A stretch of DNA of 49,646 nt from Klebsormidium nitens (Eukaryota > Plantae > Klebsormidiophyceae): positions 1-49,646 of the forward strand of contig DF237584.1 of NCBI GenBank assembly GCA_000708835.1, written 5' to 3'. Under the pieces are notes generated by a model. It searched no databases and was not told the origin of the DNA. It saw only the letters and a program-made list of their open reading frames with translations. Within the stretch, counting starts at the first letter, position 1, and the number at the start of each line of letters is the position of its first letter. Below are positions 1-49,646 of the stretch, piece after piece. The position numbers and the translations under genes are program-made.

Positions 1-2039
1 CTCGGGGAAGAATACATCATGGTCGGTCTACGAAAAACGGGTTGGCAGTCGTGTTCAAGCATAAAGGAATTGATCTGGCGATGCAACTCAAGATCCGTCA
101 TCGAACTTAGAGCACGTATCCAACCAAAGTGAGACAGCTTAGCCTGCATTAGCCCTGCATTAGCCATAGGCTCTATGTCGTCGCCACGCTTCGTAACCCA
201 CCTCCTTGGCTGCCTCCGCCTGCTGAGGCTGAAGCGGATTGGCGTCCACTGACGATTGAGACGCACTCCGAGTGCCTGACGAGCGTCTTGCTTTCTGTAG
301 ACTTTCATTTTCCCTGCATCACGAAAGGACCGAACCATTACTTCACGACTGTAGGCTTACTCGACGTCTTGTAGAAAGGTGCTGCAACAAAGTGAAAGTC
401 GAAAACTGGAAAATCACGATGCGTAGGGGCACCAAAGGAAGGAAGCGCATCTTCCAATTCGTGTGCTGAAAAGCAACAAGTTACAACACAGGTGCCCGAA
501 GTTGACAAGGAACCAGAGTAGGAAGTCAGGGTAGGAAGCCAAACTGCTTCAAAGCGCCAAATCAAGGGTTGAAAGCTTTGCAAACGCCAATTGGCGCGGC
601 AGCAAGTCAAGGAGCAGCTTGACCTACTCACCCTGCCAACGGACGGATATCTCCGAAGCAGCCGAGGAACCCTTCGATTCCATCTCCATCAACAACTACC
701 ATCGGTGGCTTGCAGCCCTTGATCGCTTCCTCGGCCTCGGCCTTCCTATCTAAGCGTGAGGTTGTGACGTAAAACACCCTGAGATTAGGGGCTTCAGAGC
801 CTTTCGAGATGTTCGCATGTTGTTTCAAGACTGTTTCTACAGCGTTTTTCTTTCCTGTTCTCTTGACGCTGAAAACGTTCAAGGAGGGATCCCCTGTCTC
901 TCCTAACTGCCTAGTAACATGTACATCGGCTGCTGTACAATCCTTTCCCGTACCATACGGGTCCATTCGATAGACACTATGTACATCGAGGTAGGACTTC
1001 TCAACCGACTCATTCTTGTCATAGGGTTTGACACGAACCAACCCGCCTGCGGGCACTTGCCAAACGAAGGCATTGTCGATCAGCGGGTCGCTTGCATACT
1101 GATAGACGGAGAGTGGCCGTACTTCGACGATCTGCATCCAGAAGCCTTCGAGTCAGATGTGACTTGCATCCGGAACCGATACCTCGCCATACTTGCAATC
1201 ACAAGGTCACGGCACCACATGAGCATTAGGTTTGGTGACAAAACCCAACGCTTGTCCTCCTACCAACGTCTACTTTCCTTATATGATTTTCCGTCAGAAT
1301 CAACGAATCAGCTTGCTGAAAGAAGCTCAAGGATTTTGGCACTTGAATCAGATGGCAAAGCGAATGAGATACTCAACATCCATAAGCTCCACGGTTCCTA
1401 CGAGTCGACCATCTTTTGACAGCCCAACAAAACGTTCTAAGCTTTTTCAAAGAAAAACAACATGAAGCACAATGGTATGATTCTCAGTGTGCCGAGACAA
1501 GCCCAGCGTACCTCCTCTAACGTTGCACCTGCAGCAATGGCTGTCGGGTACAGGTCCCCCAAGCGTCTCCGCACGCTCTCTGGTGCCGCTGGTGCGCCCG
1601 TTCGCACTCTTTCTAGTTCGAGAACAAGCCAAGCGAGCACCGCTTCTCTTGCCGCCACCATCTCTTCTAAGCGTGTGCCTTCTAGAGCGCCAGCGGACCC
1701 TAGATCCCAAAGAAGGCCTAAGCCCGGGACGCCGTTGAGCTTGCCCCGTCTCTTGAGCTCTTGGATGACGAGTTGAACTAAGTAGTAGGGCATGGTAAGC
1801 CGCCGAGCTGCTTCCTCTTTCTTGACTTGCAGAGTCCCCAGCTTACTTGTGGCCCCCGACTCTACTTCCTTTACTATTCTATGAACGAGCAGTCGTTTCT
1901 TTGCCTCGGCTGCTTCCATTAGGTAAGGCATAGTAAGCTCCAAAATCTGCTCTAACCTCAGATCGGGGTCGCGGCTCACTAGCATTGAGGTGTCCTCTAC
2001 TGGGTGAGCTACTAAGACCATGCTCACAAGGACTTGTGC

Positions 2040-2433
2040 CATAGTTGCACAATACGTCAGTTTTCGAATTATCATACGCGTATTGTGCCGTATTGGTTCC
2101 AAAGATAATGATACGGCGGAAATACGGCTTAAATGCGTCAAAAATACAAAAACAGCGATTTTCAAGTTTTTTCTTGGAAAAATAATTGTAAAAGCCTCTA
2201 AAATAGCTTGTTTGACGTGACCAGGAGTTGCACGGCCTTGCAACTACCTTAACAAGCTTAATAACCAATAAACGCAAGTTGGTTAACCAGGAAAATGAAT
2301 CAAAAAGAGGAAAAAGCCAAAAAGCATGCGACGCATTTTTGAGGTATTTTAAATGGCCAATTCTTTAATACGTCAAAATTCGCGTATTTCCCTTCGCCGT
2401 AATGATACGCGTATCACGTATCGTGCAACCATG
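2040..2433. mobile_element. hAT-type non-autonomous element (MITE), 394 bp
   Basis: 17-bp TIRs: CATAGTTGCACAATACG (2040-2056) versus the reverse complement of 2417-2433, CATGGTTGCACGATACG (15/17 match). Exact 8-bp TSD ACTTGTGC at 2032-2039 and 2434-2441. AT-rich interior with ATACGCGTAT/CCGTAT subterminal motifs. Removing the element and one TSD restores the frame ANVAQ-VLVSMVLV. Confidence 0.85.
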
Positions 2434-4358
2434 ACTTGTGCGACATTCGCCCCCCCCCAATGCTTGATCAGATCGTGACCCTTGAACCAGATTGCAACCT
2501 CGTCTTCTACTAAGGGCTCCAGATTTGAGGCGAGCTTGGCGTAGATTCCAGGGGCTGCGTTTTCCGGAAGCCGGTCCAAGAAGGCAGGCCTTGCGGCGGC
2601 TCTTGCCACCGCCATGAGATAGCGGGGGACGCCCCCTGCTTTCGCAAGAAGGACGCTCATCGGACCACTGTACACGAACTCGACGATGTGGTCGGCTGCC
2701 GAAGGGTACTTGAGAAGCAACACGCTTTCGACGAATGCGGCTGACAGCTCCCCGTCGTCCCGCAGCTCGAAGAGGTCGTGCATGTTGGCCGCTTCATACT
2801 CGGTGAGCTGGAAGGCCCGTTGCAACTTGTGCAGATTGGTGCCCATGGGGATGAACAACAGAGCTGCATTCAAAAGAACAACAGAGACGTTCAAAATCTT
2901 TGTAACATGACTGTCTGCAAATCTGAAAGCCCCAACGAAGGCACCAGCATACGCACTCGCAATTCACAACCAAGCTTAAACACTGTGAGAATCCAGTGCG
3001 ATTCGATGGAAGGAAAAGTCCATATTACAGAGCCCGTGCTGTCTTATCATCTGAGGCGTGCTTAGCAAACACTAAAGACAATGAGCGAATGACGGTCTTG
3101 AAGGCAGCCGCCGGACCAGCGGCTGACCTGTTGAGATCGAACCAACTACGAAATGGCAAAATGCTCCTGTTACATGTGCGATTGAACAACTTTGGAAAGT
3201 AGAATTCAAAAGTTGGTTGTTGAATTCCCCGGTGTTTGATTGGCAAATGACTGATTAGCAACTGTGGAAACACGTCTTACCATGCTGGTCCTTGCCGGAG
3301 TGGAGGGATTTGTATTCGCAAACAACCCGCAGGATGGTCTTAAGCGCTGCCTCCGCTTCAATATTGCACAGCCTCGCAAGTTTGCTTGCTCCCAGCAGAA
3401 TCTCGTCCATGACCACGATGCTTGCAAACATCGACTGCTCGGAAAGGCGCGCTTGCTCCCGCCCCAGTCTCAGCTGCAGCTGCCACACGGCTCTGATGGT
3501 AAAATATCTCTCAAGCCTCTGCAAGCACCCGAGAAAGAATCAAACTCGTGCCCTGATCAACCAACTCGCGAGTCAAAGCAAGCCAGACAGCGAAACTGCT
3601 ACGATCTTGTACTACGACCCTGTACTACGACCTTGTACCACAACCTTCCACTAGAAGCGAGACAAACTCACTGACAATCCTGCTTGAAGAGGAGCGTCCG
3701 GCAGATGCCCTGTCGCATGAACATACGAGATTGTCTTCCTAAAACTCCAACAAGAGTGCCATAGCATCTGCCAGTAATATCCAACGAGAATGAATAAACA
3801 TTGCCAGAATCATCTCAGTGTTGTCCGAATCCGACAAATCATGCTACAGACCGTCGTTGTAAAGAGCATAATCTCACCTTGGTTGTAATTACTGTACGCA
3901 GTTGCGCTGCCGTAAGGTTGAAGAAGAGAGAAGCATACAGGCGGAGCCCAATCGCCCGATCTGCTGCCTTGGCATCGAAGCGCCCAGCATCGCAGTCAAC
4001 GAGAGTGAAGTCGCCCCCAATGTCATTAAACTCCATGTACGCGTACTTGACTCGACCTGCAGGGATCGCAAGTGGTTAATCATCAAGGAAAAGAGACAAC
4101 GCCACCAGGCACGCAATGGTCGCACTCGAAGAGGCAGCTGTGAATACCCTCTGCTAAAGGAGAGTTTCTTGACAGACCAACGTCGTAGAGCTGCTTAACA
4201 TAAGGTTGCCCGTCGACCGAATATCTACCACCCCCCACTTTTATGTTGTCAGACCACGTGGTTCAGTAAATCCTGGTTTCGGCAGTGGCTTGGAGCAAAC
4301 CCTCCACATCTGTGCGCCCTATATCTTCCAATTGTGCACCAGAATGCTCAATCCAAAG

Positions 4359-4954
4359 NNNNNNNNNNNNNNNNNNNNNNNNNNNNNNNNNNNNNNNNNN
4401 NNNNNNNNNNNNNNNNNNNNNNNNNNNNNNNNNNNNNNNNNNNNNNNNNNNNNNNNNNNNNNNNNNNNNNNNNNNNNNNNNNNNNNNNNNNNNNNNNNNN
4501 NNNNNNNNNNNNNNNNNNNNNNNNNNNNNNNNNNNNNNNNNNNNNNNNNNNNNNNNNNNNNNNNNNNNNNNNNNNNNNNNNNNNNNNNNNNNNNNNNNNN
4601 NNNNNNNNNNNNNNNNNNNNNNNNNNNNNNNNNNNNNNNNNNNNNNNNNNNNNNNNNNNNNNNNNNNNNNNNNNNNNNNNNNNNNNNNNNNNNNNNNNNN
4701 NNNNNNNNNNNNNNNNNNNNNNNNNNNNNNNNNNNNNNNNNNNNNNNNNNNNNNNNNNNNNNNNNNNNNNNNNNNNNNNNNNNNNNNNNNNNNNNNNNNN
4801 NNNNNNNNNNNNNNNNNNNNNNNNNNNNNNNNNNNNNNNNNNNNNNNNNNNNNNNNNNNNNNNNNNNNNNNNNNNNNNNNNNNNNNNNNNNNNNNNNNNN
4901 NNNNNNNNNNNNNNNNNNNNNNNNNNNNNNNNNNNNNNNNNNNNNNNNNNNNNN
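4359..4954. other. Assembly gap (596 N) inside an intron of the CRN-like gene
   Basis: Run of n. All ORFs in the track that span it are artefacts. Confidence 0.99.
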
Positions 4955-7142
4955 CTTATACCTAAGCTCATCCTATATCTAGAAGCTTCGCATAAGAGTC
5001 TGAGTCTGCAGCGCGAAGTGTCAGCCTAGAAGCTTTGGTGCTCGGCCGGCCATAAGCTTAGTCTCGGAAGCTTATCGGACGGTTCCCTCGCACGCGGTGC
5101 ACGTGGGTCTTATCGGACGGTCACGCGGTGAAGCAGTAACCCAGACACGTGTCGTGTAGTGATTCGATATATCAAATAAGTCGATAGCGTATAATAACGG
5201 ACGATGCGCGGCCGCGAGTTTGGCGCGCAGCCAGAAGTCGGTGCGCAGTCGTGCCGTTACAACATGGGCAATGGCCATGAGCGGTGGCAATTGCCGACAA
5301 GGCTTCTTTGAGCAGAAAAGATGCAATCTGATAGATATAGGCGACACATCTCCTCAGTGTTGCAAACCTCTTACAGACCCAGATTTAGAAAAAGCCTGGC
5401 CTCTGATTGGCTGAAGAACCTGGGATGACCTCGAAGGTTTTCGGTCGACATGCAACCTAATATAGTATTCTTACCAGTGTTCAGAAGGGAAACAACTTCC
5501 TCTAGCTCCCGTTCATTGAAGTGATACTCAAGCTTCTTCAGTGCCGCGCGTAGCTCCACGTTGTCCAGCAGCAGCTTGGCCAGGTTTTCCAGGGCGCCGT
5601 TCGTGATTTCCTCGCCCAACCGTGTCTTGCCAATACCGGGACCTCCTTGCCACGGCGACGCGTGCACCTCTTCGCGAGGGATCCGGCGCGTAGCGTAGAA
5701 CTCGTTGGTGCGCAGCGTGGCCATTAGCTGCACAGAAGGTTTCTGCATCACTGATTCTGACACACTCGACGGCAAGAAGTGGGCACACTCTTGCCGAGCC
5801 TCCAAATTGAGGCTGCCTGCAGGCTTCTTACTTTCACAGAGGAAGGCACAACTCTTCAGGACCAACACGGCACATCCACAGGCATTTTAGTACAGATGCT
5901 TCGTGACACTCCTTTGAGAGATCCAAAGAACAGGGACATGATGGAGAAAGGCCTCCAAAATTCAACTATAAAGCTGACTTACCTCTAGGAGAACTTCAAT
6001 GAGTTCAGCTTCTCTGCCCACAAAGCTTGAAAGCTCTGGTTCTGGGGTTACTCTCCGCAAGTGTTGCAATAACACCAAGTGGACGGACTTCAGATCATGA
6101 CAGGCCGGCAGCCTGACATCGAGAGCCAGCAAAAGTTGGGACCACTGAGGAGGGAGAAGTGCTGAACCGCCATTGAAGTGCAATGGCGAAGGTAAGCGTA
6201 AGCTATAGACTGCAAATCACTCTTTCTTCTTCCGCAAGTATGAACAACAACCTCTTCACCTTCTCCATAAAGAACTGCTTGTTTACTTCCAGCAACAAGC
6301 ACTATAGGAGGCAAAGTCATAATGCACAGCCAGTAAGTCCAACAGACATCAACCATTAGAAGTAACCATTTCCTAGGAGTCTCACCTTTTAATGATGCTC
6401 TGGGTATCTTTTGCCCTCAGGATCTTCTACCACAGGAAAACCGCCCTTCTCAGCATTGCCGCTTGTTCTGAGAGCTGCTACAGCGTGGATTGGGAGTCTG
6501 TTCGGCAGCAGACTGTGTCCACTCAGACTCACAGAATGTGGTGGTAGTCGTTTGATCTTATGTCCACAGAGCGGCGGAAGTGCACAACTGCGCAAACATG
6601 CTGCAAAGCGCCCCACAGAAGTCTTAAGTCTGCAAAGGGTTGATGGCAAACTCTTCAATCCTTCAGAGCAGGAACATGCTTGCAGCATCTGTGTATCCAT
6701 GGAGCTGGCTAAGAAGAACACTCTAAGATTACAACTTTGAGGACTTGTAGTTGCCACTGCAGCAGCGACTGTTTGGAAACCTGCACTTTTCAGCTTAGAT
6801 CTGAAAGATCCACTTTCCTCCTGATGGTGGCTAAGCTGTGAAGCTGCATCTGGTGGGAAGCAGCCACCGAGGATTTCTCAAGCTTCACTGACATTCACGA
6901 AGATAGCGAGCTGCACTCGATTCCTTCAATGCTCATTGCCTCCCTCGCACTCAAACCTGTGCAGTGTGGACGCCAATTATGAGTTTGCTGTACAAAGGGT
7001 TTCTCGGTATCCCATATCCCCCATATATCAGGGCTTCAAGCCTTCACCATTCTCACATCTCAGTCGATCGATGAGGGGAGCCCCCATCTTCGAGCCGTCT
7101 TATACCGTCCGATGGGGGCCCGATGGGGGTGACATATAACAC

Positions 7143-7527
7143 CAGGAAGTTTACTTCAACTTTCGGTGCTTCAACTTTTAAAACTCTCAATGACCGTAGA
7201 GGACGATATATCGGCGATCAATATCGGGTGGCCGGACGAAATTGGTAGTCCCCGGGCGGCTGTCAAAGGGAAGCCCCGTGCAACACTAAAAACCTAGGGT
7301 AAGTGGCCGCATACACCCTAATGTCACAGGGAAGTGCCCGGTTGACACCAGGTTGCCCGCGAGACCCTAATGTTACAGGGGAAGGCCCGGTTGCTTACCG
7401 GGCGGTGTGCGAGACCCTAATGCCGCGTGGGACTTGCAGTGCTGGAAGATTTCCACCGGCTTCTCGTCCTCTACGGTCAATGGAACTTCGAAAAGTTGAA
7501 GCACCGAAAGTTGAAGCAAACTTCCTG
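7143..7527. mobile_element. Foldback/MITE-like element with ~64-bp terminal inverted repeats
   Basis: 7143-7206 (CAGGAAGTTTACTTCAACTTTCGGTGCTTCAACTTTT...TGACCGTAGAGGACGA) is the near-perfect reverse complement of 7464-7527. The interior has three ~50-bp-spaced ACCCTAA units. No TSD found, so superfamily is unassigned. Confidence 0.6.
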
Positions 7528-8047
7528 CGCATTGACATTATGACTGAATGCTCCCTGCCAACCGCATAGGTAAATGTCAACCCTAAAGTCCGCCGGCGAC
7601 CTTATCTGTAGATTTAGCTGACTGAGTCGCCGCCTTCGCCCACTTGTGCAATGACACTTGTACTCACATGGCGCCTCAATTGGGGAAAGATGAGAAGGTT
7701 GTGTCAACTTGAAGGCCTCCAGGGCCAAAGAGCGCGGGACAACTTGAAGGAGGTCACAGTTCGACAGTGTTGAAAGGTGGAAACTTCAATCTGATTGGTC
7801 GACAAGTCTTTGAAAGTTGGATTTCATTGACGGGAAGTATCGTCTCACGTCCGGCAAAATGCGCGCTCATATTGTGCTTGGCATGATCAAACTTTTACTG
7901 CCGCATTGCAAACTTGTGCGCGCGCATACTCTCCTCTCGCGGCACTGGGGCAAGAGGCACAAAGTTGACGAGTAAAATCTTGGAGAATCGGACACGGACG
8001 CCTGCTGCGGACGCCGATAAAGTGCTCGGGTATTGCCGAACCGCACG

Positions 8048-8220
8048 AAAACCCTATGGTCAGTGGCTTAACCGTTAATAGGAACCCTAATCGGAGAGCA
8101 GTCACACGGGAGGGACGCGACCCTAACAAACCGTCACAGGTAGTGGCGTAACCCTAACATACCATCACTGCTTTTAACTGCTTTGTGACCCAACCTAAGG
8201 TCACTGATAGTGCCCGGTTG
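8048..8220 (+). repeat. Cluster of ACCCTAA (telo-box-like) motifs, each usually followed by TCAC/TCAG
   Basis: ACCCTAT 8051, ACCCTAA 8084, 8120 and 8151, AACCTAA 8192. GTGCCCGGTTG at 8210 is shared with the 7315-7420 units. Confidence 0.5.
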
Positions 8221-8893
8221 CTTCTGCGCATTGGCAAGGATGGGTACCGCACGTGATGTTACGGTTGGTACCATCCGCAGCCATTGGGCGCCCGGTACCG
8301 TCCGGACAAAATTTTCTCAAACTTTATTCATCAACTTTGTACGTTTTGCGGCACGGGGCGGACCGATTAAGTTCCGTACAACCGCGGCCGAAAGCCGCGG
8401 ACCGGGGTCACGATTTGGCTAAGCTTGGTCGACGTGGTCCTACAAAAACCGCCAATATTTCTCATCCGACGGTTTAAGGCGCTCCGACAACATGGGTAGC
8501 GTACCCCGGAAGTGCGGAAGGTTCCAACTTCCAAAAGGGCCGCGCCTCGCATTATGCAGCTCGATCTGAGCTCTATCCAGTATCCTCAAGTCCAATTCTC
8601 AGACTCCCGGCCAGAGCCACCTCAGAAAGAAGCGCCAACTTGTAGACTGAGAAGCTTTGCAGAGCAGCTTTCAGAACGAGACAGCTCAAGTTCTTTGAGC
8701 GCTGTGTGTCTTTTCGTTTTTCCTACTTCCATCCTCTTGTCATTTGCAACTTATTCACTTCAGTAGCGCGCTGGCAAGTACTCTTCCAGCCAAATCAACA
8801 AGCCCCTTCATCGCACTTCTAGCTCCTTGAGCTTCCGCCTTCTACTATACAGCAGCGCCGTAATTCATTCTCTTTCTTTGAGGACTCCCAGCA

Positions 8894-11800
8894 ATGGCTA
8901 CTACTATCGCCGTACTGTCTGCTGTCAGCACCCCCGCAGCATTTGTTGGACGAACACTCAGTTCCGAGAGCAGCCGCCCACGCCTGGCCAGCTCCTTCAA
9001 TGGCCGCCAGCTGGCGCTTCCACGGTCAGCGGTCCAGAAGGCGACTGCGCAGAAGCAGGTGAGCTGAGCTGGCACTTATTGCAAGCACAGGTTATGCGCC
9101 AAGTTCTGTTTCTTCATGGAGTCTAGCCGCTGGTATTCTGTGGTGTCGGCCTGACTGGTTAGGTTCATCAAATATTCGCTTGGGTTATTCTAAACATGGT
9201 TTTATCCATTGTGGCCCTGAGCCCTTTGAACCAATACGCGCTGACTGTCCAGGGCTTAACAGGGAGAAGTACAGGGGCAGATTTTCTACTTTGTGTGATG
9301 AATCTCCCCAAGCTGCCCACTTGAAGGTTGACGGCAACTTCTAGGTCGCAATCTTTGTTCACAATCTCTGGAGACTTAGGCCCTTGAAATCTGTGTTGGC
9401 AAGACTGGGCCAATTCTGGATTGGACAGGTCATTTACCTCATCAAGCCACAGTACTCCCATTCCATACTCTGTAACCTTTGCCTCATACTTGAACATGTG
9501 CCAGCATTGTGCACCTGGACCATTATACTGGGTAAGAGGACGAACACGGTCTGTGAAGAGGTGCCTTTCAGAGTGGCTACTTGTGACTCTGCTTTACTAC
9601 TCTGAACTTTACTACTTTGAATATGAGTAAGATGGTGTTCTTGTGACAGTGTGCAGTACTTCTTTTGAGTCTTGCGGTGCTACCTTTGTACCTTTGCTGG
9701 TCAGCCTTTGCTGGTCGACCTCAATGGTCTCTATTCATACACATATCTTTCATTCTGTCGTTTCATGTGACAGGTAACTCGTTAAGTACCGAGGTTTTAC
9801 AGACTGACATGGATTCGTGTGGAACTTTGGGCAGTTTCTCGCATCTCCTACGCAGCTTGTTGCGGGCTCCGGCAATATATTTCTCCTTCTTGTGATGAAG
9901 GGATGTAGGATATTTCTATTTCACCTTGGTGTCTCCTTCTTGAGTGGATTTCTTGCTATATTGTTCCGGTCGACAGAGACATCTCATTCACCGTTTCGCC
10001 TCTCCCAAACAAGCACTCTATTCACGTGGGTATCTTTCCACTTCAAATGTCTATTTCCTCTGGCTACAGTGTTAAAATGTTTTTGCTCAATCTATCTTTC
10101 AGAGTACTGAGTTTTTGTTTTTCACTCTTTCCCCAGGCTGCTGCTGGTCCACGTGCTTTCCTCGGCGGCCCTTGCGGTCCCCGCGGCGCTCGTTACGGCG
10201 GCCGCGGATTCTATGGACGCCGCGGGGGGTTCCCATGCGGGCCTCAGGGCGTGGTAGTCGTTCCAGTACCCGGCCTCGGCACTTGGCCCGACTACTCCCC
10301 ACCAGACCCCGAGCAGTTTGAGGAGTATCAGAAGGTGAGTCTTGAAAGCATGTGACGGTCATCCGATGCTAATCTATTGCCTTCTGTTGTTCACCTTGGT
10401 GCGCTGGGAGGAAAGAAAGGGACAAAAGTTTTAGTCTATGTTTAGTCTATGTTTAGTCTATGTTTTAGCCTTGACAATCCGACACGTTGGACGGCTTCCA
10501 GGAGTGCAGCTCGTCGTGGGGATTGGAGTCGACAAACCTGGCCTGTTCTGAAGACTGTTAGTAAAAAAGCATTCTTGTTTTTGGTGAACAAGGTTCCGAG
10601 GTCTCACTTTCACACCAATGAATATACCAAAGGATCCCCAGGATGTGTACTGTTGTAAGCAAGTTGTCTTGCTTTGCAGCGCCAAAAACCGGCCTACACA
10701 GGAGGGAGCACCGCTCTTTTGGATTCGCTCAAATCTTTGCGCACCAAAACGTCGACACTGGTTGACATCATTTGCGTTTCCTCCCCCCGCAGCGCCAGAA
10801 GGAGGCCTACGAGCAGCGCCGGGCCGCGTACGAGGAGCGCCGCGCCGCGATGGCCGAGGAGGCGCAGAAGCGGCGCGAGCTGCGCGAAAAGCAGGCCGAG
10901 TTCTTCCGAAAGCAGCAGGAGGAGCTCGCGGCGGAGCGCGAGAAGTGGCGGAACGACTACTGGAACCGGGGCCAGAGCGCGCAGACTCAGACGACCGAAG
11001 AGAAGAGAGCTGAGACGCCAACGCAGGAGTCGGCGGCTGAGAGTGTGAAGGAGAAGACGACCCCGGAAACAAAGGAGCCGGAGGTGAGGCGGGTCTCAGA
11101 AGCGGATTGCAACGCTTCTTTCAACTCCTGCTTCGTTACACCAGCTTTCTTGGCCTTATGACACTGGGTCTCTCGTCGTTTGAAGCAGTAGGTCCTTTTT
11201 TACTCCTCTGTCAACCATTGAGCACTTTTCTGTTCACATTCACAGGGGGAAACTTTGCATTTCGCGAAGTGTATCAGGGGATTCGCTGTGATACGCTGTG
11301 CATGGCAGCACCGCCGAGATCTGGAAGGGAGTCAACCATAGCCGTGCTTAACCTTTTTCTGCCTTCTGCCAGGCTCCCCCCAAGTACCCCCAGAGCGACA
11401 CCCCGGTCCTCCATCTGCGCAACGAGGCGAACGGGGCTGACCTCACCATCGTCGGCACCGCGCACTCGTCGGAGGCGAGCGTTGACGCCGTGCGTCGGAC
11501 CATCCGGGAGGAGCAACCGGGCGCTGTCCTAGTGCAGGTAAGGGGCGGAAATGGATCATCTGCTCCGAAGAAGGTTTCTGCGGGGATCAGCTTTCCGCCG
11601 GAATCCTTCAGCAGAACAAAAAATGCTCACGTCGATGGACCATATAGCAGCGGCGCAAGTTGCGACGCCTCTTTTTGCTTAAGCTTTGCATCGTTTTTCG
11701 AAGACCGTTGGTGAGGTCTAGCAGAGTTTGGTCGTGATACATTATCTTCAGCCCCAGGCCTACAAAACGCATGGGCTTCGAGGTAGGTGGTAATCAGGCC

Positions 11801-14690
11801 GCGTCAGTTTTCTGGTTCTCTGATAATGCGAGCCCAAGGGCGCACGCGCTCTTATAATTACCCCAGACTGATTGCAAATGCCAGTTACTCGATTCTGGGG
11901 TACGTTTTGTGGATCCGATCTGGTGCATCTTGAAATTCACTATTCCTGTCATGAGACTTGTCGTAAGCCTGTGTGGAGTGCTCTCAGTTCCTTGAGCTCA
12001 AAATAATAAACAGTAAAAAGACCAACATAAAATTGACCTGCTCCGCATCCGCACCCATCTTTTGAACCTCGATACCAACCTTACCCCTCTTCGGCCTTCT
12101 TAGAAGTTCACATAGCCGTAGCCCCAATGCAAGACTTATTCAATCCCGGTGCAGCTGGACCGGAAGCGCTACAACCGACTGACCGCCGCCAGCCCGGAGC
12201 AGGCCTTCTTTGAGGATATGCTGCGGGCGTTTATGGGACCGGTTGGCGGTATGGTCGGGGCGGGGTTCCTCGGCTTCTACGGGATGCTAGCGTACCGGGG
12301 AATGAACGTTGGGAGGGAGCAGAAGGTGGGTGTTTCGTCATTTATGACAGAATTCTACCTTTTTCTTTCTTGATCACGTTCGAGCTCCCTTTCTGTCGCT
12401 TTGTGCGGTCGGGGCGGGTTCACTTCGGTTTGATGGCATGCTGGGCTCTCGGGAATAAACGGTTCTAGGGAGCTTGTCTTCTGTTTGAAGGTCCATATTT
12501 CTTCCGCTTCCTTTTGAAGCGATTTACGAAACAATCGTGAATGTTTCAGCCGGCGAATGAAGTCTTTAGTCTCGACATAGATCCGGAGCTCAAGAGGGTT
12601 TCAAGGCATGCTCACCTAGCACGGCCGGCTTGAATAAAGGCGTTCAAAAGCGCGGCGCCGTGAGCGAAACGCATCATCGAGACTGATATGCTTCCTTCTT
12701 GTTCTTGCTCATGCGCCCTAGTAAAGGAACCTGTCCGTTTGGCTTTGTGCTGTTCGCACCTGTCTGTTTGATGACAATCGACCTGTCCGTTCAATCACAC
12801 TACCGTGCTTCTTGTGCAGCTGTTCGAAGACTCTGTTCATTGCTCCCAACAGACTTCAACAATCTTGCTTCCACGTTTGCGTCAAATTCATCCTCGGCGA
12901 CCGCGCGACCAACAAAGCGCCGATTATTCGTCCCAAAACCTTATCCAAACCTCATCCCAAACCCCTCCTAACTTGCGTCTGATCATTTCGCAGGTCGCCA
13001 TTCAGGAGGCGCGGCGCGCAGGCGCCAAGATCATCCTCGGCGACCGCGCGACCGACGAGACGATGCGCCGCGTCGAGGCCGCCATGTCTCCGGCCGCCAT
13101 CCAGAACTTCTTCGCGCAGCCGTTCCCGCGCGAGATTCTGGATGACGTCACCCGGGAGATGGGCGGCGGCTCGTGGGGCGCCGCGTGGGGCGTGGTCGGC
13201 GGCGGGCCGGTCACGATGACGTGGGGCGACGCGCTGCGCGACCGGCGCGTGGTGCGCAAGCTGAACGCGTACATGGCGCGCGCGGCGCCGGAGCTGTACA
13301 AGGTGAGAAACGGTTTCCTGGGTTTGACAAGAGTAGGAAGAATCGGCGGTGAAAGGTGTTGGCCCCACCCATCTTTCTGTGTTTGATGTCTACTATGGTC
13401 GTGGTTTTGGAGTTTTGTTTTTCATCTCCACTATCTTGCTACAGTGTTCAAAAGTTACTGTATGGGTGTCGAGCTCGAGCACTCCATCGGACCTTTTTGT
13501 TGCCTAACCTGCTTTCCGCATAGCTATTGCCCTTGTGGTTTTCGGTTCCCTTGTCGTCCTTCACTCCGCGGTGGTCAGGCACGCAGTATGGTCTTTTGCG
13601 ATGCTATTGACGACACTTTCCCGCATCGACGTCCGCTCATTTCCCTCCGCTCGCGCAGGTTCTGGTGGAGGAGCGCACGGCCGCGCTCGTGCGCGCGCTG
13701 CGTCACTGCGAGGGCAAGACCGTAGCCGTCGTCGATATGAGCCACCTGGACGGCATCGAGCAGGCCTGGCAGCAGCTCAACGAGACCGCGCGCACCGACA
13801 GAGAGGTGAGCGCCCCACACCACGACATTGAAAGAATCAAAGGAAGATTCGCAGTGTCTGCTTGACCAATCCTTTACATTTGCATCTTGTCTTCATATTT
13901 CTCGTTAGACTTTCCCCACTGCCCACTGCTAAAAGCTGGGTAACTATTGCACTGCCAAAAGCTGGGTAATCCATTTTATATCAAGGTTCCGCATGGCATG
14001 GCCATGTTTTTGAGACGCTCTGTGGCGCCGCGCTGAGCACGAGAAGGAGGGGAAAATGGGCACGAAGAAAGACGGAAGAATGAGGTTGGCCTGAGCCGTT
14101 TGCTGGTTTCATAATGCCTTGTTCGGTCCTTCCTTGCCGCTGATCTTAGTTGCTCATTCTTCATGCTTCATGTCGTGCTGACGTGTCGTGAGTCCATACT
14201 GCAGGCGGAGGTTGCCGCGGCAGAGAGCGCGAACGCGGCCGCGGAGGTGCCGAAGGCCGAGGAGAAGGCCGAGGAGAAGGCTGAGGAGAAGGCTGACGTG
14301 GTCGACGTTGACGTCATCGACGCCGTCAGCAGCGAAGAGGAGGCGCCGAGCAGCGAGGAAGAGGCGCCGAGTAGCAAGGAGGAGCCGCGCCTGGCTGACC
14401 TGTACTCTGACGTCATTGACGGCGTCACGGGTGACGAGGCTGAGATTGCAGAAGGTCAGGAGAGCACCTCCGACGCTGACGTCATCGACGGCGTGACCGA
14501 GGAGGGGCAGACGGACGCATCTGGAGCGGTGGCTTCAGCGGAGGCGGAGGCGGCCGCGCCGACCGCGCGCGCAGAGGGCGCAGAGGAGCAGTCCGAGAAG
14601 ACAGCTGATGAGAGCTCGTCAGACGCCTCCGCAGAGAAGCGATCTGATGCCGGTGAAAAGCGCGAGCCGGAGAAGCCGCAGGAGAGCTAA
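8894..14690 (+). CDS. TraB/PrgY/GumN (TIKI)-family protein with putative plastid transit peptide, Gly/Arg-rich and coiled-coil N-terminal region and acidic C-terminal tail (~643 aa, 8 exons)
   Basis: Exons 8894-9058, 10137-10334, 10793-11083, 11373-11537, 12155-12325, 12994-13302, 13659-13805, 14205-14690. All introns are GT-AG, all phase 0, with an open frame throughout. TraB motifs: LTIVGTAHSS...VRRTIREEQPGAVLVQLD, KIILGDR, EERT...VAVVDMSHLDGI. The N-terminus MATTIAVLSAVSTPAAFVGR... is Ser/Thr/Ala/Arg-rich with a single acidic residue. Confidence 0.85.
10430..10468 (+). repeat. 11-bp tandem repeat (TTTAGTCTATG)x3 in TraB intron 2
   Basis: Read directly from the sequence. Confidence 0.9.
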
Positions 14691-15129
14691 TAGTAGGATT
14701 CGATTTGTAAATACGAAGTTGTAAAGCTTAGTCAAATTTGTGAATCATAGTGGTAAGGGTAGCGCCGCCAGGTTCGATACGTTGTCATAGATATTGAAAC
14801 GCTATTGAAATAGGCGAGGTGTAAAAAGGCATTGTTGTGACATACAGCGGGTAAAACATGAGTGGACAAACCACATATTAAAAAAGCTAGATGAAATCAA
14901 GGCTTGCTGAAGAGCTTTACGTATAGAAGTCTGTACGTTATTGAGACTCATATTCTACCATTCATTGCCTGTTGATTGACTCACTTGCACGTTGCGGGAT
15001 TCTCGGAAGATCGAGCCAGGTACGTCAGATTTCGATTGCACGTTGGACGATCATGCATGCGAGCTCTGTCAAAGAGTCGGCGTTCAGTTTCTTATATTAG
15101 GCCTCGCCTCAGCCCGGGGTCCGGCCTGC

Positions 15130-15449
15130 GGCAGAGCAAGACGGTCTCTCTCATATACCAATGCTTTGTAATCAAATTAGAGCTATTACATGTATGTAAT
15201 CCGTACAGTCAAACAAGGCTCAGAGTTCAAGTTTACAGTGATCGTATATATATAAGGATGTGCATGCACATTCGATCGCCGATCGTCTCTGGCAGAGCAA
15301 GACGGTCCCTCTTATATACCAATGCTTTGTAATCAAAAGTTAGAGCTATTACATGTATGTAATCCGTATATACAGTCAAACAAGGCTCAGTTCAACTTTA
15401 CAGTGATCGTATATATATAAGGATGTGCAGTCGATCGCCGATGTCTGGC
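15130..15449 (+). repeat. Near-identical 161-bp tandem duplication between the convergent TraB and DTD 3' ends
   Basis: Units 15130-15290 and 15291-15449 both begin GGCAGAGCAAGACGGTC and share ATACCAATGCTTTGTAATCAAA and CAGTGATCGTATATATATAAGGATGTGCA. Confidence 0.95.
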
Positions 15450-15974
15450 ATGATGCAAGCCGCGGCGCGCCTATAGAGGGCGCAGGGGGCTCAGCAGCAA
15501 TCAAATCAGTCTGATTTTGTGATCAGAGATCTGTAGAATTCTTTTTCACGGTGGTGGTAAGTATACATGTGCTTGCGATGATAAACGCGTATACATGCAA
15601 AAGTACATCGCGCGGAATCCAAGCCGCAAAAGCCCAGTCGACTGAGTACCATTTCAACCATTTGCGCAAACAATCAAAGGGCTGACGCTTGGCACGCCAA
15701 GTGTACGTCGGTAAGGCAGACTAAACGGCACAGAACTGGCTAGGTATTTTGCCGATGTCTGACCACCTTATACAGTCCAAGAGAGGGATGTGACTCTCCG
15801 TCTCCAATTTGTGTCACCGCGTGCTGTATCGAGTGCCTTGCAATGAAGCCTTTGAATCAAGATGGGCCCCTTCCATTGTACTTTCGTGCGTGCAACGTGT
15901 TCAACAGAGATTCGGGGTCTCTTTCCCTGAAAGAAGCGCGCCTATCGTACATCAGAACATTTCAATTGCCTGGC

Positions 15975-18738
15975 CTACTGCTCGGGGGTTTCAGACAACC
16001 CGTTCTGGCTTCCATTCCCCTTGCTGTCCAGCAACATCGTCACAGGTCCGTCATTGACGCTGTGAACCTATTAGAGTCGAGAGTCAATTGTTCAGTCAAG
16101 CGGACGCTAAGAAGCTCCCGAGTCTGGTACAAGAGCGGAACCAAGCCCAATCAGATGCACAATGGCACGGCTCTTTGTTCAATTGCGTGCCTTCTTACCT
16201 CATTGAAGAAGCTATTCTGTTGCTAGGCTGAAGGGTAAAATCTGCCACATAGTTCTTCAGCCGAAATCTGCTACATACTTTACGCAAAGAGCTTTCAATC
16301 CTCCTGAGGCAAATTCGCTTTGAATCGTGAAGTTCCATCTCCCTGGTTGACACAGAACTCTTTGGCGTCTTCAACCGATGAAGAACAGTTCTGAGCATCT
16401 GACCACGACTCGGTATGGTCTGCAAGCTCTTAGTATCGAGTGCGCAAACTCAAAAATACAAAAGCCAACAACCCACAGCTCTATATACTTTCCACCTCAT
16501 GGACCATCTGATGGAGCAACTGTTTCAAACAAACTAAGATCCCTACCAGAGACCGAATGACAGATCGCGAGATCCGATCGAGACCAAAGATGAATGCTGA
16601 GACAAAAAACGATGATGAAGAAGAAGATTCGTCAGACTGGCCCCTATTCGACCCACCTGCATCATCGCCCCGAAGATGCCGTCTGCAAGAAGACAAAGAC
16701 ACGATTATTAGCGTGTTGCACTAAATTTGAGAACACGGTTCTTAAATGGTGGTCAAATTCCATCTACTCAGAGAAGAGCGGAGTGCGAGACGCGATGAAG
16801 CGTGGATTCGAGAAGTGCCAAAGGTCAACCTGCAACCCCTCCCCAGTAAAGCGCACGAACGATTCTCCACGTCACACTTGTCTTCTGCACAGATTTGTGA
16901 CAGATAGCAGGGGTCTAAGCGCTGCTTTCTTACGAGACTTCACGTAGCGACTCGCCAGCGTTTGCACCTCAAGGTGCCATTTCTTCAGCTATCCAGTATC
17001 CATGGCACGGGGTTCTTGTTGATAACGGGCGAGACGAAAGATTGAAATAAATGGATTGATACCTTCATGTGTGCGCACGTTGTTAGAGGATTTTCAATGT
17101 TCAAGGCCCAAAACAGACAGGCCCCTGCAGACAGCTTAACGCGTTTGGCAACGGGAGGAGCCAGTTTTGAAGCACACTCCACCTCTCAGAACAAAGCTCT
17201 TTATCTCCCTCGTTTTGTGAGACAGCTATCTGGACTTCGCTCGAGAAACTCTCAACTCTCGAACGAACAACAAGGCCAGATGATCGACGGCCGAACTCTG
17301 ACCATCTCCGGCGCGTTCCGTCCGACTAGTTTTGAAGCATATTCTACTCAAAATACAGCTTTTTATCTCTCTTCCTGTCAGAGAAATATCTGGACTTCGC
17401 TCGAAGAATCGAGTTTCGAACAAACAACAAGGCTGGACAATCGACGGCCCAACTCGGACCACCTCCGGCTGGTCCCCCCCGTCTCGTACTTCTACACCCG
17501 TTTAGACCTCCGAAAAAGGGCTGACAATTTTCGCACAACAAGGAGTTCACTAAAGCCTACGTATTCGGACGTTCGGACGGCCCACCTTTGACCATCTCCG
17601 GACGGTACTCCCGCCGCACCCGCTCGACAAAACCCTCGTAGAACTCCTTGGCGAGCTGCGGTTTCATGGCCACGTGGAAGTCGGGCTTATTCCCCTTGAG
17701 GAAGCCGTACAGTGTGAACTGGCTCACGAGGAGCACCTCGTACCCCCGCTGGGATACGCTTTGGTCCCAGGCTTTGCCCTTTTTGACGTCGTCCCAAAGG
17801 CGCATGTTCAGGATCTTCCGGGAGCTGCAGGAAAAGATTGTCTAAGTTTTTTAGAGTTACAGTAGGAGGGGATAAGGCAATTCTTGCAAACAGGAAAACC
17901 TTCGATCCTGCTATTCCTGATTTGCGGGCCTGAAGAGATGTGGATATCCTCAAAGTCGAGGGAGAAGGGAGAGGAACAGAGAAACAAAGAATCACTCTAC
18001 CATAGGGAGACTTTCACGTCGTGTCAGCAGTAAGAAGAAGGACTACCAGTAGAAGCGAGCATCTGAGGGAAACGGTCAACAGGAGTAGACGGAACCCTTC
18101 CTCACAACGAGGAAGGGGTAGACGGACCTAGTAGGTGTTGGTTTCCTTTAGAGCTTATTCCTCAGACTTCGTCTGTTGTGAAGTAGGTGGGCTCACAGGA
18201 ACTCTGCATCGCTGGCCGTGTCCGTTTCCAAGATGCCGACGAGCACACACAGGCCAGGGCCTATCTGAGAGACAATCTCGCCACCAACCTGCAGGGACAG
18301 GAGGATGAAAAGGTCGTCTCCTGGGGCAGGAGGATGATGATGTTTTTCTTGTAAGGCAAAGAGCATGGGCCTACACAAGTCCGAGTCCCAGCAAAACAGT
18401 GCACTTGCTTCATGTGCCACTATCCACGTTCAGGCATTGTTGCAGAAAGGGAGGAGAGCATCTTGGAGGAAGCCGTTTTGCTTCCTCAAATGGATTGCAC
18501 AGGCACTAATCTGTTGAGTCTGCTGGACTGTGGTGTGCAGAACGTCCCCGATCCACTTTGTCAAGCCCCAGAAGCTGCTTAAGTTGCCAGTCATATGTGA
18601 GACTTTCCTCGCCGCCTCGGAGACCTTCTCTTGCAATCAGGGGAAAGCTCCACAGCGAACGAGCCGAGCCACCTCTGCCAAGCCACCTTTCCTTACCTCC
18701 ACTTTGGCAGAGACGACTCGCTGCACCACCGCCCGCAT
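15975..18738 (-). CDS. DTD1: D-aminoacyl-tRNA deacylase (D-Tyr-tRNA deacylase, DTD1/bacterial-eukaryotic type), ~163 aa, 5 exons
   Basis: Exons 18738-18697 (MRAVVQRVVSAKVE), 18288-18197 (VGGEIVSQIGPGLCVLVGI...DAEFL), 17824-17586 (RKILNMRLW...LLVSQFTLYG...KGNKPDFH), 16682-16657 (DGIFGAMMQ), 16067-15975 (VHSVNDGPVTMLLDS...stop). GT-AG junctions, total 492 nt in frame. SQFTL and NDGPVT (Gly-cisPro) signatures are present. Confidence 0.95.
17162..17603 (-). repeat. ~160-bp tandem units in DTD intron 3 that copy the exon 3 end and intron start
   Basis: GACGGCC..ACT..GACCA.CTCCGG at 17286-17313 and 17443-17470 mirrors the real junction at 17576-17603. The units also share AGTTTTGAAGCA, TATCTGGACTTCGCTCGA and AACAACAAGG. 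Confidence 0.8.
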
Positions 18739-19945
18739 CGTGCGGCCCAGCCTCTGGGGATTGTGTCAGCTGACTGAATAATACTCTTCTTGCTTCCAAC
18801 TTAAGGGTCCGGCTTGCTGACTTTTAGATTGCACTTGTTGACGAAACAGATGTGGACAGTGCTACGATCAATGTAGGCGGTCCAATTGAAGGTCCTTCTG
18901 GTTCAGTCTGTTTCCAGGGCTCCGATATGGGGAGGCCAGCTTGGGTTGTGCCTTCTTGCTCTTCAGAGAAGGACCACTGTGAGCGCTCTCCCGCCCAATG
19001 GAGTGAGCGCCTTCTAGTTTTGCCCCTGTATCGCTGTTTACTCCAGTTGGCTGCCTTCTACTTCATTGGCTGAAGAAGCGGTGTTATGGACATTAAGGTG
19101 TGTGATGTATGGTGGTGCACCGAGTTCTTGTCATCAAAGCTGCACCTGTGACTTTCTTTGCCAGAATTGTTGCTTCCCCAAGCAAATTTCGTTCGAGAGA
19201 CCTTCAACGGGCGGCCGTCTACACTTTTCAAATTGTCACCAAGCAGATGGCATTTTGATTGAAGTTCCTGAGCTGTTGTCAACAGATCTAGAGCTTTGGC
19301 TCCAATCACTGGAAAGTATGGTGCTCAAGAAGTACCAGGGCGAGTGAGGCGATCAGCGCAAGCAATGCAGCAATACAGCAACCCTGACACTGATGTCACT
19401 GACATCAGAGCAATGCTGGCTCACACAAATCGGTCGGAAGATACATATTAAAAATATCTGCGGTAAAAGCTGCTGGAGGGGGCGGGCTATAAACGCTGGT
19501 TAGACAAGGTTACAAGCTAACCGACAACCGCGCCTGCTTGTCCATGCCATAGATGACAGCGAGCGAAGTAACCAGGTAACTAACTACAGTACTTCTGCTT
19601 ATAAATCTTTATCCAATTATATTTGGATATTACTATGTAAAAAGTACGGTAATCATTTTCCCGCGCAAAATGCCACCAGCTTTGGCGCCCTGGCCCTGGG
19701 ATGCTGAATCCTGGATACCTCGGAGTCGAAGGGCGAAGGGCAAAGGGCGAAGGAGGCTTTGCACTTGCAATCCGCTTTCAGTTGAAGGTTTCTCAATGCG
19801 TCCATCTCCTTTCATTACAGAATTACAGAAGCAAGTACAAAGTTGTGAGCAAAGGAGTGATGCAAAGTCCTCGGTCACCGTGGTGTACTTGATTGGCAAT
19901 TGATGGGGCATACACACGCCTCAGCTTAAGCAAATAAAAGTTGTG
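18739..19945. promoter_or_regulatory. Probable bidirectional promoter region between DTD and MurE
   Basis: Divergent start codons are 1.2 kb apart. Inferred from gene arrangement only; no specific element identified. Confidence 0.4.
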
Positions 19946-22900
19946 ATGGCGTCGACACGGCTTCTATGCAATCAGAGCTTAGCGGCTTTGACGCCGTTCA
20001 CTCGGGGCTCGCTTGAGCAGAACAACCAAAGACTTCACAGCGCCGGGAGTCCTTGGCATCCGTGTAACATCAAAGGCAATCATGGTGCTCGGCAGTTTTT
20101 CAAGAGGGAGAACTGGATGGGGAGCAGGATCAGCAATCAGACACAAGTAGCTGAGCAAGGGCTGTTCAGGAGGCGTTGTAGAAGAGCCCAGCCTTTGGGA
20201 ATTGCACGCGCAACAAATGCAGCAGATGCTGGAAGGGAGGATGGTGGTGATGAAGGAGAGGTGAGGCTATGAAAGAACCTGGTTCCCAAGAATCAAATTC
20301 TCAAGCTTTATCACTGTAATATCAAATCAGGCACACGGCTATGTGATCTTGGTAATGGTGTTACGAGTCTTGATTTGTGATCCCCAAAGCACGAGAATTG
20401 CGATTCCTGCCTGTAGCTTGTATAAGTCTCAAGAGCACTAGGGCTTAATAAATTTGTTCAGAGAAAGAAGGAAGATTCTTGGCTGAGTGGAAAGGTACAC
20501 CACCCAGACATCGGATCCATCATACCATACTGGAAACTTTATAAGAGTTGTAAAGACCTCTGGATATTAAAGCTTGGATTTGTTGATTTGGATCTTCTCG
20601 TTTGGCTCTGCAAAATGGGCTTTGTGGGAAACTTTGGCTTCCAATTTTTCCTTTGATAGAAACCAAAGATCCATCGCATTGATTTCGTGATCACATCACC
20701 TTTCTGCAGCAGTCCTTCTGGTGATGTAGATCACTGATGGGTTAATGTGAGGATGCCGCCTATTTGAGGGTCCTGTGCTTCTGAACAATATTAGTCAAAC
20801 AAACAATGAAGGTTCTTGGACGAGTGGGAAGGTACACCACCCATACATCGGATCCATCATACAAAACTGGAAACTCTATAAGCGTTGTAAAGACCTCTGG
20901 ATATTTGAATCTTGGATTGTTGGTCTGAATTTTGTATCGCTCTGCAAAATGTGCATTTCAGGGAACTTTGACTTCCAATCTTTCCTTTGATGGAAACCAA
21001 AGATCCATTGCACTGATTTCCTGATCACACCGTCTTCTTGCAGCAATCCTTCTGGTGATGTAGGTTACTAATGGCTGATCTGAGCATGCCGCCTATTTGA
21101 GGGTCATGTGCATTTGAACAAAATCAGTCGTATTCATATATTCAAATGTATGCCACTGTTTCAGCTCCCTAGCAGCTCGACAAGCACCGGTTACCCATGT
21201 CCATGCTATTTCAACAGGAGTGCACATTTGACGTTCATCCCATCGATTGCAGGAAGAGGCCGAGGACGACTATGACGAGGAGGGCTTCGACGATGATGCA
21301 ACATTCGAGGAGGGAGACTTTGACGAGTTCCTAGAGGAAGTCGATGAACCGGAGGGTGAAGGGGGAGAGATCCTGGAAGAGGCGGCATTGGGCAGCACTG
21401 AGGACCGCTTGGGGCCCTCGAAACCGTTGAGCGGCGTCAAGGCAATTGAGGTGGGGCTAGTGGACGTTGTGAAGGACGATCTGGATCTGGAGGAAGCCGA
21501 GGAGCTGGGGACAGTGGAGGAACTAGAGGGGAATGAGGGTCTCATTGCAGCAGATGAAGGTATGTCTTGTGCACAGCTGATTGGGCCCTGAAGGACATGT
21601 GGTTGTCAACCAGGTTGGGTACTTCGAGTCACTGATCCTGCTTTGCCTTCGTGTTTCAAATGTCTTTAGGGCCATCCGAGTTCAGGCTCACAGTTTTGGG
21701 TCTGTCAGTCAAGGACGGATGGATACAAGCGGACTTGTACTTGTGTCGTGCTTATCATCCTGGGTCTGAAACTCTCCATGGTCCGGCGTTGAAGGCTTTC
21801 GGTGGGCGATGGGTCCCAACAACCGTGCTAGACAACTATAGTCATTTCTTCGTGCACTCGATAGAGCGTCTCTTTCTAGATCTCTTATTGAAGATAATGT
21901 CAGGTCTTTTGAGGTGGCATAGCCAGAACCCCGCCTCTTTTTGCTTCCATCCATTTAGTTCGTGGGCTGTCCTGTTGGTCTTTGATTGTTCCCTTCATGA
22001 GGTCACGAAAGCGTCCTTGGAAAGATTGGTCCAGATTGCAGTTTCAAAGCGCACCTGTGAAAACGATGCAAAGCACATGATTCGATCGAACTGTGGCCCA
22101 AAATGTCCAAGAAAGACAGGACGCCAAAAAACAGTCTTGTGGCTCTAAGCTCCGGCAGGTTCAACCAGAGATGTGACGCCTTCCACTTGCGCTTTCTACA
22201 GAGGATGACGTGGCAGAAGCCGTTTACACCGAAGACTACGAGGAGGATGCTGGAAGCAGGGGGGAGCTGGTCGAGGAGGAAGAAGACGAGGGGGGGGCAG
22301 CCGCAGCCCGGGAGCAAAAGTATGCGGCGCCCCCCCTGAACGCGGTGAACCTGGACGTGAACCAGAGCGTCAGCTATCTGGACGACGACGCACTAGACGT
22401 GGAGTTCGATGACGCGCAGGAGCAGTTCCTGGACGAAGTGGAAGAGGCGGACTACACGATTGTATCCTTGTGACGCAGCTGCATTTCCTTGCAGTTTTAT
22501 CCTTCAGCATTTGGAAGTCTATCCAGTTGGTTTCCCATGATTGGAAGCTGCTTCTCCAAGCATTATGCATCTGAAGGATTCCACATGTCCTCCACGATTT
22601 GTTGCCATTGGACTGCCTACGTCTGGACGTCTGGTTGAATCCTAAGCTCGGGCTCTTGGTCCTTTGAAAAATCTGGACGTGATCAGACTGCTTCGTTAGA
22701 CGGCCCTTTGTCTGTTTGCAAGCCGATCTTGAGCGACTGATTCTCCACGGATCAAGAGTTACCCGGCGCCATAGACTTTTGAATGAATTGGCCAACAACT
22801 GCAAAACAAAGATAGATTCGAAGTGTGTCTTTCGTATTCCGAACGTCAAGCCTTGACCCCCAAGCAGGCACTGGGCGAGCTGCTAGAAAACGCCGGGGTC

Positions 22901-25900
22901 AAGCCTATGCTAATAGAGGTGAGCAAACTGTTCCTGCATTTAATTCATTCACTTTGCCTCTGAGAATCAGGTTAGAGTCTGCTCCGTCCAGCCTTGCAGC
23001 TATGATATGGGCTAGGTAGCTTCCTGTAGGTGCGCCATGCCGTAACGCTGCACCGATCGCTTTTCCAGAAGACCATCTCTCGTCGTCCGCTTGTATCCGG
23101 AAGCTGCAACTTGTTAAGTCGTTGAGCTGCTGTGACTTTCATAACGTAAGCCTAGGCATCCACATCTTGGAGTTGAGCTTCTTAAGGATCTACGAAGGGT
23201 TGCGGTTGAGCGACTTCGCAACCAGGGAACCAGAGGGCACTGTGTCTTGCGTGCAAAACGCTTCTCTCAGTCTCTTAGAGTGGTTCTCAATGATGGATGC
23301 AGGGTGACCTGGACGTGGAGGTATTTGGAATTACGCAAGACTCGCGGCAGGTAAATCTTCTGACCTACTCTCTAGCTTTTGAAGGTGTGGCCAGTGTTTC
23401 GCTTCGAGACTCTGGACGCCCTTCTTGACGTATGTTTGGAAGGATGAACGTGGTTTGATTTGTGTTGGGATCCGTAGGGTCAGTACCTTTTTCCGTATAC
23501 AGTGACTTTGAAATTCTTGGGTCCTGGTCGACAGTCGCCTTCGTTGACGGCTCAAGGGACTTGCGGTGGCATTCGTAAACAGTGCAGGAAGCGAAGCGCC
23601 AACGTTTGTTCACTATTCTGAGCGAGTCGCACCGTGTGCACTGCATGCAACTAAAGGACCCCTCTGACTGTTCTGTCGCGGATACTTCGAACTATCTTCG
23701 TTGGACAAAAAGTTGTGGTCGGACACGGTTTATGGCTCTCTCGAAGAGGAGCGGTTTTGTAAGTAACAGCTTGGAAGTAAGGAACGTTTCGTTGTTGGAT
23801 GAAAATGACCGGCTGTGTATCAGGTAGACAGACACTCGGATCACAGAAAATGAGAATGGAAGATGCCTGAAGCCTAAGAAAGACGACAAACGGATGTCCT
23901 GCAAACGCTCTGCAGGTAAAGGAAGGGGACCTGTTCGTCTGTATAAAGGGCTTGTCAACGGATGGGCACCTGTACGCAGCAGAGGTAAGATCTCCTTTCG
24001 CTCTTCCAACCTGCTTTGAGCTCATAAAAGATCGGACGTCTCCCAACCGTTTGTTCCAACGCTTTTGATATCTTTTTGCAACGCATGCTCAAGGTGCAAT
24101 AAACCGCGGGCTTTGTCTCGCTGTTTCCTCTATGCTGAATTTAAAAGGGTTTACATCTCTTCAATATCGGACAGGCTGGAGGAATCAAAGATATAATCCA
24201 GCGTTATGTCCATTTGATTTTATTTTGACCTCCCGCAAATTTTGACCCGCCAGCCGAATGAAAAGCGGAGCGTCGAACGTCCACATGCAAAAAGTGCATC
24301 AGAGAGTTTAAATGCCAACATACTATCCCCATCTCGACTTTCCAGAGACCGGAGCATTATTGAAGAAAGCGACGGAGGGTCCATTGATGGACGGAAGCAA
24401 TTCTGATGAAATCTTCTTCGAATTTCCTATACAGGCGGTAGAGAAAGGCGCCAGCGCAGTGATTGCGAGCGAGGAGGTCCTGGTGGGAGCTAGCTGTAAA
24501 GCTGTGGTCCTAGTAGAAGACACAACAGGTGGGTGCTTTGTTGGGACCCATGTTCCCTTGGTCCTTATGCAGGGTTGGAAGTGGGGCAGAAAACCACTAT
24601 GTGGGACATGTACACAAGCTCAAGAGAGTAAATCCCACTTCTAGAAGGGCTTTCTGGCGACTGTTTCACGTGTTCCTGCTCGGACGGCAGCTTAAGACGC
24701 TAAATGAATTATGGTCCAGTAGTAAATCTGCTTCGCTTCACCACTGTATTGTCTTTGACCGTCAATCTCTCTGTAGGCTTGAGCTTTGGAGTATGCTTGT
24801 GTCGTAGGCTTTCTGGGGACTACATCACATAAGACCTTGTTTTGGCTTGCGTGGTCGGTACCCTGCTTTTTGAGACTTCGCCCTCTCAACCCTGCGGGCT
24901 GTCGCTCTTGCTCCAGATCCTTTCTGTGCTGGCCAGGCCCCAACTACCCTGACCATGTCGTTAAAAGGAGTCACTCGGACCTGCGTGCCTGTCCAGCAAA
25001 TATCTTCTGAAACGTGCCATAAAGTCTGAGCGGTGGCTTTGCTCTTGCCCAGAGATCCTGTCCGCGCTGGCCGGCGCCTTCTACCGGGAGCCGTCCAAGA
25101 AGCTGACGGTGGTCGGGATTACTGGGACCAATGGAAAGACTACAACTTCGTACATAGTGAGGTGAGAACAGCTTGATATGGAAGGAGACCAAAAGCTTGT
25201 AGCTTTGCGATTGTTCTTTTCTTCGGGTGTTCTTCTTTGGATCCTTCGCATTGAGTATCTAATAGCGTCTTTTTACTGGTGTTAAAGTTGCTCTACGTGC
25301 GCGGAGTCCATGATGTATGTTGCCGTCTCTTTTCCAATCCGGAAAAAGGTGGCTGTCTTAAAAGCGTTTCTTCTCTCATAGCGCCGTTTCTAAAAAACGT
25401 CTACAGACAAGGCTTCACGTTTTTGCAAATGCGCGTGCCAACGATATTTTTTTTCACCCATGGTGCGTTGTCGTCGGGCAGCGAGGATGGTTGCAAGCTG
25501 GCCTTCAGATGGCTACCGAGGATTCCAATGCCACCCATTGATGCTGCTATTCGAACTTTCTGGTTCAGCCGTCTGATGTTGAGCACCGTGAGAAGAATCT
25601 TGGATCTCGCATTTGAGCCCATAGCGCTAGTTTGCGAAGTTTCTGAGTTCGGTTACTTCATGTTTCTCTGCTGGGTCCGAAGAGATTGCGCGACGTTGAC
25701 GAATCGTTGAGGATCTTCAGAGCTGCACCTGCTTTCGGGAGGTAGCGTTTGATAAGCGCTCTGCTTTGCGCGTCTGTCTGTCAGGGCGTGTCTGCGAGCG
25801 AACGCTGCTAGCGAGGGTTCTGTTTCGCGCATTCCTTAGAGGACTTAACTGGCGCTTCGTGTCAAGCACTGTGCCTGGGCAGCACTTTGAACGCAACGAT

Positions 25901-28900
25901 ACAGTCGTTGAGATCAACAATATTATCATGGGGGTTTTGCCTGGTCTCCTGGACAACGCCGCCATGATCTGTGCATGTGGCGACCACGTCAAGCTGCTGG
26001 GGCTGGAAAAGTGGATTGCTCTTTAATCAAGGCTTGACAGTTTTCCATGATGCCGTGTCAGTTCTGGCAAAGATTTGTTCTGACCGAAAGAGCTGCTTGA
26101 CTCGTCAACCTTGACTCCCCCTTAAGTACGTTATTCTCGGCCTGGTGCTCGATTTGGTTGAGTGCGTCTAAAGCCGTTCGCCTTGGCGTCCGCACTCGGA
26201 AGACAGCTAGTTGCGCGGTTTGTCTTCTTCCCATGTTCGAGTCTGCAGATCAAAAGCCGGAAAAGAAACGTCTGACTTGCATGGGTGCTTGTGCCTGTAT
26301 TTCTGAAGGAGAGCAATCACTACTCTTGTACAGAGCTGATGCAGGCATGCTACACTTCGCTTGCAACCTTCCTGCATAACGAGGCTTCTATGTTATGCTA
26401 AGCACTTTCACCGGCAGCTTCAGCATGCTCTTGGTTTGATCCCATCTTATTCGTTGTTGAGCAGCAGGGACGAGTCTGATCTGCTCAGTCCACCGGCGCA
26501 GTTCCCCCTTGAGGACGCCCCGACGCTGCATTTGACCAAAATCTGTTTGATTCACTTTGTGCAATTGTCTCACGAAGCGGAGCCACAGCAGTTTTGTGTG
26601 ACCGGTCTCAAGGTGACCGGTCAAACGTGGCGTGTTTTTGGTTTGGTGCACGTTGCCAGATGGCCTGATGTCTGTTCCGCTTTTCTTGCCTTTGTCCATC
26701 TGATCATGGTTTCACGTCGCTAGGACGAGTTGAAAAGCTTGTGGCACCCCTTGTGTTGTGCCACACGACTCTTGGGCTTGCCGATGCGGAGGTCTTGGGC
26801 ACCTCATTGCCCCCTGTGAAAACTGCGCAGTCTGGAGAGGGGCGAGGATGTCAAGCTTTTCGAACACAGGCGTCCTTGCGAGGCATCCGCCAAACGGAGT
26901 GCTCGAGCCTGTCAACCATGCATGATTCTCACAACATCTTCGGATGCGAAGTGATTCCAATCCCGTCAGTATCTACTGTGGCTGCAGTCCCTTATCAGTG
27001 GCGGTTTTGGCTGTGGACACTGGTTGCTCCTCCAGTCTTCCTGTTTCGTCGAGAGTGCTCCCGCCAAATATTGTCCCGGGTGGTTTTGGACGCACAGGTC
27101 GATGAAACGATTCGGTCCTGCAATCCAACCGATATTTCGATTGCACTCCGGGTCCTGGTTCTATATCCTACGAGAATAGGCTTTAAAGCAGACGTTTTCT
27201 TTGAGCTGAGTAGCTGTCTTGCCAAGGCCTTGTTTAGTTCTTGTACTTTCAAAGCAGGCGATTAATGACGAGGCTTGGCCTGCTTGGAATGCCTTTATCA
27301 ACCGGCTTTGAGTGGGTTCATATGCACCCGCCTTGAAGTAAGTGTGCCCCTATCTACATTCGAGTCTTCGAGAGTTTCTTGGGCAGTCAACCGTGCTGGA
27401 GGCTACATTTCCTGAGGAAGCTCGGATTTCTGAAGAAGACCTTGCTCACTCAAGGCCTTACTGGTAGCTCGTCTTTGTGCAAGAGCCATCCCGATTCAGA
27501 ACAGCAGGCGCAGTCTCTTCTGTCGCTCACTCGTCACTGAAAGCGCTTGGTCACTGGTCAGAAGGACCTACATGTCAAGAGCAGTTTTGATGCCGCAATC
27601 ATGGCACCGCGTGCCAGAGGAGTTGCTTCGCTGACACTGCAGTATGTAACCCTACGTCCTGGCAGAATGATCGATCAAATACTGTTGGTGTTCAGGACGA
27701 GCTTTTCATTGCCCCTCGGATCAAGCATTTGCGTAGCGACGCTGAGGCTGAGTTGTTGAGACCACGTTTATATTTCACTGTTTCCCTCACTCGACGGTGA
27801 ATTCTCTCGACTTGCCTGTTCTGGATCTGAGCAGCTGCAGCTAGGCTATTTCGTGACCTTCTTCTCAGCCAACTGGCTTGCTGCAAGTGTTGTGGAAAAG
27901 CGTTAAAGAGCTCTTTCATGCACAGTAGTCTCTTGTGTTTTCGATGCATGCCTGCCACTAAAGTTGGACAATATCAAGCGTGAGCAGCAAGGACGCTGTC
28001 AGTTTGACGCCTGAGGCGGCGCCAAGCGAGTTTCAAAATGGGTTCTGAAGCTGCGCTCATTATGATGATAATGATGAACTCTTGCGTTTGCATTTTTGTA
28101 ATCCACAACGGATCGCAGAAGTTGGACGGGCGTAGAACGCTCAAAGTAATTCGCTCTTTACGGCAAGTGCCCTTTCAGTATCAGTAGCGAAAGTTTTGAA
28201 GGCAACCATCATGCTAGGGATTTTGCTTTACTTTCTCTTGCTGACGTGAAGGTTACTATTTTTAAAAGCCTGAATCCTCGTTTCCTGTATGACGTAGGCA
28301 AGTTTGTGACAAATTCGCACGATATAACGGGTGTGCAGCAGTTCATCCTTTTACCTTTTAGTCCATTTGCCGGCTGACTCTCTGCGCGAGCTTCTTCATG
28401 GTACGGCTACGCCGTTTTGGGTCTACGAAGGCCATCTCTCAAGTTTCTTACCGTTGGTTCCATCGAAAGGATCCCATTTCAAAACAAAGCCGCAATGACG
28501 TGCGAAGAGTGGCGCCCGATGCAGGGGTTAGCCACGTCGGGGTTTTCTGGAATGCTGCGCAAGGCCTTTTGAGCTCGTTTTAAAGTCGAATTCTCCGCAT
28601 GAGTAAGGCAGCGTCCTTCTTCGTTTACTGCTTCCTTTTAATCCCCTCGCTTCTTGCTCAAAATTCCAGTTAACGAAATCTGCGGAGCAGTCAAGACTTG
28701 TTAAGGCACCCCTTAATAAGCGTGAGGTTGAGCGAAAGGCACGATGCTCCCTTCGCACGAAGTGACTGCATCTCTGCCACGCTACTGACAATCTACACTT
28801 GATTCGTCTCCAGGGGAATCATTGAAGAGATGGGGCAGCAGACGGGGCTCTTAGGGACCATAGCGTACTACGTTGGAAAGAAGAGGTGAGCCCATTCACA

Positions 28901-31900
28901 GCCTTCAATTTGTCGCCCAACGGACGGAGCAGAACGGCCCTCTTACATCTTGTTGGTCCTGGTTAATGCCCATTGTGTTCATCCTATTCAGTCATGCTTG
29001 CCATCCTTGTCTGCAGCAGCACCTTCTCCTCGACTCGGCCAGCTCGAACTTTCTTGCAAGCAATTGCCTGCTTTTAATCTGCTCTGAGAAAAATGCAACC
29101 TTTTCATTGAGAAGCCAGCCCCGTCCAAACGTCTCCAGGTTGGACGCCCCAAACACGACGCCGGACGCCATCCGGACGCATTCTACTTTGCAGCAGCATC
29201 TCTACCTGAACTTGACCAACTTGAACTTGCTTGTAAGCATCCACCCCATTCTTACCTGCTCAAAAAGCAGCACATCAGCCGAATCAAGCCCCCTCCGACG
29301 CCTGCAGATTGGACGCGCCAAACACGACGCCGGACGCCATTCGGACGCAGCAGCTGATGGCGACCATGGTGGAGAAGGACGTGTCCGCGTGCGTCATGGA
29401 GGTGTCGTCGCACGCGCTGCAACTAGGGCGGGTCAAGGAGGTCGACTTCAACGTAGCGGTACGTACCTCCGGCTTCGGTCTCCTAGTTCGAGCGCTACTT
29501 TATTCTGCTGCACTGAGCGCCAGTCAGTGTGCTTGCAAGTGTCGAACAGAAGGAGGCCGTGAAACTCCTTCGGTTCCTGTGCAACAGTCACTCTAATCGT
29601 GGTCTGTAGTCATTGTAGTGCCACAGCAAAGTCGGTGTGTCTGACGCTTGACGGGCGGACTCTGGATGTTTCTCCTTGGAATGCACCTTGAACGAGGGTC
29701 CGTCGAGCAGTGATGATCTGTCTTTGCTTATCAAGCATTGAGCAACCAGAAGCAACCCGAGTCCGGAATCCAGTTTAAAATTCTCTACGTCCCCCCAACA
29801 CTGTGAACCCGTGATTGAGGAGCTTGTTGTTGGAGGGCCAAGAACCAAACCTGAGGCTTTCTCTTGGCTGCAGGTGTTTACTAACCTGACGGAAGACCAC
29901 CGAGACTTCCACGGGAACATGGACAACTACCGGGAGGCCAAGGGCAAGCTGTTTGCGAAAATGACGGATCCGGAGTGGCATCGAAAGGTAAGGCCATTGA
30001 CTCTTTTTAGTAAAGAGTCATTTCGGAGCTTCGGCACGTTCGACGCTGGCCGTGTCGCGGCAACGTCCGCTGACAGTGAATCCTACCTGCAAGATGCATA
30101 GGTCGCGGCAGCTCTTATCAGGATACATGACGTCAACCCTATTGATTCTACTGGTTGGGATGCGCGATTCGACTCCTCTTTCTTGCTGTTCTGATTTTCG
30201 AAGTTCCTTGATGGCGGTTTAGCAAGTGGGTGGGTCCCACTCAAGACCTTTGAACTTTGTAGCCAAAGTGGGTGCCTCTCGAGGCCTTCGGATTTTGGAG
30301 TCAGGACTCTGGATCCAAGCAGCTAACGGTCCCGGCAACTCTTGCCGGGACGGCTTCCCTCACTGGTCACAGGAAGGCTCTGTTGTTTCAATTAAAGTCA
30401 CTGAAAACAAAACGCTTTCTTTTTTGCTGCAGGTGGTTAACATAGATGATCCGAACGCGCAGTGGTTCATCAGCCAAGGAAACCCGGTAAGCTTCTCTTG
30501 CGTACGGAGTCTGCTTCAGTGCGATCGAAAGCCGACCCTTGCGTGCTGAGCTCATCCAAAAAAGATTTCGTTGTTGGCGTGGCAGCTTGGTCACCCCTGC
30601 TTTGCATTCTTGGACGCATTCTGCTGTCAGTTGTTGCCAGACCTTCATCCTGGGTGAGTCTTGAGTTTTTGTCTCATTTTGCGTGAAAAGGCTTCGTCAG
30701 AAGCGGTTCAATGTTCGCATTCTCCTTCAAATGGACTGAGGAGGAAGTAGACTTTGATCTGACTCGAAGCCTTCTGCCTCGTTATCTGCCACTCAAGATT
30801 CGTGCTAATAAGTCGCTGACTTCGACTTCGCTGCCGTTGAGCGTTGCAGAGACTCCTTTCTCGAGCGCACTCTCAACTCGTATCATAATCCGTCGTCATT
30901 TTGCCCTCCCTGCTCAGTCTGCTTTCTGACTCAACGCTTTTTCCAAGCAGTGTCCAAGGAAGTTCTACCGGAAAAGCCACACGCAGGTGGACATTGACGC
31001 ATGATCCCATTGTCCTGGATCTGGCAAGCACTGCATCCTGCTTAGAATTGTTCCTGATTCGCTGCTTGATTTCCTTTTGCAGGACGTTCCTGTCATCACG
31101 TTCGCCTTGGAGGACGAGTCCGCCGACGTCTACCCGCTGAACGTGGTGCTGTCGCTCTTCGAGACCGAGCTGGAGATCCGGACGCCGTACGGCAACCTGC
31201 AGATCTCAAGCGGGCTCCTAGGTAAGCTCACAGACCGCAGGAAAGTCGGTTCCGGATGGAAATGCTTTTGAGTGGATCAGATGCAAGGGACGAAAAGGTC
31301 GTTTGATCCAGTGTCATCCTGCGCCGGCCTTGGCGTACCCGTGCTTGAGACGAAAATGGACTGCTTACGACTCCGATCGTGCACAGGCATTGACCATGCC
31401 TAAAACATTTCTTTAAGCCGGCGTTTGAGGTGGCTTCTGGCATGCTGCCAAACTGCATATCAAGTCAGGTCTTCCTTTCCATCACTCTCGCCTTTTCGAG
31501 TTTTGGCTCACATGCCCTATGAGAAGATTCGTTCCTGGAGCCAGTGCCTCTTGGGAGTTTTGAACCCTCTTCCGAACCATTTTCCAAGTTGTGTTCGTCC
31601 ATTGGACGGCGACCAGTCTGCACCGCTCCGCCGCACCAGGTCGCCACAACTTCTACAGCGTGATGGCCACCGTCGCCGTCAGGTTGGCCATCGGTGCACC
31701 GTTTGACGCTCTCGAATTGTGAATCCCTTCGTTGAAAGGCGACCAATTCCCCCGTTTTCTCGTACCAGGTCGCCACAACATCTACAACGTGATGGCCGCC
31801 ATTTCCGTTGGATCGGCCATTGGCGCGTCGCTGGATGCCATATGAAATCATCTTTTCAAGTCGCAAAGTCCTACGACGTATCGTGATTGGCGACCAATAC

Positions 31901-34900
31901 GCCCCGCTTTCTGTTATCAGGTCGCCACAACATCTACAACGTGATGGCCGCCATCGCCGTCGGATTGGCCATCAGCGCACCGCTCGACGCCCTTTTGCTC
32001 TCATCACCAGCAAGTTCACACCCTTAAACCCCCTAACGTTCGTTGGACGGCGACCAATCTGCCCCGCTTTCTTGTGCCAGGTCGCCACAACATCTACAAC
32101 GTGATGGCCGCTATCGCCGTCGGGCTGGCCATCGGCGCACCGCTCGAAGCGATTGTGAAGGGCGTCGAGGAAGTGGACAACGTGCCCGGGCGGATGGAGC
32201 TGATTGACGAGGGGCAGCCGTTCGGTGTGATTGTGGACTACGCGCACACGCCGGACGCGTTGGAGCGGCTGTTGGATACGGTGCGGGAGTGCGGGCCAAA
32301 CAGGCTGATCACCGGTGAGCATCTCGAAGATCTGGATTCCTAAACTACTGTATCATATTTAGGAGCAGGTGTTTGAGAGCGTTGGTGGATTATGCTCCAA
32401 ACCAAACACTAAAATCACCTCCTATTCAGAAATTATGCTCATTTGCCAGACGCGCTCGAGCAGTTGTTGGGTACGGCGCGGGCTTGCGGGCAAACGGGCT
32501 GGTAACGGGTGAGCATGTCGAGGTTCTTAGAGTTGGATAAGTTCCTAGTTCTGAAACTTCTAGGAATTGTTCATTCAGGAGCGATTTCGAACTTCCAGGG
32601 TTCTCGCGGACGATTGACGCCTTTTTGTTGTGCTAGTCTGAGCTGGTAGGTTCGGTGTAGCGATGCGGAGAGCTTCAGCTTCAGTGATCTCGAGCATTTC
32701 CTTCGTGCGTTTTGGAGATTCAAAAGCTTTGTACGCCTGCGGTTTGGGGTTGCAAGAGCAACTAACTTTCAAGGGCGCTGAATCATTGTGTGCTGAACCA
32801 AGGGCAAGTTGTAGCGTTCTGACCCCTAATATACGCATGAGAACCAAAGGGAGCCGTTTGGAAGGTGTTGTTTAACGAAGCAATGGGTTTCGAAATCAAA
32901 GACACCCAAGTTTTCTCTTTCCTCTGAGGCCATCCAGATCAGTACTTTCAATCCAATCAGTTGCCCTTGACACTTGAATTGGGCCACCGCCCTAAGATGG
33001 AGCGCGTTATGGGCAAAGCTCACGGTTTGGCGTTTCTTGGCAGTCCTTGGCTGCGGGGGCGACCGCGACCGACAAAAGCGGCCGGTGATGGGGAAGATCG
33101 CGACGGACAAGAGCGAGGTGACCATCTTCACGTCGGACAACCCGCGGTCGGAGCACCCATGTGAGCCGCCAGAACCCATCTTTGTGAATAATCTCCGCTT
33201 GAGCGAGGTGTTTTTTTTTCCAGATTGAAGCACCTTATCGGTTTGTGGATGTTGCGCTTAAGGTGTCTGCGTCTACAGAGCGATTTCCAGATAGATTGAT
33301 GTCTCGAGTTACAACACCTGCGCAAGAATTTTCTAGACTTTGACATGGTCAGTCATTGAAACAACTATTTGTGGCCCATCAAGCTTTGTTGTTCAGAGTT
33401 GAACGCAACGACCCCTGGTTCGATTGAACTCCGGCCGTTAACCAAATCATGGCCATCATTTCAGACCGACATAGCGACCCCTGACCGCCGGCAGACCAGA
33501 TTATGGGGGACGTACTTACTAGAGATACCAATCCTTGATATGTCTGCCCCTGCCCGCAGACCGAATCCTGGAGGAAAGTTCAAGGGCTTCGGCTGAGAGT
33601 TAGACGACTACTTAACCTTCGAATCAGAGAAGGTCTGTCCAAGCCATTTTCCTCAGCTTTAACATAACGACCTCTAATGACCTCTGATTGCCGTTGCCCT
33701 GCCCGCAGACCAAATCCTGGACGACATGTTTAAGGGCGTCGGTTGGGAGCTGAACGAATACTTGACTTTCAGGTCGGAAAAGGACTGTTCGATTGTTTGT
33801 CTTCAGAATTTATTATGATGGCCCTAAGATTTTTGCTCCCGCCTGCAGACCAAATTCTGGACGACATGTTTAAGGGCGTCGGCTGGGAACTGGACGACGA
33901 CTAAACCTTTGGTTCGGAGAAGGTCTATCCTTGCCTTCTGCTTCAGAGTTTGGTTTAGGGACCCCTGATCTGTTCCGCTCTCCATGCAGACCAAATTCTA
34001 GACGACATGTTCAAGGGCGTCGGCTGGGAGCTGGACGACTACCTGACCTTCGGCTCGGAGAACGACTTCTACCCGCAGCTCGGCAACGGACACCGCCTCT
34101 TTGCATATGACCACCGGGCAGTCGCGGTGCGATCTGCTATCGCCATGGCCCAAGAAGGGGACTGCGTCGTGAGTACTCTCCAAACCGCTTCTCTCTCAAG
34201 GGGCACACCCTTTGTTTCGGGATCCGTCGGCGACCAGAGAGTGCAGATTCTACCTCATTGGTCGCTGAAGCGGAATTCTTAGATGCAATCTAGACCGTCG
34301 GAACAGAAAAGTGTTTCAGGACGCAAATACCTGTTCATACGACCACCGGGCAGCTGCGTTGCGGTCGGCGATCGCTATGGCTCAGGAAGGGGACTGCATC
34401 GTGAGTGCTCTCTATAGAGCATGATGAGGTGGTGTCTCATCGAATTCTGCTACAATGAAGTACCGCAGAACAGCCACACTCCTGGACGCCACCGTGAATC
34501 GGTGGCAATGAAAGGACGCCAGAAGTCTGCTGCAAGTCTGCTTGAGAACCTGTCATTTGATTGCGAGCATGGTCAGCAAACTTGATCTCATCTGGGTGCG
34601 GATCGAAGTAGCTGTCCGCTTCGCGTCCCTGAACCTGGGGTGGAGGAGCTAAATGACCAAGATGCGCTCAGACCAAGGTCGGAAACACCTTATCTCACAA
34701 GAGATCTGCTGCGCTTCAAAGACCACTCCTCTCAACGTTCTCCTCTGCAGCGCTCCAAAAGCGAGCTCGCAGCGCCCCCCAAAGGAACCCCTCGAAACTC
34801 TTCCTATTCAAGAGCGAATTTACAATGAATCAGTGACGACGGATGCTGCTCTTTTTCACGGATCGTGGCGGGCAAGGGGCTCAAGACGTGCCAGATTGTT

Positions 34901-35238
34901 CGCGGGGAGCGCTACTATGAAGTTTCATGCCTGCCTTTAGAGTCCCTTCGCTTCTCCTAACTAAGAGCCTGCTATTCCTTCTTCTTCCATGAAGAATCTA
35001 AACTTCTTTGCAACAGATTGTGGCGGGCAAGGGGCACGAGACGTACCAGATCATCGGCGAGGAGCGCAAGTACTTCGACGACCGGGAGCACTGCCGCGAG
35101 GCGCTGGAGCGGTTGGACCTGCTGCGGACGTCCGGGATCGACAGCAGCGAACTGCCCTGGCGGACGGAGTACGGCGAATCCTGGGAAGACGAGGATGAGG
35201 ACATTCCCAAGCACGACTCGGCAGATATCGCCATGTAG
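19946..35238 (+). CDS. murE: Plastid UDP-N-acetylmuramoyl-L-alanyl-D-glutamate--2,6-diaminopimelate ligase (plant-type MurE), ~844 aa, 17 exons
   Basis: Exons 19946-20260, 21253-21559, 22202-22461 (weak GTATCC donor), 22868-22918, 23303-23350, 23916-23984, 24435-24528, 25053-25161, 28814-28885, 29308-29458, 29874-29987, 30433-30486, 31083-31221, 32081-32314, 33044-33160, 33990-34168, 35017-35238. Phases are consistent; total 2535 nt. Motifs: [83 protein letters not shown]. Plant-type C-terminus [10 protein letters not shown] and a long acidic N-terminal extension. Confidence 0.96.
20470..21122 (+). repeat. Diverged ~339-bp tandem duplication in MurE intron 1
   Basis: 20470-20790 and 20809-21122 share e.g. 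GGTACACCACCCA.ACATCGGATCCATCATAC, GTAAAGACCTCTGGATATT, GAAACCAAAGATCCAT and GCCGCCTATTTGAGGGTC. Confidence 0.9.
31603..32000 (+). repeat. Three degenerate tandem copies of the intron 13/exon 14 junction of MurE
   Basis: CAG|GTCGCCACAAC(A/T)TCTAC... acceptor copies start at 31640, 31769 and 31921; the real exon starts at 32081. Confidence 0.92.
33545..33930 (+). repeat. Three degenerate tandem copies of the intron 15/exon 16 junction of MurE
   Basis: GCAG|ACC(A/G)AAT(C/T)CTGGA... copies start at 33560, 33709 and 33849; the real exon starts at 33990 (period 140-149 bp). Confidence 0.92.
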
Positions 35239-37020
35239 TGACGGAGCGTGAGCATCGAGTGATAGAAAGATAATGACGTAGTGCTGGCATCACTGCCCTT
35301 GGATAGTGAAAAGTACCGGCGAGTGCTGGGAAGAAGAGGATGAAGACATCCCAAAGCATGACCCCACCTATATAGCCATATGAACGACACAAGATCAAGA
35401 AACTTCGCCAGCAGCTATGAGCTGCCTGGTCCTGATTCCATGCCAAAAGGCAGTAGAAAGAAACATAGCCGTTGGAGAGAGCAGTGAGACAGTAACGGGG
35501 CGCCAGAAAAGAAGATAGAGATTCAGTCATCCCTGGGGCCGAGACGTTTTACTCTTGCTCTTATACTTCAGAAGGTCTCTCCTTCGCAACATTCCTTCAC
35601 AAGACTGGCGTGTCAGTCTTCTTTGTGCTTGCGTTGCTTCCAAGGATCCCCTTCCCTTCGTTATAAACTATGCTTAAATCTTGGTTTTGTCAAAAAGGCC
35701 ACTGAAGAGCCGGCGCCCGCGCCCGGCTGTGGCTTTGGCTTCCAAGCGTCGGGTCCCGATTGAGCGCTATGGACTTTGGCAGCCTCTGCAACATTCACTT
35801 GACACCAGTTGTGGCGCACAACTTTTTCACATCGACGAAGGAAGTTGATCCAAGACGGGGTGCAGCTTTCCGAGGTTGTCAGTCCACGAGCTGAGTGGCG
35901 GATGATTGTTTCCAGTGCAACTTCGCAAGGGCCTCGCCATCTTTCTCCGGTAAATCTGTGCCTGTTTATTGAGCGAAACTAGGATTGTCTCTGCACTTGC
36001 TGTTCAGCCCAGCATCATGTGGTGTCCATCAAAAATTCAGCGTCCCTTGTGGAAAGAGCTCGAGTCTTGCCGGTGGCAACAACTTTCGAACGTAGAGCAG
36101 CAAGGACGAGACTCTGAGGGCATTGGGTTCAGACAGGAAGCCAGCGCCTGACCGCCTCTACAAAGGCCGATGCTGCTGATTATGCTTTTGTCATAACTGT
36201 GCACACTTGAATTTCCGGCCACGTCTGGGTCCCCCGATCCCCCTTGCACTCATGGCGACACGTAACTAAGAAAGAGTCGGATAAGAGCATCTGATGCCCA
36301 TAAGTGTTGACCGCTTTTGTAGACAGAAGTAGGCTAGACGTCCGTAATCATCACCGCTTTCGTTAGAAGTTGTCCAAAGTTTTTGCTCTGGAGCTGTCGA
36401 GCAGAGGATGTCAGCGTTTCATTCTCACGCCTTGAAAAGATCACTGTTCATTGGTTGAGTCGAGAATGAAGCGAGCAGGACGGACGCAACGTGGCACCCT
36501 TGAGGTGCGTTAGAATGCACGGATTGGCAAGCTGCAAAGCTCTTTGATGATCGAGGTGCTGACGCCGTTTAGCGGTTGACACGGCTGGTTTGGGTTTGGA
36601 CTAACTTTCCCCGCGCTTGATACGCAAACCACTTTACTTGAAGCACCAAACGGCTCTTTTGTATTCTAGTTGATTCCGAATCTTTCACCTTTCCGAAGCG
36701 GTTCCGTACAAGTGACCAACTCAATCCTATGTTAAGTGACAGCTTCTTAAGTAAAGGTTTCGACAATGGATGCGGAAGTTTTGGGGCGCATTATTGCTTG
36801 GACCCTCTGTGTGAAATCGTTTGTAGCTAGCCTAGATCATTGGAAAGCGCATGCGCTTGAGTCCATCTGAAGTTCGAGGCCTGGTAGCTTGAACCTGTTA
36901 TTTGACGGCCGACAGGGATGTTATGCTAGAAACTCGCATGTGATGCGACCCACAAACTTTTTGCTCACCGAATGGGAGCCTAGCAGTGTTCTTGGTATTC
37001 ACCATCTTAGTCGCTCTCGT

Positions 37021-37089
37021 AGCAGCCATGATGCCCCAGTAAATGGCAACGTGTGCCAGTCCAGGTCACGTCGATCTAGGGCTGACGCT
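37021..37089 (+). ncRNA. Candidate C/D-box (K-turn) RNA module A1
   Basis: ATGATG 37028-33 and CTGA 37082-85; GCCC/GGGC stem inside the boxes; TGGCA-ACGTG-TGCCA hairpin; AGC/GCT outer stem. Expression unknown. Confidence 0.4.
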
Positions 37090-38177
37090 ACTTCCGTGCC
37101 CGCTCTGTCGGACGTTTAGGACAGCACGTGAGCGTAAGGCTCGTGGTATCACTTAAGCCAGCGCTCGTGCTTGTCCTCCTCAAACCAGGCGGGACGACAA
37201 AGAATCTCCCGTAACTAGAGGTGGAGGGTAGAGGCCCGGCCCGCCGCTTCTGAAAGCGGGGTTGGGCCCCTGAGGAAACTTACGTTTGCCAGTGTGTTGA
37301 ATAGAGAGTTGTCTTCGGAGTCACTGCGGAGGAGACTCGTTCTAGTCCTTGAATAGCAAGTAGATACTTGTTGCAAGTCCACAAGATGATGCTGCTCCTG
37401 CCCACCTTGGTTTCGTGTGCTCTAGCTGATATCTTTCTTTGCAGCTCCCAACAAAACTTGGCAAGTAGGGCTCGAAAGGGGTTGTCCAACCGGAGACCAG
37501 CTTTGGCAGCGGCTCCGTTCTCGATCTGTGGACGTAGTCGTTTAGCCGTTTCCCATGTATCCGCATCTGCCAGGACGTCTAGAGAGATTTGAAGGGCAAG
37601 CTATGATGCAAGATTCTGGTACCTTGTGCCAGAGTACATCTTGGTTTGATGCTGTTCTAAGTGCTTGCAAAAGGCCGCAACTTAAATCTACTCTCGGAAT
37701 AGTATACGAGGCCTGACGGCTAGCGGGTTTCTTAGAGTTGCTCCCGCATACGGCGTCACTTCTCTAATCGGCAGCAGTTCGGTCAACAGGTCCCTTTGTC
37801 ACACCAGCGAGAATACTAAGATGACGATTGACGTCTGCGACATGACCACTAACAGTTCCAAGAACGACGCTGTTCACTGCACCTTTTCCAAAGTCGTCCG
37901 TATCTCCTCGGTGCACTTTCAGGAAGGTCTTCAAAGACCTCACGCGATATAAGCGTTTTCAATTTTACATCCACAGATTGTGCGTTCTTAAATAAGAAGC
38001 CATGCGAAGGAAATATCATGCGCACGCGTCCAGTTGAGCCTGATGCAGGGTGGTCAACCGTCCTAGCTAGGACCTGACTGAATGATTCTTTTCTTACTAA
38101 TTGATTTGCCCAGCTGTGATCAGAAGTTGGACGGTTCGACCTTCTACACGTCAGCATCTCCTCGTTTTCTGTTGTAG

Positions 38178-38244
38178 GAGCCGTGATGCCCGTGGAAAGC
38201 GACGCATGCCATTGGATCTGACCCGAAGTTTGGGCTGACGCTGT
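38178..38244 (+). ncRNA. Candidate C/D-box (K-turn) RNA module A2
   Basis: GTGATG 38183-88 and CTGA 38235-38; GCCC/GGGC stem. Confidence 0.4.
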
Positions 38245-39046
38245 GAATCTGTGCTCACTCGTACGGACGCATAAACACATCAAGGGCGAAACATTTGGGT
38301 TATCACTTTAGATAGCGCTAGCTAGTGCTTGTGCGTCTCACCCTGAGCAGAGTGGCAAAGTGCTCTTTGCGACAAACGACGAAAGTTAGAGGGTTAGGCC
38401 CCGCCCCTCGTCAAGCGGTCTTGGCCCGTTGAGTTTGCCCGTTCGCAGCTAATGAGATAAGAGACCTGTCGTCAGATCACTTACGTCGTGAAACTGGTGT
38501 TCTTATAGTTTTATTTCGGTCTAGCTTAGCCTACCACCATATCTGGCCACTGTTGTGTGCATCCTGAGTTGAGCTGAATCTGTGCAGTTGATTAGTTGGG
38601 TTAATTGCACCCTTCCAATTTATCTTGGTTTAGTGCACTTGACAGGTCTCTCATTTGCAGTGTTCCTGATAGGCACAAAAGAGCTCTCAAAAGTAAGGCT
38701 TGACCGAATTCAGCTTCAGAGCGGCTTCTTGTTTTGAATACGACTGCAACCCTCTCCTAGCTGTATCTTCTGTCAAACTCTTCAATTGCCAACGGGAAGC
38801 TGTAAAGCTGCGCGGTGGTCGCTTGTGCCTCTCGCCCTTCTCAGAGCATATGTTTTTGAACTGTTGTAGAACCCCGCGACTGAAAACGATAGAATTCGTG
38901 TGGCTCAACTAAACTGGCCGAGAGACATTACCATTTTGCGTATCCGGAGAGACCCTTTGTTGGCTAGCGGTTGCAAATGGCTTCCGCATCGCGCCGCCGC
39001 AACTTTGATGGCGGCAGTATCTGTTCAACGGGTCCCTTTCTGTACC

Positions 39047-39125
39047 GACAGCAAGGATGAGTAACGTGTGGCATCCGAAGAGCCCAAGCCACACATTCGT
39101 AGTGCGCAGCAAAGATGAAGCTGTC
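39047..39125 (+). ncRNA. Candidate C/D-like module B2
   Basis: ACAGC-AAG-GATGA (39055-60) ... ATGA (39115-18)-AGCTGT; internal GTGTGGC/GCCACAC 7-bp stem. Confidence 0.35.
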
Positions 39126-39872
39126 CGTCCATACAAAGAATTGAACCTGGTTCGAGTGCACCTCCTGGTCCACCGCTTTGGTCGCTCATCCCGAACTCGT
39201 CTCTTTTTAAGGCTCAACCAAAAAGGGGCGTTCAGTCGTTGTTAGGCTCAGAACCACGAAACTCTACCAGCTCATAAATGAATATGAATCGTCCTGCAGC
39301 AGATCGTGCGGGTTGGAAGCAAGTGCTGACGTCGCTTCTCCGGAGGAATCTTGGAGGCCTTGTCAGTTCCTCTCTCGAAAGGCGTCTGAGGCGTGCCCCC
39401 TCTAGTTGATTCCATCAGTCAGCGGCCCACCGGGCCGATTGTTTTCCGTCAACCATTGCAACCGTGAAGGAAAGTGAGTGATTTGGGTTTCTTATTGTGT
39501 TATCGTTTGAGCTTGGCGTGCATTGAATCCGCAGCTAGGAGGACCCACTTGTATTCTAGACGTTGCCCACTCTAGAGGGGTACTGGTGAGTCCTGATGCT
39601 GCGGCTTCGTGCATCCTCAAACCAGCGCCCACAGTCAAAGAAGTTGCTCTCCGATTGCCTGAACGAATAAGACACGTTCTCACAGCCAACCTTGATCTCC
39701 TGGGTCGTTCTGTCAGAGGTCTTCAATAGAAACACATCATCGAAAACCATACACACTCCTGAAAATGAATTCTAGCGTACCGGATTCTTGCGCAAGCTTC
39801 CACTCGAAGCCTTATGCACTTAGCTTCGAGCTTTCGGTGGTTCGTTTCAGTACTTCGTTATCTTTTTAACGA

Positions 39873-39944
39873 AGCAGCCGTGATGTCAAGGTGACTGGCA
39901 ATCTCCGCCAGGCTTCCTTCACCAAGACCTGGGGCTGACGCTGT
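39873..39944 (+). ncRNA. Candidate C/D-box (K-turn) RNA module A3
   Basis: GTGATG 39880-85 and CTGA 39935-38; nested GGTGA/TCACC and CTGGC/GCCAG stems. Confidence 0.4.
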
Positions 39945-40961
39945 GGATGTGCCCGCTCGGATAGAGATCTCAGGACAGCAAGTGAGCGAACGGCACATAC
40001 ATCTTTCCATTGAGAAAGCGAGGTATGTATTTCTAAGCTAACACACAGAGCGCCCGAGCCAAACGTCGTCTAAATTGATCGACGTTGCTCTCTGCTTTTT
40101 GCATGGAATCTGCATGATTTTTGAGGGCATCTCCGAGACACGCGCTGACTCCTAGTAAGCCAATCAACCTTTTCACAAGATACTCCATTGTGGCTTCGTC
40201 CTACGGTCAGCTTCAGATCCACGAATTCCAAATTCTGTTAAAGTCACCAATCACAACTTGCGGCAAACTATGCTGCTTGATAAATGCCACCACAAATCCT
40301 ACAACAGAATGCGCGGAGCCTTGACGTTTCCACTTTCGAGTGTTCTGGTCTGAGGCGCGGCTTCTCTAGTAGATCCCGTCCCGCGAGGCCATCGGGCTAA
40401 TCAAAAGCCCGTCAACCCAGCGATTTCAGAGGAGGGAAGGAAAGTAGGCCAATTGGGCTTCATTTGTTCGTTTTGAGCCTGATTTTGGCCGGATCGATAT
40501 CAGGACCTGCTCAGAGTCTGCCAGTGACGGTGACCATTTGACATCAAGTTACGGGCAAGCTCAAATGTGGCTGCTTTGTGCAACCCAGGCTGATTACCTT
40601 GCATTGGGAGAAGTTGCTTCTCGACGTACTGCCACCACGAATCAGGCACGTTCCCAAGAGCTAACCAGGATCTTCTCGGTTGATTTTGCATGGAAGAGCC
40701 GTCTGTAGACTCACGCCTGCGAAAATGAAACAGAGATCGCAATCGCTGAAAGATAGGTTGAACTCATTGATTAATAGCGCATGAGGGTCCCCCCGAACTA
40801 GCCCCGCGCATAGATTTCACCTCTCACACGACGTCGATGATCTAGGACTTGGAGTGCGGGATAGGGTGTGGGAATAGGACATTCCCACTGATCTGCAAAT
40901 GGCACGTGTTGTTGGTATTTCACAGCAGCATTAATATTTCTCTGTTGTCGTCGTACTATAA

Positions 40962-41032
40962 AGCCGTGATGCCCAGTGACCGGCAACGTTAAGTTGCCAT
41001 TCCACCTCGCGATGGTTTGGAGCTGACGCTGT
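40962..41032 (+). ncRNA. Candidate C/D-box (K-turn) RNA module A4
   Basis: GTGATG 40966-71 and CTGA 41023-26; GGCAAC/GTTGCC hairpin. Confidence 0.4.
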
Positions 41033-41271
41033 TTTTAAATGTGCTCGCTCCGGTGAAAGTGCGGAAGCTTGAAACAGCCAGTGAGTGCGCGATGGGCAAG
41101 TCATCCAGACTTGGCGGCCAGCAACCGCGCGTTGTATTTTCTATTTTTCTCATTTTCCATGAGCATATGGAGGCCTGCCAGCTAACGGGCCTCTAGGAAT
41201 TGCTTCCGCTTAATGTCAGCAACTCAGATGCTCGTCGCAATTGTTGTCAAAAGGACGTTGCTTGATTGCTA

Positions 41272-41341
41272 ACAGCAAGGATGAGTATCTGTTGGCAACG
41301 ACAAAAGGGCCAAAAGCCATGGTATGCCAAAATGACGCTGT
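41272..41341 (+). ncRNA. Candidate C/D-like module B3
   Basis: ACAGC-AAG-GATGA (41279-84) ... ATGA (41332-35)-CGCTGT; TTGGCA/TGCCAA stem. Confidence 0.35.
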
Positions 41342-44300
41342 GCATATGTTGAATTTGTTGATGTGTGTGTCTGCGGAAGTGCAGCGCCCGGTTCGTGGGC
41401 ACGTCCTTATATTTTCACGCTCTTGCTACCAAGCCTAATCTCGTCGAATGTCGAGACTAGCAGTATTTTTGGTGTTCACCATCTTAGTCCCTATCGTACT
41501 AGCCATGATGCCCCGTGAATGGCACAGTGTGCCAGTCCAGGTCACACCTGAAAGGGTTGACGCTATTCCCGTGCCCGCTCAGTAGGACGTTTCAGGACAG
41601 CACGTCAGCGTAAAGCACGTGTAATGTGTCAATCAGCGCTCGTGCTTTTGCTTCCCAGGGCTCTAAAAGAGGTAGTACAAACCGAGATCAGCTTCGGCAG
41701 TGGCTTCGTTTTCAATTCATGGACGTAGTCGTTTAGCCCATGTATCTGCATCTGCCGGAACCTAGCTAGGTAGCTTTGACGGGCAAGCTGTGACGCAACA
41801 TACTGGTCCCTCGTGCCATTGAAGTTTTCGAGCTGATGCTGTTCAAGTGCTTGCAAACGGCTGCAACTGGAAATGTACTTTTTGTTTTTTTAGTTCCGCA
41901 ACAACACACGAAGCCTGACGGCTAGCGGGCCTCGTAGAGTTGCTTCCGCATCGCAGCAGCTTCTTCAAGCGGCAGCAGTTTCTGTCACCAAGTCCCTTTG
42001 TCACAATAGCGAGAATACTCAGATTGCGTTTGACATCCGCCACATGTCCGCCGAAAATATCATCGAGGGTGACGCTGTCCAGCTTTTTGTTTGCACCTTT
42101 CATGACAATTCCGCTGTAAGAATAGATTGGTTGCCAAAAGATCAGAACAAGTTTTCCACAGCTGGCTCTATCTCCTCAGTGGGCGTTCAGGAAAGTCATC
42201 CAAAACTTTCACATCAACAGAACGCGGTACAGCTTTGCCTTTCTTAAATAGGCAGAAAGGCAAAGTTCATTCGCATAAGTCCATTGAGCCTGATGCAGGA
42301 TGGTCAACAATCCCAGGCCTACGAACTGACTGATTGCACCTTTTCTAACTGAATCGCCGACGTCTGGAATTCGTTCTGACGTCCTAAATCAGCATTTCCC
42401 CGTTTGCTGTCGTCGAAGCCGTGATGCCCGTGAGAAGCGGCTTATGCCATTGATCCTGATGTTTCAAAATCTGTGGCTCGCTGTAAATTCACCTGCCCAC
42501 TCGCACTCAACGGTTCAAAATACCAAGTGGGCGACACGCATGTGTCAATTGTTTAGCTAGAGCTCGTGCTTGCGCTTCTCACCCCGATCAGCAGGACGGC
42601 AGACAGCATTTTGCTATGAGCGACGAAGTTTTGAGAGTGTTTGGCCCCGCCCCTCGTCAGGCGATCATAGGCCCACGCACCTTGCCTGTCCGCAATTTTG
42701 TAAACACATGCTGTCTTCAGAATCCTTCCGTCATCAATCAGTTTTCCGGTCTTCACCAACCAGCTTATCTAGCCACAGTTGTGTCCATGATCTGATTTCA
42801 CCATTCAGCTTACCTCGTTGTCAGCGCTCTTGACATGTCTCTCGTTTGCAGTGGTCCTGACACACAAAACGCGCTTGCAGAATGTGAGCTTGACCGGACC
42901 CAGCTTCAGCAGCGGCTTCTTGTGTCTCGATATGACGGCATCTTTCGCCTTGTTGGTGATATCTTTCAGACTTCTAATGAGACGACGGGCAGCTGTGATG
43001 CCACAAGGTGGCCGTTTGTGCAGGCCTCTCGTCTTTTCTCCAACAGATGTTTGCAAACTTGCAAAGTGCTTGCAGAAGGCCGCGATTGAAACCCTTAAAT
43101 TGCGTACATCCGAAGGACCCTTTTTTCACTTGCTGGCCTCTGAATACCTTCCGTATCACGTCGCCGCAACTTTCATGATGGCAGTATCTGTTCAAAAGGT
43201 CGCTTTTTTTCCCGACAGCAAGGATGAGTAACGTGTGGCATCCGAAGGGCCCGAGCCACACACATTTGTAGTGCTCAGCAAAGATGAAGCTGTCCGTCGA
43301 TACATATATCTGCACCGAGTTCGACGGCACCTCCCGGTTCACTGCTCTGGTCGCTTATCCCAATCCTGTCTCGTTTCAAGGCCCAATCACAGGGGGCGTT
43401 CGATCGTTCTTAGGGTCAAAACCACGAATATCCTCCAACTCACGACTGACAAATTGTCTTGCAGCAGATCATGCGGGTTGGAAGCCAGTGCTGACGTTGA
43501 TTCTTCGACTTCTTGGAGTCCCCTTTCTAAAGTTCGAGGCGCGGCCGTCTAATTGATCCCTTCTGTCTCCGCGTGCCCACCGGGCTGATTGGATTCCGTC
43601 AATCCTTTGCGAATTGTACGTGAGCGGGATTGAGTGACTTGTGTTTCTTCTGTGTTCCTACTAGTAGTCAAGCTTGGCGGTGCTTTAGTTCCGTAGCTAT
43701 GAGGATCCGCTTGACTCTAGACAATGCCCAATCTAGAGTGGTATTCGTAGACCTAATGCTGCGGCTTCCTGCATCCTTAAACCAGTACCCACAGTCAAAG
43801 GAAACGAATACCAAAACGAGTCAGATACGTCCTCAGAGCCAGAACTGATTTCATGGGTCATTTAATTTGTAAAAGGGTCTTTAGTATAATGATTACAAAA
43901 GCGAAAATTCCTTACACAGGAATCCCAATCCTGAAAGAATTGTCAGCGTATCACTTTTATACGCAGGGTTTGACTCAAAGCCTCACGCATAGTCAGAACT
44001 TTGATCTGAGCCGATACGTTTAAAAAGTGCACGAGAGCCGTCCTGGTCCACCCTCACTCCTTTGCTGATCATATTCGTGCTTTCGGCGATCTGAATATCT
44101 CTCCTTGTCTTTTGACGTAGCAGCCGTGATGCTGACACTCTGGCAACCTCTGCCAGTTTCGTTCACTAGGACTTGGGGCTGCCGCTGTGTATCTGTCCGC
44201 TGGGATGTGGTTTAAGCACAGCAAGTGAGCCGAAGGCACGTGTGATCACTCTGGTCCGCGCTCGTGCGTGTGCTTGTCAAATCAAGCGGAAAGAGCCTTC

Positions 44301-44364
44301 TGTATCTAGTGGTGGCTGCTAATAGAGGACCCTGACGGCGCTTCTGAAAGCTCGTTTTCCAACG

Positions 44365-44429
44365 TAGCAGCCGTGATGCCCATTGACTGGCAACGTGTGC
44401 CATTCGGGGACCAATTTGGCGCTGACGCT
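44365..44429 (+). ncRNA. Candidate C/D-box (K-turn) RNA module A8
   Basis: GTGATG 44373-78 and CTGA 44422-25; TTG/CAA and TGGCA/TGCCA stems. Confidence 0.4.
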
Positions 44430-45150
44430 CTACTGTGCCGGCTTGGCTGAAAGGCACGTGTCACGAATTTATGCTTCGCTCGTTTTGGGGCTTGCCAACC
44501 CAAATGGGACGTCAAAAAGCCGTTTGTAACTAGAGGCGGAGGTCAGATGGCCGGGCCCGCCGCTTTGAAAACGAGCTTTGAAGTTTCTTGGCCTATAAGG
44601 GAACTGACCGTACCGTTGCCACCTTGTAAAAAGTCAGGCTTTGTCGTCGGATCGCTTACGCGCCAAACATGTTTCTCTTCTCTTTTGAGCTTCTGCATGG
44701 CCCGCCCGCGTATGCAGCCAGATTGCGTCCATAAGCTGGTGCTGTTCCTGTGCATGCGCACCTCAGTTTTAAGTTTTCCTTTCGCAATCTGCGATAAGCA
44801 GAGCTCTCGAAAGTTGAGGCCAGACCTGAACCAATTTCAGCAGAGCCTTCTGTTCGCATACGAATGCAATTCTTGCATCCATGTATCGGCGTCTGCGAAG
44901 AATCAAAGGTGGTTCATGGGCAGCTGTGATGCCAGGATCTGGCCACTAGGGCCACCAATCGTCCGGTGTATGCAAGCTGCCGCTGCTTGGGTGTTTGCAA
45001 AAGGCCGCAACTGGATATTATGGTTTGCGTTTCTTAGTTTCTCATGACAGTAATTCAGAGCCTGTTGGCTGGCTGGCCCACGCGATTGGCCCCCGCTTAC
45101 GTCGGCTATTTCAAACAGCAGTAGGTGTAGATGACGGGTTGCATAGCCGA

Positions 45151-45219
45151 AACAGCGAGGATGGACAACATTTGGCATCCTCAAAGTGCCACTTATTGGT
45201 CCGGAAGAATGACGCTGTT
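45151..45219 (+). ncRNA. Candidate C/D-like module B6
   Basis: Perfect 7-bp terminal stem AACAGCG/CGCTGTT; GGATGG 45159-64 and ATGA 45209-12; TGGCA/TGCCA inner stem. Confidence 0.35.
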
Positions 45220-45965
45220 CATTTGTTCCATCCGCACCCTCGGTTCGCACCCAGTTCACAAGCTTCGTCAAACCTGACCGAGTGCCTTTTCACGAGGCGT
45301 TCATTCGAAAAGTCCATTTTCTGTCAAGCAAGCTCCGACTCCACTTTACCCACGTGCTCATCAGGCCAAACATGTCTTCAGGCGAGGGTTGCCGCGGCTT
45401 GAAAGGCAGTGCTACCGTGACTCCTTCGGAAGAAATCTCGGAGGTTGTGTCAGTCCTTCTCGAGGAGGATTTTGATGCCAGGCACCTCTTTTCAATCCCC
45501 TCTGTTCGTACGGTAAAAATAAGCTAAATTTATACCACATTAAAAGGGGCATGGGCGATCTGGGTTCCTTTCGTACATCTATCCGCTAGGTTTCCTTCTA
45601 ACGTCTGTAGCTATGAGGACTCGTTGTGAATCGAGACGTTGTCTAGTCTTGAGGCACTGTGGGACGCTTCTGATGCTGCTACTTTATGTGTTCCTGCATC
45701 GCCACTGTTGTTCCATCAAGTTGTTTACTAAGTGCCACGAAAACACGCTCTTGAAAGCACGCTCTTGAAACCTAGTCTTGATCTTCACTTCTTCCTTTTC
45801 GAAAGTCGCTCCCATCAAAATATCAACGAACGCTATGCAGCAGACAACTGCGACGCCGTAAGCGAAGCCAACCACACGAATGTTTGATGCACAGAAGTCC
45901 ACCCAAAGTCCGGCGCAGAGCTTCACACACGAGCTTTCCTTATCACCCATTCCTCGTTCTTCGAC

Positions 45966-46040
45966 GCAAGAGCAGTGATGCCCAATGGGCCGGCAAAATT
46001 TGCCAATGTAGTTAGCAGTGACTCGAGGCTGACGCTTTGC
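45966..46040 (+). ncRNA. Candidate C/D-box (K-turn) RNA module A9
   Basis: GTGATG 45975-80 and CTGA 46029-32; GGCA/TGCC hairpin; extended outer stem GCAAGAGC/GCTTTGC. Confidence 0.4.
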
Positions 46041-47815
46041 AATGGCCCGCTCGGATGCATGGCTGGGAACTAGGACTGCGAGTGAACCAGAAGCACGTAT
46101 TAAAAATTTCATCAGCTCTCGTGCTTTAGCTTGCGAACCCGATCTAGAAAGCCTCGACCAGAAAGAAGAAGCCTTTTGTAACTAGAGGCGGAGGTCCGAG
46201 GGCTTGCCTGCAGCCTGCCCTGCTTCGAAAAGCTCGGCGTTGGAGAGAAGTTACCTGCAATGAGGTCGTCGTTGTGTTCACTGAGCTTTTGGCATGCCAG
46301 CAATTCAAACGAGGCTTCAAGATGAGACTTCTAAATCGGCCCATACCCGTTCTGACTAGCGTGCCGAACGAGCCCAAGGCCGGGTTACAATGGTGCTTGG
46401 CCGCTGGTTTCACTGCTTCCAGTTTGTTCGTTTCGTCCTGAGATATGTATATACCTCTTCCCCGTCCACTTCTGATTGCATCAATGCCTGCAGACTTGTG
46501 AATTTCGCCAAATTTGCCGTTGAAAACCGGGTTGCGATGGCTTTGAGCATTATCTCTGTTACCTTATTCGGTCCCTGCGTAACAATGATAAGCTAGTAGT
46601 AGAGTGCTCTAGACCAGTCTCTCGTTTTCTGTTTTAATGACGAATATTGCTCTTGAGAGGTAGGGCAGATCCGATCGGCTGTTCCTTGTCTCACGTCCGA
46701 CTGTGACCTCGAGTCCATGATTTCGTCTGCGAGATCTTTGGAAGACGTAACTTTCGCGCAGCTGTGATGCCGAGGGCTGGTCGCTTGTGCGAGTGGTGGT
46801 CTCTCCCTGTAAACAACCATCAATGATGCTGTTTCAATGCTTGAAGATATTAAAAGAAGACGGCAAACGGAAATCCAATTCCCCTATAACTTTTTGTGGG
46901 CTTAGAAGGCCTGTTGGCTAGCGGGCCTCAGAGAGTTGCTTCGCCGCTTTTTCAGGTCGTACCAGTGTTTGCCAGGAGGTTTTCTTTGCATAAGAGCGAG
47001 GAGTGAGCAAAGTTAGGCATCTCCATTGACCCAATAAGCGTAATGTGGTGACGCTGTTCATCGACTCGTCCGAGTGCAAGGCCCGTTCACGCTCAATGAT
47101 CGATATCGCTCGACGTCCCAGCTAGCAACATGTGGAAATAGCTTGATTGGGCGTCTCGCCTCCGTGTTTGCTCGGCTTCCGATTCACGACTTCGAATTTG
47201 GATAGAGTCACAAACCCTCTGACGCGGATACTATCGAGGATGCGTGGAGGCCGCCTTCTCGTTTTTCCTTTCAAATTGTCTCTGAGGGGCCTCTTGTAGA
47301 TCCGTGGCTAAATCGAGTCGCACCATCCCTGTCAGTTTCGCGGAAATCGTGGCGATTAGAACTTCGCTGGTTCACTTTAATATTTGGAGTTCGGCTTTGC
47401 TTCGACATAGCTAGGATATGTCAGTGTGTCGGCCACTCGGGAGCGCTTTAAACCGGTTCGTCTGATGCTGCTCATTTGCGCATACTAGAACAATATCAAG
47501 CTTCAACAAAGCTGCTTCTTGACTGCCCGAAAAAGCTAGCCATGATCTTCTCGGTTGATCTTGGCAAGGTCGTCAGTAGACTCACGTTCAAAAGCACCAA
47601 ACAGAAAACACAGCTACTCTCGAAAAGCAAACGGATGATCCCGACCGTATGCATTGCACGAGTCCACCTAAAGCGTCCGCGTATCTTGAACGTTACAAGA
47701 CGACAACTCTCAGGACTGAAACGCGATAGTATTGTTATTTTCTTCGCTCTCTACGTAACAGATTGCGTTTCTGTTGCGACATCAGCCACGCCTTCGTCTT
47801 TTTTGTGCATAGTAC

Positions 47816-47889
47816 GTAGCCATGATGCCCGGTAACCGGCAACGTGTGCCATTTACGGTTGTCCAACTGGGGATCTAAGGCTGACGCTG
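47816..47889 (+). ncRNA. Candidate C/D-box (K-turn) RNA module A10
   Basis: ATGATG 47822-27 and CTGA 47881-84; GTAA/TTAC and GGCA/TGCC stems. Confidence 0.4.
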
Positions 47890-49190
47890 CTAGTGTGTAC
47901 AAGCCCGCTCGGAAGCATATGGACGTTTCAGGAAATGCGCAAACTAAAAAGTGCGTGCAGTTTAACCAGCAATCGTGCGTGTGCTTTCCAACCACGGAAA
48001 GCACACGCACGAGCGGACGAGAGAAAAATCGTTGCAACATCAGAAGGGGCCTAGTGAAAAGGGCAATAAGCCCGCTCCTACGAGAAACTTTGGCACTGGG
48101 CTGAATCAGCAAACAGACAGATCACTAACATCAAATCTGTTTCTTCTTGAGGTCGAGCTCTTGGAATGCCAGTGCATAGGGCAAGCTTTCATGAAGCTGT
48201 ACTAGCGTTGCGGACATTAGTGCCGCTTCGCGCACGGAACCAATGAGAGGCCCGGTTCCGCAAGCTTGGAAGCAAGAGTCGCTGCCTTGTTTGGTTTTTG
48301 TATCTTCGGAGGCGAAGGACGACGTCGTTGTCGCTCCATCTGATGGTGAAAACTGGAATCGAACGAGTGGCTTTACCAAGACTTGAGATGGGCGATGAGA
48401 GATCGTATCGTGGAAAGTCAAAGAAGAAGAATGTCCCTGCAATCACCAAAACTTGACGTGCATAATCTTCTACAAGACTCGCCCAAACTATGCGCATATT
48501 TCGGGATCATCGGGCGACAAACGTAGATTTGCGTTAGGTTTGTGGTGAAGCTCGCAGATACGGAGCAGCATGCATTTCTGAGAGTTTCGGGGCAGGTAGG
48601 TTATCGGGAGGTGATTGGGCAGCATCGGCTGCCCGTTTCCTTATTGGGCTGCCAGCTGGGCTACAGTCTCTCGAGAGAGGAACGATCCTGATCAATGGAG
48701 CGTTCTTGATTCTGCGTGACAGAACTTTGATTAGGAAGACGTGGCCTTTATGCGTTGGCTGCCTCTTGTGCGGTTTCCCCGATTTGAAGCATGTGAGAAA
48801 TCAGTCAATGACAACTCTCTGTCACCAAGAGCTTAAGAGGTGTAAGACCCGACTAGTCTTTCAGATGGGACTTATGTTAGGAAAGCCCGATTTCCGGCTA
48901 TCTTCAACACCCGTACTGCTCCAGCTGGTCTTAATCGGACAGCAAGGATTGCAAAGTTTTGGCACAATATTCGAAGATCAGCCATCGCTGCTGCCACCGT
49001 ACGTACTTGATTGCTGTTCCGGAGTACCTTGGTCTGAGGGCTCTCGATGAAACTTTTTGCGGATCCCAGCACAAGCAGAGCTCTGGATAGGTAGGCCAGA
49101 CCTGATCAACGATAGCAGAAATTGTTTTTGTACGCGACTAACACCCCCGAGCTTATTTTGGTTTCTGCCAAATATAAGAAAAGTCAGCGG

Positions 49191-49263
49191 GCAGCTGTGA
49201 TGCCGGGCAATCTGGTCGCTCGTGCCAGTACTTGTTGTTATTGGCGCTCAAAGCTGACGCTGT
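49191..49263 (+). ncRNA. Candidate C/D-box (K-turn) RNA module A'6
   Basis: GTGATG 49197-202 and CTGA 49254-57; CAGC/GCTG outer stem; GGGC/GCTC inner pairing. Confidence 0.35.
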
Positions 49264-49646
49264 TCGAGTGCTTGTCCCAAGTGCAATCTCTCGCAGAAGG
49301 CCACAACTGGGAACGTATCTGTCATGTTCTATGGTGATTGATCATAGAGAGGCCTTGTCGGCTGTCGAGTCACTAAGCGTCGTTATCGCATCACGTCGGA
49401 ATTTTGCAAGTGGGCCATAGCGGTTAACCAATTGCTCCATCACATAGCGAGGATGAGAAAATTTCGGGGCATCCTTGAAATTAGGCGTCATCCCTGATCT
49501 TGACTAATGGTATCAAGGTTACACTGTTGTTCCTTCAATTTGCACTCGGTTCGAGGTATCTCTCAATTTACCCTGGAAATATACGTCCCATTTCCGACTA
49601 TTGTGAGAAAGCTTTTTCATGCGGGGCGTCCAGTCTTAGCTTTGTT

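Follow-up and report, generated by a model that had tools for sequence, protein, structure and literature searches.

The murE-like gene of the alga Klebsormidium nitens is followed by a long series of short modules, all in one orientation, whose ends resemble box C/D kink-turns. What are these modules, and which parts of them does selection maintain? We analysed a 49,646-nt stretch of contig DF237584.1 (the window). A preliminary description of its sequence had proposed an amplified family of non-canonical C/D-like RNAs or a multivalent kink-turn scaffold RNA.

Module array and murE gene

The spliced murE-like Mur ligase gene lies at 24432-35238 on the forward strand, with the Pfam domains Mur_ligase_M and Mur_ligase_C on separate exons and with exon matches to its relatives; the exons were examined individually. 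More 5' exons probably lie upstream of 24432, and murE is likely the host or upstream transcription unit of the modules. Its GT..AG intron of 3652 nt (25162-28813) contains five modules on the same strand (25476-25549, 26459-26531, 27579-27642, 27982-28056, and 28487-28560). The downstream array (36095-49525) comprises 31 modules in 13.4 kb and runs close to the window edge. It begins ~860 nt 3' of the murE stop codon with a B-like module (36095-36178), which was detected at E 8e-5 by a model that did not have this module in its training set. All modules, whether intronic or 3' of the gene, are on the murE sense strand.

The building block of the array is a 1.7-1.9 kb unit with module types A, A', B, and C, whose cores are 55-80 nt long. 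Type A (n = 10; 37024-37089, 38179-38242, 39876-39942, 40962-41030, 41501-41564, 42417-42482, 44122-44186, 44369-44429, 45971-46036, and 47818-47888) has RUGAUG with CUGA in most copies, and C-G pairs lengthen its stem II. Type A' has seven cores (37599-37653, 38798-38854, which is degenerate, 41786-41840, 42991-43051, 44922-44984, 46760-46830, and 49193-49261). The nine type B cores (37806-37871, 39050-39122, 41274-41339, 42008-42076, 43217-43291, 45154-45216, 46995-47055, 48941-49015, and 49446-49525) are, among the array types, the most like the intronic modules of related algae in form. Type C (n = 4; 39533-39600, 43695-43760, 45609-45677, and 47409-47469) is new in this analysis and scores weakly with both covariance models. 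The preliminary description was accurate at every site that it listed, since the motif was present at 26 of 26; its list was incomplete, lacking the four type C copies, the degenerate A' copy at 38798, the module at 36099, and the five modules of the murE intron. For the 5' motif AGC-N-R-TGA-Y-G we counted 16 occurrences in the array; elsewhere it was present once on the plus strand and twice on the minus strand. The full three-part pattern gave four matches, compared with none in 100 shuffles.

The spacers, described earlier as strongly divergent, are related through a worn tandem duplication of the 1.7-1.9 kb unit and a later duplication at a 4.2-kb offset (37467-44240). In the latter, 37467-39990 corresponds to 41657-44240, and 36964-37182 to 41440-41657; this recent duplicate served as an internal selection test. 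Module copies multiply through local tandem duplication, and some decay.

A search of related genomes, one of the checks proposed at the outset, was productive. The corresponding murE intron in two related algae is 12.3 kb long and holds ~22 homologous modules in each, and modules were found behind murE in neither of the two. With a model trained on the array, 15-19 modules were recovered in the intron of each relative; a model trained on the introns detected copies in the array, with E values from 1e-5 to 3e-3. Two loci of other organisms obtained from a RabE-locus search (L009 and L010) were without modules, and a pattern search of viral sequences gave no match. A single metagenome pattern match (L001) was judged to be due to chance and had otherwise no similarity to the window. 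Scans for tRNAs and tandem repeats returned nothing relevant, and we found no published description of such arrays.

Selection and kink-turn features

Between the copies of the recent duplicate, boxes were 94% and hairpin arms 98% identical, compared with 77% for spacers (Fisher p 2.5e-5). It should be noted that the box columns in this test were partly defined from the tested copies; the comparison of 12 orthologue pairs is free of that problem and gave 97% for boxes versus 87% for spacers (p 8e-6). Boxes are more conserved than spacers in both comparisons. The interiors were 73% identical in the recent duplicate, and the stretch before box D, which is the methylation-guide position, was 82% identical between orthologues and differs between paralogues. 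A short GGC/GCC hairpin of 4-10 bp is kept with constant spacing to box C, starting ~9 nt after it; in three genomes, its score was each time higher than that of all 300 shuffles. In type A the hairpin spacer is nearly fixed at 5 nt, while the loop length varies widely in the other types. The base-paired interiors described previously are borne out for this hairpin but not as broad pairing (mean folding z -0.41). At the level of sequence comparison, the box ends and the hairpin are shown to be under selection while the remainder drifts.

The ends of each unit combine a 3-8 bp terminal stem, paired at 83-90%, with adjoining tandem G.A/A.G positions. Both G.A pairs are kept at the sequence level in 21/30 array copies and in 14/15 and 17/19 modules of the two relatives. 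The kink-turn is nevertheless further from the canonical form than had been proposed: the full RUGAUGA was found in none of the 30 array copies and RUGAUG in 15, the bulged U is missing from type B, and the -1 position lacks a Watson-Crick or G.U pair in types A, A', and C. Box C of the relatives reads R-D-GA-N-GA. Box D is CUGA in 12/30 array copies and 24/34 modules of the relatives, and the -1 position is paired in 6/30 and 31/34, respectively, in the relatives together with a 2-nt bulge. C'/D' boxes are poorly conserved in eukaryotes; in agreement with the preliminary description, no C'/D' pair was found here, with a loose pattern in only 7/68 modules. Binding by Snu13 requires both G.A pairs, an intact -1 pair, and a 3-nt bulge (PMC8413462).

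Covariation within types, which had also been proposed as a check, was not significant by partner-shuffle and pair-count tests, and the alignment fold contained 7 pairs only. Stem changes on the sense strand favored G.U over A.C (32 vs 16, p 0.03), and beyond G-C in stem II, intronic modules have an A-U pair where type A has C-G, which represents one subfamily-level compensatory switch. The suggested Rfam search gave no match at the gathering threshold, and resemblances to group II intron domain V, SAM-I, and twister had no Rfam support.

Candidate explanations

We give about an even chance to the modules being a Klebsormidium-lineage family of predicted orphan, non-canonical box C/D-like RNAs that was multiplied locally in tandem. 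The first of the two original proposals is partly supported in this form by the selection on the boxes and hairpin, the models that work across genomes, the G.U bias and compensatory switch in the stems, and the lack of coding or transposon signal. Against it count the non-significant covariation within types and the distance of the array copies from the Snu13-binding requirements, with RUGAUGA in none, CUGA in 12/30, and a paired -1 position in 6/30. In such a family, Pol II would transcribe the units within a longer RNA, either an intron or a read-through or non-coding host; intronic clusters and polycistronic precursors are established for snoRNAs of plants and of Chlamydomonas (PMC5122169). 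A Snu13-type protein would bind the kink-turn-like end and block exonucleases, and trimming would leave 55-80 nt RNAs, or longer RNAs with two modules as caps. In place of a C'/D' site, which the units lack, the fixed hairpin probably provides the second contact for protein. Guiding of rRNA methylation appears unlikely because the guide position is not conserved; no conserved 10-21 nt antisense element was found before box D, in line with the earlier remark that no guide was obvious. With distinctly lower probability, the modules may represent a kink-turn RNP class separate from snoRNPs. The units of such a class would combine the fixed hairpin with a kink-turn variant of the 2-nt-bulge or 3x1 form, would be bound by a specialised L7Ae-family protein, and would relocate between host introns and the DNA downstream. 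They would either make up a variable repertoire of guides or regulate host-RNA processing in a multivalent way.

Alternatively, the modules may never be released, and a long intronic or read-through RNA with many kink-turn-like sites would recruit an L7Ae-family protein, Snu13 or a different one, and serve as scaffold, sponge, or brake on host splicing or decay, as with SNORD86 and sno-lncRNAs. We regard this as possible though somewhat unlikely. It is consistent with many modules in one intron, the way sno-lncRNAs arise (PMC11028025), with selection confined to the predicted protein-binding ends, with relaxed features of full snoRNP assembly, and with the pyrimidine-rich tract and AG that precede type A copies (pyrimidine 0.73 vs 0.53). 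However, the murE intron shows a fourfold range in module number (5 vs ~22) without a visible change in the gene, and end-protected small RNAs carry terminal stems of this kind (<=8 bp). Quite improbable is a diversifying guide repertoire, in which constant protein-binding ends enclose rapidly evolving interiors that recognise mRNAs, transposon RNAs, or viral RNAs by pairing. Interiors and the stretch before box D are slightly more divergent than spacers, but neither difference is large, spacers may contain other selected sites, and antisense matches to the rest of the window were not in excess (9.8 vs 9.74 nt). It is even less probable that selection acts on DNA, either on a site for protein binding or on a very small inverted-repeat element, with an incidental RNA fold. 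In the relatives, the modules do have a short inverted repeat as their terminal stem, and the type A hairpin has its nearly constant spacer. However, every copy is on one strand, target-site duplications of 4, 8, or 9 nt were found in 0/34, the hairpin loop is very variable outside type A, and both the bias toward G.U and the conservation of the tandem G.A are consistent with single-stranded RNA. A MITE or other inverted-repeat transposon was rejected on the same absence of target-site duplication and single orientation.

Identification of the unit as a decayed protein-coding or transposon repeat would have overturned the original proposal. The coding version, with the boxes as conserved codons (AVMP, CPVTGNVC, or ADAV), draws on some wobble-like variation, acceptor-like tracts ahead of type A, and a weak lag-3 signal in old copies. 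However, the recent duplicate has no codon phase (p 0.51) and 92 indels, mostly of 1-2 nt; the relatives' intron is likewise without phase (p 0.3), whereas the exons give p <0.004. Moreover, box-to-box distances occupy all three frames, the five longest frames tested had no Pfam match, and CpG decay, seen in the sequence, explains much of the wobble. The coding reading is largely refuted, and we consider it extremely unlikely. In SECIS cores, a non-canonical R-U-G-A/G-A quartet binds an L7Ae-family domain, and the quartet is shared by the modules, whose letters can also be drawn as UGAN/NGAN. As in SECIS elements, pairing is possible between the bulged base and the additional base that follows box D, and two selenoproteins are encoded in the genome (PMC7539508). 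However, the modules lack an 11-13 bp helix II, a conserved apical AAR, and a location in a selenoprotein 3' UTR; the relatives' modules are intronic, and the translated murE exons contain no in-frame UGA. A SECIS-like identity is likewise extremely unlikely.

Relation to known systems and significance

SNORD115 and SNORD116 of mammals have mostly one copy per intron, compared with ~22 copies in one murE intron of the relatives. The mammalian arrays resemble those described here in being tandem, same-strand, and orphan box C/D-type, with birth-and-death turnover and subfamilies; however, their boxes are canonical and they possess C'/D' as well as a conserved antisense element, whereas the modules have relaxed boxes and a drifting guide position (PMC12429941). 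Plant polycistronic and Chlamydomonas intronic clusters also carry several C/D-type units per precursor, housed in a protein-coding gene's intron. However, their units have distinct guides, most with rRNA or snRNA targets, whereas the modules are paralogous to one another, match no Rfam family, and carry no conserved guide (PMC5122169). As in sno-lncRNAs, SPA lncRNAs, and SNORD86, multiple snoRNA-like ends per intron could cap longer RNAs or affect the host transcript, although those systems have been described in mammals, with two canonical snoRNAs (PMC11028025).

Large tandem orphan C/D-type arrays have been described as a mammalian innovation. If our preferred reading as box C/D-like RNAs is true, a comparable family that evolved independently in an early-diverging streptophyte alga would mean that this arrangement can arise outside mammals. 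Since selection acts on the predicted protein-binding ends only, the modules would provide a clean system for studying the function of orphan snoRNA-like RNAs without a conserved guide, and the bulge and -1 variants that occur naturally among them form a series directly usable for Snu13-binding tests.

A worn tandem array behind murE

The window is eukaryotic, with a G+C content of about 50%, and carries a spliced murE-like Mur ligase gene on the + strand (stop at 35238), separate exons of which were identified by Pfam. Behind this gene, 31 modules were found in 13.4 kb, counting type C, one degenerate A' and one copy at 36099. Every module listed in the preliminary description lay at its site, and its three types (A, A' and B) were all present; the full unit, however, has four, with type C added. 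The array arose by tandem duplication, now worn, of a unit of 1.7-1.9 kb containing the four types, and includes a later duplication at an offset of 4.2 kb. About a third of the copies have decayed, and they spread by duplication. A motif search of the window showed that the module 5' motif was restricted to the array and to a single strand, and the three-part module pattern had no occurrence in shuffled sequence. A canonical box C (GTGATGA) preceded by AGCA, with no confirmed partner box D, lies in a murE intron at 29702-29712, the sole + strand occurrence of such a 5' motif beyond the array.

The murE introns also contain decayed copies of the gene's exon edges (31589-32000, 32434-32527, 33533-33950, 34331-34412, 34850-34917 and 35312-35379). 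They share about 81% identity with the real exons, and the differences show codon phase, which would follow from continued evolution of the real exon under selection. Elsewhere, the window has an assembly gap (run of N) at about 4360-4960, open frames on the - strand at 628-2894 and 5371-5868, and two-copy tandem duplications at 15130-15475, 17163-17487, 20444-21129 and 29002-29349, with periods of 161, 165, 337 and 177 nt, respectively.

Module anatomy and departures from box C/D

In the plan common to the modules, a terminal stem with the core AGC/GCU, which reaches 8 bp in relatives, is followed by tandem G.A positions and then a G-C pair. After 8-9 bases without pairing comes a GGC/GCC hairpin, whose loop varies in length, and a tail that is also variable leads on to box D. 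The hairpin has a near-constant starting offset in all three genomes and scored higher than every shuffle. Beyond the G-C, the next stem II pair is C-G in type A, and modules in introns have A-U there; this switch is one evolutionary event, not many. On the sense strand, G.U outnumbered A.C among stem changes (32 vs 16, p 0.03). Covariation, which the preliminary description had proposed to check, did not reach significance in formal tests on the modules, because there is little variation in the paired columns.

The module ends are alike in working to box C/D ends, at the sequence level only. RUGAUGA was found in none of the 30 array copies and CUGA in 12 of 30. In all modules one additional base separates box D from the stem; it is paired, mostly A-U, in relatives, giving a 2-nt bulge, and mismatched in types A, A' and C (e.g., C.C, U.U, U.C). 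Snu13 requires both G.A pairs plus an intact -1 pair (PMC8413462); given these departures, its binding is not to be assumed. C'/D' boxes were absent from the modules, as first noted, and no Rfam family matched in the window or in one relative. Several tests of membership among box C/D methylation guides failed.

Type C modules have an inner stem of 6-7 bp (39568-39589, 43726-43748, 45631-45652), retained in copy 45609 despite changes on both arms. A second stem can be drawn directly downstream of most type A modules (37095-37145 and equivalents, e.g., 39947-39997, with wobble changes between copies) and is possibly a processing signal. At 20-30 nt upstream, type A modules have a pyrimidine-rich tract whose final AG abuts the module 5' edge, resembling a 3' splice site; the tract is milder in relatives (0.58-0.61 vs 0.52).

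Intronic modules in related algae

Orthologous loci were reached from the last murE exon in metagenome and sequencing-run assemblies. No downstream array was found behind murE in the relatives' loci, where a RabE gene in tail-to-tail orientation is found within 1-2 kb of murE (RabE/Rab8 at 1400-4100 of locus L003 and beyond 11300 in L005 and L006). RabE/Rab8 is not in the window, implying that it moved by at least 14 kb or that the locus was rearranged in this genome. In the relatives, one murE intron of 12.3 kb is packed with modules; a search of related genomes was among the checks first proposed. Trained on the array alone, a model found 15 and 19 modules in two relatives' introns, all on the murE sense strand, and an intron-trained model found about 22 per relative and also recovered array copies outside its training set, the E-values of both being rough. 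The equivalent intron in the window has 3652 nt and five modules. In both relatives, a truncated module (5' half only) was seen directly upstream of an intact one (13250-13318, reverse strand of L007).

In the recent duplicate pair of the array, identity was 94% in boxes, 98% in hairpin arms, 73% in interiors and 77% in spacers. Since this test is partly circular, outside sequences were sought. Between the two relatives, identity was 97% in boxes, 87% in spacers, 86% in interiors and 82% in the 12 nt preceding box D. The module ends and hairpin are under selection; a guide is not conserved.

Module B41274 of the array is 67% identical over 93 nt to the final module in a relative's intron, and B39050 has an upstream flank in common with another. 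A rough tree placed A and A' with intronic module 27583 of the window itself and put B and C in separate groups; we claim no donor, because the tree has few columns, a long branch and no root. Most simply, some of the intronic cluster would have been duplicated to a place behind murE in this lineage and amplified there, with most of the copies in the intron being lost. The reverse order, with downstream copies first and intronic ones later, may apply instead.

Competing readings of the modules

Because module motifs are readable as codons, the coding reading was tested first. The recent duplicate pair had 92 indels, mostly of 1-2 nt, and showed no codon phase (p 0.51), distances between boxes spread over all three frames, and a Pfam search of the longest open frames gave no match. 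Old array copies showed a codon-phase signal that is weak at most, in pairs that are non-independent, and the relatives' module-bearing intron showed no codon phase, whereas exons did. A decayed protein-coding repeat, named beforehand as refuting the RNA interpretation, is thus rejected. DNA-level, coding and SECIS readings are unlikely even when taken jointly. A variable guide repertoire, for which the diverged interiors would be the guides, is also improbable.

The modules have about an even chance of being released as orphan RNAs: they would be transcribed by Pol II, bound by a Snu13-type protein, and trimmed to small RNAs or module-capped RNAs. Action in cis within a long RNA is a less likely possibility. 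A literature search covering few subscription papers turned up no description of such arrays for Klebsormidium or any other streptophyte alga. The modules lie on the sense strand in or behind a host gene and multiply by duplication, and from their sequences we would class them as a variant of orphan C/D-like arrays.

Follow-up and report, generated by a model that had tools for sequence, protein, structure and literature searches.

What the short modules repeated behind a MurE-like gene of Klebsormidium nitens are, and whether their stems are held by selection on RNA structure, is the question raised by this locus. The window, meaning the whole stretch of DNA analysed, comprises 49,646 nucleotides (GCA_000708835.1 DF237584.1:1-49646). 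A sequence-only reading of the type-A modules had claimed that pairing is kept while sequence changes, and had seen in this a sign of selection on RNA structure.

The module array and its surroundings

Ten type-A copies were found, all on the plus strand, and a regular expression, a MAFFT alignment and a covariance model agreed on them. With both strands searched, the covariance model gave the type-A copies E values of 1e-15 to 7e-29 and no match on the minus strand. Scores were 77-103 bits in nine copies and 59 bits in the decayed copy 42421 (Table 1). Type-B and type-C modules and one lone copy were also recovered by the model, again all on the plus strand. About 25 related modules form a tandem array of A-B-C triplets, which begins at about 36.1 kb and extends beyond the end of the window. 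Modules are spaced 0.2-0.8 kb apart on the single strand, and the triplets repeat every 1.2-1.9 kb or so. Degenerate type-B copies are found at 38793 and 42986.

Table 1. Positions of the modules and neighbouring features in the window.
Feature	Position	Strand	Description	Score (bits)
Lone module in MurE intron, sense	27583..27640	+	terminal stem GCAGU/ACUGC; hairpin UGGCAC/GUGCCA; flanking helix GCAA/UUGC; E 7e-4	20.2
MurE-like (Mur ligase) gene, last coding exon and stop codon	35002..35238	+	relatives with Pfam PF02875 Mur_ligase_C	
Decayed module remnants marking array start	36095..36600	+	by eye	
C-type remnant	~36095-36180	+	by eye	
Truncated A-like remnant	near 36290	+	by eye	
Mini-module	near 36540	+	by eye	
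Type-A 37028	37024..37089	+	AGC-CAU-GAUG ... CUGA-C-GCU; hairpin UGGCA/UGCCA; flanking helix GUAA/UCAC, one A.C mismatch	103
Type-B	37599..37653	+	AGC-UAU-GAUG ... UUGA-U-GCU; 7-bp hairpin; flanking helix AAGAU/AUCUU	
Spacer hairpin GAGGCC-N12-GGCCUC	37709..37732	+	copy pairing via two G-U wobbles; by eye	
Type-A 38183	38179..38242	+	boxes intact; hairpin 5' arm decayed (A.C mismatch)	85
Type-C	39050..39122	+	ACAGC-AAG-GAUGAG ... AUGA-A-GCUGU; hairpin GUGUGGC/GCCACAC	
Type-A 39880	39876..39942	+	5-bp terminal stem; hairpin CUGGC/GCCAG; flanking helix GGUGA/UCACC	92.8
Type-A 40966	40962..41030	+	flanking helix GUGA/UCGC; 4-nt loop insertion accompanies longer GGCAAC/GUUGCC stem	83.5
Type-C	41274..41339	+	hairpin UUGGC/GCCAA	
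Type-A 41505	41501..41564	+	paralogue of 37028; D box UUGA; hairpin UGGCAC/GUGCCA; flanking helix GUGA/UCAC	93.1
Type-B	41786..41840	+	C-like box GUGACG	
Type-A 42421, decayed	42417..42483	+	C-like box perfect; D-box GA deleted; hairpin weakened	59.4
Type-C	43217..43291	+	paralogue of type-C module at 39050	
Type-A 44126	44122..44186	+	D box CUGC, key A lost; hairpin CUGGCA/UGCCAG; flanking helix absent in register	90.4
Type-A 44373	44369..44429	+	internal deletion	85.2
Type-B	44922..44984	+	D box CUGC; hairpin UGGCC/GGCCA	24.4
Type-C	45154..45216	+	hairpin UGGCA/UGCCA	10.5
Type-A 45975	45971..46036	+	AGC-AGU-GAUG; hairpin GGCAA/UUGCC; without flanking helix	89.6
Type-B	46760..46830	+		
Type-A 47822	47818..47888	+	GUAA/UUAC 2 nt from hairpin, 7 nt in other copies	77.4
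Type-B	49193..49261	+	8-bp terminal stem	18.7

The array is located on the same strand as the MurE-like gene, about 0.9 kb 3' of its last exon, and this gene is an algal chloroplast-wall gene. In a related alga the last MurE exon was found with 92% amino-acid identity, followed downstream by a Ras-like gene on the opposite strand. No array is present 3' of MurE at that locus, and the covariance model found nothing there; the array is thus not anciently fixed at the MurE locus. No tRNAs were found, and no snRNA-type promoter elements (USE, TATA) were found for the modules. Protein coding was rejected for either strand, as the ORFs overlapping modules are random-looking and have no homologues. 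A SECIS element was rejected in view of the roughly 25 tandem copies, the absence of any nearby coding ORF except MurE and the lack of a selenoprotein context; the SECIS models in Rfam gave no match. A pattern search for relatives in JGI metagenomes was likewise discarded: it returned one chance match, on an AT-rich, ORF-dense contig of bacterial- or phage-like character.

Boxes and predicted kink-turn

Type-A modules are bounded by an invariant 5' motif, AGC-NRU-GAUG (AGC, three bulged bases, GAUG), and by an invariant or nearly invariant 3' motif, CUGA-C-GCU (CUGA, one extra base, GCU). Compared with box C, RUGAUG is present in 10/10 copies, with C at the seventh base in all of them where A is canonical, and TGATGA does not occur on the plus strand of the array. 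Box D reads CUGA in seven copies, UUGA in one and CUGC in one, and has lost its GA in the remaining copy. The two boxes lie 55-65 nt apart on the same strand. Column identity averaged 63% over the module alignment and 46% over the flank. The motifs are strongly strand-biased within the array: TGATGC was counted 26 times on the plus strand vs 2 on the minus strand, TGACGCT 13 vs 0, and the 5' motif in the form AGC-NNN-GA[UC]G 25 vs 3.

Judged from these bases, the boxes can form a kink-turn of AGC/GCU terminal stem, 3-nt bulge, tandem G.A/A.G, U.U and G-C; each element is in place in the type-A sequence, with box D set off from the stem by one extra base. In half of the type-A copies the fourth pair is mismatched, so that the terminal stem has an uninterrupted run of just 3 bp. 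Past the predicted kink-turn the helix is prolonged by CC/GG pairs (a GCC/GGC extension) and leads to a hairpin built on a GGC/GCC core, in which columns 41-42 and their partners 54-55 never vary. This core is also a palindrome in DNA, and the units contain TGACG and CACGTG words, as might be expected if the conserved words acted at the DNA level, as protein-binding sites or as pieces of a transposon or satellite. Such a DNA-level or mobile-element feature is the least probable of the explanations considered, since box order, spacing and strand are strict, the box pair fits the kink-turn rule at every base, and neither terminal repeats nor transposase ORFs are present. An NFI-like palindrome was dropped because the spacing is 7 and not 5; NFI is an animal factor.

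No D'/C' boxes were found: the type-A interior is a hairpin and holds no UGAUGA-like C' box. In eukaryotes D'/C' boxes are often degenerate. A GUGA word does occur, but its distance of 3-5 nt downstream of box C leaves no space for a guide between them. The D-like box is directly preceded by about 20 bases of low conservation without a fold of their own, and this segment appears to behave as a guide tract would. In position and length it fits a view of each module as a guide for 2'-O-methylation at one particular site in rRNA or snRNA, but such canonical guides are very unlikely. The tract differs among all copies, even close paralogues, its last three bases pair with bases after box C, and no complementary site was found within the window, where antisense matches were at chance level. 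Nor was there an Rfam snoRNA match: over the window Rfam gave no match at gathering score and no fitting family even at E up to 5, the only two matches in the array being at chance level (E about 3).

Spacers of the old duplication are only about 65-75% identical, and spacers carry further conserved hairpin-like blocks. The GAGGCC-N12-GGCCUC hairpin of Table 1 has further copies near 41169, 41909 and 46905. Conserved spacer blocks would fit one long structured ncRNA, or a sno-lncRNA-like species, in which the kink-turn hairpins serve as a cis platform or sponge for Snu13-type proteins, as would the one-strand row of modules every 0.2-0.8 kb without promoter elements of their own. The side of the non-canonical stem is, moreover, extended to a closed hairpin, like protein-binding kink-turns of which the U4 5' stem-loop is an example. 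Conservation of the spacer blocks is, however, far below that of the boxes, and a single long RNA of this kind is considered quite unlikely.

Inner stems and covariation

The stem strings quoted in the sequence-only reading are present in the ten type-A copies. GTGA/TCAC at 41505, GGTGA/TCACC at 39880, GTGA/TCGC at 40966 (with one G-U) and GTAA/TTAC at 47822 are readable, as are (A)TTG/CAA(T) at 44373 and GTGG/CCAT at 38183. Their columns are not homologous, and three of the stems use other registers. In 41505, 37028, 39880 and 40966 the hairpin is followed after about 7 nt by the 3' arm; in 47822 the interval is 2 nt, in 44373 the arm comes after a deletion, and GTGG/CCAT in 38183 borrows the hairpin's own 3' arm (GCCA-T). 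The helix of 37028, missing from the earlier list, has an A.C mismatch, and an in-register flanking helix is absent from 44126, 45975 and 42421. The reported apical hairpin variants are all there, each being an extension of the invariant GGC/GCC core. In the GCCC/GGGC stem inside the boxes, pair 1 is G-C in nine copies and G-U in one, pair 2 is C-G in nine and U-G in one, and pair 3 is C-G in seven and U-G in one with two mismatches; the fourth pair is formed in only 5/10. The strings exist, but the claim of retained pairing under changing sequence goes too far.

Compensatory change showed no significant excess over the null in any unbiased test, whether by shuffles, RNAalifold or cognate vs non-cognate arms. 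In the sequence-only alignment 79.7% of the cells were paired vs 79.0% in column shuffles (181/500 reach it), four pairs had changed on both sides vs 2.4 (80/500), and the covariation score was 0.161 vs 0.137 (54/500). RNAalifold kept only a 4-bp hairpin core, with a covariation term of -0.14 kcal/mol. Cognate arms of the flanking helix did not differ significantly from non-cognate arms (p = 0.067 and 0.069), and a helix of at least 4 bp arises in 55% of non-cognate module combinations. Excess covariation (0/500 shuffles) was obtained with a model-fitted alignment that included B, C and lone copies, a result biased by the fitting. True double changes are seen in the intronic module at 27583, where C-G has become U-A beside the kink-turn and GCAA/UUGC replaces GUGA/UCAC; both its terminal stem and its flanking helix carry compensated changes.

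The consensus is self-complementary in register, with 79.7% paired vs 24-43% when partners are slid, and folding of the flanks beats that of shuffled sequences (mean z -1.56) once the closure of the kink-turn and the hairpin are imposed. Single copies gave weak folding z-scores, from +1.3 to -2.2. The segment 3' of the hairpin had no significant structure by itself (combined z -1.9, a value driven by one copy), and a second local hairpin in this segment, in place of the flanking helix, was rejected on the same result. The inner stems are plausible, with conserved sequence mostly accounting for them; compensation is not demonstrated, and the apparent changes are no more than chance and conserved sequence would give. 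Selection on the module itself is supported by the boxes, the AGC/GCU stem and the strand bias of the motifs, whereas the compensatory evidence offered for selection on RNA structure is not significant. Caution is called for with 3-5 bp stems read by eye across shifting registers in diverged paralogues, since chance produces them in about half of cases.

The stems could also be left-over sequence in a decaying family of tandem duplicates, an amplified ancestral snoRNA or snoRNA-like cluster in which most or all copies are non-functional. Box lesions are common, occurring in about 40% of modules (A 42421 and 44126; B 38793, 42986 and 44922..44984; several C), and significant covariation is absent, as is the array at the relative's syntenic site. 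Mismatches of the A.C type are about as common in stem cells as G-U (13 vs 19), so wobble tolerance is not strand-specific and the strand test is uninformative. Nevertheless, UGAUG and the AGC/GCU stem are both intact in 10/10 type-A copies amid diverged spacers, which would be difficult to account for unless purifying selection or continuing gene conversion is at work. Decay of this kind is regarded as rather unlikely.

Assignment and comparison with known systems

On balance, the type-A units are probably members of a tandem box C/D snoRNA-like gene array behind the MurE-like gene, with most copies orphan. A long sense RNA would be produced, by read-through from MurE or as an independent transcript, Snu13/15.5K would bind each kink-turn, and Nop56, Nop58 and fibrillarin would then assemble on it. 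Exonucleases would trim the transcript to RNAs of about 65-70 nt, in which the variable tract before box D would occupy the place of a methylation guide. Because this tract varies from copy to copy and box lesions are so frequent, birth and death is the most likely mode of evolution of the array, most copies being orphan.

A bolder proposal, held to be decidedly improbable, is a large, fast-turnover library of kink-turn RNPs with a constant scaffold (boxes and GGC/GCC hairpin) and a free tract of about 20 nt before box D. It would direct 2'-O-methylation or binding of non-ribosomal RNAs, or yield protein sponges of the sno-lncRNA type; if true, either would amount to a layer of regulation not known so far from the green lineage.

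Box C/D RNPs consist of Snu13/15.5K, Nop56, Nop58 and fibrillarin. The modules share with box C/D snoRNAs the 5' RUGAUG and 3' CUGA boxes, joined by a terminal stem into a kink-turn (here predicted), and the unit length of about 65-70 nt. They differ in the C at the seventh C-box base and the extra base after box D, and their helix runs past the boxes to enclose a conserved hairpin, not D'/C' boxes and a second guide. Many genes on one strand without promoters of their own are also found in plant and green-algal C/D clusters, as is a copy inside an intron, here of the neighbouring gene. Spacers in plant snoRNA clusters are roughly 100-300 nt, in contrast to the module spacing of 0.2-0.8 kb and the triplets of about 1.2-1.9 kb seen here. 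Processing out of polycistronic precursors is the normal route for snoRNAs in plants (PMC5122169), and orphan box C/D members are known in plants (PMC5122169, PMC2875012).

A second relationship is to the kink-turn hairpins of U4 and U3. In these Snu13/15.5K/L7Ae-binding hairpins (U4 snRNA 5' stem-loop, U3 B/C motif) a 3-nt bulge is followed by tandem G.A pairs. There, as in the modules, Watson-Crick pairs extend the non-canonical stem, and a loop closes it. However, the U.U and G-C second stem of the modules is of the C/D type, their interior is much larger and they are repeated in an array.

The organisation as a whole resembles that of SNORD115/SNORD116 (Prader-Willi region) and SNORD113/114, with the sno-lncRNAs derived from them, where diverged tandem copies of a few related orphan units of C/D type also occupy a single strand of non-coding DNA, a kilobase or so apart. 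The mammalian arrays hold dozens of copies with conserved ends in a birth-and-death pattern (PMC10592975). The modules belong to an unrelated lineage, the streptophyte algae, and lack the antisense element that is conserved within each mammalian family; host-gene exons, imprinting and expression are features of the mammalian loci. If expressed, they would place kilobase-spaced tandem orphan box C/D-like arrays in a streptophyte alga near the land-plant stem. To our knowledge such an organisation is otherwise known only from mammalian imprinted loci, where the orphan snoRNAs themselves remain little understood, and an expressed algal array would allow the function of orphan snoRNA arrays to be studied in a second, independent system.

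Conservation of the type-A modules and covariation in their stems

Ten type-A copies, named here by position and all on the + strand, were found in agreement by a two-box regular expression, a sequence-only MAFFT alignment (A1) and R1, a covariance model built from A1, the last with E-values from 1e-15 to 7e-29. No variation was seen in AGC, in UGAUG, in the hairpin's GC and GCCA, or in G.U..CGCU round the second box. Mean column identity was 63% in the module alignment, compared to 46% in the 200 nt downstream. In the array, TGATGC was observed 26 times on the + strand and twice on the - strand (about 3 expected), and TGACGCT 13 times on the + strand and never on the - strand. The canonical TGATGA was absent from the + strand within the array. 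Both the repeated modules and the box C/D-like design that they share are real, and no published description of them was found.

The sequence-only reading had claimed compensatory base changes in the type-A stems, and hence selection on RNA structure. All the stem strings it quoted were found in the sequence. Its four helices were mapped onto A1 and compared with 500 column shuffles. Paired cells amounted to 79.7%, against 79.0% in the shuffles (181/500 as high), four pairs were changed on both sides with 2.4 expected (80/500), and the covariation score was 0.161 compared to 0.137 (54/500). Sliding the partners reduced pairing to 24-43%. The consensus is thus truly self-complementary in register, but it is the conserved columns that carry the pairing. 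RNAalifold on A1 retained only a 4-bp GGCA/UGCC core and a spurious 3-bp contact, with a covariation term of -0.14 kcal/mol. Folds of single copies were unremarkable (z from +1.3 to -2.2), and the minimum-energy structure differed in almost every copy. Among the non-Watson-Crick cells 19 were G-U and 13 were A-C, which suggests that the + strand imposed no wobble filter on transitions. The claimed compensatory changes in the type-A stems were unsupported at the available power.

The flanking helix and remaining support for structure

The strings proposed for the flanking helix, a stem on either side of the inner hairpin, are present, but they do not all share one register. Only four copies, 37028 (with one mismatch), 39880, 40966 and 41505, have the helix in matching columns, and 37028 and 41505 are recent paralogues. 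In 47822 and 44373 the arms adjoin the hairpin, and 38183 re-uses a hairpin arm. An alignment-free check was performed on 19 modules of all types, in which each 5' flank was paired with its own 3' flank or with those of other modules. Duplex energy was -3.46 kcal/mol for own flanks and -2.85 kcal/mol for others (p = 0.067), helix length at fixed geometry was 4.16 and 3.77 bp, respectively (p = 0.069), and 55% of the non-cognate flank pairs gave a helix of at least 4 bp. Stems of 3-5 bp seen by eye are thus what is expected by chance.

Some support for structure was retained. When the kink-turn closure and the core of the hairpin were imposed, the rest of the flanks folded better than shuffled flanks, at a mean z of -1.56 to which conserved CCC/GGG contributed most of the signal and in which the copies were not independent. 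An R1-fitted alignment of 16 matches gave a covariation of 0.203 compared to 0.128 (0/500) and nine pairs changed on both sides compared to 5.2, a clear excess but one biased by the leaning of such an alignment to its model, as the tool itself warns. R1 also identified a lone module (20.2 bits, E 7e-4) about 9 kb before the array. The MurE exons on either side of it lie at about 25.1 and 29.3 kb, which puts the module inside a long MurE intron, in the sense orientation. Its terminal stem, GCAGU/ACUGC, has U-A in place of C-G beside the bulge, and its flanking helix reads GCAA/UUGC instead of the type-A GUGA/UCAC, with almost identical geometry. Both differences from the array copies are compensated changes. 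In 40966 a 4-nt loop insertion is accompanied by a longer stem. The stem changes of the intronic copy and the longer stem of 40966 fit an RNA hairpin, although each is a single event.

The 3' flank of type A has kept blocks, GUGCC-CGCUC ... GAGCG-AAA-GGCAC, with the potential for a 10-bp bulged helix. This helix is perfect in 39880 and partly retained in other copies, and in 44373 a deletion leaves its outer 5-bp half (GUGCC/GGCAC) perfectly paired. It could be a processing hairpin.

The MurE-like host gene and its locus in a related alga

No long ORFs, tRNA genes or Rfam matches at gathering score were found in the window, which reads as eukaryotic nuclear DNA. Translation of GC3-rich ORF pieces on the + strand, at about 25.1-35.24 kb, revealed Mur-ligase motifs: a GTNGKTT P-loop, MEVSSHAL, a further block of ten residues, GCGGDRD and GKGHE. 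The last exon matched Mur_ligase_C fragments in a protein collection search. Together with the motifs, this places the end of a MurE-like gene about 0.9 kb upstream of where the repeat remnants start.

The last exon also matched a 92% identical ORF of a related alga in Logan assemblies from three runs (SRR14092358-60), and the MurE exons of this alga were 84-88% identical at the DNA level. Ordinary sequence follows its MurE stop codon, with a convergent Ras/Rab-like gene on the other strand within about 2.2 kb. Downstream of this MurE no modules were detected by blastn, and R1 gave E-values of at least 1 with filters off. The array at the MurE locus is thus either lineage-specific or lost in the relative. 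A pattern scan of metagenomes for modules gave one match, attributed to chance.

The MurE-like gene also contains tandem micro-duplications of exon-boundary pieces, in introns and 3' of the stop codon. The pseudo-exon copies translate as near-copies of real exon starts, e.g. PGRHN.Y.VMA and a second stretch of 18 residues, and the duplicated pieces are present in two to four copies in the window compared to one in the contig of the related alga. Upstream of MurE, one of the exon-like ORFs is a putative TraB-like piece by motif reading; the others are very acidic and of low complexity. The P-loop ORF pieces near the start of the window lie on either side of an assembly gap, and those tried had no Pfam match at E <=0.01.

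Coordinates of features in the window and in the related alga
Feature	Sequence	Position	Strand	Remark
ORF pieces with GxPGxGKT P-loop	window	628-5886	-	NB-ARC/NACHT-like
Assembly gap (N)	window	~4.35-4.97 kb
GC3-rich exon-like ORFs upstream of MurE	window	12775-13383, 14115-14687, 21232-22470	+
Lone intronic module	window	27583-27640	+
Micro-duplications in MurE-like gene	window	31596-32150, 33545-34067, 34104-34412, 29012-29349, 35168-35379
Last MurE exon	window	35002-35238	+
Decayed C-type remnant	window	36095-36180
Old segmental duplicate	window	36969-39709 and 41445-43862		68-82% identity
Type-A 3' flank	window	37084-37180 and equivalents	+
3'-splice-site-like words	window	38632-38662, 42823-42853, 46603-46630, 37430-37446
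MurE to Ras/Rab-like interval	related alga, L002	2566-4975		Logan contig, no array between
MurE to Ras/Rab-like interval	related alga, L003	337-2746		Logan contig, no array between

Identity of the modules and comparison with box C/D RNAs

Modules follow the order A-B-C with a repeat period of 1.2-1.9 kb, part of the array is an old segmental duplicate, and box lesions were found in about 40% of the modules. Box order, spacing, strand and the kink-turn rule are strictly invariant among paralogues despite a spacer identity of about 65-75%, and the best explanation is selection acting on an RNP core of box C/D type. The tract of about 20 nt between hairpin and box D showed no significant structure on its own, was different in every copy and had no target within the window. 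By position these tracts look like guides, yet they look unconstrained. The units are therefore best read as an array of orphan snoRNA-like genes that evolves by birth and death.

In plants, RNase III and exonucleases usually cut snoRNAs out of polycistronic precursors (PMC5122169). Since no snRNA-type promoter words were found, this mode of processing makes a long sense transcript the likeliest source, from which the modules would be processed, possibly by read-through from MurE. Each type-B module is preceded, at a distance of about 130-160 nt, by a recurrent 3'-splice-site-like word consisting of a CTTGAC-type branch word, a pyrimidine tract and CAG. These words hint that the array may have exons and introns like those of a host gene.

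In type A the 5' motif consists of AGC, a triplet (CGU or CAU; AGU in 45975) and GAUG, and CUGA, a single C and GCU make up the 3' motif. As RNA, the two motifs are predicted to give a kink-turn with the canonical stem AGC/GCU, a 3-nt bulge, G.A and A.G, U.U and G-C; its helix is extended by CC/GG. According to the motif census and R1, two sister types obey the same rule, type B (AGC-UGU-GAUG ... CUGA-C/U-GCUGUUC) and type C (ACAGC-AAG-GAUGAG ... AUGA-A/C-GCUGU), and a UGGC...GCCA-type hairpin is present in both. In the decayed C-type remnant both strands have C at the U.U position (GACG ... CCGA). A non-Watson-Crick site is thereby changed on its two sides, but as a single case this could be due to chance. 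The type-A layout is the same as the box C/D arrangement apart from three deviations. The seventh C-box position is C and not A, one unpaired base follows box D, and the non-canonical stem runs on and is closed by the hairpin, whereas that of box C/D RNAs opens into the guide regions.
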